From the NCBI GenBank assembly GCA_029978325.1, contig JAPOJR010000004.1:245-54152 (forward strand): a DNA stretch of 53,908 nucleotides, written 5' to 3'. A model generated the notes under the pieces. That model did not search any database. It was given only the letters and a program-made list of their open reading frames with translations, and was not told the DNA's origin. Shown here piece by piece: positions 1 to 53,908 of this stretch (within the stretch, counting starts at the first letter, position 1; each line of letters begins with the position of its first letter). The DNA is from Alphaproteobacteria bacterium (GTDB lineage: Bacteria; Pseudomonadota; Alphaproteobacteria; Bin95). Position numbers and translations under genes: made by a program.

Positions 1-678
1 CGGCAGCGCGCCGGTGCAGGATCCCGTAGTAACCCAGCAGCCTGCTTTGATCGTCCTGCCCAAGCGTGCCTGGCGGTTGGCCAGCGCTGCGGCGACGTTT
101 AGCGGGTGCCCATTCATGGTTTTGCCAGAATGGCCCTCAGCGTGAACCGCGCCGTTTACGTGCTGCACCACCTTGTGGCCGGACAGGTCAAAGCGCTGCC
201 AGTCGGTCCGCCACTCGCCCAGCACCATGCCGGCATGGCCGTTGGCATCGGCCTGATAGAGCAGCGCGGTTTCCGGCCCGCCCGGATTGGCGGTGCGGCG
301 CCAAACCAGTTCGATGCCGGGGGCGACGGCATCGATATAGGCCGCGATTTTTTCCGCCGTAAACGGTGCGGCGGCGGGCGGCACGTCCTTACCGAAGCGC
401 AGCACGAATTCCGATTCGAGCAATAACGGCTCGCCGGGACATTTGACGGTAGCGCCACTGGCGACCGTCCATTCGGCGGCCAGTTCGGCACAGCCCGTGT
501 CCTGCATGCCGGCGGGCGGCGGGCCGGCCTTCCAGCCGCCGGGGGTCAGGTTGCCGATCCGGAAAGTGTCCGCCTGTACGGCGATGACGTCCGCTTCGGT
601 TCTGGGGAAGTCGGAAACGGCGATTTCTACCGCCTTACCCGCCATACGTGCGGCTTTCAGGGTTTCGGCGAGGCTCAT
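1..678 (-). CDS. 2-keto-4-pentenoate hydratase / fumarylacetoacetate hydrolase family protein (3' end runs off the window)
   Basis: Not in the ORF track; translated by hand from ATG at 678: MSLAETLKAARMAGK...GGWKAG...LESEFVLRFGKD...APGIELV...GHPLNVAAALAN...IKAGCWVTTGSCTG. The GWK, ExE and VTTGS motifs are typical of MhpD-like FAH-fold proteins. ATGA overlap with the upstream gene's stop. Confidence 0.8.
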   Translation of the reverse strand, partial: MSLAETLKAARMAGKAVEIAVSDFPRTEADVIAVQADTFRIGNLTPGGWKAGPPPAGMQDTGCAELAAEWTVASGATVKCPGEPLLLESEFVLRFGKDVPPAAAPFTAEKIAAYIDAVAPGIELVWRRTANPGGPETALLYQADANGHAGMVLGEWRTDWQRFDLSGHKVVQHVNGAVHAEGHSGKTMNGHPLNVAAALANRQARLGRTIKAGCWVTTGSCTGALP

Positions 679-1643
679 TGCACGTTGTCCTTGATCCAAT
701 GTTGCACGAGGTTGGCGACCAGGTCGCTGTTGCGGTCCATCATGGGGAAATGCGAGTTGCCTGCAATCCCCATTTGCGGCAGGTCCCAGTTGACCCAGTG
801 GCCGCCGGCGGCGGAAATGCGCGCGCCGTAATCGGCCACGAGTCGGCGGAACAGCGCCCAGCGCTCATGCCCCTCGAAATTGTCGCCCCAGATGACGACG
901 TGCCGGGTGCCGGCGTCGGAAAGCGTCTGCACCTGGGCATCGTCTGCCAGGGCGGGGCCAGAGGGCTCAAGGCTGACCACGGCCCGGACCATGCCCGGAT
1001 TGTTCACCGCAGCCTGGAACGAGAAGGCGCCGGACTGGCTGTGGCTGACGATGACGCAGGGGCCAACCTTGGCCACCAGTTCGTCATAGGCTTTCTGGGT
1101 AATGGCATCGTGGCCGGCCCAGCGGGCGACCACCTGCTTCTGGTACTGGTCCGTCGCGTAGGTCGGCCATTCGGTGTTGGCGAAATAGGTTCGGTCCTCG
1201 TGGCGGGTGGCGAAGCCGTCCAGCGGGCCGAAGCGGAACATGCGCCAGGCGTCCTGCTGCGAGCGGAAAATCGGCTCGCCCTCGAACACCTCGGGATACT
1301 TCGCCCAACTTGCCCGACCGCGCTCGACTGCGTCGGAACAGTAGACGTCGAAGCCGGCCTCCAGAAAGCGCTGCTGCCAGCCTGGCCGCCCGTCGGGCGT
1401 GTCCTCCCAGGTGACGCCGGTCTGGCCGCCGCCGTGCCACATCAGCACCGGGTAGGGGAAACTCGGCGCGGAGAGGAGTGTGTATTGCACATACATCTGC
1501 TCGACCGCGAACCGGCCGTTCGGGTCGATCTCGATCGGCGGCCCGCCCTGGGTGATGCGTGCGGTGCGCACCGGCAGGCCGGAAAGTTCGACCATCCGGC
1601 CGCCGAGATGAAAGCCGCCGATGGCGCGGACTGAGAAGGTCAT
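675..1643 (-). CDS. alpha/beta hydrolase (esterase-like)
   Basis: HGGG oxyanion motif, nucleophile elbow SHSQSG, WEDTPDGRPGW motif, C-terminal GNSHFPM His. Confidence 0.8.
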   Translation of the reverse strand: MTFSVRAIGGFHLGGRMVELSGLPVRTARITQGGPPIEIDPNGRFAVEQMYVQYTLLSAPSFPYPVLMWHGGGQTGVTWEDTPDGRPGWQQRFLEAGFDVYCSDAVERGRASWAKYPEVFEGEPIFRSQQDAWRMFRFGPLDGFATRHEDRTYFANTEWPTYATDQYQKQVVARWAGHDAITQKAYDELVAKVGPCVIVSHSQSGAFSFQAAVNNPGMVRAVVSLEPSGPALADDAQVQTLSDAGTRHVVIWGDNFEGHERWALFRRLVADYGARISAAGGHWVNWDLPQMGIAGNSHFPMMDRNSDLVANLVQHWIKDNVQ

Positions 1644-1646
1644 GGG

Positions 1647-3959
1647 TCAGGCCTCCGCAGCCTGGATCGCCCGCCACACCGCCTCTGGCGTGGTGGGCAT
1701 GTCGATGTGCTTGACGCCAACGATTTCCAGCGCATCCAGCATGGCGTTGATGACCGCGGGCGGCGCGCCGGTTGCGCCGGCCTCGCCGCATCCCTTGACG
1801 CCCAGGGGGTTGGCGACGGTCGGCGTTTCGACCGGCAGGAAGTCGAAATCGGGAAAGTCGGACGCGCGCGGCAGGTGGTAATCCATGTAAGAGCCGCTCA
1901 GCAATTGGCCATCCTCGCCATAGACTGTGCGCTCAAACAGTGCCTGGCCGATGCCCTGGGCGATGCCGCCATGCACCTGGCCCTCCAGCAGCAAGGGGTT
2001 CAGGGCGCGGCCGAAATCGTGGACGACGGTGTAGTCCAGCAGGGCGAAGGCGCCTGTGTCGGGATCGACCTCAACCTCGGCGATGTGGACGCCATAGGGG
2101 TAGGTATGGTTTTCCGGCACGAACCGGTCAAAGCCGCCAAGGCCCGGCGCCTCGCCTTCCGGCAGATTGGCAGGGTCCTGGGCCAGGGCCGCCACCTCCG
2201 GCAGAGAGATCCGCAGGTCTGTGCCTACGACGGAAAATTCGCCGCCGGCAAAGTCGATATCGCTTTCGCCGGCCTCGAACTTCTGGGCGGCAATGCGTTT
2301 CGCCTTCTCAATGATCTTATCGGATGCCCTGGCAATCGCGCCGCCACCCATAGGGATTGACCAGGAGCCGCCTGTGCCCGTGCCGGTCTCGACTTCGTCG
2401 GTATCGCCTTGGATCACGACCACGTCTTCCGGATCGACGCCCAGCCATTCGTGCACCACCTGGGCATAGCTGGTGCGGTGGGCTTGGCCATTCGTCTGTG
2501 AGCCGATGCCAACGGTGACGATGCCATCCGGCTGGACATCCACCTTGGCAGCTTCCGACAAAGCAGGCCCGCCGCCACAGCGTTCGATATAGAGGCAGAC
2601 GCCGATGCCGCGCAGGCGGCCCTGCACCTCGCTTTCGGCACGGCGTTCGGAGAAGCCCTTCCAGTCGACCCGCTGCTTCGCCTGCTCCAGCAGGTCGGCG
2701 AAATCCGCGCTTTCGTAGGTGAGGCCGGTGGGGGTTTTGTAGGGGAATTGTTCGGGCCGTAGCGCGATGCGGGCCCGGTAGGCGATGGGGTCCTCGCCCA
2801 GGTCGCGGGCGGCCTGATCGACCAGGCGCTCTATCAGGTAGGTAATTTCCGGACGGCCAGCGCCGCGGTAGGCGTCCACGGGCGTGGTGTTGGTAAAGGT
2901 GCCGGTAACGCGGACATAGAGCGCCGGAATGCGGTAGGCATTCGCCGCCATATGCATGTTCGTCGGCGAGACGGCGCTGCCGTTGGCGTTGTAGGCGCCG
3001 AGGTTGGCGAAGGTGCGCACGCGGAAGGCCAGCGGCTCACCACCGGCGTCCAGCGCCAGTTCGCCGGTGGTGACATTGTCACGCCCGGCGGTGTCGGTCA
3101 GGAAGGCCTCGTCGCGGTCGCTGACCCATTTGACCGGGCGGCCCAGGTCGCGCGCCGCGAACAGGGTCATGCAGTTTTCGGCATAGAGGCCGTTCTTGCC
3201 GCCGAAGCCGCCTCCGACATCGCCGACCAGCACCCGCACCGCTTCGCGCGGGACCTTGAACACGACGTCGGCCAATTGCTCCTTGAAGCGATGCGGCATT
3301 TGGGTGGTCGCGTGGACGATGAAGCGGCCATCCTCATACCGGCCGAGAGAGCCGCGGGTTTCAACCGCGTTCAGCAGCACGCGGTTGTTGATGACGTCCA
3401 GTCGGACAACGCGGGCGGCCTTGGCAAAGCCTGCTTCGGTTGCAGCTTGGTCCCCCAGTTGGAACTCGAAGGCGCGGTTCGCCGGCGCATCGGGCCAGAG
3501 TTGTGGCGCGCCAGTCTCAGTGGCAGCCTTGGCGTCGGTGATCGCGGGCAGAGGCGAATAGTCAACCTGGATCGCCTCCGCCGCATCGCGGGCTTGTTCG
3601 CGGGTTTCGGCAACGACGAAGGCGACGCTCTCGCCGGCATAGCGCACGCGGCCGCGCGCCAGCAGCGGCTGGCCATGGTGATGGTAGACCGTTTCCGGAA
3701 CCAGGGGCGGGAAGGCGAGGGTCGGGATATCGCCGAGCCCCGCCACATCCGCACCGGTATAGACCGCCAGCACGCCGGGCATGGCTTTCGCTGCGTTTGT
3801 GTCGATACTGGTGATTTCGGCATGACCATAGGGGCTGCGCAGGACATAGCCATGGGCCAGATTCGGAAAGGAGAGATCGTCCAGGAACTGGCCTTCGCCG
3901 CACAGCAACGTCGGGTCTTCCAGCCTTAGCAGCGGTTGCGAGATGCCGAATTGCGCCAT
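1647..3959 (-). CDS. xanthine dehydrogenase-family molybdopterin-binding large subunit (form II CoxL-like)
   Basis: GGGFGGK, AYRGAGRPE active-site loop, GQVHGGIAQGIGQAL, GVKGCGEAG. Start taken at MAQFGISQ. Confidence 0.9.
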   Translation of the reverse strand: MAQFGISQPLLRLEDPTLLCGEGQFLDDLSFPNLAHGYVLRSPYGHAEITSIDTNAAKAMPGVLAVYTGADVAGLGDIPTLAFPPLVPETVYHHHGQPLLARGRVRYAGESVAFVVAETREQARDAAEAIQVDYSPLPAITDAKAATETGAPQLWPDAPANRAFEFQLGDQAATEAGFAKAARVVRLDVINNRVLLNAVETRGSLGRYEDGRFIVHATTQMPHRFKEQLADVVFKVPREAVRVLVGDVGGGFGGKNGLYAENCMTLFAARDLGRPVKWVSDRDEAFLTDTAGRDNVTTGELALDAGGEPLAFRVRTFANLGAYNANGSAVSPTNMHMAANAYRIPALYVRVTGTFTNTTPVDAYRGAGRPEITYLIERLVDQAARDLGEDPIAYRARIALRPEQFPYKTPTGLTYESADFADLLEQAKQRVDWKGFSERRAESEVQGRLRGIGVCLYIERCGGGPALSEAAKVDVQPDGIVTVGIGSQTNGQAHRTSYAQVVHEWLGVDPEDVVVIQGDTDEVETGTGTGGSWSIPMGGGAIARASDKIIEKAKRIAAQKFEAGESDIDFAGGEFSVVGTDLRISLPEVAALAQDPANLPEGEAPGLGGFDRFVPENHTYPYGVHIAEVEVDPDTGAFALLDYTVVHDFGRALNPLLLEGQVHGGIAQGIGQALFERTVYGEDGQLLSGSYMDYHLPRASDFPDFDFLPVETPTVANPLGVKGCGEAGATGAPPAVINAMLDALEIVGVKHIDMPTTPEAVWRAIQAAEA

Positions 3960-4038
3960 GAAACGCCTCTTTTCAACGGGAGCCTGCATTCCAGCACGGT
4001 CAGCGGCGGAACGGAAGGGGGACGGCCGAACCTGCCGC

Positions 4039-5097
4039 TCAAACCGAGAATACGCCGGTCTTGTAGAACGCGTCCAACTGTGCCCGGTATGGAGCGGTGT
4101 CGAAACCGCGCTCCGCCAGCCAATCGGAATTGTAGTAGGTGTCGAGGTAGCGTTCGCCTGGATCGCAGATCACGGTAACCAAGCTTCCCGACCGCCCGTC
4201 CCGATGCATTTCAGCCGCAATCTGCAGGGTGGCAAACAGGTTGGTGCCGGTGGAGCCGCCGCACTTGCGGCGCAGCAGTCCTTCAAGGAAATGGATCGCG
4301 GCATAGGAGGCGGCGTCGGGAACTTTGACCATTCGGTCAATGACTCCTGGCAGAAACGATGGTTCGGCGCGGGGCCGGCCGATGCCTTCGACATTAGACG
4401 GGGTAGACAGCGTGCGGCTGCGGTCGCCATCGCGATACACATCGAAAAAGACAGAGTGTTCCGGGTCGGCCACGCACAATTGCGTCCTGAGCCGCTTATA
4501 GCGGATGTAGCGGCCAATAGTTGCCGAGGTGCCGCCGGTGCCAGCGCTCATCACGACCCAGGCAGGCTCGGGATAGCGTTCCGCCGTCATCTGCGAGAAC
4601 AGGGATTCGGCAATGTTGTTGTTGCTGCGCCAGTCGGTGGCCCGTTCGGCATAGGTGAACTGGTCCATGTAATGGCCGCCCAGTTCGCCGGCCAGGCGGT
4701 GCGATTCGGCGTAGATCTGGCTCGACTCGACCTTGTGGCATTCGCCGCCATAAAACTCGATCTGGTTGATTTTTTCGACCGAGGTCGATTTGGGAATGAC
4801 CGCAATGAAGCGCAGGCCAAGCAGACGCGCGAAATACGCTTCCGACACGGCCGTGCTGCCGGACGAGGATTCGATAATCGGCGTGCCCTCGGTGATCCAG
4901 CCGTTGCAAAGGCCATAGAGAAACAGCGACCGCGCCAGGCGATGCTTCAGGCTGCCGGTCGGGTGGATCGATTCGTCTTTGAGGTAGAGCGTGATGTCGT
5001 TCAGCGCCGGCAGGTCCAGCCGGATCAGGTGGGTGTCGGCGGAGCGCGTCAGGTCCGCCTCGATCTTGGCGATCGCCGTGTTGACCCAGTCGCGCAT
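4039..5097 (-). CDS. cds1: PLP-dependent cysteine synthase family protein, Cds1-type L-cysteine desulfhydrase
   Basis: [20 protein letters not shown] (PLP Lys), [36 protein letters not shown]. Start taken at MRDWVN. Confidence 0.8.
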
Positions 5098-5159
5098 GCT
5101 ACCGCTCCCATCCGGCAGCCGTCCGGCACAGGGGCCGGACGGACCTGCCATGCCGCTGG

Positions 5160-5888
5160 TTACGCCGCCGCCGCGACCGTCAGGCGGCCGGTCACGCCGA
5201 ACTTGTCGATCAGTCCCTGGACGGTGCCGTTCGCTTTCATTTCCTCGATAAAATCGCTCAGCATCTTAAAGCCGGCGTCCCGGCCCTTTTTCGTGCACGA
5301 TGCCTGTTGCACGGCAGTGAAGCGATCCGGCAGCAGCCGGGCGCCGGGCAGTTTCTTTACGTCGTCGATCAGCTTCGGGCGCAGGCCGGCCAGGGCGTCC
5401 ATCTTCTCGTTCACGAACAGATCGAACGAAGCATCGAGGCCGGAAACGCGGCTGACCTCGGCATGCTTGATGTTCCGTTCCAGCCACAGGTCATAGGCGG
5501 CGCGGGCGGATACGGCGATCCGGGTGCCGGCGCTGTCAACCTCTGCGCATTTCTGGAATTTTGAGCCGGCAGGTACCATGTAAGTCGCCTCGATCTCCAC
5601 ATACGCGGCAGTAAAGTTGACATAGGTGGCGCGTTGCGGCTCGGCTCCGACAAAGCCGACGTCCCACAGGTCATCCTTGGAAGAATCGGCCAGCAAGCCC
5701 GGATTGGCATAGGGGTGATATTCGACCGGCACGCCCAGTCGTTCGGCGAACAGCGCGGCCATCGAGGGGGCGACGCCCTCCGGGTCGCCAGATGCCGTCT
5801 TGCCGGTAACCAGCAGGAAGTTACTCATATTGATGGCGGCGCGCAGCTTGCCGGTGGGCGCCATCTCGGCGGCGAGGGGGTGAGCCAT
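5160..5888 (-). CDS. solute-binding protein family 3-like (amino acid type), no evident signal peptide
   Basis: [11 protein letters not shown]...WDVGF...[12 protein letters not shown]...[10 protein letters not shown]...AYDLWL pattern of type 2 periplasmic-binding fold proteins. Confidence 0.75.
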
Positions 5889-5938
5889 GGGGCGGTGTTC
5901 CTATCCTGAATTGGTGACTGGCTTGCACTTAACCCAAT

Positions 5939-7480
5939 TCACGTATCAGCGGCAAGCGACCCTGTAGCCGGACCGGTCGTCATGGCCCGATGTGGCGCTG
6001 TTACCGCCGGGTAAAGTTCATGCATGCCTAGCGTGCGGCCGTCGGCGCAAACGATGCGGCAGTGGTGGCGTTGCAGTTGCCTTGGCTCGCGGACGCCGCA
6101 GGAGTGCGCAATGATGCCGATTTCATGGTGCATATGCTTGGCGTACCGGGCGACGCGGTCCGCCTTGTCGACCGGGTCGAGCCCTTTCTGCAGGCGTGGG
6201 TCATGGGTAGTGACGCCGGTCGGGCAGGTATTGCGGTTGCATTGCAGAGCTTGGATGCAGCCGAGCGCAAACATGAAGCCACGAGCGGATTGCACAAAGT
6301 CCGCACCGGCGCAGATCGCCCAGGTCGCTTCCGCCGGCGTGATCAGTTTGCCGCTGGCGATGATGCGGGTGCGGCCATGCAATCCTGCGCGGTCGATGAT
6401 GTCGGCTACCCGTGGCAGGGTTTCCTTGATCGGCAGACCGACATAGTCCATCAGGCTCATCGGCGCTGCGCCGGTGCCGCCGTCGCCGCTGTCGATGGTG
6501 ATGAAGTCCGGCGCGCTCTCAATGCCGCGCCGGCCGATTTCCACCATCAGGTCCTCCAGCCAATCGTAACCGCCGATCACCGCTTTGAAGCCGGTCGGCT
6601 TGCCGGTAACGCCGCGGACGTGGGCGATCATGTCGAGCAGGTCGCCGGCGCTGTCGATTTCCGGGTGGCGGTTCGGGCTGATTGAATCCTTGCCCACCGG
6701 AATGCCGCGGATCTTGGCGATTTCTTCCGTGACTTTAACGCCGGGCAGAATACCGCCTTTTCCGGGCTTTGCCCCCTGGCTGAGCTTAATTTCGACCATT
6801 TTGACCTGTGGGTGGCCAACGACCTGCCGCAGTTTTTCATCCGAAAGCTGGCCTTGTTCGTCGCGCACCCCATATTTGGCGGTGCCGATCTGAAAGACGA
6901 TGTCGCATCCTCCCTCCAGGTGGTAGGGAGCCAACCCGCCTTCGCCGGTGTTCAGCCAGATCCCGGCCTTGCGCGCGCCGTTCGACAAGGCCAGCGCCGC
7001 CGGCCGCGAGATCGCGCCATAGCTCATACCTGAAATATTGAACAGCGATTGCGGGCGGTAGGGATAGCGGGCGTAAGGGCCGATTTCCAGAACTCCTGTC
7101 GGGGCGGCGTCCTGGTCCAGAGGTGGATAGGCGGCGTTGGCAAACAGGATAGTGCCGGTGGGGCGCAAGTCGCGAGTGGAGCCGAAGGCTACCGTCGTAT
7201 CGAGGTCTTTGGCCGCGCGATAGACATAGGAGCGCTCGGCCCGGTTGAACGGCATCTCTTCGCGGTCCTGGGCGAAGAAATACTGGCGCAGGAATTCGCC
7301 CAGGTCTTCGAGCAGATAGCGCATCCGCCCGATCACCGGGAAGTTGCGCCGAACCGCATGCTTGGTTTGGGTTACGTCTAGTACGTAAAGCGTGACCAGG
7401 GCCAGCACGGCCAAGCCCAATACAAACAGAAATAGGGCCGCCGAAAACTCTATGATTCGGGTGACGATCGTGAAATCCAT
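5939..7480 (-). CDS. FMN-binding glutamate synthase family protein (membrane-anchored, YerD-like)
   Basis: N-terminal TM helix, SGMSYGA, NTGEGG, EIKLSQGAKPGKGG, DSGDGGTGAAP and the 3Fe-4S motif CIQALQCNRNTCP. Alternative GTG start at 7486. Confidence 0.9.
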   Translation of the reverse strand: MDFTIVTRIIEFSAALFLFVLGLAVLALVTLYVLDVTQTKHAVRRNFPVIGRMRYLLEDLGEFLRQYFFAQDREEMPFNRAERSYVYRAAKDLDTTVAFGSTRDLRPTGTILFANAAYPPLDQDAAPTGVLEIGPYARYPYRPQSLFNISGMSYGAISRPAALALSNGARKAGIWLNTGEGGLAPYHLEGGCDIVFQIGTAKYGVRDEQGQLSDEKLRQVVGHPQVKMVEIKLSQGAKPGKGGILPGVKVTEEIAKIRGIPVGKDSISPNRHPEIDSAGDLLDMIAHVRGVTGKPTGFKAVIGGYDWLEDLMVEIGRRGIESAPDFITIDSGDGGTGAAPMSLMDYVGLPIKETLPRVADIIDRAGLHGRTRIIASGKLITPAEATWAICAGADFVQSARGFMFALGCIQALQCNRNTCPTGVTTHDPRLQKGLDPVDKADRVARYAKHMHHEIGIIAHSCGVREPRQLQRHHCRIVCADGRTLGMHELYPAVTAPHRAMTTGPATGSLAADT

Positions 7481-7649
7481 GGTCACTCAACTCGCCCAGT
7501 CTGGGGGAGGTCCGCTGGCTGCGGGCCGGGTGTTCTACTCAAGATGAGGGTATTGGCTGGCCGATACTAGACGGCATGCGTCAATTGGCGGACAATGCGC
7601 CGTGCGCCGCATGCCTGTCGGCGCGGTCACAGGCGGAGCACGGCGACTT

Positions 7650-8837
7650 ATGTATTTCGGTTGGGTCATTGTCGCCCTGGCGTTCGTCAGCCTGACGGCA
7701 TCGTATGGCCTGTTGTTCGGCTATAGCGTTTTTGTACCGCACTTGAGCGAGGCATTGGGGTTGAGCCGGGCGGCGGTTCTGGCGCCGTTTTCTGTCTGTG
7801 TGGCGCTGTATTCGCTGCTGAGCCTGGTGACTGGCCGGTTGACCGACCGGCTTGGCCCGCGACGGGTGATGCTGGTCGGCGGTGCGGCGCTGGCGGGCGG
7901 CTATGCCCTGATCGGCCAGGCTGAGACGACCGCGGAGCTGTTCATCGGCATGGGCGGCGTGGTCGGCGTTGGTATGAGCGCGGCCTATATTCCGACGACG
8001 GCGACGGTGGTGCGTTGGTTTCTGGCGCGCCGCGGCTTGGCGCTGGCCTTGGCCAGCATGGGCCTCAGCGCGTCGATGGCGGCGGGTCCGTTCGCCGCCG
8101 TGTCCCTGATCGACGCATTCGGCTGGCGTCCTGCCGCATTGGCGTTGGGGCTGATCTGCGGGGGCGCGGTGTTTCTATGCGCCATGGGCATGCGGCGCGA
8201 TCCGGGGGAGGGGGCATTCGATGCGGCGACGTCGAAGCGGCCCTTGCCGCCGGAACCAGCCTTGACCTTTGCCGAGGCCCGCCGGACTCCGGCTTATTGG
8301 GTATTGGCGGGCGTATTCGTGCTGACCTGGGCCATCATGTTTTTTCCGTATTCGCATCTGGCGAGCCTGCCCGCCGATTTCGGCTATGCCGCGCATCATG
8401 GTGCCGGGTTGATCGGCTCTCTGGGCGCCGGCGGCGTGATTGGACGGCCGGCTGCCGGGTGGTTTGCCGACCGTACCAGTCCGCGCGCGGCGCTGGCGGC
8501 GGTGATTCTGGTCCAGGCCTTGGCGTGCGGTGTGTTCATCTGGGCAGAGGCATTGTGGGTGCTCTATGCCGCGTCGGCGCTGTTCGGCGTCGGTGCGACG
8601 GCAGGCGTGACGCTGTTTCCGGCCATGGTCGGCAGCATGTTCGGGCGGCTGCATGTCGGCGCGATATCCGGCTCGATCTTCGCCATCGGTGGGTTGGCCG
8701 GCTCGCTTGGGCCACTGGCGGCTGGTTATATTCACGATGTCACCAGGGCCTATACCCTGGCATTTGCCATCGGGGTCGGCGGCAATCTGCTGGCAGTTGG
8801 ATTAGTGACGCGGTTGCGGTCATTTTCGGGAAACTAG
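7650..8837 (+). CDS. MFS transporter (OFA/MCT-like)
   Basis: About 12 hydrophobic segments, motif A GRLTDRLGPRR, and WFLARRGLA. Start uncertain (7602 GTG or 7650 ATG). Confidence 0.85.
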   Translation: MYFGWVIVALAFVSLTASYGLLFGYSVFVPHLSEALGLSRAAVLAPFSVCVALYSLLSLVTGRLTDRLGPRRVMLVGGAALAGGYALIGQAETTAELFIGMGGVVGVGMSAAYIPTTATVVRWFLARRGLALALASMGLSASMAAGPFAAVSLIDAFGWRPAALALGLICGGAVFLCAMGMRRDPGEGAFDAATSKRPLPPEPALTFAEARRTPAYWVLAGVFVLTWAIMFFPYSHLASLPADFGYAAHHGAGLIGSLGAGGVIGRPAAGWFADRTSPRAALAAVILVQALACGVFIWAEALWVLYAASALFGVGATAGVTLFPAMVGSMFGRLHVGAISGSIFAIGGLAGSLGPLAAGYIHDVTRAYTLAFAIGVGGNLLAVGLVTRLRSFSGN

Positions 8838-8909
8838 CATCGGGCAACCCGCCCCTTGCATTCCGGTGCGCCTTTCGCTCCTATGGCGCGCCTTTCATGG
8901 GAGCCGTCT

Positions 8910-11219
8910 ATGCCGTCCGCACTCAAAACCGTTCCGCACGCCTCGCATTGGGGCGCGTTCACCGCCGTTGTTCGCGATGGCCGTGTCATCGACGCTCTGC
9001 CGATTGCCAACGATCCGGATCCTTCGCCGATGCTGGCGGCGATCCCGGGCATGGTGCATGGGCCGGCGCGGATCGCAGAGCCGATGGTGCGCGAAGGCTG
9101 GCTGAAGCATCGCGACCGCAACCGCGGCGCGGACCGGTTCGTCGCAGTGTCGTGGGACGAGGCGCTGGACCTGGTCGCGGGCGAACTGAAGCGCGTTAAG
9201 GCGGACCACGGCAACGCCTCGATCTTCGCCGGCTCCTATGGCTGGGCGTCCGCCGGGCGGTTCCATCACGCGAAAAGCCAGCTTGGCCGCTTTATGAACA
9301 CTTTCGGTGGCTATACTACCCAGAAATACAACTACAGCTATGCTGCCGCCCTGGCGCTGCTGCCGCATGTTTGCGGCACGGCGCAGCCAAGCGAGGGGCC
9401 GATCAGTTCCTACGAAACCATCGTCGCCGAGACGCGGCAGATGGTGTGCTTCGGTGGCCTGTCGATGAAGAACACGCAGCTCGATTCCGGCGGCCTGGCC
9501 CGGCATGAGAGCGCGGACTGGTTGAAACGTGCGGCGGAGGCGGGCGTGCGCTTTGTCATTGTCAGCCCGATCCGCGACGACGTCCCGCCATTCCTGGATG
9601 CGATGGGGGCGGCCGAATGGCTGCCGATCCGGCCGAATACCGATACTGCGATGATGCTGGCCATGGCCTATGTGCTGGCGAGCGAGGGCTTGGCCGACGA
9701 CGCTTTCCTGGCCAGTCATTGCGTCGGCTGGCCGCAATACCGCGCCTATCTGTTGGGTGAGCGCGACGGCGTGGCCAAAACGCCCGCCTGGGCCGAGGGC
9801 ATCTGCGGCGTGCCGGCGGACCGTATCGCCAGTCTGGCGCGAGAGAGCGCCGGCCTGCGCACCATGTTGTCCGCAGCCTGGTCGCTGCAGCGCGCCGACC
9901 ATGGCGAGCAGCCGTTCTGGGCGTTGGTGGCGCTGGCGGCGGCTGTGGGCCAGATCGGCCTGCCGGGCGGCGGTTTTGGCTTCGGCTATGCCTGCGTCAG
10001 CGGCCAGGGCGTGCCGCGGTCTACGGTATCCATGCCGACTTTGCCGACCTTGAAGAATCCGACCGACAGCTTTATCCCGGTCGCGCGCATTGCCGATATG
10101 CTGCTGTCGCCTGGCGGTGAATACGAGTATGATGGTGAGATACGCACCTATCCGGACGCGCGGCTGGTCTATTGGTGCGGCGGCAATCCGTTTCATCATC
10201 ACCAGGACCTGAACCGGTTGGCCCGCGCTTTCCAGCAGCCGGAATGCGTCGTCGTGCACGAGCCGTTCTGGACCGCAACGGCCCGGCATGCCGATATCGT
10301 CTTGCCGGCGACGACGACGCTGGAGCGCAACGACATTTGCGCCGGCAAGCGCGATCACACCTGGGCAGCCATGCACCAGGCGATCGAGCCCGTCGGCAAT
10401 GCCCGCAACGACCATGCTATTTTCTGCGGGTTGGCGGCGCGCCTAGGCAACCTGGAGGCCTTCACCGAAGGCCGCGACGAAGCTGGCTGGCTGCGCCACA
10501 TGTACCAGGTCGCCGAGGAGAAGGCTGCGGCCCAAGGCGTGACGCTGCCGCCATTCGAGGCATTCTGGGAAACAGGCGAGGTCAACATTCCGACGCCGAC
10601 CAAGCCGTTTGTGCTGTTCGAGGATTTCCGGCTGGACCCCGAAGGCGTGCCCTTGAAGACGCCGTCGGGCAAGTTCGAGATATATTCCGAGACTATTGCG
10701 GGGTTTGGTTACGACGATTGCCCCGGCCACCCGGTCTGGTTCGAGCCACATGAATGGCTTGGTCATGTGCAACAGGTAAGCGAAACGCCGTTGCACCTGA
10801 TCTCAAACCAGCCGCGCACCCGCCTGCATGGCCAGAACGACCCAGAGGGTCCAAGCCGCGCCAGCAAGATCAAAGGCCGCGAGCCGATATGGCTGCACCC
10901 GGAAGATGCCGCCCTGCGCGACGTCACGGATGGCGATATCGTCCGTGTCTTTAACAGCCGCGGCGCTGTTTTGGCCGGCGTGGTGGTAACTGACCGGGTT
11001 ATGCCCGGTGTCGTGCAACTGGCGACCGGCGCCTGGTACGACCCGGCCGAACCAGGCGGCCTCGACAAACACGGCAATCCCAATGTTTTGACCCGAGACC
11101 AGGGCACTTCGCGCCTTGGGCAGGGGCCAAGCAGTCATTCCGCCTTGGTCCAGGTCGAGCGCTATCGTGGCAACCTGCCGCCCATTACGGCCTGGCAGGC
11201 TACGGAGGGGTCTGCATGA
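8910..11219 (+). CDS. molybdopterin-guanine-dinucleotide S/N-oxide reductase (BisC-like, cytoplasmic)
   Basis: ASHWG N-terminus, SYGWAS, NYSYAAA (Ser Mo ligand), GGNPFHHHQD, ADIVLPATT, RLHGQ. No Tat signal and no Fe-S motif. Confidence 0.88.
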   Translation: MPSALKTVPHASHWGAFTAVVRDGRVIDALPIANDPDPSPMLAAIPGMVHGPARIAEPMVREGWLKHRDRNRGADRFVAVSWDEALDLVAGELKRVKADHGNASIFAGSYGWASAGRFHHAKSQLGRFMNTFGGYTTQKYNYSYAAALALLPHVCGTAQPSEGPISSYETIVAETRQMVCFGGLSMKNTQLDSGGLARHESADWLKRAAEAGVRFVIVSPIRDDVPPFLDAMGAAEWLPIRPNTDTAMMLAMAYVLASEGLADDAFLASHCVGWPQYRAYLLGERDGVAKTPAWAEGICGVPADRIASLARESAGLRTMLSAAWSLQRADHGEQPFWALVALAAAVGQIGLPGGGFGFGYACVSGQGVPRSTVSMPTLPTLKNPTDSFIPVARIADMLLSPGGEYEYDGEIRTYPDARLVYWCGGNPFHHHQDLNRLARAFQQPECVVVHEPFWTATARHADIVLPATTTLERNDICAGKRDHTWAAMHQAIEPVGNARNDHAIFCGLAARLGNLEAFTEGRDEAGWLRHMYQVAEEKAAAQGVTLPPFEAFWETGEVNIPTPTKPFVLFEDFRLDPEGVPLKTPSGKFEIYSETIAGFGYDDCPGHPVWFEPHEWLGHVQQVSETPLHLISNQPRTRLHGQNDPEGPSRASKIKGREPIWLHPEDAALRDVTDGDIVRVFNSRGAVLAGVVVTDRVMPGVVQLATGAWYDPAEPGGLDKHGNPNVLTRDQGTSRLGQGPSSHSALVQVERYRGNLPPITAWQATEGSA

Positions 11220-11320
11220 TGGATGGATTGCTGTAACGATTTGATGGCGCAAGATCATAGAGCGGCGACCGTACCTCCTGGGCCCCGGGGCCGCCTTTGT
11301 TCACGATGGAGAGCCCTACC

Positions 11321-11989
11321 ATGCAGTTGATCGTCCGCAAGTTGCTAAGCAAGGAAGAAGTTTCGCAGGTTCGGTCACGGATGGATGCCGCGCCTTTTAT
11401 CGAAGGCGCTTCCCGCGTCGCTGGCGCCGCGGCGTCGGTCAAAAACAATCAGCAAATCCGAGAAGATTCCGATATCTACAAGGAGTTGGTCCCGTATCTG
11501 ATGCGGAAGATTGCCGGCAATTCCCAGGTCACCAACAATTTTTTTCCAAAGACAATTTTGCCGCTGCTTCTGTCTCGGTACGAGGTGGGGCGGTTTTATG
11601 GGCCGCACATGGATGCGCCTTTTTTCCGAAACGGCGATTTGCGCGCAGATGTCTCCATGACCTTGTTTCTCAGCGAGCCAGAGGAATATGGCGGCGGGGA
11701 ATTGACGCTGATGCCGGGTGGCGAAGAAGTCATGATCAAATTGGCGGCAGGGGACGCCTTCTTCTATCCGACAACGGTTCTGCACCGCGTGGCGGAAGTG
11801 ACTTCGGGCGCGCGCGTGGTTGCCGTTACCTGGATGGAAAGCTTTATTCGCAACCCTCAATATCGGGAAATCGCCGCGCAATTGAATCGTGTGCAAGGGG
11901 CGCTTGCAATCCGTCCGGACCTCTCCGAAGAAGCCGATATTTTGCGGGCGGCCTCTTCGAACCTGCTGCGGGATTGGTGGGGGCGTTAG
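11321..11989 (+). CDS. PKHD-type Fe(II)/2-oxoglutarate dioxygenase (PiuC/YbiX-like)
   Basis: VKNNQQ, YGPHMDA (HxD), DVSMTLFLSEPEEYGGGEL, LHRV, RVVAVTW, NLLRDW. RBS GGAGAG at 11308-11313. Confidence 0.85.
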   Translation: MQLIVRKLLSKEEVSQVRSRMDAAPFIEGASRVAGAAASVKNNQQIREDSDIYKELVPYLMRKIAGNSQVTNNFFPKTILPLLLSRYEVGRFYGPHMDAPFFRNGDLRADVSMTLFLSEPEEYGGGELTLMPGGEEVMIKLAAGDAFFYPTTVLHRVAEVTSGARVVAVTWMESFIRNPQYREIAAQLNRVQGALAIRPDLSEEADILRAASSNLLRDWWGR

Positions 11990-12046
11990 AGCGTCGCCCC
12001 CGGTCCTACCGGATCGAAATCTGCTCCAGTAGAGCGCCGCCGCCCG

Positions 12047-13063
12047 CTATTTTACTTTTCGCCCGCTGGTGCGTTGCAGCACGCCTTCGACAAAGGGTGA
12101 GGTCTGGATGTCCTGGAAGCCGGCGGCGGCGAAATAGCCCTCTACATCCGCTGTTGAGTGCGCCAGGCCAGTGCCGTTGACGATGGCCTCCGACAGGCCC
12201 CAGAGCGCCGCGTCCGCCGGGCCGGAGCGGTCGGCGTCCAGCGCCTCGCCGACCAGGTGGAACTCGCCGCCGGGTGCGAGGGCGTCGAAGGTCTTTTTGA
12301 CCACGGCCCGGAACTCGTCCCGCCCGTACATCGGCAGGTTCGAGGCCATGACGGCCACGTCCGCGCCTTGCGGGAAGGCATCCTTGTTGAAGTCGCAGGC
12401 CAGTGCCTCTACCCGGTCGCTAACGCCGTTCTCGGCGATGAACTCCCGCGCCACCTCGGCCACGGAGGCCAGGTCGAGGACAGAGGCTTTCAGATCGGGG
12501 TAGAGTTTTGCGGCCTCGATGCAATACGCGCCGGAACCGCCGCCGATGTCGATCATGTGCTTTTTGCCGGAGAGGTCCACCTGGCGCAGGAACAGCCGTC
12601 CGGCGCCGCGGCCGATGGAGTAGGTGGCGCGGTGATAGCGGCGGGCGTCCTCCACCGTGAACTCGGAGACCTTGACGTTGTCGGCACGAGGCGGCGTCTG
12701 GTTCTGAAGGATTTCGGAGAGGCGGCCCCACTCGTTCCAGTCCGGTTTTGTGAACAGCATCCACTCGCCGGCATAGCCGGGCTGGCCCTGCACCAGGAAG
12801 CGTTCGACGTCCGGCGCGTTCTTCAGCCTGTCGCCGTCGCGCTCGACCAGGCCGAGGCCGACGCAGGCGACGATGATGCGCTCGCCATGCAGGGCCGTGA
12901 CGCCCATGGCCTTGCTCAGGCTTGCCTCGGTGTTGTGGCCTTCGGCGATTTTGGTGAACAGGCCCAGCTCGACGCCGGCCATCAGCGCCGCGCTCTCACG
13001 GTAGGCGCGGACCATGCGTTGCAGGCGGACGGTGGTGGGGCGGGGATTGGTGGCGGCGGTCAT
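12047..13063 (-). CDS. SAM-dependent methyltransferase (Methyltransf_2 type with dimerisation domain)
   Basis: N-terminal AGVELGLF winged-helix dimerisation region, motif I MIDIGGGSG, ACDF, DALAPGG. Confidence 0.85.
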   Translation of the reverse strand: MTAATNPRPTTVRLQRMVRAYRESAALMAGVELGLFTKIAEGHNTEASLSKAMGVTALHGERIIVACVGLGLVERDGDRLKNAPDVERFLVQGQPGYAGEWMLFTKPDWNEWGRLSEILQNQTPPRADNVKVSEFTVEDARRYHRATYSIGRGAGRLFLRQVDLSGKKHMIDIGGGSGAYCIEAAKLYPDLKASVLDLASVAEVAREFIAENGVSDRVEALACDFNKDAFPQGADVAVMASNLPMYGRDEFRAVVKKTFDALAPGGEFHLVGEALDADRSGPADAALWGLSEAIVNGTGLAHSTADVEGYFAAAGFQDIQTSPFVEGVLQRTSGRKVK

Positions 13064-13065
13064 GG

Positions 13066-14259
13066 TCAGGCGTTTCCTTTGGGTCGCATTCCGGGGAGCA
13101 GTAAGATAAGCGCAGCCAGCACATCGAACGCAACAAAGGCGAGCAGGGCGGGTCCATACGCCCCGGTGCCGTCGCGCAGCCATCCGGCCAGCCCGGAGCC
13201 GAAGCCAGCGCCGATGTAGAGGGCGATGTTGGCAAAGCCGTAGACCTTGCCATAGGCCGCCGGTCCGAATGCCTGCCGCAGCAGCAGCGGTGGCAGCATC
13301 ACCACATTGCCGATCACCAGGCCCGCTATGGCACAGCCAAGATAGACCGAGGCCAGACCGCTGGCGCCATAGAGGATGGCGATCCCGGTGCCCTGCAGCA
13401 GGTACGTGGCGGCGGCCAGCCAGGAGACCGGCAGGCGGTTGGTCAGATAGCCGGTGCCGAGCCGTCCGACCGCACCGACGGCCACGCCCAGGCTTATGGC
13501 GTAGGCGGCGTCCGCGGCAGGTAGCAACTCGCTCAAGTACGCCAGTTGGTGGGCCAGATAGCCCACCTGCGCGCCCAGCCCCAGGCCGCCGGCGATGGCG
13601 ATGCGCCAGAACCGGGCGGTCCTGAGAGCATCTCGGGCGGTAAAGCTGGTCTCGGGGGCAATGGCGGCGCGGTGTGCATCGGTGGGCCGGCGCAATACGA
13701 ACAGGGCCAGCGGCACGATGGTCAGGGCGACGAGGGCGCCGATGGCCGTGACTGTGGCCGTAAACCCGAACACGCTGCTGGCGCCAACCATTGCCGGCAC
13801 GCTAATGGCTCCGCCGACGCTGGCGCCGGTCAGGGCGAGCGATAGCGGCAAACCCAGCCGCGGCCCGAACCATGGCACCAGCGAGGCGCTGATGGCCGGC
13901 GTCGCAATCAGCGGGTAGCCGGTCGCAATCAGGGCGTAGACGGCATAGAGCTGCCAGGGCTCGGTCAGATGTCCCATGGCTGCGACGCCGCCGCCGATGG
14001 CCAGACCGCCGTAGGCCACGGCCAGCCGTGTGCCGAACTTGTCCGCGATCCAGCCGAACAACAGCGTCACCGGAATGGCCAGCCAGAAGAACAGGGTAAT
14101 GGCGTTGCCGATCAGGCTGGTGCTCCAGCCATGCTCTGTCTTCAGGGCAGGCAGGTAAACCGTATTGCCATAGAACACCGTGCCCCAGGCCAGCACCGCC
14201 ATCCAGAAACAGACGCCGGTGATGACCCAGGCGTAGGCAGGCGTCTGCCGGGTGGTCAC
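13066..14259 (-). CDS. MFS transporter
   Basis: About 12 TM segments and motif A GWIADKFGTR. 4-bp overlap with the upstream hydrolase. Confidence 0.85.
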   Translation of the reverse strand: MTTRQTPAYAWVITGVCFWMAVLAWGTVFYGNTVYLPALKTEHGWSTSLIGNAITLFFWLAIPVTLLFGWIADKFGTRLAVAYGGLAIGGGVAAMGHLTEPWQLYAVYALIATGYPLIATPAISASLVPWFGPRLGLPLSLALTGASVGGAISVPAMVGASSVFGFTATVTAIGALVALTIVPLALFVLRRPTDAHRAAIAPETSFTARDALRTARFWRIAIAGGLGLGAQVGYLAHQLAYLSELLPAADAAYAISLGVAVGAVGRLGTGYLTNRLPVSWLAAATYLLQGTGIAILYGASGLASVYLGCAIAGLVIGNVVMLPPLLLRQAFGPAAYGKVYGFANIALYIGAGFGSGLAGWLRDGTGAYGPALLAFVAFDVLAALILLLPGMRPKGNA

Positions 14260-15098
14260 GCGGCGAGACCCATCTGCCTAAGCACTGCCGCCCCCAGCTC
14301 CGTCATCGGGTTGGCGAAGGTGTAGAGGATGGAATAGTGGTTGTCGTAGTCCGGCTGGATCGCCGTCACCTCCGACCCGTTCGCACGGCAGGCGGTGGCA
14401 TAGTCACCGGTCTGGCGGATCCACTCCCGCGTCTCGTGGCCGCCAACCGCAACCACCAGCGGCAGGCTGGGCCGCGGCAGGTGCCATAGTGGGCTGACGT
14501 CGGGCACGGTCTCCGGTGTCATCAGCAATTCCTCGCCGCCCGGAACCTGCAGCATCGGCGTCAGGTCGTAGAGGCCGCTGACCATCGTCGCGCCCTTGAT
14601 CGCATCCGCCGGCAGGCCGAGGCTCTCGCAGTCGGTTGCGGCCAACATGGCGCAGAGATGGCCGCCGGCGCTGTGGCCGGAGATAAAAATACGCTCCCGG
14701 TCGAAGCCGAACTCGTCGGCCCGCTGCCAAACCTCGGCCAGGCCGGCGCGGACCTGGCGGATCACCTCGGTCAGCGGCACGGTCGGGCAGAGGTCGTAGT
14801 TCAGCAGCACTGTTGCAGCGCCTGCCTCATGAAACATCGGCACGATCAGCGTGTGGTCGAAACTGTCGAGGAAGCGCCAGAAGCCGCCATGAACGAACAC
14901 CTGCACCGGCGCGTTCGGTCTGGTCGCGGGGAACACGTCCATGCACTGGCCGGGCGTGTCGCCATAGGGCACGCGGAGCTGGCCCTTGAGGGTCGCCCGC
15001 ACCCGCTCGCTATCCAGCGTCCAGTGCGCCTTCCAGACCTCGTGATCGGGCACGGCGGCGCGGGGGTTGTACTGCTGGATCAGTTCGTCGAGGTCCAT
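14256..15098 (-). CDS. alpha/beta hydrolase, arylformamidase/kynurenine formamidase-like
   Basis: QYNPR N-terminus, FVHGGFW, YDLCP, GHSAGGH, SGLYDL, NHYSI. Confidence 0.85.
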   Translation of the reverse strand: MDLDELIQQYNPRAAVPDHEVWKAHWTLDSERVRATLKGQLRVPYGDTPGQCMDVFPATRPNAPVQVFVHGGFWRFLDSFDHTLIVPMFHEAGAATVLLNYDLCPTVPLTEVIRQVRAGLAEVWQRADEFGFDRERIFISGHSAGGHLCAMLAATDCESLGLPADAIKGATMVSGLYDLTPMLQVPGGEELLMTPETVPDVSPLWHLPRPSLPLVVAVGGHETREWIRQTGDYATACRANGSEVTAIQPDYDNHYSILYTFANPMTELGAAVLRQMGLAA

Positions 15099-15166
15099 GG
15101 CGTTTCGGCTCTTCCGGAGATCGTGCTAGGCAATGGCGCGTGAGACTAACCGAGGGACGCCCGCCG

Positions 15167-16183
15167 ATGAACCGCAAATTCGTGCTGAAGACCCGCCCGG
15201 AGACTCTGCCCGGCCCGGAGCACTTCGCCATTGTCGAGGAAGCCCTGCCGCCGCTGGGCGAGGGGCAGGTGCGGTTGCGCCTCGCCTATGCGGCGGTTTC
15301 GCCCTGGCAGGCGCAGCGGTGCAAGGACTTCGCTAACTATGTCGAGCCCTTCGCCATCGGCGAGTTGATCTCCTGCGATATGCTGGGCCAGGTGGTCGAA
15401 AGCCGGGCTGCGGGGTGGGCCAAGGGAGATTTCGCCATGGGCCGGCTCGGCTGGCAGGAATATGCGGATGCTGCGCCGGCGGCGCTCACCCGTGTCGATC
15501 CGCGGCTGGGCGCGGAGACCTGGCTGACGGCGCTGTCCTCGCCGGGGTTATCCGCCTGGTTCGGGTTTGCCGACCACGCGAGGCCGATGCCGGGGGAGAC
15601 CTGCGTCATCACGTCGGCCGCGGGCGCACTCGGCTCATTCGCTGTTCAAGTCGCCAAGGCGGGCGGCATGCGGGTGGTGGGTATTGCCGGCAGTGAGGCG
15701 AAGTGCCGGTTCGTTGCCGAGCAGTTGGGCGCCGATGCTTGCCTCGACCACCGTCTGCCGGACCTGGAAGGCCGTTTGCGTGTCGCTGCCGCCGATGGCG
15801 TGCATGTATTCTATGACACGGTCGGCGGGCCTGCTGCGGATGCGGTGTTCGCCAATATGGCGAAATACGGACGGATCGTGCTGGTCGGGCGGTCCGCCGC
15901 CAACATCAGCGCGGATCCTGGCGCGGATTTTGCGAATATGCGCATGGTCTGGGCCAGAGAATGCACGGTAGAGACCTTCTCCATGTACTCGCTATTGCCA
16001 GAACGCCGGGCTGAGGGGCGCAAACGCATGGCGGCTCTGGTTCAGAGCGGCAGGGTTGTGCCGCAGGTGTCGATGGTCGACGGTTTTGAGAACACGCCGC
16101 AAGCCCTGCACGACGTGCTGGCCGGCCGAATGTTGGGCAAGGCGCTGGTGCGCTATTGGCAACCGGACGGTATCCACAGCTAG
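15167..16183 (+). CDS. NADP-dependent oxidoreductase (CurA/YncB, prostaglandin reductase-like MDR)
   Basis: LKTRP...F, GWQEY, SAAGALGS, VVGIAGSEAKC, YDTVGG, GFENTPQAL...GKALV. Confidence 0.85.
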   Translation: MNRKFVLKTRPETLPGPEHFAIVEEALPPLGEGQVRLRLAYAAVSPWQAQRCKDFANYVEPFAIGELISCDMLGQVVESRAAGWAKGDFAMGRLGWQEYADAAPAALTRVDPRLGAETWLTALSSPGLSAWFGFADHARPMPGETCVITSAAGALGSFAVQVAKAGGMRVVGIAGSEAKCRFVAEQLGADACLDHRLPDLEGRLRVAAADGVHVFYDTVGGPAADAVFANMAKYGRIVLVGRSAANISADPGADFANMRMVWARECTVETFSMYSLLPERRAEGRKRMAALVQSGRVVPQVSMVDGFENTPQALHDVLAGRMLGKALVRYWQPDGIHS

Positions 16184-16232
16184 GGTCAGCTGACCCCTTG
16201 CTCGGACCCGCGAATCCAGGCTTTCTCGGACT

Positions 16233-18140
16233 ATGCAGTCCGATCCGCCCGCCGAGCCGGAGCCCGAAGCGGCCATGCCAGATGGCGACCTTTTCCCAGC
16301 CCCTGCCTTGGATACTCCTACAGCGCCCGCCGGAGACCCGCGGGCGGTGCTGCACGACGTCTTCGGCTATAGCGACTTCCGCCCGGGCCAGGCGCCGGTG
16401 ATCGAGGCAGCACTGGCGGGCGAGCCGGTGCTCGCCATCATGCCGACCGGCGGTGGCAAGTCGCTCTGCTACCAGTTGCCTGCGCTCGTACGTGACGACC
16501 TTTCGGTCGTCGTCTCGCCTCTGATCGCCCTGATGCGCGACCAGGTGGCGAACCTGACGGCGGCGGGCGTGCCTGCGGGCACCGTCAATTCCGGCAACAG
16601 CCCGGAGGAAAACCGCCGGGTGCTGGCGGCGCTCCACAATGGCGAGTTGCGGGTGCTCTACCTCTCGCCGGAACGGCTGCTGTCCGACGACATGCTGGGC
16701 CGGCTGCGCAATCTCAAGCCTGGCCGCATCGCGATTGACGAGGCCCATTGCGTCAGCCAATGGGGTCACGACTTCCGGCCTGACTATCTGCGCCTTTCGG
16801 CTCTTGCCGAGCACCTGCCGGACGTGCCGCGCATGGCGCTGACCGCCACCGCCGACGCGGCCACCCAGCGCGATATTGTCGACAAGCTGTTCAGCGGCCA
16901 GGACGCCAAGGTGTTCATCTCCGGCTTTGACCGGCCAAACATACGGCTGTCGATCCAGCCCAAGGCAAGCGTCAAATCGCAAGTGTTGGCGTTTGTGCGG
17001 CGGCACAAAGGGGCTGCCGGCATCGTCTATTGCCGCTCGCGCAAGCGGGTAGAGGACGCCGCAGCCGCGCTACAGGCGGAGGGTATTCCTGCGCTTGCCT
17101 ATCATGCCGGCATGCCGGCGGAACAGCGCGACGCGAACCAGGACCGGTTTATCGCGGAGGATGGCCTGGTTATGTGCGCCACCATCGCCTTTGGCATGGG
17201 CGTCGATAAGCCGGACATCCGCTTTGTCTGCCACCACGACCTGCCAGGCTCAATCGAGAGCTATTACCAGGAGATCGGCCGCGCCGGCCGCGATGGCGAT
17301 CCGGCAGAGGCATTGCTGCTGTTCGGTACAGACGACATCAAGCTGCGCCGCGACCTGATCGAAAGTTCGGAGAAATCGCCAGAACAGAAGCGCATTGAGC
17401 ATATGCGGCTGAACCAGCTCCTGGCCCTAGTCGAGACTGGCGACTGCCGCCGCCAGGCCCTGCTCGCCTATTTCGGCGAGAGCCGCCATGAACCTTGCGG
17501 TAATTGCGATCGCTGCCTCTCTCCGGTTAAGCGCGAGGATGGCACGATTGCGGCACAGAAATTCCTGTCCGCCATGGTCCGTACCGGTCAGCGCTTTGGT
17601 GCCGAACATCTGATCGCCATCTTGCGCGGTGAGATGACCGAGCGCATCGGCAAGCTCAGTCACGACCGGCTGCCGACATTTGGTGTTGGCAAGGAACACA
17701 CAAAGGCGGAATGGCGCTCGATAGCCCGACAGTTGATGGCTGCTGATGTGATCCGTGCCGACCTGGAGGGTCACGGCAGTCTGGTACCGGGTGAGCATGC
17801 CCGCGCTGTGCTGAAGGGCGAACGCAAGGTGGGTCTGGTGCGCGACCCAAAGGTGGCTACCACCGCCAGATTGCGCCGCGAGGCCGGCATGAACGGCGGA
17901 GACGAGCCGGTGCTCAGCGACGCCGATCAGGCGGTCTACGAGCGGCTGCGCAAGCTGCGGGCACAGATGGCGGCCAAGCGCGGTGTACCGCCCTATGTGA
18001 TTTTCTCTAACCGCACCCTGCGCGAGATGGCGACGGTCCGTCCGGCCGGCCTGGATGCCATGGGCGGCCTTTATGGTGTAGGCGCGCGCAAGTTGGAGGA
18101 GTTCGGACCTGCCTTCCTGAAGGCGTTGGACAGCGACTGA
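16233..18140 (+). CDS. recQ: ATP-dependent DNA helicase RecQ
   Basis: FGYSDFRPGQ, MPTGGGKS, DEAHCVSQWGHDFRP, YYQEIGRAGRDG, Zn-binding CRR...CGNCDRC, RQC domain and one C-terminal HRDC. Alternative start 16275. Confidence 0.96.
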   Translation: MQSDPPAEPEPEAAMPDGDLFPAPALDTPTAPAGDPRAVLHDVFGYSDFRPGQAPVIEAALAGEPVLAIMPTGGGKSLCYQLPALVRDDLSVVVSPLIALMRDQVANLTAAGVPAGTVNSGNSPEENRRVLAALHNGELRVLYLSPERLLSDDMLGRLRNLKPGRIAIDEAHCVSQWGHDFRPDYLRLSALAEHLPDVPRMALTATADAATQRDIVDKLFSGQDAKVFISGFDRPNIRLSIQPKASVKSQVLAFVRRHKGAAGIVYCRSRKRVEDAAAALQAEGIPALAYHAGMPAEQRDANQDRFIAEDGLVMCATIAFGMGVDKPDIRFVCHHDLPGSIESYYQEIGRAGRDGDPAEALLLFGTDDIKLRRDLIESSEKSPEQKRIEHMRLNQLLALVETGDCRRQALLAYFGESRHEPCGNCDRCLSPVKREDGTIAAQKFLSAMVRTGQRFGAEHLIAILRGEMTERIGKLSHDRLPTFGVGKEHTKAEWRSIARQLMAADVIRADLEGHGSLVPGEHARAVLKGERKVGLVRDPKVATTARLRREAGMNGGDEPVLSDADQAVYERLRKLRAQMAAKRGVPPYVIFSNRTLREMATVRPAGLDAMGGLYGVGARKLEEFGPAFLKALDSD

Positions 18141-18230
18141 ATATCCTGGATTGGCCGAAATTGTTGGTTCGCCGTTGCTGCGTATTATGGAAATAATGGA
18201 CATCGTGCTCACGGCGAACTATTGTGGTGC

Positions 18231-19052
18231 ATGAATATTCGAATCAATATCGGTTGCCGCATGGAATACCAACTGCCGCAACCAACACCCATGATCCTGC
18301 TTCTGAACGTACACCATTCCAGGGCAAGTGACCTGGAACGCCCGGATTTGTTGACGACTGCCCCCGCCGTGCCGGTGGAAAGCTATCGGGATAAGTTCGG
18401 AAACTGGTGCAACCGTCTGGTGGCGCCGGCAGGGCATTTTGCCGTTTCAATTGATGGCGTCGTTCGCGACAATGGCCAGAGCGATCCGACGGACTGGTCC
18501 AATCCACAACTAGCTGTTGAGTATCTGCCGCCCGATACGCTCACTTACCTTTTGGGCAGTCGCTATTGCGAAACAGATTCGCTTTCAGATGAGGCTTGGC
18601 GGCTGTTTGGCAATACGGCGCTGGGTTGGGCGCGGGTTACCGCCGTATGCGACTTTGTGCACAATCATATCGCGTTCGACTACCAACAGGCGCGCGCCAC
18701 CCGAACCGCGATGGAAGCGTATCGGGAAGGCGTCGGCGTTTGCCGCGATTACGCGCATCTGGCGATAGCCTTTTGTCGGGCCCTGAACATTCCGGCACGC
18801 TACTGTACGGGATACCTGAGCGATATCGGCCAACCGCCCTCTGACGGTACAATGGACTTCGCCGCCTGGATGGAGGTTTATCTGGGCAATCGCTGGTGGG
18901 TGTTCGACCCGCGCAACAACAACCTGCAATATGGCCGGGTGATGATTGCCTTCGGACGGGACGCCGCCGACGTCCCGTTGGTCCACACCTTCGGCCCGAA
19001 CACGCTGGTGGGGTTCAAAGTCTGGGCTGATCAGGTGCCAGCCTCGCAATAG
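18231..19052 (+). CDS. transglutaminase-like family protein
   Basis: YLLGSRYC, GVCRDYAHL, NIPARYCTGY, FDPRNN, GRDAADVP. Confidence 0.88.
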   Translation: MNIRINIGCRMEYQLPQPTPMILLLNVHHSRASDLERPDLLTTAPAVPVESYRDKFGNWCNRLVAPAGHFAVSIDGVVRDNGQSDPTDWSNPQLAVEYLPPDTLTYLLGSRYCETDSLSDEAWRLFGNTALGWARVTAVCDFVHNHIAFDYQQARATRTAMEAYREGVGVCRDYAHLAIAFCRALNIPARYCTGYLSDIGQPPSDGTMDFAAWMEVYLGNRWWVFDPRNNNLQYGRVMIAFGRDAADVPLVHTFGPNTLVGFKVWADQVPASQ

Positions 19053-19087
19053 CGCTGCTGGCACCTGGCGTTTCGGGCAATCGCGCC

Positions 19088-19783
19088 TTAAGCGTCTTTG
19101 GCTGAACCCGCCATGACCCGATAGATGCCGGCGCCGATCACGGCCCCGACCAGCGGTGCCACCCAGAACAGCCAGAGCTGATCCAGGGCCCAGCTGCCCT
19201 GGAAGATCGCCTGGCTGGTCGAGCGCGCCGGATTAACCGAGGTGTTGGTGACCGGAATGGAGATCAGGTGGATCAGGCAGAGGGCCAACCCGATCGGGAT
19301 CGGCGCAAAGCCTGCCGGGGCGCGTCCATCAGTTGCACCCAGGATGACGATCAGGAAGCCTGCGGTCAGAACAACCTCAATCACCAGGGCCGCCACCATG
19401 CTGTATTTGCCGGGTGAATGTTCACCATAGCCGTTGGCGGCAAAGCCGGCGCTGGCATCGAAGCCGCCGGCACCACTGGCGATGACATAGAGGACGGCCG
19501 CCGCAGCCAGCGCGCCCAAAACCTGGGCGATGACGTATCCGGGCAGATCTGAAGCAGAAAACCGTCCGCCTACCAGAAGACCCAGCGAGACAGCCGGGTT
19601 GAAGTGGCCGCCACTGATATGGCCGACCGCGTAGGCCATCGTCAGTACGGTCAGGCCGAATGCCAGGGACACGCCCAGCAGACCGATACCGACATCAGGG
19701 AATGCTGCGGCCAGCACCGCGCTGCCGCAACCGCCGAAGACCAACCAGAAAGTCCCGACGAATTCCGCCATTAATTTGTTCAT
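19088..19783 (-). CDS. aqpZ: aquaporin Z
   Basis: [21 protein letters not shown], two NPA boxes (GHFNPAV, TSVNPAR), [18 protein letters not shown]. Confidence 0.96.
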
Positions 19784-19962
19784 ATTGTGGCCTTTCTGCC
19801 TTAGTTAACTGAAATGATTCGATGCGAATATTGATTGACGCACAGTCTACAAAAGATTCAACTGGATTATTTATGCCACAATCTCTCCGCGATCCGCCGA
19901 CAGCCTAATACACCGGCTTCCGGAGGTCCGGACCGGTGCATCAGCATCGCCGGTAAGGCGCC

Positions 19963-20727
19963 TCAGTTTCGGGTCTTTTTCGCCAGAAACGTATCGATAA
20001 AGGCCTGCGGCTCGCCGGTGGCGAAGGCTTCCTGTTGCCCCAGAACGCCGGCACGGAAGGCCTCTTCGAAGCCTTTCAGCGCCACCTCGCGGAAGCGTTT
20101 CTTGGTGCGGGCCCAGGCGACTGAGTATTTGCCGGCCAGATGTTCCGCCAGTTCGCAGGCGGTCGGCACCACCTGGTCCGGCGCGACAACGCGGTTGAAG
20201 ATGCCATACCGGGTCGCCTCCGCCGCGTCCATCAGGCGGCCGGTCATTGACAGTTCCTGGTTCAGCGACCAGCCCAGATGCAGGCTGATCCAATAGCTGC
20301 CCATGACACTGGGGATGCCGGCGTTAATCTCTGGCTGGCCAACACGGACGCCGGCATGGGCCACCCGCAAATCACTGACGAGCGCGATCTGAAAACCGCC
20401 ACCGGTGGCGATGCCGTTCAGCGCCGCGATGACGGGTTTCTCAGTCAAAAGGATCTGCTTGTAGACGTTGCAGATCGTGCCAAATGTTTGCTCGACCTGA
20501 TGCACCTCAGTGGCGCGGGCCTCGACCAGGTCCAGGCCGGCGCAAAATGCTCGATCCCCCGCTCCACTCAGTACGATGCCTTTGACTGTTGCATCTGCAT
20601 CGAGCGCGACAAGCGTTTCTGCCGTCTCGCGCGCCATCTGTTGGGTCAGAGCGTTCAAGTTGTCGGGCCGATTAAAGCGCAGCACTGCAATCGTGCCGCG
20701 CTTCTCCACCAGGACGGTATCGCTCAT
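19963..20727 (-). CDS. enoyl-CoA hydratase/isomerase (crotonase) family protein
   Basis: NRPDNLNAL, FCAGLDL, KPVIAALNG...GGGFQIAL, QPEINAGI. Confidence 0.88.
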   Translation of the reverse strand: MSDTVLVEKRGTIAVLRFNRPDNLNALTQQMARETAETLVALDADATVKGIVLSGAGDRAFCAGLDLVEARATEVHQVEQTFGTICNVYKQILLTEKPVIAALNGIATGGGFQIALVSDLRVAHAGVRVGQPEINAGIPSVMGSYWISLHLGWSLNQELSMTGRLMDAAEATRYGIFNRVVAPDQVVPTACELAEHLAGKYSVAWARTKKRFREVALKGFEEAFRAGVLGQQEAFATGEPQAFIDTFLAKKTRN

Positions 20728-22151
20728 TGCGGCAACTCTGGCGCTTTCGCTGCAAAGTCGGTCGCGGCCTCATAAGCGGCGGCGGTTCGGTAGAGCGCCG
20801 CTTCCGCGAACGGCTTGCCGATCAGCTGGAACGACGCGGGCAGGCCGTTGGCGGTAAAGCCAGCCGGCACGCTTAGCGTTGGCAGTGCCAGGAAGTTGAG
20901 CGGGCGTGTGCAATAACTGACGCGCGCCAGAAGCGCCGCAAAGCCCTGACGGTCGCTCATGTCGGTCTCCTCGATGGTGGGGATCGGCATGTCGAAGGTC
21001 GGGGCGTGCAGCACGTCGCAATCGGCAAACGCCGCGTCGCAAAATTCGCGAACCATTCTAGGGCGGCTTTGGACGGCGGTCAGGTAGTCGGTCGCGCTGA
21101 CCGCGAACCCTGCTTCCAGCCGGGCGCGGGCCTGGGAGCCATAGTCCTGAGGCCGGGTGCGGAGCCAGTGGCCATGCAGGGTGGCGGCTTCACTGGCGGT
21201 GATGATGTTGGCGATGTCGATGTTAGGATCGGGATTTGGGATGGCGACCGGTTTGATTTCAGCGCCCAGCGCCTCGAAGACCCGAAGTGATGCGTCCATC
21301 AGCGATCCGACCTCAGGGTCGAGGTTTGCCCGGTAGTAGGTTTCCGGCACGCCGATCCGCAGTCCCTTGACGTCTGCATCGATGCAGGCGGCCTCGAAAT
21401 CGGGAACCGCGCGGCGGCTACAGGTCGGGTCGTTTGGATCCGCGCCAGAGATGATCCCGTACAGGCGGGCGTTGTCGCGGACCGTTCGGGTCAGCGGGCC
21501 GATAGTGTCATGGGTGAAAGACAGTCCCATAGCGCCATAGCGGCTAACCCGGCCGTAACTGGGCTTTATGCCGACCAGGCCGTTTGCGCCGGCGGGCAGG
21601 CGGATGCTGCCGCCGGTGTCGGAGCCAAGCGCGCCAAAGCTGATACGCGCCGCGGTTGAGGCACCGGAGCCGCTGGAGGAGCCACCCGTGATGTGCGCCG
21701 GGTTCCAGGGGTTGCGGCAATGCCCCCAATGCTCGTTGTGCCCCGTGGGGCCCAACGCGAATTCGGCCATGTTTAGCCCGCCCAGATAAACAGCGCCGGC
21801 GCTATCCAACCGTTGCAGTACCGTCGCGGTGTAATCAGGCCGGAAATCCTTGCGGATTTTCGAACCGCAGGTTGCCAGCATGCCGGCGCGGTAGAACATG
21901 TCCTTATGGGCCATCGGCACGCCGGCCAGCGGGCCAAGCGTATCGCCACGGGCGCGGGCGGCGTCGACGGCATCGGCCATTTGCAGCGCCAGGTCAGCCT
22001 CCAGGTGAATGAAGGCGTTGATTTTCGGCTGCCATTGTCTGATGCGGGCAAGAATGGCCACGGTCAGCTCGCGCGAGGAAATGTCGCCAGCTGCGACGGC
22101 ATCTGCGGCCTCGGTCAGGCTCCAGAGGCAAGGGTCGGCGGATTTAGTCAT
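20724..22151 (-). CDS. amidase-signature family amidase (GatA/AtzE-like)
   Basis: GPLAGVPMAHKD (Lys), GGSSSGS, GSDTGGSIRLPA: the Ser-cisSer-Lys triad is present. Confidence 0.92.
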   Translation of the reverse strand: MTKSADPCLWSLTEAADAVAAGDISSRELTVAILARIRQWQPKINAFIHLEADLALQMADAVDAARARGDTLGPLAGVPMAHKDMFYRAGMLATCGSKIRKDFRPDYTATVLQRLDSAGAVYLGGLNMAEFALGPTGHNEHWGHCRNPWNPAHITGGSSSGSGASTAARISFGALGSDTGGSIRLPAGANGLVGIKPSYGRVSRYGAMGLSFTHDTIGPLTRTVRDNARLYGIISGADPNDPTCSRRAVPDFEAACIDADVKGLRIGVPETYYRANLDPEVGSLMDASLRVFEALGAEIKPVAIPNPDPNIDIANIITASEAATLHGHWLRTRPQDYGSQARARLEAGFAVSATDYLTAVQSRPRMVREFCDAAFADCDVLHAPTFDMPIPTIEETDMSDRQGFAALLARVSYCTRPLNFLALPTLSVPAGFTANGLPASFQLIGKPFAEAALYRTAAAYEAATDFAAKAPELPQ

Positions 22152-22338
22152 CGGCCAGCTGCTCCAGCACCGCGAAAATTTGTGCAGGCTCGGTGTCGAA
22201 CATCGACCCCGGAGCCAGCCGTTCCAGGCTGTCTTTGGCGCGGCTCAGCATGCGGACGGCGCGGTCGGCGCTATCGCGGCCGCCGGCATAGCCTTGTCCT
22301 TGGGTCAGCCAAGCCTGCATTTGATCTCGGTCAATCAT
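22144..22338 (-). CDS. 64-aa protein, candidate small accessory subunit of the downstream amidase
   Basis: RBS GGGAG upstream of the ATG and an 8-bp overlap with the amidase start. Helical-looking sequence ending FDTEPAQIFAVL. Confidence 0.65.
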   Translation of the reverse strand: MIDRDQMQAWLTQGQGYAGGRDSADRAVRMLSRAKDSLERLAPGSMFDTEPAQIFAVLEQLADD

Positions 22339-22361
22339 CGGTCACTCCCATGCGGTATAGT
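22321..22361 (+). promoter_or_regulatory. FNR/FixK-type box plus -10 element (class II promoter) for the DUF2189 gene
   Basis: TTGATCTCGGTCAA at 22321-22334 (one mismatch to TTGAT-N4-ATCAA), TATAGT at 22356-22361, AGGAGG at 22393-22398, ATG at 22406. Confidence 0.6.
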
Positions 22362-22405
22362 CGCACTCTAGGCATAGTTTGCGCGCCAGACCAGGAGGCA
22401 ACGCC

Positions 22406-23209
22406 ATGCAAAAGCCAGTAACGCAAATGCCCGTAACCCCGTCGTCGGGAGCCGCCGGCCTGCCGGTGCGCGACCTACCCTTCGATGCGCCATGGGAGTG
22501 GTTGGCGGACGGTTGGCGCGACCTGTGGCGGGTTTGGCCGATTTCGTTGGCCTATGGCGCAGTGTTCGCCATGGTGGCGCTGGCCTTGCTGATCGGACTG
22601 TTCATGCAAGGCGGTCAGGCGATCATTTTCACGCTGGCGGCGGGCTTCCTGTTGCTGGGGCCGATTCTGGCCGTAGGCCTTTACGAAGCCAGCCGGCGCC
22701 TGGCTGCGACCGAGCCGGTCTCGTTTACTGCCGTGGCGTTTGTGCGTACGGCGTCGCCGATGCAGCTGGCCTATCTGGGCGTGGCGCTGATGCTGCTGTT
22801 TTTGTTTTGGGTAAAGTTCGCGATGCTGTTGTTCGCCCTATTCTTCGGCCAAGCACCGTTCCCGCCGCTGACCGATCTGCCGGCGACGCTCCTGCTGACC
22901 AGCCATGGATTGGGGTTGCTGGTGGTTGGCTCTGCTATCGGCGCCGGACTGGCTATTGTTGCCTTTACCCTATCGGCGGTTAGCGTGCCGCTGCTGATGG
23001 ACCAGCGCACAGACTTTTTCACTGCAATCGCCACCAGCATCAAGGCTGTGACACAAAATCCCAAAGCGATGTTGTTGTGGGCGGGATTAATCGCCGGGCT
23101 GACAGCCCTGGGCATGGTGACGCTGTTCGTCGGCCTGGTGATTGCGTTCCCGCTGATTGGCCATGCCACCTGGCACGCATACCGCGCTATCGTCGTTTTG
23201 CCGGAATGA
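22406..23209 (+). CDS. DUF2189 family integral membrane protein
   Basis: PWEWLADGWRDL, GFLLLGPILAVGLYEASRR, PLIGHATWHAYR. Strong RBS. Confidence 0.88.
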   Translation: MQKPVTQMPVTPSSGAAGLPVRDLPFDAPWEWLADGWRDLWRVWPISLAYGAVFAMVALALLIGLFMQGGQAIIFTLAAGFLLLGPILAVGLYEASRRLAATEPVSFTAVAFVRTASPMQLAYLGVALMLLFLFWVKFAMLLFALFFGQAPFPPLTDLPATLLLTSHGLGLLVVGSAIGAGLAIVAFTLSAVSVPLLMDQRTDFFTAIATSIKAVTQNPKAMLLWAGLIAGLTALGMVTLFVGLVIAFPLIGHATWHAYRAIVVLPE

Positions 23210-23255
23210 ATCCCGAGACGCGCGGGCGGAGTGGTCTGGATCAGAGTGCTTGGCT

Positions 23256-24659
23256 TTAGCCCAGGCGGTTGATGCCATCGAATGCCGCGATCTTGTAGCA
23301 TTCGGCCAGGGTCGGGTAGTTGAAAACGTTTTCGACGAAATAGTCGATCTTGCCCTTATGCGCCATCACCGCCTGGCCAATATGCACCAGTTCGCTGGCG
23401 CCCTCGCCGATGATCATCACCCCCAACAGCTCGCGGGTTTCGATGTGGAACATCAGTTTCAGGAAGCCAGAGGAATCGCCCAGGATCATTCCGCGGCAGA
23501 CCTCGCGGTAGGCGGCTTTGCCGACCTCGTACGGCACGCCGGCCTCGGTTAGCTGCTCTTCGCTGGCCCCGACGGTCGAGATTTCCGGAATGGTGTAGAT
23601 GCCATAGGGAAAATGCTCCGCCATTTTAATGCAGTGCTGGCTGATGGCGTGGTTGGCGGCGATGCGGCCCTGTTCCATCGAAGTCGAAGCAAGGCTGGGA
23701 AAGCCGATGACATCGCCGACGGCGTAAACATTTTCGGTCGAAGTCCGGTAGTGCTCGTCCACGGTCAGGCGCCCGCGCGCATCTGGCTTTACCCCGATAT
23801 TTTCAAGCGCCAATCCGCCGACTGCGCCCGCACGGCCGACGGCATACAGCGCCTTGTGCGTGACGATGACCTTGCCGCTTGCCAGCCGGATCCGCACATG
23901 CTCGCCGCGGTCATCGTCATACTGGTCAACCCCTTCAACGCCTTCGCCAAGACGCAGCGTCACGCGGTTCTGGCGCATCTGATAAACCAGATGGTCGGCA
24001 ATCTCGCGATCGACAAAGTCCAGCAATTGCGGACGTTTTTCGATCAGGGTGACGCGCACGCCTAGCGCCGCGAAAATGGTCGCGTATTCGCACCCGATGA
24101 CGCCGGCGCCGATGACGGCCAGTGACTTCGGTAATTCTTTCAGGGTCAGGATGTCGTCGCTGGTGAAGATGCGCTGGCCATCGAAGGGGATATGCGGATC
24201 GCGCGCTGTCGTGGTGCCGACGGCAAGCACAACCTGGTTCGCGGTGACTTCACGCACCCCGGTGCCGTCCACGGCGTTCAAGCGAAGCGTGTGCGGATCG
24301 AGGAAGGATGCTTCCGCCGCGAACAGATCGACGCCATTGCGGGAGAAATGGTGCCGGATTACGTCGATTTCGCGCTTGATCACCCAATCGGTGCGATAGA
24401 GTAGGTCTTCCATGGTAATGCGCTGTTTCAGCGTATAGGACGCCCCATACATGCCGCGTTCGCGGTATCCGGAAAGGTATAGCGCTGCTTCCCGAAAGCT
24501 TTTGGACGGGATCGTGCCGGTGTTGACGCAGACGCCGCCGACCACGGAGACGCGCTCGGCGATGCCAACGTTCTTGCCGGCTTTGGCGGCAGCTATTGCT
24601 GCCCGCTGGCCGCCTGGGCCAGACCCGATGACGAACAGGTCGTAGTCAAACTTCGCCAT
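23256..24659 (-). CDS. sthA: soluble pyridine nucleotide transhydrogenase
   Basis: IGSGPGGQRAA, GGVCVNTGTIPSK (CxxxxT), GAGVIGCEYA, GIYTIPEIS, FNYPTLAECYKIAA. Confidence 0.95.
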   Translation of the reverse strand: MAKFDYDLFVIGSGPGGQRAAIAAAKAGKNVGIAERVSVVGGVCVNTGTIPSKSFREAALYLSGYRERGMYGASYTLKQRITMEDLLYRTDWVIKREIDVIRHHFSRNGVDLFAAEASFLDPHTLRLNAVDGTGVREVTANQVVLAVGTTTARDPHIPFDGQRIFTSDDILTLKELPKSLAVIGAGVIGCEYATIFAALGVRVTLIEKRPQLLDFVDREIADHLVYQMRQNRVTLRLGEGVEGVDQYDDDRGEHVRIRLASGKVIVTHKALYAVGRAGAVGGLALENIGVKPDARGRLTVDEHYRTSTENVYAVGDVIGFPSLASTSMEQGRIAANHAISQHCIKMAEHFPYGIYTIPEISTVGASEEQLTEAGVPYEVGKAAYREVCRGMILGDSSGFLKLMFHIETRELLGVMIIGEGASELVHIGQAVMAHKGKIDYFVENVFNYPTLAECYKIAAFDGINRLG

Positions 24660-24974
24660 TTTACGTCCTCGCGACAAGTTCTGTTGGGTTTGCCCCGTGA
24701 ATTTGCCATGCCCATTGGAAATGGTGGATCCCGCTGGCCAGGGCATCGACGCCCGATCTTTTCTGGCCTGGTGCGGCAGCATCCTGATGAATGGAGGATG
24801 GTTACCATTGAAACGTTACAGAATCGGTAAATCCAGGCAAAGAACCGTTAAATCTTGCCCGAAGTTGTGTCCATTCACGGAAAGCTGACTCGTGTGTGTT
24901 TACCACAAGGCTTAGTTTAGAGCCAGATGACGAAACCGCCAGTAGGGCGGGGCCCGCATTAGAGGAGCATTGGG

Positions 24975-25736
24975 TTGGCTCACAATATACCAGAAACATT
25001 GATAGGCCGAGCGAGGCCCTGGCTGTTGCTGGCGGCGCTGGCTGCGGCGTTCGGGCTCTTTTTCGCCTATGATCTGGACAAAGTGCTGACGTTCGGCCGA
25101 CTGGCGGCGGAGCGGGGTCATTTGAGTGCATGGGTTAGCGCTAACCCGGTATTGGCGACCGTCGGCTTTGGCCTGCTCTATGCTGGTGTCACATTGCTGT
25201 CTCTGCCGGTGGGGGCCGTGGTGACGCTGGGGATTGGCTTTCTGCTGGGGACCGCCTGGGGCAGTGCGGTGGTGGTCGTCGGCGCGACCGCCGGCGCAAC
25301 GGGCCTGTTTCTGCTTGCTCGCTCTGCATTCGGCACAAGTTGGCGCGGGTCGGTCGAGCGGGTGCTGTCCAAACTCGACGCGGGCTTTCACGACAATGCG
25401 TTTCAGTATCTTTTGATCCTGCGATTAATTCCTGTGGTGCCGTTCTTCGTCTTGAACATCGTGCCAGCCTTTGTCGGGATATCGTTGCGCCAGTACGTGC
25501 TGGCAACCTTCCTCGGTATCCTGCCCGGCACTGTCGTCTATTGTAGTGTTGGCGCGGGCCTGGGCGTTGTGTTCGACCGAGGGGAAGTGCCCGGGCTAGA
25601 GCTGTTGAAGGATCCGGTCCTGATTTTGCCGCTGGCCGGGTTGGCGCTGCTGGCCGCGCTGCCGGTGATTTACAAGCGGGTGCGCGGCAGCAAGGCCGTG
25701 CCGCCGCCGGTTATAACCTCCAGAATCACCCGCTAG
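24975..25736 (+). CDS. TVP38/TMEM64 (DedA-superfamily, VTT domain) membrane protein
   Basis: GATAGATGLFLLAR, YLLILRLIPVVPFFVLN, ATFLGILPGT. RBS GAGGAG before the TTG start. Confidence 0.9.
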   Translation: MAHNIPETLIGRARPWLLLAALAAAFGLFFAYDLDKVLTFGRLAAERGHLSAWVSANPVLATVGFGLLYAGVTLLSLPVGAVVTLGIGFLLGTAWGSAVVVVGATAGATGLFLLARSAFGTSWRGSVERVLSKLDAGFHDNAFQYLLILRLIPVVPFFVLNIVPAFVGISLRQYVLATFLGILPGTVVYCSVGAGLGVVFDRGEVPGLELLKDPVLILPLAGLALLAALPVIYKRVRGSKAVPPPVITSRITR

Positions 25737-25755
25737 TCCATGTGAGTGTGAAGCG

Positions 25756-27132
25756 ATGACGGTATTGAAACCGGACATTTGCGTGCTGGGCGCCGGCTCC
25801 GGTGGGTTGGTCGTGGCCGCTGGCGCCGCGCAGATGGGGGCCAGCGTTGTGTTGTTGGAGCCGCACAAGATGGGCGGCGACTGCCTGAACTACGGCTGTG
25901 TCCCGTCGAAGGCGCTGCTCGCGGCTGCGGCCTCACACCCTCGCCCCACCTATAGGGAAGCGATGGCGCGGGTGAGAGCGGCCATAGCGACGATCGAGCC
26001 AAACGACTCGGTGGAGCGGTTCGAGGGGTTGGGCGTGCGGGTCATCCGGCAGGCCGGGCGGTTCCTGGATGCCCGTACTGTTGAGGCAGCGGACGGGACA
26101 TGCATAAAGGCCAGGCGGTTCGTGGTCGCCACCGGCTCTCACGCGACGATCCCGGCGGTGCCTGGGCTGGACGGTGTGCCATACCTAACCAATGAAACGC
26201 TTTGGGACCTGCAAGCGGCGCCGGCGCATTTGGTGGTGATCGGCGGCGGGCCCATCGGGTGCGAGATGGCGCTGGCGCATCGGCGCCTGGGCAGCCGGGT
26301 GACGGTGCTGGAGCGTGGCTCGCTGCTGTCGCGGGACGAGCCGGAACTGGTTGAGGTGGTCCGCCGCCGCCTGTTGGCGGAGGGCATTGCTGTCCACGAG
26401 GGTATCGGAGTTGATTCGGTCGAGCCGATGCCGGGCGGTGGCGTCCGGGTCCGTCTGTCGGATGGCGCCACTGCGGATGGCTCGCACCTGTTGGTGGCGG
26501 CCGGACGGCAGGCAACCGTCGACGGCCTGGCGCTGGATGCCGGGGAAATTCTGCTGGAGGGGGGCGCGATCCGCACCGATGCGGCGATGCGGACTACCAA
26601 TGCCCGTGTATTTGCCGTCGGGGATGTTGCCGGCGGGCCTCAATTCACCCATGCGGCCAGCTATCAGGCCGGGGTTGTGCTGAAGCGGTTGCTGTTTCAC
26701 CTGCCGGCCAAGGTGGACCACGGCCTGGTTCCATGGGCGACCTATACCGACCCGGAATTGTCGCACGTTGGCTTGACCGAGGCTGCGGCGCGCGAGAAGC
26801 ACGGCGATGCCGTGCGGGTACTGGTCTGGAAGATGGCGGAGAATGATCGCGCCATCGCCTCCGGCCGTACCGAAGGCCTGGTCAAGGTCGTGGTGACGAA
26901 ACAAGGCCGAATCCTTGGGGCATCCATCGCCGCGCCCAATGCCGGCGAATTGATCCTGCCCTGGTGCCTGGCGATACAGAACCGGTTGAAAATCGGTGCG
27001 ATGGCGCAGGTCGTGGCCCCCTATCCGACATTGTCGGAAGCATCAAAGCGGGTGGCCGGCAGCTTTTATACAGAGAGCCTGTTCTCGGAGCGCACCCGGC
27101 GAATCGTGCGCTGGCTGCAGAAGTTGCCGTAA
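25756..27132 (+). CDS. class I pyridine nucleotide-disulfide oxidoreductase (dihydrolipoamide dehydrogenase/mercuric reductase-like)
   Basis: GAGSGG, redox-active GGDCLNYGCVPSK, GGGPIGCE, TYTDPE, APYPTLSE. No C-terminal Cys-Cys. Confidence 0.9.
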   Translation: MTVLKPDICVLGAGSGGLVVAAGAAQMGASVVLLEPHKMGGDCLNYGCVPSKALLAAAASHPRPTYREAMARVRAAIATIEPNDSVERFEGLGVRVIRQAGRFLDARTVEAADGTCIKARRFVVATGSHATIPAVPGLDGVPYLTNETLWDLQAAPAHLVVIGGGPIGCEMALAHRRLGSRVTVLERGSLLSRDEPELVEVVRRRLLAEGIAVHEGIGVDSVEPMPGGGVRVRLSDGATADGSHLLVAAGRQATVDGLALDAGEILLEGGAIRTDAAMRTTNARVFAVGDVAGGPQFTHAASYQAGVVLKRLLFHLPAKVDHGLVPWATYTDPELSHVGLTEAAAREKHGDAVRVLVWKMAENDRAIASGRTEGLVKVVVTKQGRILGASIAAPNAGELILPWCLAIQNRLKIGAMAQVVAPYPTLSEASKRVAGSFYTESLFSERTRRIVRWLQKLP

Positions 27133-27205
27133 GGGGCTTTTCACATGCGTGGGTTTGGGGGATGCTGGCGCCAGCCAATGATCCAACCTTGAGGACGCCC
27201 ATTCC

Positions 27206-28144
27206 ATGACCATTCTCGTTGTCGGCGGCGCCGGCTTTATCGGCCGCCGCATGATCCCGCTTCTCGTTGCGCGCGGTGAGAAGATCGTTTGTGCCGACAT
27301 CAACTTCTCCCTGGCGCAGCACATTTTCGAGCCGCTGGGCGATGCGGTGCGCATGGTTCGGGCGGACGTCACCCAATTCGACGACATGGTTCGGCTGGTG
27401 CACGAGGCGAAGCCGAAGACGCTGATGAACCTCAGCTATTTCATCGGCTCCGACATGCCGCCGCATGTGGCGACCAAGCTGAACGTGGTCGGCATGGACA
27501 ACTGCTTCGAAGCAGCGCGGCTTGGCGGCGTGCAGCATACGGTCTTCGCCTCGTCGCTGGCGGTCAGCGGCCAGCAGAAGAATTTCGGCGAGCGTCTGGT
27601 GAACGAAGACGATCCGAAATACGGCACGCTGCAATACGCCTTCAACAAGATCTTTAACGAGTTCCAGGCGCAGGACTACCGCGAGAAATACGGGATGACT
27701 ATCACTTGCGTCAGGCCCGCGAACGTCACCGGGCCGGACAAGGTGGATGGCTCCATCGATCACGTCCGCTGCATGGTGCTGCCGGCGCGCGGCCAGCCGG
27801 TCAGCTTCCCCTATGCCGATGCGACGCGCTGCCCGATCCATGTGGACGACATCGCCGAGGTCTTTGCCCGCGTTGCCACCAAGGACAAGCCGAAGCATAC
27901 CATCTATAACAGCGGCGGCCACACGATCAGCATGGGCGACCTCGCCAAGTTGGTGAAGGAGTTCCTGCCGGACGCGAAAATCACGTTCGAGCACGAGACG
28001 GGCGGCAAGGATGCCTCCGGCAACTATCTGATCGACAATTCGCGGCTGGTCGAGGAGTTCGAGCTGCAATACCCGCCGTTCCGGAACCGCGTGCGGCAGA
28101 TCATCAACACAGTGCGCCGCGAAGAGGGCCTGCCGGAGGTCTGA
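27206..28144 (+). CDS. NAD-dependent epimerase/dehydratase (extended SDR)
   Basis: GGAGFIG, FASSLAV, YAFNK (YxxxK), PIHVDDIA. Confidence 0.88.
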   Translation: MTILVVGGAGFIGRRMIPLLVARGEKIVCADINFSLAQHIFEPLGDAVRMVRADVTQFDDMVRLVHEAKPKTLMNLSYFIGSDMPPHVATKLNVVGMDNCFEAARLGGVQHTVFASSLAVSGQQKNFGERLVNEDDPKYGTLQYAFNKIFNEFQAQDYREKYGMTITCVRPANVTGPDKVDGSIDHVRCMVLPARGQPVSFPYADATRCPIHVDDIAEVFARVATKDKPKHTIYNSGGHTISMGDLAKLVKEFLPDAKITFEHETGGKDASGNYLIDNSRLVEEFELQYPPFRNRVRQIINTVRREEGLPEV

Positions 28145-28189
28145 CCGCGAGCTTGCTGCGCCATGCCGTTGCCGCGGTGCCCCATAAGG

Positions 28190-28933
28190 CTACCGCGGCC
28201 GCGCGCCGGCGTGGCGGATTTTGTCCTCCAGCACGCAATAGAGGATGGTCATCAGATAGCGCGGGCCGAGCTTGACGATGTTGAACTTGGACTCGCCGCC
28301 TTCACGGTCGCGCCAGCCATTCGGGACGACCTTGAACGTGGCGCCACGCTGCACCGCCTTGATCGACATTTCGATGGTCAGGTTGAAATCGGCCGAAACC
28401 AAGGGCTGGATGCTGTCCAGAACATCGCGGCGGAAGCCTTTGAAGCCATTAGTGTAGTCGTCATACGCCCGGCCGGCGGCCCAGGCGATCAGGCGGTTGC
28501 CCAGCCGGTTGAGGACCCGTTTGACCGGCGGATAACCCTGGACCCGTTCCGGATTGGAGAAGCGCGTGCCGAAGGCGCAGCCATAGCCTTCTTCCAGAAT
28601 GGCGCGGCCGTAGGCGACGATATCCTCCGGCAGGTCGGAGCCGTCGGCCATCGCAACCACGACGGCTTGCCCCCGCGTCGCCGCCAGCGCCGCCTTGACC
28701 GCCATGCCATAGCCGCCGGGGCCGGTGTTCTTGACCGGGCGCACGCCGGGAAACCGCGCGGCCAGTTCCTGCAATACCTTCCAGGTGTTGTCGCGGGACG
28801 CATCGTCGGCGATGACGATTTCCCAAGTCCAGCCGGTTGGCTCGAACGCCGCCACCATGGCCTCTACCGTGGCGACGATGGTGCTTTCCTCGTTGTAGGC
28901 CGGCACCGCTATGGAGAGTTGCACCTCGCTCAT
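28190..28933 (-). CDS. GT2 glycosyltransferase, polyprenyl-phosphate glycosyltransferase (Dpm1-like, soluble)
   Basis: VPAYNEE, IADDASRDNT, GGYGMAVKA, AMADGSD, FGTRF, DYTNGFKGFR, WRDREGGESKF. Confidence 0.88.
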   Translation of the reverse strand: MSEVQLSIAVPAYNEESTIVATVEAMVAAFEPTGWTWEIVIADDASRDNTWKVLQELAARFPGVRPVKNTGPGGYGMAVKAALAATRGQAVVVAMADGSDLPEDIVAYGRAILEEGYGCAFGTRFSNPERVQGYPPVKRVLNRLGNRLIAWAAGRAYDDYTNGFKGFRRDVLDSIQPLVSADFNLTIEMSIKAVQRGATFKVVPNGWRDREGGESKFNIVKLGPRYLMTILYCVLEDKIRHAGARPR

Positions 28934-29751
28934 GCCGCCGCCGCTATCGGGTAATGGGCGCGGGCAAATGCAACCGCCTGGGTGACGGCGGCAACGGGGT
29001 TTTCGGCGCGGCGCATCTCGATAGAGGCCCAGCCGTCATATCCACTGGCCGCGATGGCCTTTCCGAAGGCAGTGTGGTGCATTTTCGGGTCCGAGAGGTC
29101 GCCGAGCTGCGGCTCGGTGATGTGAACGTGGCTGATGATGTCGACGGCGTCGCGGATGGCGTCCGTGGCCTGGTCACCCGCCATTTCGGTGCAGGCGATG
29201 TCCAGGTGCAGGCGCACGCCGGGATGGTCGACCCTGCGGACGACGGCGGCCGCCTCCGACCAGCGGGTCATGAAGGTACAGGCATAGGCCGGCGGGTTCG
29301 CTTCCAGTCCCAGCACCACGCCATGATCGGCGCAAACCGCGCCTATGCGGCGGAACACGGCGGCAGCTTGCTCTATTGCCGCTTCCGGAGAAAGCGCGCC
29401 CGGATCGCGGTTGCGGGGCGAGCCGAACACCAATGTCCGCGCGCCGAATGCGGCGGCCACTGCCGAGACCTCGCCAATGTGCGCGATCAGCGCCGCGACT
29501 GAGGCCTCTTCACCGAACACCTGCAGGTCGGGACGGCCGAACAGGATGGCTTGCAGCGCCGGCACGGCAAAGCCGGCGTCGGCCAGTCGCTGGGCTTCGG
29601 CTTTCGCGGCGGCGACCGACATGCCCTGCCAATCCGGCCAGAATTTGGTCGGCGCGATCTCTACGCCATGCACCCCACCCTCGCGGAGAGCGGCCAGCAC
29701 GGCGGCGTCCTCGGGCGCATCCCAGGCGATGTTGGAGACAGCCAGTTTCAT
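28930..29751 (-). CDS. sugar phosphate isomerase/epimerase (AP endonuclease 2 TIM barrel)
   Basis: MKLAVSNIAW, GVEIAP, LVFGSPRNR, and metal ligands in GLEANP, LHLD, HVHITEP, SIEM. Confidence 0.85.
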   Translation of the reverse strand: MKLAVSNIAWDAPEDAAVLAALREGGVHGVEIAPTKFWPDWQGMSVAAAKAEAQRLADAGFAVPALQAILFGRPDLQVFGEEASVAALIAHIGEVSAVAAAFGARTLVFGSPRNRDPGALSPEAAIEQAAAVFRRIGAVCADHGVVLGLEANPPAYACTFMTRWSEAAAVVRRVDHPGVRLHLDIACTEMAGDQATDAIRDAVDIISHVHITEPQLGDLSDPKMHHTAFGKAIAASGYDGWASIEMRRAENPVAAVTQAVAFARAHYPIAAAA

Positions 29752-29765
29752 AAAGATTTTCTCCG

Positions 29766-30608
29766 TCACGCGGCCATGGCCGGCCCGGCTTCCTGGGCCG
29801 AACCGTTGCGCCAGGATTCGATGAACCGGCCCATGCGCGCCAGGACGCATTGCTTGGCCTCGATATAGCCGCTGGGCGCGCCGGCTCCGGCGAACACCGC
29901 GCCATGCCGGGTGCGGAAGTCATAGGCGCCGATCGGCGCAGCGTCCCAGCCGACGCGCTTGCCGGGGAAATACGCATCGATGATTTCCGACGTCGCCACC
30001 GGCTCCGTTACCAGGTGCACCAGATCCAGGCCGGCGGCTTGCGCGGTCTGAATGTCGTCCCACAATCTGGTAAGGTCATAGTACTGAAAGCTGCTGGCCG
30101 GATTGATCTTGTCCAGGATGTTGTCGGTCAGCAGATCGTAGATCACATTCTTGCGCAGACCAGGGCCGAACAGGCCGGGCAGGCGCACGATCAAAGGATT
30201 GTCGAACTGCACCCGGAAGGCGTCTTCGAGCGCCAGGCGGTTGCGGCCATAGGCATGGTTATCGACGGCATGGCAGTCCGCGGCCTCATCCAGGCCGACG
30301 CCGGGGGGCACGGCGTCGATGGTGGAGATCAGGACCGCCTGCTTGGCTTTGACGGACTGCATCGCCTGCAACGCGCGCTCAATGCCTTGCCAGTCCGCCT
30401 CAGGCTCCTTGTTCGCCCACCATTTCTTGGCCTGAGCGCCGGCGAACACCAGAAGGTCGAAGGATTGGCCGGCGATTTCCTCGATATTCTTGGAATTGTA
30501 GATCGACCCGAACGGCGCTTGCGAGCGCAGGTTCGAGCCGACGAAGCCGGTATAGCCGACCAGCGCGCAACGCAGCGGCCGGCTGGAAGAAGCAGAGGCG
30601 GATGGCAT
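29766..30608 (-). CDS. atypical SDR / NAD-dependent epimerase-dehydratase family protein
   Basis: ALVGYTGFVGSNL Rossmann motif, KWWAN, ISTID, YGRNR (YxxxR), VRLPGLFG. Confidence 0.8.
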   Translation of the reverse strand: MPSASASSSRPLRCALVGYTGFVGSNLRSQAPFGSIYNSKNIEEIAGQSFDLLVFAGAQAKKWWANKEPEADWQGIERALQAMQSVKAKQAVLISTIDAVPPGVGLDEAADCHAVDNHAYGRNRLALEDAFRVQFDNPLIVRLPGLFGPGLRKNVIYDLLTDNILDKINPASSFQYYDLTRLWDDIQTAQAAGLDLVHLVTEPVATSEIIDAYFPGKRVGWDAAPIGAYDFRTRHGAVFAGAGAPSGYIEAKQCVLARMGRFIESWRNGSAQEAGPAMAA

Positions 30609-30645
30609 AGGTCTTACGCGCTCCTTAGGATTGACCCGGTTGGCG

Positions 30646-31068
30646 TCAGCCGTTCTGTGGGGTCGGGCGGAAAACGATGAACCGGCTGGTGGAATAGTTC
30701 CAAACATAGGTTGCCGCTAGCGAGGCGATCTTGGCCGGGATCGGCCCGATCAACCCGACCAACAGCCAGATGACGGCGGTTGAAATGCCCAGGCCGATGC
30801 TGTTCAGTCCGGCATAGACCGCGAACTGCTTTGCCGTAACCGGCTTTTCGATGTCGGCGAACGTCCAGAACCTGTTCAAGAGGAAGCTGCTGATAATCGC
30901 CAGTCCGTAAGAGATGATATTGGCGGCGACCGGCGGAAGCGCGAGGCCATAGACCAGGCCCGCGAACATCACGACGTCCAGTCCCGCATTGAACGCGCCG
31001 ACCAGCGCGAATTTCAGCGGCTGCGGGATCGCCGCATTCAGCCGCGCAACCTCTGCGATCAGCGGCAC
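30646..31068 (-). CDS. GtrA family polyprenyl-phosphate-sugar flippase
   Basis: About 4 TM segments, KFALVGAFN...D, AANIISY, FLLNRFWTF, AKI...WNY...SRFIVF. Confidence 0.9.
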   Translation of the reverse strand: MPLIAEVARLNAAIPQPLKFALVGAFNAGLDVVMFAGLVYGLALPPVAANIISYGLAIISSFLLNRFWTFADIEKPVTAKQFAVYAGLNSIGLGISTAVIWLLVGLIGPIPAKIASLAATYVWNYSTSRFIVFRPTPQNG

Positions 31069-31072
31069 GGCG

Positions 31073-32218
31073 TCAGGCTTTCGGGTCAGCGGGTTGATCG
31101 GAGGCAGGGGCTGCCGCTTGCTCTGCGCCGACGTTGCCGCGGCTGATGACGTTCAATGTATTATCATAGGCCAGCGATTTGCTGTGGGTGTGCCGAGCCA
31201 GATAATAGAGCGGGTGGTTGGCTGTCCCTTCCAGCACCTGCAGCAGGTATTCGCTCATCACCGCCAACACCAGGGTGATGAAGAAGAACAGGCCTGAGAT
31301 TTGCAGCGACAGCGAGGTCCATCCCGGCGCGACGGTCTCGGAGAACAGCCAATAGCCGATGACATAGAGCGAATAGAGCATGGTCAGGCCGCTGGCCCCC
31401 AACGCCAGAAGCGAGACGGCGCGCAACGGTGTCACGGAAACCGCAAGGGTCAACGACACTGCCCGCGCCGCCAGAGATACCATCCGTCGGATGCTCGACC
31501 GGTTTTTGCCGCGGGCCCGACCAGCAATCCCGGGATATTCCCGGTCGTAAACCAGCGTTGCATGTTCAAAGCCAGAGAGCGCCGGCGACAGCATCAGGAT
31601 ACGGTGTCGGTTGGTCGGCTTCAGCATGAAATTCAGCACCGCCCGGCTGACCAAACGGCAACTGGACGCGGCAATCGGCACGTCGATGTCCTTGGCCCGC
31701 GCGACAAATTCCAAAAACCTGTTGGTCAGAACATTGTCGAGCCCGATCCCCTCCACCCGCTCACGCGGCAGGGCATAGACGACATCGGCGCCACCCAAGG
31801 CCCGCGCTGTCATCGCCGGCACAAGCTCCGGCTGGTCGAGGCGAGGGTCGAGGATAATAACGAAGTCGCCGATAGCATGTTCTAATCCGGCCACCACCGC
31901 CACGTCAGCGCCGCGTTGGCTGGAAAGGCCCAGCAAGACCGTGCCCGGGATCGTGTCCTGAGCCTGCAATACCCGTGCGACCGTGTTATCGCGCGACGCA
32001 TCGTCGACGATGATCACCTCATAGTGGTCGAACGTCTGCCGCAGGGTCGCCGACAGGCGTTCCAAATACGGCAGAATATAGTCGGCGGCATCCGATACCA
32101 CGATAACGACGCTGGGCAGGGTCTCGCGCAGACGCTTTTGCATTGGACTGTCGGCCAGAGCCGCTGTTGCTGCTGCAAGCGTGTCGATCGACGACCACGT
32201 CGGATTCGAAGTGGACAT
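31073..32218 (-). CDS. GT2 glycosyltransferase, GtrB/ArnC-like with two C-terminal TM helices
   Basis: YEVIIVDDASRDNT, AGLEHAIGDFVIILD, RLVSRAV, VTPLR, APGWTSL, VMSEYL. Start taken at MSTSNPT. Confidence 0.85.
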   Translation of the reverse strand: MSTSNPTWSSIDTLAAATAALADSPMQKRLRETLPSVVIVVSDAADYILPYLERLSATLRQTFDHYEVIIVDDASRDNTVARVLQAQDTIPGTVLLGLSSQRGADVAVVAGLEHAIGDFVIILDPRLDQPELVPAMTARALGGADVVYALPRERVEGIGLDNVLTNRFLEFVARAKDIDVPIAASSCRLVSRAVLNFMLKPTNRHRILMLSPALSGFEHATLVYDREYPGIAGRARGKNRSSIRRMVSLAARAVSLTLAVSVTPLRAVSLLALGASGLTMLYSLYVIGYWLFSETVAPGWTSLSLQISGLFFFITLVLAVMSEYLLQVLEGTANHPLYYLARHTHSKSLAYDNTLNVISRGNVGAEQAAAPASDQPADPKA

Positions 32219-32223
32219 GCTGG

Positions 32224-33486
32224 TCAATTCCCTAGAGCGGCGGCGGGTGCGGAAACCGCTGAGCGGTTGGCGGCGGAGCCTTTGTTCGGCGGTGTGGCCA
32301 GGCCCAGCGTCTGTTCGATGAACTCGAAAATATCGAAAATGTTGTCGACCTTTCCGCCCATGACGGAGACCAGACGGCCCATGCGATCGTCCCGATGCAT
32401 CAGGATCGGCCGCGCGTCGTCCACCTGAGTGCCGACTGCCAGCGTCTTGATGTCGATCAGTGTATCTGCAAGCGGCACCCCGGCGAGCGCGGGCATATAG
32501 CGGGCTGCGTCGCGCACCATCCAGGCAAACCGCGAGCGGCCGAATTTGCCGCCGCCGGTTTCCAGGTAGCGCCGCAAAATCGTTGTCGGACAGCGCTCGG
32601 TAAAGCCGAATGGCAGCTCGCCGTCCTCGTTCCATTTGGCATGGTGGGTGTAGCGCACATGGGTCAGGGAATGCAGGCCCAGCGCTGGAAATGGCATGGC
32701 GGAAAAAAAGGGGCCATCCATGACGGTAACGCCGCGCCGGGCCAGGGGCGGCGGCGGTTTGAACAACGCTACCTCGGCGATTTGGTGAACCAGGCCGAAC
32801 CGGTCGCTCACCGGCTCATGTCCGGCATGCTCGCCATAGGCGTGATTCAGGTCGGCATAAGTGCAGTTGAACACCCAATCCGCCACCAATTGCTGGTCGG
32901 TGTCGGTCGAGACCAGCAACGGGGAAGCCCGATGATCGGCCAGAGGCTCGACCGAGATCACCTGGTGGCCAGTCAGGACATCGACATCCAGGTGGCGTAA
33001 TTCCGCGACATGGTGCTGGCGCAGAATCGAAGCGTTGAACGCGGGCTCTTCAACCTCGTACACCTTTTCGATCAGGCGGTGGTCGAACAGGGCGGCGTCC
33101 TCCGCCGGCGCTGGCCGCATCGGCATGCCGACGACCTGGCCGAAGCGTTCGAAATGCGCCGGGCTGATCTTGGAGCCATTGCGGGCGATGGCGTAGAGCG
33201 CGCGGAACTCGCTGAACACAGCCTCGGGAAACACGCTGCGGAACGGGTCGAGGTTAACGCGGCTGCGCCGCGCCGTGCGGAAACTGCGTGGGTAGTGATA
33301 GCCATTGTGCAGGCGGGCCTGATTGACGAACGAAGCGCGGGTCATCAACTCCGCCTCGCGCTCCACCAAAGCGACCCGCCAGCCGCGGCGTGCGAGATAA
33401 CCGGCGATCGCGCATCCATAAAAGCCGCCGCCGACCATGATGGCGTCGTAACGTTCGGCGCGCGGGGTTCGAATTGCTGCTTCCAT
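32224..33486 (-). CDS. FAD-dependent oxidoreductase (DAO-like)
   Basis: VGGGFYG, ASFVNQARLHNGYHYPRS, FNCTY, TVMDGPFFS, HSLTHV, GGKVD. Confidence 0.85.
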   Translation of the reverse strand: MEAAIRTPRAERYDAIMVGGGFYGCAIAGYLARRGWRVALVEREAELMTRASFVNQARLHNGYHYPRSFRTARRSRVNLDPFRSVFPEAVFSEFRALYAIARNGSKISPAHFERFGQVVGMPMRPAPAEDAALFDHRLIEKVYEVEEPAFNASILRQHHVAELRHLDVDVLTGHQVISVEPLADHRASPLLVSTDTDQQLVADWVFNCTYADLNHAYGEHAGHEPVSDRFGLVHQIAEVALFKPPPPLARRGVTVMDGPFFSAMPFPALGLHSLTHVRYTHHAKWNEDGELPFGFTERCPTTILRRYLETGGGKFGRSRFAWMVRDAARYMPALAGVPLADTLIDIKTLAVGTQVDDARPILMHRDDRMGRLVSVMGGKVDNIFDIFEFIEQTLGLATPPNKGSAANRSAVSAPAAALGN

Positions 33487-33490
33487 GGTG

Positions 33491-35143
33491 TCAGCGATGC
33501 GTCGGTGTCTGGCCTTGCGGAAGTCCCGGGGGAGGATCGAGGCGCAGTAGCAGATGGCGAGGGCTACGGCGCACTAAGGTTGTGCCGGCAGGCGGGTCCC
33601 AAGTAAAGGGGGCGGCTGATCCAACAACCGAAATGTACCGATCTGTCACGTCTTGATTGCCATGTTCCCGCTCGAAATCCCGCAGTTTCGTCACCAGGGC
33701 AGAGAGGTCTGCCGGGGTTTCCACCTCGAATGGGTTCTGGCCCTGCAGGTCTTTGATCGCCTGGAACGCCGGTGCAATGTTCAGCGGCTGCTTGTGGGGG
33801 TCTGTATAGATCGCAGGCACAAAGCGCGGCTTGTCGATGGCGGCATAGGAGGCGACATGTTTGATCGACGGCTTCCAGGCGGCGCGCGCTTCCGCAGAGT
33901 TCGGCATCAGTACCGGCAGGGGACCGTGCATCGCCTTGAAGATCATCGCGCCTTCGGGCAGTTCGGCGAAGTCGGCGATTATGGGCGTGATCCGGCTTTC
34001 CCATTTCGTCCAGACCATGGTCAGGCCGACGCTGCGCGAGATGGCCAGCACAGCAATGGTTGCGACCAGCACCAAAGTCAGAGCGTCCCGGCGCAGTCCG
34101 GTCGCCGGCCGGATATCTATGGCGGCAATCGCGACCATAACGGCGGCGGGCGCAAGGCGCACATTGCCGAAGTCCGACCCCAACATATAGCGCGGCAACA
34201 GCACCGAGGCTGCCGCTAACGTCAAGGCGCCCAGAAGAACCGGCACGGAAATTTGCAGCCGGCCGCTCCACCACGCCCAACAGAACAACCCACCTGCCAG
34301 GCCGGCGGCGAGCAGGTCGAGCATCGGAACGGAACTGGCGAGGGCAAACACCGGGCCATAGATCAGGTTGGCGATGCGGAAGCCGCCGTATCGGAACCCG
34401 CCATCCAGGTCGTTGCTGGTGGGCGACAGCGCCAGGAACAGGGCTATCGCCGCGAGAAACGGCAGGGCCGCAATCGCCAGACGGACTGCGGCGGGTATCA
34501 GCGCTGCGAGGCTATCGGCCGACCCGCGCGCGGTCGTCCACGCGCGGGCGATCTCCGCCATGCCGACAATGACGGCGAAGACGCCGAACGCCTCCATATG
34601 GCAGAGCATCAGCACGCACGCCGCGATAAACCCAAACGGCAACACCCAGGGCCGATCGCGATACGCAAGCCATCCGGCAGCAGCCAACAGCGCTAGCCCG
34701 GTGCCGAACAGATAGTTGAGGAACCCATAGCTGACGATGCCATTATAGACAGGCACCAAAGCCAGCAGAGGCCAAAGGCTGAGGCGGCCATGCGCTGCCC
34801 GGTGCAAGGCTGCGGCTCCGGCTAGCTGCAGCACCAGCGCCAATCCTACGAAGATGCGCACCGCCAGTTCAGGCCCAGTTATCTGGGCGATGGCTAGTCC
34901 CACTGCATCCAGCGCAATGTTCGGCAACAGCCAGTTTCCAGGCTCATAAAACCGGCTGAAGATCGGCCCGTCGATATCGGCCAGAATGAAGATGCGCGCC
35001 AAATGGAACGGGTAGTCGTTGAGCGGCAGATAGCGCACCGCTGCAATCGGCAGGACAACCGACAAAAGCGCAAGCCCCAGTAGGCACCACCAGATGGTAC
35101 TGGATTGGCTGCTTGACGGTCGTGGAAACGATGTGGCTGTCAC
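33491..35143 (-). CDS. polytopic membrane protein, putative GT-C-fold glycosyltransferase
   Basis: N-terminal TM followed by an external loop LPLNDYPFHLAR (Asp), YGFLNY, about 10-11 TM segments and a C-terminal soluble domain. Lies in an operon with GtrA and GT2 genes. Confidence 0.65.
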   Translation of the reverse strand: MTATSFPRPSSSQSSTIWWCLLGLALLSVVLPIAAVRYLPLNDYPFHLARIFILADIDGPIFSRFYEPGNWLLPNIALDAVGLAIAQITGPELAVRIFVGLALVLQLAGAAALHRAAHGRLSLWPLLALVPVYNGIVSYGFLNYLFGTGLALLAAAGWLAYRDRPWVLPFGFIAACVLMLCHMEAFGVFAVIVGMAEIARAWTTARGSADSLAALIPAAVRLAIAALPFLAAIALFLALSPTSNDLDGGFRYGGFRIANLIYGPVFALASSVPMLDLLAAGLAGGLFCWAWWSGRLQISVPVLLGALTLAAASVLLPRYMLGSDFGNVRLAPAAVMVAIAAIDIRPATGLRRDALTLVLVATIAVLAISRSVGLTMVWTKWESRITPIIADFAELPEGAMIFKAMHGPLPVLMPNSAEARAAWKPSIKHVASYAAIDKPRFVPAIYTDPHKQPLNIAPAFQAIKDLQGQNPFEVETPADLSALVTKLRDFEREHGNQDVTDRYISVVGSAAPFTWDPPAGTTLVRRSPRHLLLRLDPPPGLPQGQTPTHR

Positions 35144-35153
35144 AGCATTCGCC

Positions 35154-35588
35154 TCAACTGTTCCGGGCCAGGCTGGCGCAAAGCCGCGCTTCCGTCAGCG
35201 CCAGCACCCATCCGTCGACGGTGACGGTTTTGCCGTCCGAAAAATCCAACCGGACCTTGCGGGAAACCAGTTCCGTCATGCGTTTGCGCTCAGCTGAGGA
35301 GGTGAGAATACGGGGCCACCGCGGTCGGCCGGGCAAGGGGGCCAAGACATGGCCCGGCACGGTGTCCAGGATCAATTGCCCCATCCGGGCCGCGGCCGCC
35401 CGGTCGGGAAAGCACCATGCGGGGTCAAGCCCCAATGGCCAATCTGTAGCCGGATGTTGCGGTGCTACGGCATAGCCTCTGCCGCTCCACAAAGCGGCGA
35501 CCGTGGCCAAGCTTGCGGCCAAGACCGAACGCCTGCGGAGAGCCACCGCCGACGGGATGCTTGCGCGCGTCTGTTTTCCGAATTCCAT
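35154..35588 (-). CDS. small twin-arginine (Tat) signal protein, partner of the GMC oxidoreductase
   Basis: LRRRSVLAASLATVAALW...GYA signal-like N-terminus and C-terminal DFSDGKTVTVDGWVLALTEARLCA. Starts 4 bp after the GMC stop. Confidence 0.7.
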   Translation of the reverse strand: MEFGKQTRASIPSAVALRRRSVLAASLATVAALWSGRGYAVAPQHPATDWPLGLDPAWCFPDRAAAARMGQLILDTVPGHVLAPLPGRPRWPRILTSSAERKRMTELVSRKVRLDFSDGKTVTVDGWVLALTEARLCASLARNS

Positions 35589-35592
35589 GATG

Positions 35593-37236
35593 TCAGCCTT
35601 GTTTGGTCAAGCGTTCGGCCAGATGCTCTGCCTGTCGCAGCGCCAACGCCACAATCGTCAATGTCGGATTGGCATAGCCGGAAGTCGGGAACAATGCGCT
35701 GCCGCAGACGTACAGGTTTTCGGTCGAATGGACCCGCCCATTGGCGTCGGTAACGCCCAGCGCCGGATCGTTGGCCATACGGGCGGTGCCCATGTGATGC
35801 CGGCTGCCGGTCAGCCGCGCCGGCCATCGCTTGTCGAGTTCGGTTGCACCCTCCAGCAGTTGCATCCGACCGATGCCGAGCCGGCCCACTTCTTCGGCCA
35901 ATAATGCCAAAGCGCGGCTGGCGGTGCGCCGGTCCCGGTTCTCCATCCGCCAGTCCAATACGATGCGTCGCTGGCCGAACGCGTCGACTGCGCCGGCGGA
36001 CTGGTCCAGGCTTACCCGGCTTTCGGGATTGGGAGTTTGCTCGAAATTCAAATCGACCCAGGCGCCGACAATCGGGTCGTCGGGCTTTGGCGGGTCTACA
36101 AATGGACTGTCCTTCGAGCCGAAGGCGGCCCGATAGCCTCTGTCGGCCAATTGGTCCAGGTCGCCGAAAATATTGCCAATATGGTTCCACAGTCCGTCGG
36201 GCAACCGGCCTTCGCTGGCCGCATCGGCCAATTGCCTGGCGGAATCGAGGCCCAATTGCGAGCGGTTGGAGGGGGCCAGCCAGATGCGGAAGCCGCCGAT
36301 GTCATGCAAAGCCCTGGCTTTCGGCGTCGACGCCAATGTCCCGAATATTGTAGCGCCCGGCAGGCTGTTTTCTTGGAAATACAGCGGCAGGTTCGTATCG
36401 GGGCGGGTGAACGAAATATAGGCGCTGCGGGCAATCCAGGGGTGATCCTGAAAATACCGCCCCACGAGGTCGTGCTCATTGCCCGCGCCGGCAGGATGGA
36501 CCGCGGTCGACTGCAACAGTAGGCGCGGCGTTTCCAGGCCACCGGTGGCGACGACGACCACTCGACCGTTGACGGCAAAACGCCGGCCGTCGGCCGTGCG
36601 GGCGGCTACACCGGCTATGGCCTTGCGGCGTTGGTTAGCGTCGCTGTCCGCCGCTGGTGTTAGCGACAGGACGGATGCGTCGAGCAGGACGGTGACGTTG
36701 GCGGCAGCCGCAAGCGCATCGGCATACCGCTCGCCAAAGTGGGTTGGCGGGCTGATCTGGAATACGGCGGTGGTGAGCTTGTCGGGGTTGGTGGCCAGAG
36801 CCTTCAGCGCCTCGCCGCCTTTCTGGCCTTGCCAGAACTCCAACGCATCGAAACGAGCGGGCCCTAGCTCGCAGATAGCGGCGGCCTTTTCGTAATAGCG
36901 GTCCAGGTGAGCGCGATCGAATGGCCAGGGGTGGGCTGTCTCGAAATCGACCGGCTCCAGGGGCCGGCACCAGCCGGACCAATGGTTGGTTGTGCCGCCA
37001 AAATACCGCAGCCGGGTGACGTCCAACGGCTCGGTCGGAATTCCGGCCAGGCGGCCCTTGTATAGGTCCTGCATTGCGTCGTCATAGGAATCGCCGCCGC
37101 TTTCCAGCAGCACGATTTTCAGGCCGCTGTCTTTCAGCGCGAGGGCCATTGAAATTCCAGCGGCCCCGGCCCCAATGATCACCACATCAGCGTCGATCTG
37201 ATCACCATCCGAAACAGTACTGGCGCGGTGCAGCAT
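35593..37236 (-). CDS. GMC-family FAD oxidoreductase
   Basis: IIGAGAAG, LLESG, GGTTNHWSG, GGLETPRLLL, VGRYFQDHP, HHMGTARM, ANPTLTI. No signal peptide. Confidence 0.9.
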   Translation of the reverse strand: MLHRASTVSDGDQIDADVVIIGAGAAGISMALALKDSGLKIVLLESGGDSYDDAMQDLYKGRLAGIPTEPLDVTRLRYFGGTTNHWSGWCRPLEPVDFETAHPWPFDRAHLDRYYEKAAAICELGPARFDALEFWQGQKGGEALKALATNPDKLTTAVFQISPPTHFGERYADALAAAANVTVLLDASVLSLTPAADSDANQRRKAIAGVAARTADGRRFAVNGRVVVVATGGLETPRLLLQSTAVHPAGAGNEHDLVGRYFQDHPWIARSAYISFTRPDTNLPLYFQENSLPGATIFGTLASTPKARALHDIGGFRIWLAPSNRSQLGLDSARQLADAASEGRLPDGLWNHIGNIFGDLDQLADRGYRAAFGSKDSPFVDPPKPDDPIVGAWVDLNFEQTPNPESRVSLDQSAGAVDAFGQRRIVLDWRMENRDRRTASRALALLAEEVGRLGIGRMQLLEGATELDKRWPARLTGSRHHMGTARMANDPALGVTDANGRVHSTENLYVCGSALFPTSGYANPTLTIVALALRQAEHLAERLTKQG

Positions 37237-37469
37237 CCGCTTGCCTTTCAAACCATCGTCCGCAGTTCACGACCGCGTTAGCATATTTATGGTTTTGATG
37301 ACACACCTTCCATTGGACACTAGACCTAGCCGGACGGCGCCGGCAGTATCGCGCCGCTTTCGTGCGGGCGTTGAAACGTCGGCGTTGCATTGACCGCAAC
37401 ATTCCGCGAGAAAGCCGAATGCCTCCCTGCGCTTCTCCCGGCGCGGCTTATGCGGGGCGCGGGTCCTAT

Positions 37470-38930
37470 ATGGCGCGGAGTCTTGGCTTGTCTACTTCAG
37501 TCACACCAACGAAGAGCGCAGATGACCAAGCCCGGCCATTGTGCGTGGATTTGGATGGCACGCTGATCGCTTCGGATACGCTGGTTGAATCGGCCATCGG
37601 CACGGCCGTACGCGGGCCGCGTTACATAATCGGCCTGCTGGGCAGCCTGCGGCGGGGGCGGCCGGCGCTCAAGGCGTATGCCGCCGATCACCATATTCCG
37701 GATGTGACGGTGTTGCCGTACCGTGAAGATGTGCTGGCGGCGCTGCGGGATGCCAAGGCAGCGGGGCGAAAACTGGTGTTGGTGACCGCGGCCGACCACC
37801 GCATCGCCGATGCGGTAGCCGCGCACCTCGCCCTGTTCGACGAGGTCATAGCCACGCGTGACGGCGTCAACTTGAAAGGCGAAGCCAAGGCTGCGGCACT
37901 GGTCGACCGGTTTGGCGAGGGCGGCTTCGACTATGTGGGCGACACTCGCGCCGATCTTTCGGTCTGGGCCAAAGCGAAAGATGCCTGGGTGGTCGAGGAT
38001 GGAATTAGCGCGGGCGCGATCAGCAACGCCATTCGCAAAGTGCCGGCCCGCCGTTTCCCGGTGACCAAGCCAGGATTGCGCGCCTGGGTATCCGGCGCGC
38101 GCTTGTACCAATGGGTCAAGAACGTGCTGGTATTTGTGCCGGTGGTGGCCTCTGGCGCAATGTTCTCGGCCGAAGCGATGCTGCTTGGCATCGTCGCATT
38201 CGTGTGTTTCGGCCTATTTGCCTCCGGCACCTATATGTTGAACGATCTGTCGGACCTGGACGCGGACCGCCACCACCCGCGCAAGCGCCGGCGCGCCTTC
38301 GCTTCGGGCAGGATCGCGCCGGTTCGCGGCCTTTTTGCAGGGCCCGGGCTTATGGCGCTCGCGCTGGTGATTGCGTTTGCCGTCAAGCCGTTGTTCGCAG
38401 CCGTCCTGCTGGGCTATGGCGTGCTGACCATCTGCTACACAATGTTCCTCAAGACCCGGCCGTTGGTGGATGTCTTTGCGCTGGCTGCCTTGTATTGCGT
38501 GCGGATCGTCGGCGGGGCTGCGGCAACGGCGATCGTACCGTCGATCTGGTTGTTGTCGTTTTCGAGCTTTCTGTTTTTGGCGTTGGCATTGCTCAAACGG
38601 TTCAACGAGTTATCGCGCGTCGGCGCGGGCTCCGGACGGCGCGGTTATGCCGAGGGCGAGCATATGCTGTTGATGGTCTTTGGCGTCGCCAGCACGTTTT
38701 CCTCGGTGATCGTGTTCGCGCTCTACGCGGAGTCGCAAGCGGCCGGCCTGTTGTACAGCCAGCGCGAGTTGTTGTGGGGAATCGTCCCGCTGCTGTTGTT
38801 CTGGCAGAGCCGGCTATGGTTGTCTGCCTGGCGCGGCTATGTCGATGACGATCCCATTGTCTACGCGGCCAAGGACTGGGTCAGTTGGATTGCAATTGCC
38901 CTTTCCGGTGTACTTTTCCTGGCTAGCTAA
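37470..38930 (+). CDS. HAD phosphatase + UbiA-family fusion: polyprenyl-phosphate phosphoribosyltransferase (DPPR synthase/NoeC-like)
   Basis: HAD motifs CVDLDGTL, VTAA, NLKGEAK, YVGDTRAD. UbiA part QWVKNVLVF, NDLSDLDADRHHPRKRRRAFASG, LKRFNEL, DDDPI. Alternative TTG start at 37488. Confidence 0.9.
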   Translation: MARSLGLSTSVTPTKSADDQARPLCVDLDGTLIASDTLVESAIGTAVRGPRYIIGLLGSLRRGRPALKAYAADHHIPDVTVLPYREDVLAALRDAKAAGRKLVLVTAADHRIADAVAAHLALFDEVIATRDGVNLKGEAKAAALVDRFGEGGFDYVGDTRADLSVWAKAKDAWVVEDGISAGAISNAIRKVPARRFPVTKPGLRAWVSGARLYQWVKNVLVFVPVVASGAMFSAEAMLLGIVAFVCFGLFASGTYMLNDLSDLDADRHHPRKRRRAFASGRIAPVRGLFAGPGLMALALVIAFAVKPLFAAVLLGYGVLTICYTMFLKTRPLVDVFALAALYCVRIVGGAAATAIVPSIWLLSFSSFLFLALALLKRFNELSRVGAGSGRRGYAEGEHMLLMVFGVASTFSSVIVFALYAESQAAGLLYSQRELLWGIVPLLLFWQSRLWLSAWRGYVDDDPIVYAAKDWVSWIAIALSGVLFLAS

Positions 38931-38955
38931 TACCTGACCCCGCGGAGATGTAATC

Positions 38956-39330
38956 ATGTCGCCAACCATGCTCGCTCTGATTTTGGTCACGGTTACGATG
39001 TCGGCCTGTGCCCAGCTGGCGTTGAAGTTGGGCATGAAAGGGCCAGGCACTACGGCTGGACTAGCCGAGGGCGGCCTGACGGCGGCGTTGAGCGTTGCGC
39101 TGAACCCCTGGATCATATTGGGGCTCAGTATTTATGGCCTGAGCGTGGTGCTTTGGCTTTGGGTGCTGTCGAAGGTCGAGCTTTCAGTCGCCTATCCGTT
39201 CGTCGGCGTCAGTTTTCTGATCACCATGGCGTTCGGTGCGTGGCTGCTGCACGAGGAAATTACGGTCGGCCGTTTGATTGGGACTGTTTTGATCGCCATC
39301 GGTTGCGTGTTGGTGGCGCGCTCAGCTTAG
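38956..39330 (+). CDS. SMR/DMT small membrane protein (ArnE/ArnF-like flippase candidate)
   Basis: 4 TM segments, AQLALKLG, WLWVLSKVELSVAYP, LLHEEIT. RBS GGAG. Confidence 0.85.
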   Translation: MSPTMLALILVTVTMSACAQLALKLGMKGPGTTAGLAEGGLTAALSVALNPWIILGLSIYGLSVVLWLWVLSKVELSVAYPFVGVSFLITMAFGAWLLHEEITVGRLIGTVLIAIGCVLVARSA

Positions 39331-40104
39331 GTTGACGCTGATCGCCCCCAAAACGCCGAAGTCGGCGGTGACGCGGTCGCCGGGCCCAATCTCCAGCGGC
39401 GGGACGGACGTGCCGGTGGTGACCAGTTCACCCGCGTTAGCGCCAATGCCGAGGCCGGACAACTCGTTCACCAGCCAGGCCAGCGCGATGCGCGGGTCGC
39501 CCAAAACATTGCCGCCGGAGCCCTGGCGGTCGTAGCGGCCTGCGACATGGCCGGTAACCGTGTGCCGGGACAGGTCCAGCGCCCGCCAATCCGCCGCCAC
39601 CGCTTTGCCTACCACCAACTCGCGCGCGCACGCAGCTTCTGCAATCAGCGACGGGCCGCCGGCTTTGTCGAATACGGCGAAGCGCGAATCCGGCAGTTCC
39701 AGCGCCAGATGCAACTCGCCGACGGCAGCCATGACTTCAGCCACGCTATAGGCGTTGGTCCGCGCCGGCAGGTCGCGGGCAAAGCGGAACGCGAATTCCG
39801 GTTCGCAGACGCGCATGCGGTTCGTCGCGACAGAAACGGTTGCGCCATCTTCAAGCAGGAATTCCGCCAGCAGCCGCCCGGCCAGCGGCCCGTCGACGCC
39901 GATATGCTTTTGCCCGGCCGCGCTGGTGGCAGCGATTTTCCAGCCCGCTACAGGCTTTTGCGAGTATTTCGCCAATTCAGTCTGGATCGCATAGCCGTCC
40001 GCGCGGCTTGCCGGCCGCAACTCGGGCGGCAGGCTTTCCATCACGGTGCCGTCCTGCCAATGGCGCCAGATCAACGCGCCGGCTTCTGCTGTTTTGGTCA
40101 GCAT
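39322..40104 (-). CDS. 2-keto-4-pentenoate hydratase / FAH family protein
   Basis: YAIQ, GWKIAATS, CEPEFAFR, LELPDSR, VLGDPRIALAWLVNEL, VTTGT, ADFG. Confidence 0.88.
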   Translation of the reverse strand: MLTKTAEAGALIWRHWQDGTVMESLPPELRPASRADGYAIQTELAKYSQKPVAGWKIAATSAAGQKHIGVDGPLAGRLLAEFLLEDGATVSVATNRMRVCEPEFAFRFARDLPARTNAYSVAEVMAAVGELHLALELPDSRFAVFDKAGGPSLIAEAACARELVVGKAVAADWRALDLSRHTVTGHVAGRYDRQGSGGNVLGDPRIALAWLVNELSGLGIGANAGELVTTGTSVPPLEIGPGDRVTADFGVLGAISVNLS

Positions 40105-40154
40105 GCAAAAAGTCCCATAGCTAATAATCGAAGCTGCCGCCTGGTCACCCGCAG

Positions 40155-41480
40155 TCACGCAGTTGGCTCTGTCTCTAAGGTGTCGGCCAGCAAAACCGCG
40201 GCGACGAGGTCTCCCGTCACATTAACTACCGTGCGGCACATGTCGAGTAGCCGGTCGACGCCGAGAATGATTACCATGCCTTCGACCGGAATCTTCATGC
40301 TGGTCGCGACGCTGATCAGAATGGCGATACTGACCCCCGGCGTGCCGGGCGCGCCGATGCTGGAGGCGACCAGCGTTCCGGTGACGACCAGCGTCTGCGT
40401 GACGGTCAGCTCAATTCCAGCCAATTGCGCCAGAAACAGAATCGCGACGGCCTGATATAGCGCCGTGCCGGCCATATTCATCGTCGCGCCCAGCGGCACC
40501 ACCAGGTTGGCTATGTTCTGAGGCACGCCCAATTGGCGAGAGGTTTGGATCGTCACCGGCATGACCGCTGACGAACTGGAGGTCGAAAATGCCAGCAACA
40601 GATTGCCGCCCGCGATCCTGACAAACCGCAGCGGGTTGATCGAGCCGATTAGCCCGGCAATCGCCAGATAGAGAACCAACAGCAGGCCGAGGCCGAACAA
40701 CACCGTCAACACATACCCTGAAATGCCGACCAGGGTCTCAACGCCGACCCGCATCACCAGTTGCGCCATCAGGCCGAAAACGGCAACCGGCGCCAGAAAC
40801 ATGGCCCATTTGACGATGTTCATGGCGATCGAAAGCAGGGCGTCCATCAGCGCCAGGAAAGGCGCCACCCGTGCGCGGTCGACCTGGGTTACGGAGACGC
40901 CGACCAGAAGGGCCAGTACAACCACCGCCAGCATGTCGCCCTGGACGATGGACGCCGTTGGGTTGGTCGGCAGGATATCGGCAATGAGGTGCGGCAGGTG
41001 CTTGAGCGGTTGTGTGGCGGCGTCGCCGGCCGCAGCAGAAGGATTTGCGCCGGCCGGGACAGCCGCAAATGTCCGCAACGGCGCGCCGGGCTGGAGCCAT
41101 TTCGCCAGCGCAACGCCCAAGGCGGCCGCCGCGCTTGTCGTCACCAGAATAAAGGCAGCCAGTCTCAGGCCAACGGCCCGCAACTCAGCGCCAGAGCCGG
41201 CTCCGTTCAGACCGCCGACGATTGAGGCAAAGATCAGGGGAACCAGTACCATGGCGATCAGGGCCAGGAATATCTGGCCCGGCAACGCGAGCCAGAGGCC
41301 GATCAATTCCGACATCTCGGGCGATAGCCAGCCTGTGCTATCGCTCAGCGCCAGCCCCAGGCCGAAGCCCAGAACCATCCCGGCAATAACCTGGGCCCAC
41401 AAGCGCGTGCGGATCCAGGCGCGCAGCTTGAAGCGTTGGCTGGCGACCTGGATCGTAGTTTCTGGAGCAGGTTGGCTCAT
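40155..41480 (-). CDS. dicarboxylate/amino acid:cation symporter (DAACS, GltP/DctA family)
   Basis: AFSTSSSSAVMP, PLGATMNMAGTA, SIGAPGTPG, GVDRLLDMCRTVVNVTGD. Confidence 0.93.
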   Translation of the reverse strand: MSQPAPETTIQVASQRFKLRAWIRTRLWAQVIAGMVLGFGLGLALSDSTGWLSPEMSELIGLWLALPGQIFLALIAMVLVPLIFASIVGGLNGAGSGAELRAVGLRLAAFILVTTSAAAALGVALAKWLQPGAPLRTFAAVPAGANPSAAAGDAATQPLKHLPHLIADILPTNPTASIVQGDMLAVVVLALLVGVSVTQVDRARVAPFLALMDALLSIAMNIVKWAMFLAPVAVFGLMAQLVMRVGVETLVGISGYVLTVLFGLGLLLVLYLAIAGLIGSINPLRFVRIAGGNLLLAFSTSSSSAVMPVTIQTSRQLGVPQNIANLVVPLGATMNMAGTALYQAVAILFLAQLAGIELTVTQTLVVTGTLVASSIGAPGTPGVSIAILISVATSMKIPVEGMVIILGVDRLLDMCRTVVNVTGDLVAAVLLADTLETEPTA

Positions 41481-41543
41481 GACGCTTGCTGCCACCGCCT
41501 GGGCGCTGAACGCACCCGTGCAATGCCGAAGACCCGCTGGACG

Positions 41544-42767
41544 CTATGCAGGGGCCGCCTGGGCGGTAGCCCGCGCCTCCAGCAGGCCGGCAATCTCGTC
41601 CTCGGTCAGCCCGGCCTCGCGCAGCAGGTCCAGGCTGTGCTCGCCGAGGCGCGGCGCATGCCGTGTCAGGCCGCCCGGCGTTTTGGAGAATGTGACCGGC
41701 ACCTTGATGTGTCGGACTTTGCCCTCGCTCGGGTGTTCGCTTTCCGGGAACATGCCGACGGCGGTCAGGTGCGGATCGTTGAACAGGTCTTCCGGCGTGT
41801 TCATCGGTGCGGACGGCACGTCAGCCTCGGACAGCACCTCCAGCCAATCTGCTGTGGTGCGGCTCGGCATGATGTTGGCCAGATGCTCGTACAGCTCGCC
41901 GATATTTTTGGTGCGCCCCTGCATTGTCTGGAAGCGCTCGTCGGCAGCCAGGTCCTGGCGTCCGGCCAGTGCGAAGAAGGTCATCCAGTGCTTGGTCGAG
42001 TACGGCATCATGCAGATATAGCCGTCCGCGGTCTTGTGCGGCCGGCGATAGGGAGAGAGCAGGCGCACATAACCGGCCTTGCCCTGCGGCGGCTCGAAAA
42101 AGCGTTCCTGCATATGCTCGTTGATGACGAAGCTGGCAAAGCTCTCGAACATGGGTACGTCGATTCGCTGGCCTTCGCCGGTGCGCTCGCGGTGAAACAG
42201 GCCCATGCAGATCGAATAGAGCGCGAACAGGCCGCTGGTCTTGTCGGCGACCACCGACGGCGCGAAACGCGGCTCGCCGGTGACCATTCCGGTCAGCGCC
42301 GCCAGTCCGGAAAGGCCCTGGATCAGGTCGTCGTAGGCCGGCTTGTCGGCATAGGGGCCGGTCGGGCCAAAGCCGATGGCGTTGCAATAGACGATGTCCG
42401 GCTTGGCTTTCTCAATGTCCTCATAGGCGATCCCCAGGCGGGCGGCAGCTTTGGGGCGCATATTGTGGATAAAGACGTCTGCGGTCTGGCAGAGCTTGTA
42501 GAGCGCCTCGCGCGCCGCCGGTTGTTTCAGGTCCAGCACCACCGAACGCTTGTTGCGGCCCTTGATGAGAAACGCGGCGGACATGCCGGGATGCCGCGAA
42601 GGCCCGACCTGGCGCGAGATATCGCCCTCTGGCCCTTCGACCTTGATGATGTCCGCGCCCATTTCGCCCATGATCTGGGTGCAGTAGGGGCCGAACATGA
42701 CGGTGGTCAGGTCGATGACGCGGACCCCGGACAGGGGGCCAATCGGCGGTTTGGCGGCGGAAGACAT
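41544..42767 (-). CDS. family III CoA transferase (CaiB/BaiF)
   Basis: PLSGVRVIDL, GADIIKVE, RNKRSVVLDLK, AYDDLIQ, APRLGEH. Confidence 0.93.
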   Translation of the reverse strand: MSSAAKPPIGPLSGVRVIDLTTVMFGPYCTQIMGEMGADIIKVEGPEGDISRQVGPSRHPGMSAAFLIKGRNKRSVVLDLKQPAAREALYKLCQTADVFIHNMRPKAAARLGIAYEDIEKAKPDIVYCNAIGFGPTGPYADKPAYDDLIQGLSGLAALTGMVTGEPRFAPSVVADKTSGLFALYSICMGLFHRERTGEGQRIDVPMFESFASFVINEHMQERFFEPPQGKAGYVRLLSPYRRPHKTADGYICMMPYSTKHWMTFFALAGRQDLAADERFQTMQGRTKNIGELYEHLANIMPSRTTADWLEVLSEADVPSAPMNTPEDLFNDPHLTAVGMFPESEHPSEGKVRHIKVPVTFSKTPGGLTRHAPRLGEHSLDLLREAGLTEDEIAGLLEARATAQAAPA

Positions 42768-43031
42768 GAGCAGGCACCGGATCGGTTAGAGAACGCTTCC
42801 CTCTTGTAACACAGTGTTTGGACCAAAGACCAAGCCTGGATAAGCCGGCCGCAGCGGAAAATCCCGGCAGCGACGCCTCTGGCGTCGGATGGCGCTAGCC
42901 ATTGCGGGCCGGCATCGTAGCCGCTTTCGATGAAATCACCCTAGGTTGGTGGTCGGACAAGCGATAAAGTGCACGGGCAATGCTTGGCTGCCGCTGCCAT
43001 GCCACCGAAATACCATCGAGGGTTGATCGAA

Positions 43032-43421
43032 ATGAGCGATACCGAAGCAAGACCCCGCGGAGAACTGACCACCCGTACCCTTGCCATGCCGGGAGATGCT
43101 AATCCCAGCGGCGATATTTTCGGCGGCTGGGTGTTGTCGCAAATGGATATTGCCGCCGGCATCGCCGCGGGCAATCGGGCGCAGGGCAGGGTCGCAACCG
43201 TCGCCGTCGATGCGATGAGCTTCATCCGTCCCGTCTATGTCGGGGATGTCATGTGTGTCTATACCGAGGTTGAGAAAACCGGCCGTACGTCCATCACCAT
43301 CCGGTTGGAGGCGTGGGCGCTGCGCAATCGTCTGGGTTCGCGCGTCAAGGTGACGGAGGGCCATTTCACCTTCGTCGCCATCGACGAGCAAAGGCGGCCC
43401 CGGCCAGTGCCGCAGCTTTGA
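43032..43421 (+). CDS. yciA: acyl-CoA thioesterase (YciA-like hotdog fold)
   Basis: AMPGDANPSGDIFGGWVLSQMDIA, VATVAVD, GRTSI, FTFVAID. Confidence 0.9.
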   Translation: MSDTEARPRGELTTRTLAMPGDANPSGDIFGGWVLSQMDIAAGIAAGNRAQGRVATVAVDAMSFIRPVYVGDVMCVYTEVEKTGRTSITIRLEAWALRNRLGSRVKVTEGHFTFVAIDEQRRPRPVPQL

Positions 43422-43515
43422 CATTAACGACGCGAGCCCGCCCCATTGCCCTTTTTCCGATTCCGGTGATGATAGCGCCTGACATTCCACTGCCCTGCCA
43501 GAAGGACCGAAACCT

Positions 43516-44091
43516 ATGGACGCCCTTACCCTCCTGAAAGAGCGTACTTCCACCCTGCCGCGCTTCATGGCGGAGCCTGGCCCGTCTGATGCCGACCTGG
43601 CGGATATGTTCGAGGCCGCGACGCGGGTGCCGGACCACGGTATGGTGCGGCCTTGGCGGTTTGTCGTGTTGCGCGGCGATGACCGGGCGAAAATGGGCGA
43701 GGTCTTTGTCGAGGCGCTAAAGGCCCGCCAGCCCGACGCCGCCGAAGATGCGGTCGAGGCCGAGCGTGGCCGGGCGCTGCGGACGCCGGTTGTTGTCGCG
43801 GTATTGGCCCGCACTAAGGCGCACCCGAAAGTTCCGCATGTCGAGCAGATCGTCTCCGCAGGTCAGGCTGCTCTGGCGCTGCAACTGGCAGCGCAGGCCA
43901 AGGGCTTCGGCAGTGTCATGCTGACCGGCGACAACGCCTACGATCCGCACGTCAAAGCGTTTTTCGGCCTGAAAGAGGAAGACGCCATCGTTGCATTCCT
44001 GTATCTGGGCACGCCTGCGGACAAAGTTCCGGCGAAAAAACGCCCCGAGGCGGACAAGTTCGTCGAAGCCTTCGGCAGTCACGGCGCTTGA
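43516..44091 (+). CDS. nitroreductase (YdjA-like)
   Basis: RTS...EPGP, RVPDHGMVRPWRF, EQIVSAG, FLYLGT. Confidence 0.9.
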   Translation: MDALTLLKERTSTLPRFMAEPGPSDADLADMFEAATRVPDHGMVRPWRFVVLRGDDRAKMGEVFVEALKARQPDAAEDAVEAERGRALRTPVVVAVLARTKAHPKVPHVEQIVSAGQAALALQLAAQAKGFGSVMLTGDNAYDPHVKAFFGLKEEDAIVAFLYLGTPADKVPAKKRPEADKFVEAFGSHGA

Positions 44092-44113
44092 GCCGCGCAG
44101 ATAGAGCGTTGGT

Positions 44114-44518
44114 ATGGCCCAGCCGCTGACCGGACCAGCCAAATGGCTGTTGTTGGCGATTGGCTGGATCGCTGTCGGGCTGGCGGCCTTGGGCGCGTTC
44201 CTGCCCTTGCTGCCAACCGTGCCGTTTCTGCTGGTCGCGGCGTGGGCCTTTGGCCGTTCCAGCACACGCTTGCACAGTTGGCTCTACGATAACCGCATTT
44301 TTGGGCCGCTGCTGCGCGACTGGCAGCAGCATGGCGCTATTCCGCGCTGGGCGAAGGTCATGGCGATTCTGGCGATGTCGCTGGCGATGGTCGGGCTGGC
44401 CCAGAGAGACACTATGCCGGTTTGGGTGTTGATCGTGATCGGCCTGACCTTGGCGACCGTCGCTGTCTGGATCGTGACCCGGCCGAGCGGCCCCGCCGAC
44501 GACGGCAGGAAAGACTAG
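44114..44518 (+). CDS. ybaN: YbaN/DUF454 family inner membrane protein
   Basis: GAFLPLLPTVPFLLVAAWAFGRSS.RLHSWL, FGP...W, IPRWAK. Confidence 0.9.
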   Translation: MAQPLTGPAKWLLLAIGWIAVGLAALGAFLPLLPTVPFLLVAAWAFGRSSTRLHSWLYDNRIFGPLLRDWQQHGAIPRWAKVMAILAMSLAMVGLAQRDTMPVWVLIVIGLTLATVAVWIVTRPSGPADDGRKD

Positions 44519-44524
44519 AGGCAC

Positions 44525-45187
44525 ATGAGCGAAATTCATCCCGATGTCGCGCCGCAACTGGCGGAGCTTTTGCTGGACCGCGACCGGCCGCTGCTGATCT
44601 CGGATGCGGACGAGGTGCTGTTCGATTTTATGGCGGCGTTCGTCGGCTATGTGGAAGAGCAGGGCCACTACTACGATTGGAAAAGCTTTGCCCTGACCGG
44701 CAATATCCGGCGACCGAGCGACCACACGGCGCTGTCGCCGCCAGAGGTCCGTACCCTGATCAACACGTTTTTCGCCGAACGGACCGAGACCATACCGCCG
44801 GTCGCAGGCGCGGCGGCGGCGCTGGCGGCGTTGGCCCGGGATGGGGTGCAAGTCCTGGTGCTGTCAAATTTGCCGCTGGCGCAGCGCGATGACCGGGCGC
44901 GGGCGCTGGCCCGGCACGGCATGTCCTACCCGATTGTCGCCAATGCCGGATTGAAAGGCCCGACGGTGCGGGCGCTGGCTGCCGTGGTGCAGGCGCCGAC
45001 GGCCTTCGTCGACGATATCGGCCACCACCATGAAAGCGTCGCGGAGCACGCCGCCGATGTGCATCGGCTGCATTTTTCCAGCCATCCGCGGTTGCGGGCG
45101 CTTCAGGGCCACATCCCGACCGCGCACCATCAGGCGGAGAGCTGGGAGGAATTGGAGGCGGAGCTAAGGGCGCGCCTGCTGAAATAA
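44525..45187 (+). CDS. HAD-superfamily hydrolase-like protein
   Basis: ISDADEVL (DxD), VLSN, GLKG, FVDD. Confidence 0.75.
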   Translation: MSEIHPDVAPQLAELLLDRDRPLLISDADEVLFDFMAAFVGYVEEQGHYYDWKSFALTGNIRRPSDHTALSPPEVRTLINTFFAERTETIPPVAGAAAALAALARDGVQVLVLSNLPLAQRDDRARALARHGMSYPIVANAGLKGPTVRALAAVVQAPTAFVDDIGHHHESVAEHAADVHRLHFSSHPRLRALQGHIPTAHHQAESWEELEAELRARLLK

Positions 45188-45195
45188 AAGCGCGG

Positions 45196-45987
45196 CTATT
45201 GTGGGTCGCGCCCGCCCATGGCCTCGATCTTGTCGTTCAGGCGGCGCATGCCGCGCAGCCAGCGTTCCAGATCGTTGGTTTTGCCCTCCATCCACTTCTG
45301 CGCCAACTCGTCGGTCAGGATCAGGAAGCGCTCGTCTTCTACGGCTGTCGCCACCATCTCGGCGACATCCTCCGGCTCCTTGACCGGGCCGACGGCGGTG
45401 CTGGCGAAGGGTTTGCTGGTATCGCCCAGCATCGGCGTGCGCACGCCCAGCGGCGCCAGGCAGGAAACGCGGATGCCCTGGTTGTGGTGCGTGACCGAGA
45501 GGTATTCGGCAAGGCCCACCACCGCGTGCTTCGATACGGTGTAGGGCAGGTTGCCGTTCGACATCAGAATGCCGGCCATGCTGGCGGTGTGGATCAGATA
45601 GCCGGAGCCGCGCTCGATCATGCCGGGCAGCACGGCGCGCACCGCGTAAACATGCGCCATGACGTTGACGTTCCACTGGTCCTCCCACACCTGCAGCGGT
45701 GTGTTCAGGATCTCACGACCGGAATTGATGCCGGCATTGTTGAACATCACGTCGACCGGGCCGTAATGATCCTCCGCCGCCTTGATGAGGGCGTTGACCT
45801 CGTCTTCCTTGCCGACATTGCAGCCAACGCCGAGCCCGCCGAACTCCGCCGCGACGGCCTTGGCGCCATCGCCGTTCAGGTCGGCGACGACGACTTTCGC
45901 GCCGCGTGCTGCGAAATTACGGCAGCAGGCCGCGCCGATGCCCGATGCGCCGCCGGTGACGACGGTAACTTTGTTGTTCCAGTCCAT
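45196..45987 (-). CDS. classical SDR oxidoreductase
   Basis: TGGASGIG, NNAG, TASMAG, YTVSK. Confidence 0.92.
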   Translation of the reverse strand: MDWNNKVTVVTGGASGIGAACCRNFAARGAKVVVADLNGDGAKAVAAEFGGLGVGCNVGKEDEVNALIKAAEDHYGPVDVMFNNAGINSGREILNTPLQVWEDQWNVNVMAHVYAVRAVLPGMIERGSGYLIHTASMAGILMSNGNLPYTVSKHAVVGLAEYLSVTHHNQGIRVSCLAPLGVRTPMLGDTSKPFASTAVGPVKEPEDVAEMVATAVEDERFLILTDELAQKWMEGKTNDLERWLRGMRRLNDKIEAMGGRDPQ

Positions 45988-46028
45988 GGGCTGGGTTCCT
46001 TTCCTGATGGCTAAAGCATTCCCTCTCC

Positions 46029-46114
46029 CGTCACTGCGAGGAGCAGAGCAACGAAGCAACCCAGGGATTAAAGAGCCCAGACCCCTGGGTTGCTTCGCTC
46101 CGCTCGCAATGACG
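46029..46114. repeat. CGTC-tagged REP-like palindromic element
   Basis: CGTCACTGCGAG (46029-46040) pairs with CTCGCAATGACG (46103-46114, one mismatch). CGAAGCAACCCAGGG (46052-46066) pairs perfectly with CCCTGGGTTGCTTCG (46083-46097). Confidence 0.85.
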
Positions 46115-46125
46115 CCTGAGAAAAC

Positions 46126-47265
46126 TTACGCGGGCGCGAAGACGTCGGCGTTTCCGGCCTGCTGGCGTGCCTGCGCCGTCGCGGCGCCCTTGAACGCCGC
46201 ATCCCGCTGCAGCACCGGCATCACGTCCTTGGCGAACAGGCGCATGTTCAGTTCGCCCTCATGGTGCGGCATGCCACCGTAGGAGAAATCGCAGACGATA
46301 TGATCGGTGCCGGTGAGCCGTTGCAGTTCGCCGACCTGTTGCAGGCAATCGTCCGGCGTGCCGACGATCTGGATCGAGACATAGAAGTCCGTCATCTTCT
46401 TGCGCGCCACCGGGTCTTTCATCTTGGCGTAGGTCTTGGCGGTCGCGCCATAGCTCTCATAGCCTTTGACGTTGGCCAGATGCCCGTCCGAGAAGTTGTA
46501 GTGGTTGTCGATTGAATCCCACTTCGCGCCCAGATACTGCAACGCCCGTTCCTGTGCCTCGTCACGGCTTTCGGCGCAGGAGACATTGGTCAGGATCACC
46601 GGCGGCGTCGGCGTGTGGCCGACACTGATGGCGATGTCGCGGTATTTCTGGATATCGGCGGCGGCCTTGTTCCACTCGTTCTGCATGATGACCATCATGC
46701 CGAAGCCGAGCTTTGCCATAATCTCCGCCGATTCCGGGCTGACGGACGAGGCGTAGAAGCGCCGCTCCGGATGCGACATCGGCCGCGGTCGTATCGACAT
46801 CTTCGGGATTTTGTAGAACTCGCCATCCCACTCGAACACCTCGTCGCGCAGCGCCTTGGTGATGAGCTGGGCGCTTTCGGCGAAGCGCGGGCGGGCTTCC
46901 TCCATGGGCACGCGGAAACCCTCGTATTCCTTGGTCGCAGCACCCCGGCCAAAGCCGAACATGCAGCGCCCGCCGCAGAGCAGATCCAGATAGGCGATCT
47001 GCTCCGCCACTCGGATCGGATCATGCCAGGGCAGCACAATCACACAGGTGCCCAGCGTGATGCGGCTGGTCTTGGCAGCGTAATAGCTGAGCAGTTGCAG
47101 TGGGCTCGGCGACATGGAATAGCCGGTGAAGTGGTGCTCCAGCCCGAACAGAGAGTCGAAACCCAACGGCTCCGCCAGATCGGCGAGGGCGAGGTGCTCT
47201 GCCAGGACGGCAGCATCGGGGCGGCCAGGCTGGGCCAGCACACTGATATCGGTTCCGACTTTCAT
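46126..47265 (-). CDS. LLM-class (luciferase-like) flavin-dependent oxidoreductase
   Basis: AEPLGFDS...EHHF, LPWHDPIRVAEQ...LD...GR...GFGRG, IVGTPD. Confidence 0.92.
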   Translation of the reverse strand: MKVGTDISVLAQPGRPDAAVLAEHLALADLAEPLGFDSLFGLEHHFTGYSMSPSPLQLLSYYAAKTSRITLGTCVIVLPWHDPIRVAEQIAYLDLLCGGRCMFGFGRGAATKEYEGFRVPMEEARPRFAESAQLITKALRDEVFEWDGEFYKIPKMSIRPRPMSHPERRFYASSVSPESAEIMAKLGFGMMVIMQNEWNKAAADIQKYRDIAISVGHTPTPPVILTNVSCAESRDEAQERALQYLGAKWDSIDNHYNFSDGHLANVKGYESYGATAKTYAKMKDPVARKKMTDFYVSIQIVGTPDDCLQQVGELQRLTGTDHIVCDFSYGGMPHHEGELNMRLFAKDVMPVLQRDAAFKGAATAQARQQAGNADVFAPA

Positions 47266-47386
47266 GGGGCGTATCCTCCAGGGCCGGAGCAATCCGGCCC
47301 GATTGCAACTTGTACCATAGGAGAATGCTACGCCATGAACCGGTCAGCGCAACTGCGTCTTTCGCGCGCCCCGAAAACCTGCCCGC

Positions 47387-48301
47387 CTACTCCTTCGGCG
47401 CGTTCTTGCGCGAGCGGACTTCGACGCCGCCGGCCATCTCCTCCATATAGCGGACGATGTGGGTGAAATCCTCGCCGGTGCCGCCGCGTTGCAGGGCCAG
47501 GCTCCACCACTGGCGCATCGGCTGGCCGAGCCACATGGGCACGCCCAGCGCCTCTGCTTCCTCTATGGCCAGCTTGACGTCCTTGTGCATCAGCTCGGTG
47601 CGGAAACCATAGTCGAACGTGCGGGTCAGCACCGATTTCGGGAACTTGTCGCGCACGGCGGTGTTCATGCCGCTGCCGGCGCAAATCACGTCGACCATCA
47701 CGTCCGCGTCGAGCCCTGCTTTGGCGCCCACCACGAATGCCTCCGCAGTCGCAACCATGGCGGTGGCGGAGAGGTAGTTGTTCAACAGCTTCATCATCTG
47801 GCCATGGCCGGCGGTTTCGCCGACGAAAAACGGCTTACCGATGAAGGACAGCGCAGGCTTGTAGCGGTCCCACAGCGGCTCCGGCCCGGCGACCATGACG
47901 GCCAACGTGCCTTTTTCAGCACCGCCGACGCCGCCGGAAACCGGTGAATCCATCTGCGTGATGCCATGCTTTGCCAGGCCCTCAGCGACGGACTGGGCCA
48001 TACGCGGGCCGGTGGTCGACAGGTCGATGAAGGTCTTGACCCGGCTGCCCTCGCAGACCCCGCCTGCGCCCAGCGCCACGGCTTTGACCACGTCCGGCGT
48101 CGGTAGGCTGACCAGCACGCACTCAACGTTGTCCGCCACTTCCTTGACCGAGCCTGCCGCCTCTGCCCCGGCATCAACCAGCTTTTGCAGAGCCACAGGA
48201 TTCTGGTCGAACGCCAGCAATGGGTAGCCGCCGCCCAGTAGGCGTTTGGCCATGGGCGCCCCCATGGCTCCGAGTCCGATAAAACCAAGGCGCTCTGTCA
48301 T
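47387..48301 (-). CDS. beta-hydroxyacid dehydrogenase (3-hydroxyisobutyrate dehydrogenase family)
   Basis: GFIGLGAMG, DSPVSGG, GTLAVMV, KLLNN, F...LMHKD. Confidence 0.92.
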   Translation of the reverse strand: MTERLGFIGLGAMGAPMAKRLLGGGYPLLAFDQNPVALQKLVDAGAEAAGSVKEVADNVECVLVSLPTPDVVKAVALGAGGVCEGSRVKTFIDLSTTGPRMAQSVAEGLAKHGITQMDSPVSGGVGGAEKGTLAVMVAGPEPLWDRYKPALSFIGKPFFVGETAGHGQMMKLLNNYLSATAMVATAEAFVVGAKAGLDADVMVDVICAGSGMNTAVRDKFPKSVLTRTFDYGFRTELMHKDVKLAIEEAEALGVPMWLGQPMRQWWSLALQRGGTGEDFTHIVRYMEEMAGGVEVRSRKNAPKE

Positions 48302-48387
48302 GATGGAAAGTCCTTAAGGGGGATAGGATTGTGGGCGCAGCATACAAAGGCCTGGCCGGTCTGGCTATCGCAACGCTACGGTCGGCA

Positions 48388-50211
48388 TTATCGCCGCGCA
48401 AACAGGCGTTCGATGTCGCTAAGCTTCAGTTCGACATAGGTCGGGCGGCCATGGTTGCACTGGCCGGAATGCGGCGTGACCTCCATTTCGCGCAACAGAG
48501 CATTCATCTCCGCCATGTTGAGCGGACGCCCGGCGCGGACGCTGCCATGGCAGGCCATGGTGCCGCAAACCGCGTCGAGGCGTTCGCGCAGGCCATGGGT
48601 CGAATCCCATGACTCCAACTCGTCCGCAAGGTCGCGCACCAGAGCCGCGCAATCGGTATGGCCCAGTAGGGCCGGCGTCTCACGCACTACGACTGCGCCG
48701 TGGCCAAAGGCCTCGATCACCAGGCCGAGTTCGGCAAGCTCGTGGCTGCGGTCGGCGAGGCGGTCAGCTGCGGCCGGCTCCAGTTCCACCACCTCCGGCA
48801 GCAACAGCGCCTGGCGCGCAACAGCGCCGCCGGCCAGCGCCTTCTTCATCCGCTCCAGCACCAGCCGCTCGTGCGCGGCGTGCTGGTCCACGATCACGAC
48901 GCCATCGCCGGTCTGGGCGACGATATAGGTGCCGTGCACCTGCGCCCGGGCTGCGCCAAGTGGAAAATCTTCGGCAGGGCTGGCAGGGGCAGGCGGCAGT
49001 TCCGCTGCGCCTGCGGCAGCAGCGGCGGGCGCGAGCGGACTGCCCGGCGCCGGCTGCGGCGCCTGGAAGGCGGCTGACTGTTCAGCGACGGCTTGAGTGG
49101 GGTAATCGTTGCGGTAGGGCCGGGTAAACAGATGCGCCAGCGATGCGGAATTGCCGGTGTTTCCACCGGGACGAAATGCTCCCAGTGTGGCGGCTGAGAC
49201 GGTAGAGGCGGCGCGGAAGCCCGCGGCGTCCAACGCTTGGCGCACGCCGGCGACCAGGAGGCCGCGGACGGCGGCGTTGTCGCGGAAGCGCACCTCCGCC
49301 TTGGCCGGGTGCACGTTGACGTCCACGGCCTCCGGATCGACCTGCAGGAACAAGGCAACAGCGGGGTGGCGGCCGCGCGGAATCATGTCCTCATAGCCGC
49401 CCTTCAACGCACCCAAAAGTAACCGATCCCGCACGGCGCGTCCGTTCACGAACAGATATTGGCTGGCGGTGGTGGCGCGGTGGTACGTCGGCAGGCCGAT
49501 AAGGCCGGTGAGATGCAATCCTTCGCGGCGCGCATTCAGCGGCACGGCGTTATCGCGGAATTCCCGCCCCAGCACGGCGGACAACCGGTCTTTCTGCGCG
49601 TCCGGGCCCCGGCAGGCCGGCAATTTCACCAGGTCGCGGTTCTCATCGCGCAGAAGGAAAGCCACATGCGGCGCCGCCATGGCGAGGCGGCGCAGATGAT
49701 CCTGCACCTGGCCGCTTTCGGCCCGCGCAGTCTTGAGGAATTTCAGGCGGGCCGGCGTGGCGAAGAACAGGTCGCGCACCTCCACCAGAGTGCCCTGCGC
49801 CTGCGCCGCCGGTCGCGGCTCGCCGACCCGGCCGCCCTCGACTGCGATGCTCCAGGCCTCGTCTCCGCCTTCATCGCGGGACGTGATGGCGAGGCGGGCC
49901 ACCGCCCCGATAGACGGCAGTGCCTCGCCGCGAAAGCCCAGCGAGCGAATATGGACAAGGTCGTCGTCCGGCAGCTTGGAAGTCGCGTGCCGCTGTACCG
50001 CCAGCGCCAGTTCCGCATGGGACATGCCGCGGCCGTCGTCGCGCACGGCGATCAGCGCCTTGCCACCGTCGCGGATGGTGACCTCTATCCGGGTCGCGCC
50101 TGCGTCCAGTGCGTTTTCCACCAGTTCCTTGACCACCGCCGACGGCCGCTCGATCACCTCGCCCGCTGCGATCTGGTTGACCAGCACTTCCGGCAACAGG
50201 CGGATGGTCAT
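48388..50211 (-). CDS. mutL: DNA mismatch repair endonuclease MutL
   Basis: [27 protein letters not shown], endonuclease motif [24 protein letters not shown]. Confidence 0.97.
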
Positions 50212-50226
50212 CGGCTGGCTCCAGGT

Positions 50227-51528
50227 CTAGTGGCGTGGCGCGATCTGGCTGAGATGCTGGCGCGCCAGCACTTTGCCCTGCTCGACGGCGGGTTGGTCGA
50301 ATGGGTCGATTCCCAGCATGCCGGCAGCAATAATCGTTTCGGCAAAGAAGTGCATCATCAGCGCGCCAACGCCGGCCTCATCGACACGGTCCAGGGTTAG
50401 GACCCGTGTTGGGCATCCAGTGGCGATCAGGGTTTCCGCCGTCGCCCGCTGCATGACATCCATCAGGTCGCCCATGCTGCGGCCGTCGAGGTAGGCCAAC
50501 CCCTCGGCCTTCCCTGCCAGAGCCGTGCGGACAAGGCGGCCGGTGCCGGCGACTGGCGTTTGAATGATGCTGAACAGCTTGTCGCGCGGGCCATCCAGAT
50601 ACAATTGCAGCTGGCTGTGCTGATCTACCGTCCCGACCGCCCGCACTGGCAGGGTGCCTTGTCCTTGCTTGCCGAGCGATTCGGCCCAAAGCTGGCAATA
50701 CCATTGGCCCAGCATCGCCAGCCGGTCGCTATAGGGCATCAGGACTGAGGCCTTGACGCCTTTGACCTTGCCAAGGGCGCATTGGACGGCCGCGCCGATC
50801 GCCGCCGGGCAGTCATCGCCGGTCAGCAGGTCGGCGATGACTGTTTCGGCGCCAGCACGGATGTTGACCGGATCGAGGCCGGCGATTGCAGCCGGGAGCA
50901 GGCCGACGAGCGACAACGCCGAGTAACGGCCACCCACCTCCGGGTCATGCGGTAGCACGGTCATGCCGTAATGCTGGGCCAAAGCAGACATCGGTGAGGG
51001 CTTGGGTTCGGTTATGATCGTAAAGTGGTCGCCAATTTTGGATTCGTCTTCCCCCTCCAGCAGCGCTTCGATGCAGACCAACGCCTGGGTCAGGGTTTCC
51101 GCCGTACCGCCTGACTTGGAGATTGCGATGAAATCCGTACGCGACAGATCGAGGCTGCGGAACAAGTGATCGAATGTATGGGGGTCGATATTGTCGAGAA
51201 ACACCAGCTTCGGTGAATCGCCGCTGGGACCAAAGCCCGAATCCGCCAGCGCGTACAAGGCCTGGCCGCCCAGGCTGGAGCCGCCGGTGCCCAGCACCAC
51301 AACGGTATCCGCTCGCTCGCGGTGATAGGAGGCGCGGTCCTCGATCATCGGGATGTCGTCGCGCCGCTCCGGCAGCAACACCAATGGCAGCGATCCATCG
51401 CGATGGCCCCGGCGCAATTGGTCAAGGCCTGGGGCCGCTCTCTTCATCCAGGCGTCGAACGTTGCGGTTGCAAGCCCGGCCGGCCCGATGCTTGCTGCCA
51501 TGCAGCCGTCAATGTTTTGCTTGTACAT
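50227..51528 (-). CDS. pgi: glucose-6-phosphate isomerase (short SIS-domain type)
   Basis: LGTGGSSLG, ISKSGGTAET, VGGRYS, QLWAESLGK, DQHSQLQ, PFDQPAVEQGK. Confidence 0.95.
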   Translation of the reverse strand: MYKQNIDGCMAASIGPAGLATATFDAWMKRAAPGLDQLRRGHRDGSLPLVLLPERRDDIPMIEDRASYHRERADTVVVLGTGGSSLGGQALYALADSGFGPSGDSPKLVFLDNIDPHTFDHLFRSLDLSRTDFIAISKSGGTAETLTQALVCIEALLEGEDESKIGDHFTIITEPKPSPMSALAQHYGMTVLPHDPEVGGRYSALSLVGLLPAAIAGLDPVNIRAGAETVIADLLTGDDCPAAIGAAVQCALGKVKGVKASVLMPYSDRLAMLGQWYCQLWAESLGKQGQGTLPVRAVGTVDQHSQLQLYLDGPRDKLFSIIQTPVAGTGRLVRTALAGKAEGLAYLDGRSMGDLMDVMQRATAETLIATGCPTRVLTLDRVDEAGVGALMMHFFAETIIAAGMLGIDPFDQPAVEQGKVLARQHLSQIAPRH

Positions 51529-51687
51529 AGCGCGGCACCTTTGATGGGGCGGAATTCGGGGGCGTCTATCAATCCTATGTAAGCCATTCCTACAACAGAT
51601 TCGACCTTTCCTTCCGAATAGTCGGTCAACGGATGACGTTCAATCAGGTGCAAAGGTGGAGTGTCTCGAGTTTCCAAGCACAGACAA

Positions 51688-51718
51688 GAAAAAACCGGGT
51701 CTCTGGTAGGAGACCCGG
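51688..51718 (-). terminator. Rho-independent terminator
   Basis: Minus strand CCGGGTCTC-CTACCA-GAGACCCGG-TTTTTT: 9-bp perfect stem plus U-tract. Confidence 0.85.
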
Positions 51719-51817
51719 CTAAGTCAGAACAGGGAGGCTTAACGTCTGGGAGACGCGTCTGGATCGCAGGCCAACAAGCGGCAGTGATCCCGAACAGCGT
51801 TGTCTCAAATCGACAAC
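51688..51817 (-). ncRNA. putative ~130-nt trans-acting sRNA with anti-SD motifs (alpha-r8/SuhB/MmgR-like 3' part)
   Basis: Four consecutive hairpins ending in the terminator, single-stranded CCUCCCUGUUCUGACUU just before it, and an upstream TTGTGC-N16-TACAGT promoter-like sequence. Family assignment is from memory. Confidence 0.6.
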
Positions 51818-51973
51818 ACCACTGTAATTTGACAGAAATGCTGCACAATTGGAGAGCTATTATTGCCGCCCAGCTATGCAAACGCTGCATGGCTGCTCAG
51901 AATCGGCTGGTCTGCCCCCTTCACCTGCCTATGATAACGGCGAATATCCGCTACATGATCAAGGAACGCCGTT

Positions 51974-53527
51974 ATGAATTGGGAGCCTGAGCTGGAGGAA
52001 TTGGCGCGGCGCGAGGCTATGGCCCGCCAGATGGGCGGGGCCGATAAAGTCAAGCGCCAGCACGATGGCGGGCGCTTGACGGTGCGCGAACGGGTGGAAG
52101 GGCTTGCCGATCCCGGCACCTTTCACGAAATCGGCGCTATCGCCGGCAAGGCGGAATACGACGCCAACAACGATCTTGTGCACCTGACGCCGGCCAACTG
52201 TGTGTTTGGCCGGGCGCGGCTGAACGGGCGGCCGGTGGTCGTCTGCGGCGATGATTTCACCGTGCGGGGCGGGTCGGCCGATGCAACCATCAAGGGCAAG
52301 CCGCAATTGGCAGAGGTGATGGCGAACGAGCTGCGCTTGCCCCTCGTGCGCATGATCGAGGGTTCGGGCGGCGGCGGTTCGGTCCGCACCATCGAGACGA
52401 CGGGCCGGGCCAACCTGCCGGGCGGGCAGGGCACCTCCAGCCGGTTCGACCTGATGGCGACCAACCTGGCGACGGTGCCGGTGGTGGCGCTTGGCCTGGG
52501 ATCGGTCGCAGGTCTGGGCGCTGCCCGCATGGCGGCAAGCCATTTCTCGGTGATGACCAAGGAAACCTCTGCCATGTTCGTCGCCGGCCCGCCGGTGGTG
52601 AAAGGCATCGGCCAGGATCTGACCAAGCAGGAACTGGGCGGCTGGCGCATCCAGACCCGCGCCGGCGGCGTCGACAACGCCGTCGATACCGAGGAGGAGG
52701 CGTTCGATCTGGCGCGGCGCTTTCTGTCCTACCTGCCGAACTCGGTCTATGACGCCCCTCCGCGGGCAGAGCCTATTGCGCCGGCGGATCAGGAGCCGTT
52801 GATCAAGGCGATCCCGAAACAGCGGCGGCAGGCCTATCGCATGCGGCCCATCATAGAGCGGTTGGTCGACGCTGGCTCGTTCCTGGAGATCGCGCCGAAT
52901 TTCGGTCGTTCGATTATTTGCGGCCTGGCGCGGATCGACGGTTGGCCGGTCGCGATCATGGCCAGCGATCCCTACCATTATGGCGGCGCCTGGACCGCGG
53001 ACACCTGTCAGAAGATCGTCCGCCACGTCGATCTGGCCGAAACCTTTCACCTGCCGGTGATTTATCTGGCGGATTGCCCCGGCTTCCTGGTCGGCAAGGA
53101 GGCGGAGGAGACCGGCACCATTCGCCACGGCGTCCGCGCCATGGCGGCAATCAACCAATCGACGACGCCCTGGTGCGCCATCGTTGTGCGCAACGCCTTT
53201 GGCGTCGCCGGCGGCGCACACGTGCCGGTGGGCCGTTTCGTGACCCGCTATGCCTGGCCCAGCGGTTTTTGGGGCTCGCTGCCGCTGGAGGGCGGCATTG
53301 AAGCAGCCTATCGCGCTGATATCGACGCGGCAGACGACCCGGCCGAGGAACTGAAACGCATCGAGGAACGGCTGGAGAAGCTGCGCTCCCCCTTCCGCAC
53401 GGCGGAGGCCTTCTGGATCGAAGAAATCATCGACCCACGCAAAACCCGCGGTCTGTTAGAGGAATTCGCCAACCTGGCAGCGCCGCTCCGCGACCCAGGA
53501 CCGCGCACTTGGGGGTTGCGCCCGTAG
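51974..53527 (+). CDS. acyl-CoA carboxylase carboxyltransferase (beta) subunit
   Basis: MGG...QH..GRLTVRER, DDFTVRGGS, FVAGPPVV, ELGG, LADCPGF, EEIIDPRKTR. Confidence 0.93.
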   Translation: MNWEPELEELARREAMARQMGGADKVKRQHDGGRLTVRERVEGLADPGTFHEIGAIAGKAEYDANNDLVHLTPANCVFGRARLNGRPVVVCGDDFTVRGGSADATIKGKPQLAEVMANELRLPLVRMIEGSGGGGSVRTIETTGRANLPGGQGTSSRFDLMATNLATVPVVALGLGSVAGLGAARMAASHFSVMTKETSAMFVAGPPVVKGIGQDLTKQELGGWRIQTRAGGVDNAVDTEEEAFDLARRFLSYLPNSVYDAPPRAEPIAPADQEPLIKAIPKQRRQAYRMRPIIERLVDAGSFLEIAPNFGRSIICGLARIDGWPVAIMASDPYHYGGAWTADTCQKIVRHVDLAETFHLPVIYLADCPGFLVGKEAEETGTIRHGVRAMAAINQSTTPWCAIVVRNAFGVAGGAHVPVGRFVTRYAWPSGFWGSLPLEGGIEAAYRADIDAADDPAEELKRIEERLEKLRSPFRTAEAFWIEEIIDPRKTRGLLEEFANLAAPLRDPGPRTWGLRP

Positions 53528-53571
53528 GGTCGCCGGCTGCTCCCGGGATCGGGAGGGCCTCAAAATGCTAC

Positions 53572-53908
53572 CCCCGGATCGGCGGAGCAACTCAGCAATG
53601 ATCCCCGGAAGTGGCGGAGCCGCTATCCGGGGCCGGCGTCATCCTTTGATCACCGCCGCCTGGGAGTTCGCGAGACCGGGCGGTCCCGGCTCACCGCTCC
53701 GCGGCGGCCGGGAAACACGTGCTCCTGGATAGAGAGGCGCCGCCGTCAACAGCGGCTCCCCGGATCGGGGGCACCTCAGCTCTGATCCCCGGAAGTGGTG
53801 GAGCCGCTATCCGGGGCCGGCGTCATCCATCGATCACCGCCGCCTGGGAGTTCGCGAGACCGGGCGGTCCCGGCTCACCGCTCCGCGGCGGCCGGGAAAC
53901 ACGTGCTC
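53572..53908. repeat. tandem direct repeat (184-bp period) of REP-like inverted hairpin doublets; runs to the window end
   Basis: 53599-53724 and 53783-53908 match at 123 of 126 nt, with looser similarity leftwards (CCCCGGATCGG...CTCAGC). Each unit has two GC-rich hairpins. Confidence 0.9.

Follow-up and report, generated by a model that had tools for sequence, protein, structure and literature searches.

Pentofuranose 'three-component systems' have been characterized in Citrobacter (Kelly et al. 2024, PMC11127046). In the scheme laid out there, a HAD-UbiA protein works with a small flippase and a GT-C glycosyltransferase, undecaprenyl-phosphate-ribofuranose is made from PRPP, and epimerases are optional. 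Auxiliary epimerases diversify the pentose, and lyxofuranose would require two inversions. The same study describes mutation of a catalytic Asp and of N-D-x-x-D-x-x-x-D residues in ORF15 of C. youngae.

A divergent eleven-gene locus

In the 53,908-nucleotide stretch of alphaproteobacterial DNA analysed here (the window), nine co-directional minus-strand genes (28190-37251) face a divergent HAD-UbiA fusion and an SMR gene (37362-39330, plus strand):

28190..28933, minus: small GT2, Dpm1/AglJ-like (PF00535, 86 bits)
28930..29850, minus: xylose-isomerase-like TIM barrel (PF01261, 84.6 bits)
29766..30707, minus: atypical extended SDR, a weak Epimerase/SDR match (PF01370, 22.9 bits against a cut-off of 20.9)
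30646..31068, minus: GtrA-family small membrane protein (PF04138, 84.6 bits)
31073..~32230, minus: GtrB/ArnC/PgfS-like GT2 (PF00535, 59 bits)
32224..33486, minus: DAO-superfamily FAD oxidoreductase, 420 aa (PF01266, 61 bits)
33491..35143, minus: GT-C-fold protein 'A1', 550 aa (assigned by fold; no Pfam or NCBIfam match)
35154..35588, minus: twin-arginine protein, 144 aa (LRRRSVL motif; no Pfam or NCBIfam match)
35593..37251, minus: GMC FAD oxidoreductase (PF05199, 86.8 bits, and PF00732)
37362..38930, plus: HAD-UbiA fusion (NF006088, 541 bits against a cut-off of 351)
38956..39330, plus: SMR/EamA-type protein, ArnE/F-like (PF00892, 33 bits; ArnF model 44 bits, cut-off 99)

All eleven genes of this divergent layout lie where the original prediction had placed them. 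Stop-to-next-start distances on the minus strand are -4, 4, 4, 10 and 4 bp, or become overlaps if the longest open reading frame is taken. Gene content suggests three candidate polyprenyl-phosphate sugar synthases, two candidate small flippases and one GT-C protein, as originally read, and Pfam scans of the other open reading frames of the window likewise matched none of the wzx/wzy/wzm/wzt-type families.

The same genes are grouped in other genomes too, so their juxtaposition here is not accidental. The seven larger genes of the set (GMC, GT-C, FAD oxidoreductase, GtrB-like GT2, SDR, TIM barrel and small GT2) share a single locus in L014 (Glaciecola sp. MF2-115), L015, L016, L018, L021 and L023, and in L009, L012 and G176 (L113 and L119) the set is interrupted by contig ends alone. 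The cassette genomes span Alpha- and Gammaproteobacteria. We give an even chance to the reading that three modules make up the locus: M1, the GtrB/ArnC-like GT2, GlpO-like flavoenzyme, TIM barrel, YxxxR SDR and small GT2, joined in this lineage by GtrA; M2, the A1 GT-C, the GMC flavoprotein and its small twin-arginine partner; and M3, HAD-UbiA and SMR. The two arms also co-occur elsewhere: they are adjacent in the window, L006, L007 and L014, and probably in L108/L009, where two contig ends appear to be contiguous. HAD-UbiA is present in 17 of 18 genomes with A1 and M1, against a background of 23 of 301 sampled Alphaproteobacteria (~7%), counts that are inflated by kinship.

The UbiA arm

The HAD-UbiA protein is predicted to be a HAD phosphoribose phosphatase fused to a polyprenyl-phosphate phosphoribosyltransferase (PRP-PPPRS), with polyprenyl-phosphate-ribofuranose as its product. 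This assignment draws on the 541-bit NF006088 match, on the motifs DLDGT (residue 63) and NDLSDLDAD (residue 294), which correspond to the residues mutated in C. youngae ORF15, and on the ORF15 biochemistry in PMC11127046. DPPRS models score 132, 122 and 95 bits, all under their cut-offs. The SMR protein, with four predicted TM segments, is a candidate flippase for the UbiA product, and its homologues come after HAD-UbiA in L104, L106, L107, L108 and L111. M3 thus matches the synthase/phosphatase and flippase part of the Citrobacter systems (PMC11127046), and since HAD-UbiA, a small flippase and a GT-C have already been characterized together there, this arm is not undescribed. Direct transfer of ribofuranose is plausible for it.

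Elsewhere the UbiA arm has a GT-C partner of its own, a DUF6080-like protein that folds as a GT-C and lies beside HAD-UbiA/SMR in L013, L014, L103, L104, L106 and L108; none was found in this genome (88% complete) or in its nearest relative, G011. In most cassette genomes HAD-UbiA occupies a separate location, accompanied by an SMR and a GT-C-fold protein that belong to it, with no epimerase gene alongside. As the DUF6080-like protein serves the UbiA arm elsewhere, A1 would be left for the adjoining M1.

The GT2-linked redox and epimerase genes

The GtrB-like GT2 is a candidate polyprenyl-phosphate hexosyltransferase that would start M1. Its alignments with PgfS (5-301 of 308) and ArnC (9-310 of 316) run the full length, with both scores below cut-offs; C-terminal TM helices are predicted, and its gene accompanies that of the FAD oxidoreductase in every cassette locus and every M1-only locus. 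The oxidoreductase is in turn a candidate for oxidizing a hydroxyl of the lipid-linked sugar. The best match of its profile (13 orthologues) is L-alpha-glycerophosphate oxidase (4x9m, E 1.6e-9, over the N-terminal 200 residues); the blocks GGGFYG, NQARxHxGxHYPR, DGPFFSxMPFP, HVRYTxH and GGKIDNxxD are invariant, and prediction gave neither a signal peptide nor a TM segment for this cytoplasmic protein. In a trio with the flavoenzyme and the TIM barrel, the atypical SDR (~270 aa, probably starting near 30608) is the candidate for the keto-reductase role. NCBIfam and PDB sequence searches returned no match for it and a profile search found UDP-GlcA 4-epimerase (6zl6, E 1e-3); it keeps a GxTGFVG motif, a Ser-Thr pair and the Tyr, with YGxxR replacing YxxxK.

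The TIM barrel, whose conserved start is probably near 29706, adjoins the SDR gene in every locus examined and looks, from its sequence, like a metal-dependent epimerase/isomerase: the Glu/Asp/His/Glu-bearing blocks LEPNP, HLDxAC, HxH and SxEMRR are kept in 9/9 sequences, and its best PDB sequence matches are ketose 3-epimerases (8yeb, E 8e-6) and a 3-keto-D-glucoside 4-epimerase (6wn6). The small GT2 (247 aa) is a candidate second polyprenyl-phosphate glycosyltransferase, probably soluble; TM helix prediction gave none, its best NCBIfam matches (AglJ, dolichyl-P-hexose transferase and ArnC) are all far under cut-offs, and its orthologues, at 40-61% identity, sit in cassette loci. GtrA, with three predicted hydrophobic stretches, is a candidate flippase. 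At this position it was seen in the window only: it is missing between GT2 and SDR in L012 and L014, and L006 and L007 end before reaching the position. The M1-only locus L118 also contains a GtrA.

Catabolism of 3-keto-glycosides and C-glycosides is known to involve pairs of GMC and xylose-isomerase-like TIM-barrel proteins, which, together with the 3-keto-glucoside epimerase among the PDB matches, would suit a scheme in which a periplasmic GMC glycoside 3-dehydrogenase and the TIM barrel degrade glycosides via 3-keto intermediates, the glycosyltransferase genes being unrelated neighbours. We regard this as highly improbable, as the TIM and SDR genes are fixed neighbours of two GT2 genes and flippase genes in all loci examined, GMC is missing from M1-only loci, and the open reading frames flanking the cluster (24975-28144 and 39322-42767) gave no match to a family of sugar uptake or sugar kinases. 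Moreover, a 10.8-kb plasmid from Psychrobacter, pA22P4, carries the M1 unit as its cargo, with an SMR and a protein of at least six TM segments, and this cargo includes no sugar transporter, sugar kinase or UbiA gene.

The oxidise-then-reduce logic of the trio is that of DprE1/DprE2, and the original prediction had tied the toolkit to the UbiA product while noting that a VAO-type DprE1 is absent. The absence held up: neither an ALO domain (PF04030) nor a DprE1 turned up in this genome (88% complete), where FAD_binding_4 has five members (GlcD, GlcE, two GlcD-like proteins and MurB), and searches of 10 of 12 cassette genomes likewise gave no ALO/DprE1. The flavoenzyme, SDR and TIM barrel might then replace DprE1/DprE2 on polyprenyl-P-ribofuranose, with the single GT-C transferring the resulting sugar, either another pentofuranose (the arabino-, xylo- or never-observed lyxo-form) or a keto-pentose. 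The adjacent, divergent arms of the window, the co-occurrence of HAD-UbiA with the cassette, and the pentose-diversifying epimerases of PMC11127046 all fit such a role. We nevertheless think it unlikely. The trio is always tied to a GtrB-like GT2, whereas HAD-UbiA mostly lies elsewhere, as noted above. A DPPRS-type UbiA was not found (NF006088 at most 48.7 bits) in the sampled alphaproteobacterial genomes G129, G182, G194 and G285, which have M1 without A1, or in G176, which is 100% complete and has the whole eight-gene cassette (M1 and M2) without HAD-UbiA. Two plasmid loci with the trio have no visible UbiA gene. The GtrB-like GT2, FAD oxidoreductase, SDR and TIM barrel also occur together in L115-L118, amid rmlABCD, GDP-mannose dehydratase, Wzm/Wzt-type and EpsG genes, and recur in an Azospirillum O-antigen cluster with no UbiA gene at the locus. 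As the toolkit occurs in genomes lacking a UbiA-type synthase, it travels with the GT2 and not with UbiA, and the proposed tie to the UbiA product is not supported: the toolkit more likely edits a GT2-made sugar than replaces DprE1/E2 on phosphoribose.

The GT-C protein and its GMC neighbour

Pfam and NCBIfam searches assigned A1 to no family. Its AF2 model (pLDDT 88, pTM 0.90) has ALG12, ArnT, AftD, OST and PglB as best Foldseek matches; by VIA it aligns with ArnT (5f15) at Z 16.7 over 412 residues (rmsd 4.4), and the top 45 entries are all GT-C or PIG-U, the next Z being only 5.5. The GT-C fold originally proposed for 33491-35143 is thus confirmed. A motif directly past TM1, D43-Y-P-x-H47-x-x-R50, is invariant in 22/22 sequences. 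The family is large, with 9738 representative clusters at E<=1e-3, and has no Pfam or NCBIfam model.

The best PDB matches of the GMC protein are the catalytic subunit of Burkholderia FAD-glucose dehydrogenase (6a2u_B, E 3.5e-20) and the large subunit of Gluconobacter fructose dehydrogenase. It has an HH...N pair, which we take to be the catalytic pair of GMC enzymes, in columns invariant in 11/11 orthologues. The solved structures closest to it belong to Tat-exported dehydrogenase complexes with a cytochrome subunit and an Fe-S motif, whereas the window locus has no such subunit and the GMC protein, with three Cys, no such motif. A signal peptide of its own was not found. In every case the 144-aa gene immediately follows the GMC gene; the RR of its LRRRSVL motif is present in 9/10 orthologues (KR in one), and a C-terminal block, DF..G....DGW.L..E...C, is conserved. 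Given the Tat-exported relatives, the lack of an own signal and the adjoining gene with a conserved RR signal, we propose that the GMC protein is a periplasmic sugar dehydrogenase/oxidase with the 144-aa protein as its 'hitch-hiker' export partner.

A1 could primarily be a pentofuranosyltransferase acting on the HAD-UbiA product, a new GT-C family for Kelly-type systems, with the GMC/Tat pair working in the periplasm on this donor or its product. M1 would then be a separate Gtr-like branch, its product being transferred secondarily by A1 or by an unrecognised transferase. Of 23 genomes with a close A1 orthologue, 20 also have HAD-UbiA, as do 5 of the 9 with distant paralogues; the background frequency is 23 of 301, and kinship inflates these counts. 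Three genomes (G313, G314 and G316) have A1, GMC and HAD-UbiA without M1, HAD-UbiA is the immediate neighbour of distant A1 paralogues in L034 and L049, and this genome (88% complete) yielded no alternative GT-C to serve the UbiA arm, leaving A1 as the sole visible transferase for two or three donors. This remains a doubtful account, however: G176 combines A1, GMC and M1 without HAD-UbiA, the order GT-C, FAD oxidoreductase, GT2 is contiguous and co-directional in every cassette locus, the UbiA arm elsewhere has its DUF6080-like GT-C, and HAD-UbiA lies within 10 kb in just 6 of 80 A1 loci.

Proposed pathway

Returning to the modular reading, we consider it about evenly balanced that the three modules use polyprenyl-phosphate-linked sugars as donors for glycosylating an envelope acceptor at the periplasmic side. 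In M3, by homology to the C. youngae ORF15 characterized in PMC11127046, the UbiA domain would move ribose-5-P from PRPP onto polyprenyl phosphate, the fused HAD domain would then strip the 5-phosphate, and SMR would flip the polyprenyl-P-ribofuranose.

From the directly observed domain families, GT-C fold, conserved catalytic-type residues, gene linkage and co-occurrence, we infer the chemical steps of M1 and the steps of M2. The membrane GT2 would use a nucleotide sugar to make a polyprenyl-P-hexose; the flavoenzyme would turn one ring hydroxyl, probably at C2 or C3, into a ketone; the metal-dependent TIM barrel would invert the neighbouring stereocentre via an enediolate; and the SDR would reduce the ketone, giving a rare hexose epimer, still lipid-attached, for GtrA to flip. 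Each member of the trio has an analogue: glycerol-3-phosphate oxidase for the flavoenzyme profile, ketose 3-epimerases and 3-keto-glucoside 4-epimerase for the TIM barrel, and sugar-nucleotide epimerases for the SDR. A1 would transfer the M1 sugar to the acceptor and, with no other partner GT-C found, may also transfer ribofuranose in this lineage. The GMC protein, crossing the membrane via its twin-arginine partner, would carry out a periplasmic oxidation, either of the donor or of the sugar once transferred.

The 17/18 co-occurrence and the adjacency in five lineages fit a functional link beyond this modular reading. The A1 family itself may use a ribofuranose donor, given that A1 and GMC occur without M1 but with HAD-UbiA and that paralogues lie beside HAD-UbiA. 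The original interpretation is thus partly supported. Its claim of an undescribed system fails for the M3 part, which matches a system published in 2024 (Kelly et al., PMC11127046); of the remaining modules we found no description. Among these, M1 most likely edits a hexose while it is on the lipid carrier.

Organization of the locus

The locus comprises nine ORFs, all on the minus strand (28190-37251), and a plus-strand pair (37362-39330) that is divergent from them. Stop-to-start distances among the nine range from -4 to 10 bp, and neighbouring genes overlap if the longest ORFs are used. Pfam and NCBIfam scans confirmed, gene by gene, the description that the original prediction had drawn from the sequence.

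Genes of the locus, with the evidence for each assignment
28190-37251, minus strand
Gene 1: small GT2, 247 aa (Pfam/NCBIfam scan)
Gene 2: xylose-isomerase-like TIM barrel (Pfam AP_endonuc_2, 84.6 bits against a cut-off of 31.1)
Gene 3: atypical SDR (Epimerase model barely reached, 22.9 bits)
Gene 4: GtrA (Pfam/NCBIfam scan)
Gene 5: GT2 with end-to-end alignment to ArnC and PgfS (NCBIfam)
Gene 6: DAO-type FAD oxidoreductase (Pfam)
Gene 7: 550-aa protein A1, GT-C fold, 33491-35143 (no Pfam/NCBIfam family)
Gene 8: 144-aa small protein (no Pfam/NCBIfam family)
Gene 9: GMC oxidoreductase (Pfam)
37362-39330, plus strand
Gene 1: HAD-UbiA fusion (NF006088, 541 bits against a cut-off of 351; PF12710, 35.7 bits)
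Gene 2: SMR/ArnF-like protein (SMR/EamA) with four TM segments, 25 bp downstream of HAD-UbiA

We group these genes into three modules. M1 holds the GtrB/ArnC-like GT2, the small GT2 and a trio of flavoenzyme (the FAD oxidoreductase), TIM barrel and SDR, joined by GtrA in this lineage; M2 holds A1, the GMC oxidoreductase and the small twin-arginine protein; and M3 holds HAD-UbiA and SMR. The M1 and M2 genes together are referred to as the cassette. According to Pfam scans, the remainder of the window encodes metabolism and DNA repair unrelated to the cluster, with no polysaccharide export or polymerase families elsewhere in the window and no prophage or O-antigen-cluster genes within it. The window lies on contig C320 of a 375-contig, 3.66-Mb genome that is 88% complete.

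Two neighbouring features were dropped as candidate parts of the system: a classical epimerase (27206-28144), which is generic, and a DedA/disulfide-reductase pair (24975-27132), neither having a homologue in any related locus. The pair consists of a DedA/VTT-family membrane protein followed by a pyridine-nucleotide-disulfide oxidoreductase resembling MerA and lipoamide dehydrogenase; another oxidoreductase of this kind is encoded on the opposite strand (23256-24782), and this region upstream of the cluster is not conserved with it. At 39322-40158 on the minus strand is a 278-aa protein with no Pfam match and with HpaH/2-oxopent-4-enoate-hydratase-like NCBIfam matches below their cut-offs; it has four paralogues in the genome (30-37% identity), one of them at the start of the same contig.

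A1 represents a large GT-C-fold family

The original prediction had proposed a GT-C fold for the product of 33491-35143, and two structural comparisons now place A1 among GT-C enzymes. The AlphaFold model (pLDDT 88, pTM 0.90) contains 11-12 long helices. In a Foldseek search of the PDB, its best 34 matches are GT-C enzymes (ALG12, ArnT, AftD, OST/PglB, DPY19, AftA/B and Pmt), with E-values from 7e-6 to 1e-3. Re-alignment with VIA gives ArnT as the nearest solved structure (Z 16.7 over 412 residues), and the top 45 entries are all GT-C or PIG-U before the next entry drops to Z 5.5.

At the level of sequence families, A1 has no Pfam match at E<=0.01 and no NCBIfam match at E<=0.001, and none of 31 homologues carries a precomputed Pfam domain. 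The family is nevertheless well marked: across 22 aligned homologues, a D-Y-P-x-H-x-x-R block directly after the first TM helix is invariant, including D43 (22/22), which sits immediately past helix 12-35 and corresponds to the conserved acidic residue of the first periplasmic loop. Among 1.84 billion representatives, the family comprises 9738 clusters at E<=1e-3 (2467 at E<=1e-30), and its confirmed places in GTDB species genomes number 372, chiefly in Alphaproteobacteria.

The HAD-UbiA arm falls, by its motifs, into a characterized class

The original prediction had put the locus forward as a candidate for an undescribed system; this did not hold for the HAD-UbiA arm. DLDGT, the HAD nucleophile motif, lies at residue 63 of the fusion, and NDLSDLDAD, a UbiA-type N-D-x-x-D-x-x-x-D loop, at residue 294. 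Its catalytic-loop residues are those given for Citrobacter youngae ORF15, and the layout of the arm matches that system (PMC11127046). ORF15 is a fusion of a HAD phosphatase and a UbiA phosphoribosyltransferase that converts PRPP to polyprenyl-P-ribofuranose, after which a flippase and a GT-C (GT136) put the sugar on the O-antigen in the periplasm; the pentose can be altered by auxiliary epimerases, either the classical SDR ORF13 or DprE1/E2 (PMC11127046). By sequence, the HAD-UbiA arm is thus an instance of the pentofuranose three-component class characterized in 2024, its GT-C being likened by fold class only.

The resemblance to the C. youngae O1/O2 genes ORF15-ORF14-ORF12 (with or without ORF13) extends to the HAD-UbiA catalytic motifs, a flippase gene adjoining HAD-UbiA, the presence of a GT-C-fold transferase, a polyprenyl-P-linked donor that would be used outside the cytoplasm and optional epimerases acting on the lipid-linked sugar (PMC11127046, available part). 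There are also clear differences from what that part of the paper describes. The flippase is SMR-type here and MATE in C. youngae; A1 has no detectable sequence family and is likened to GT136 by fold class only; the window lacks both a classical SDR epimerase of the ORF13 type and DprE1/E2; and the locus lies outside any O-antigen cluster. Two GT2 proteins, the flavoenzyme/TIM/SDR trio and a putative periplasmic GMC pair are additions to the window that do not feature in that description of the C. youngae system (PMC11127046).

HAD-UbiA with SMR or GtrA and a polytopic protein is a common layout on alphaproteobacterial plasmids: a HAD-UbiA query matched 104 plasmid records, 81 of them with at least 80% query coverage. 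Two of these were inspected: a Roseomonas marmotae plasmid has the order HAD-UbiA-EamA-DUF6798, and Rhizobium phaseoli plasmid pRphaR650d (9001-16280) encodes HAD-UbiA, GtrA, an FAD-binding oxidoreductase, an SDR and two hypothetical proteins (562 and 499 aa). The latter operon looks like a DprE1/E2-type arabinofuranose version of the three-component system, and none of its proteins is similar to the GT-C, flavoenzyme or SDR of the window. A phage collection yielded one partial UbiA match, in an unannotated 6.6-kb record.

The lack of DprE1/DprE2 noted in the original prediction is in keeping with genome-wide searches. The genome has no match to the ALO domain (PF04030), its five PF01565 (FAD_binding_4) proteins are GlcD, GlcE, two GlcD-like proteins and MurB, and the R. 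phaseoli DprE1-like protein found no match in it at E 1e-5. A Pfam scan of the locus found no classical SDR beside the UbiA gene, and the R. phaseoli SDR retrieved nothing closer than generic SDRs, which lie on other contigs and share no more than 33% identity with it. Absence from an 88%-complete genome is no proof, but the pattern across genomes is consistent with a lack of DprE1, an ALO match being absent from 10 of 12 related cassette genomes.

In cassette genomes in which HAD-UbiA lies away from the cassette, it is flanked (loci L103, L104, L106 and L108) by SMR and by a membrane protein of 430-490 aa that is a weak relative of DUF6080. As the Pfam DUF6080 model is insensitive for this partner, we used our own profile instead. 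The protein also occurs in four A1 loci (L012, L013, L014 and L019), and in L013 and L014 it lies beside HAD-UbiA. Every significant Foldseek match to its AlphaFold model (pLDDT 76) is a GT-C (Pmt4 at E 1.2e-4, OST, AftA, DPY19, ALG9/12 and ArnT). HAD-UbiA, SMR and a DUF6080-like protein of predicted GT-C fold therefore appear to form a complete system of the kind described by Kelly et al. beside the cassette in those genomes. Given this predicted fold and this company, the DUF6080-like proteins may be pentofuranosyltransferases. Own-profile searches detected the protein in genomes G312 and G313 and found none in the window genome, its nearest relative G011 or the UbiA-less genome G176.

Enzymes of the M1 trio and the GMC pair

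No signal peptide or TM segment is predicted in the flavoenzyme, the TIM barrel or the SDR, so all three should act in the cytoplasm. A flavoenzyme profile built from 13 orthologues matches L-α-glycerophosphate oxidase best (E 1.6e-9, N-terminal half); a single-sequence PDB search matched only the FAD-binding N terminus, and atlas searches returned only generic DAO and DUF6080 clusters. L-α-glycerophosphate oxidase oxidizes a secondary alcohol beside a phosphate-bearing carbon, and a like geometry would hold for the C2-OH of a glycosyl-1-phosphate, which is only an analogy. A UDP-galactopyranose-mutase-like identity was rejected, there being only a marginal N-terminal match to 3hdq (E 0.0037, residues 7-47) and no GLF domain.

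The TIM barrel matches ketose 3-epimerases and the 3-keto-glucoside 4-epimerase YcjR (E ~1e-5). Barrels of the ketose 3-epimerase type have four metal-binding Glu/Asp/His/Glu positions, and all 9 of 9 sequences keep four blocks in which E, D, H and E occur. YcjS/YcjR and the ketose 3-epimerases offer a parallel in that a metal-dependent TIM barrel inverts the carbon beside a sugar carbonyl, between oxidation and reduction. The similarity is weak, and the substrates of those enzymes are free sugars or glycosides undergoing catabolism, whereas the substrate here would be lipid-linked and the pathway biosynthetic.

The SDR keeps GxTGFVG, Ser-Thr and an invariant Tyr. It resembles extended SDR sugar epimerases and reductases but is, by sequence, atypical, because Ser/Thr-Tyr-x-x-x-Lys fails: the Lys position is Arg in 12/12 sequences. 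A single-sequence PDB search with the SDR gave no match, and profile searches with it and with the flavoenzyme gave weak leads.

Among solved structures, the GMC protein comes closest to the catalytic subunits of two enzymes, FAD-glucose dehydrogenase from Burkholderia and fructose dehydrogenase from Gluconobacter (E 1e-18 to 1e-20). Those catalytic subunits contain a Cys-rich 3Fe-4S motif, work with a cytochrome c subunit and reach the periplasm by way of a small Tat-signal subunit. The arrangement recurs here: the GMC protein has the HH...N residues and no signal peptide of its own, and the adjacent gene encodes a small protein whose RR motif is kept in 9/10 orthologues. In contrast to the Tat-exported dehydrogenases, the GMC protein has no Fe-S motif, since it contains only three Cys (95, 127 and 516) that form no cluster, and no cytochrome family was detected in scans of the locus or the window. 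The small protein has no Pfam match; its profile gave only non-significant PDB matches, to Tat signal peptides, and past the signal peptide it has no detectable similarity to solved chains. A further difference is that the GMC pair described here always adjoins a GT-C gene.

A three-module scheme and its distribution across genomes

From the observed families, fold, motifs, linkage and co-occurrence, we infer the chemical steps of a three-module scheme in which, taken as a whole, we place about as much belief as doubt. M3 would make polyprenyl-P-ribofuranose and flip it; ribofuranose itself is likely the sugar of this module, because no epimerase of the known kinds is present. M1 would make a polyprenyl-P-hexose, to be edited on its carrier by oxidation, epimerization at the neighbouring carbon and reduction. 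In M2, A1 would transfer the sugar in the periplasm, and the GMC protein would be exported through Tat and oxidize the donor or the product.

We compared the window proteins with six-frame ORFs of 80 A1 loci. The seven larger genes (GMC, A1, flavoenzyme, GtrB-like GT2, SDR, TIM barrel and small GT2) occur together in six of these (L014, from Glaciecola sp. MF2-115, and L015, L016, L018, L021 and L023), and in two more, from a Methylomarinum MAG (L009) and a Micropepsaceae MAG (L012), the cassette is interrupted by contig ends alone. Three orders are fixed: GT-C-FAD oxidoreductase-GT2, SDR-TIM-(small GT2) and GMC-small protein. Only in the window was GtrA seen to lie between the GT2 and the SDR, and distant A1 paralogues (below ~32% identity) lack the seven-gene set.

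HAD-UbiA lies within 10 kb of A1 in only 6/80 loci (L006, L007, L013, L014, L034 and L049). Its association with the cassette was also assessed at the level of genomes. The NF006088 model scored above its cut-off in all ten first-tested cassette genomes, against a background of 23 of 301 evenly sampled Alphaproteobacteria (window genome counted). Across the first-tested genomes, 20 further A1 genomes and G176, a close A1 orthologue occurs in 23 genomes, 20 of which have HAD-UbiA (the exceptions are G176, G319 and G321). A1 together with the M1 SDR marker (adjacent M1 genes in G009 and G010) occurs in 18 genomes, 17 with HAD-UbiA, and distant A1 paralogues alone occur in nine, five with HAD-UbiA and none with the SDR; these counts overstate independence because many of the genomes are kin. 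The co-occurring genomes include two gammaproteobacterial genera. The cassette and HAD-UbiA arms thus occur together in other genomes as well, as the original prediction requires.

Several related genomes deserve separate mention. In a Micropepsaceae MAG (G315), contig C8 carries an atypical SDR (2-355) and HAD-UbiA (6341-7741) about 6 kb apart, another lineage in which M1 and UbiA lie near each other. In the nearest relative (L006, 6246-9543; 87% GT-C identity, contig at ~4x coverage), HAD-UbiA is split into three ORFs and GMC into two, which could be sequencing error or decay. The whole locus may vary within the genus, as G183, the sole same-genus genome in the sample and 100% complete, lacks both HAD-UbiA (E<=1e-50) and the atypical SDR.

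Four observations count against the three-module scheme: the near-universal co-occurrence with HAD-UbiA, which a purely modular reading does not explain; A1 and GMC without M1 in three UbiA-positive genomes; A1 paralogues that adjoin HAD-UbiA in two loci; and A1 being the sole visible GT-C in this genome. Because of these, we keep two rival explanations, that the trio acts on a phosphoribose-derived sugar, which we consider improbable, and that A1 is primarily a pentofuranosyltransferase, which also strikes us as unlikely. Counting against both is G176, a 100%-complete genome with the whole eight-gene cassette over two contig ends (L113 and L119) and without HAD-UbiA.

The wider distribution of M1 speaks against the first rival in particular: the redox/epimerase toolkit follows the GT2, not UbiA. 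Among the same 301 Alphaproteobacteria, the SDR query found six further genomes. The GtrB-like GT2, flavoenzyme, SDR and TIM barrel occur together in four (G129, G182, G262 and G285; loci L115-L118), usually joined by a further small GT2 and by GtrA or SMR, amid rmlABCD, GDP-mannose 4,6-dehydratase, ABC-2 transporter and EpsG genes, and adjoined by other polytopic proteins unrelated to A1. In G176 and G194, a unit of GT2, FAD oxidoreductase, SDR and TIM barrel lies at contig ends. NF006088 scores in G129, G176, G182, G194 and G285 are at most 48.7 bits, the level of housekeeping UbiA. Among the loci examined, we found no instance of the trio with a UbiA synthase but without a GtrB-like GT2. 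Across 401 sampled genomes of the phylum, five (window genome counted) carry the SDR, and the TIM barrel adjoins it in all four others.

M1 is also found on plasmids. Azospirillum sp. TSA2s plasmid p2 carries the five M1 genes within an O-antigen-like cluster. On the 10.8-kb, mobilisable-type plasmid pA22P4 of Psychrobacter sp. ANT_P22 (NZ_MN657058.1), M1 is cargo at 2324-8624, in the order SDR-TIM-SMR-FAD oxidoreductase-GtrB-like GT2-GT2 and with a 479-aa protein of at least six TM segments; beyond this cargo, the plasmid has only replication and mobilization genes. The GtrB-like GT2 and small GT2 of pA22P4 share one open frame (5392-7185), the first part of which is missing from the distributed gene table.

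Relation to known lipid-linked systems

Gtr, Arn and pentofuranose systems have a common architecture with the window: a lipid-linked donor synthase, a small flippase and a GT-C. Like Gtr (GtrA, GtrB and GtrC) and Arn (ArnC, ArnD, ArnE/F and ArnT, the last of a family named PMT_2), the window has a GT2 bearing TM helices at its C terminus, along with a small flippase and a periplasmic GT-C, and all three Gtr components are represented by a membrane-anchored GtrB-like GT2, GtrA and a GT-C. The resemblance is one of architecture, not orthology, because all equivalog scores fall below their cut-offs, well under them for ArnC (60 against 529) and ArnF (44 against 99). The Gtr setting of a prophage or O-antigen cluster was not found in the window, whereas elsewhere M1 is part of O-antigen or EPS clusters. 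The proposed modification would, like that by ArnD, take place on the lipid, but by oxidation, epimerization and reduction rather than deformylation. A further difference is that ArnT belongs to a named family and A1 to none in Pfam or NCBIfam.

A parallel in logic to the proposed M1 route is DprE1/DprE2, the pair that turns decaprenyl-P-ribose into decaprenyl-P-arabinose: a flavoenzyme oxidizes one hydroxyl of the sugar on its lipid to a ketone, which an NAD(P)H-dependent SDR then reduces. The flavoenzyme here is of the DAO/GlpO type and DprE1 of the VAO type; the SDR is atypical, extended and YxxxR, unlike the classical SDR DprE2; the window-type trio always has a third member, the TIM-barrel epimerase; and its genes go with a nucleotide-sugar GT2 rather than a PRPP-dependent synthase.

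In the open-access literature searched, we found no description of a trio tied to a GtrB-like GT2, of the A1 family or of a GMC/Tat pair tied to a GT-C; candidate-system lists in the supplement of Kelly et al. (Figs S11-S12) may include related clusters. Other searches of this literature led back to Kelly et al., with a commentary on it and a review on mycobacteria. Within the same literature, no paper joins GMC oxidoreductase, GT-C and polyprenyl, none treats plasmid pA22P4, and GT136 appears as a glycosyltransferase family only in Kelly et al. (PMC11127046).

Discussion

A further reading of our results, which we hold to be somewhat less likely than not, is that M1 is an undescribed rare-sugar route that stereo-edits a polyprenyl-P-bound hexose by means of a fixed trio. 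This route would be mobile and would work with interchangeable GT-Cs; in the subset to which the window belongs, it would be coupled to a Tat-exported GMC protein that acts beyond the cytoplasm to oxidize either the donor or the sugar once transferred. Novelty is limited by the HAD-UbiA arm, which belongs to a type of system that was characterized in 2024.

O-antigens, lipid A and cell walls are shaped by glycosylation in the periplasm, with lipid-linked sugars as donors, and through them so are serotype, phage sensitivity and antibiotic tolerance. To our knowledge, re-shaping of a sugar on its lipid carrier is established in only a few cases, namely DprE1/E2, ArnD, NaxD and Citrobacter ORF13, and we know of no post-transfer sugar oxidation in Gtr/Arn-type systems. 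If our reading is true, the M1 route generalizes the editing carried out by DprE1/E2 and by a single SDR, so far known on pentofuranoses only. A conserved, mobile hexose-editing trio would add a new source of rare sugars as well as enzymes for glycoengineering, and the pairing of a periplasmic GMC dehydrogenase with a GT-C would represent a new way to tailor envelope glycans. Finally, because the A1 family is large and has no family model, one characterized member would annotate thousands of genes.
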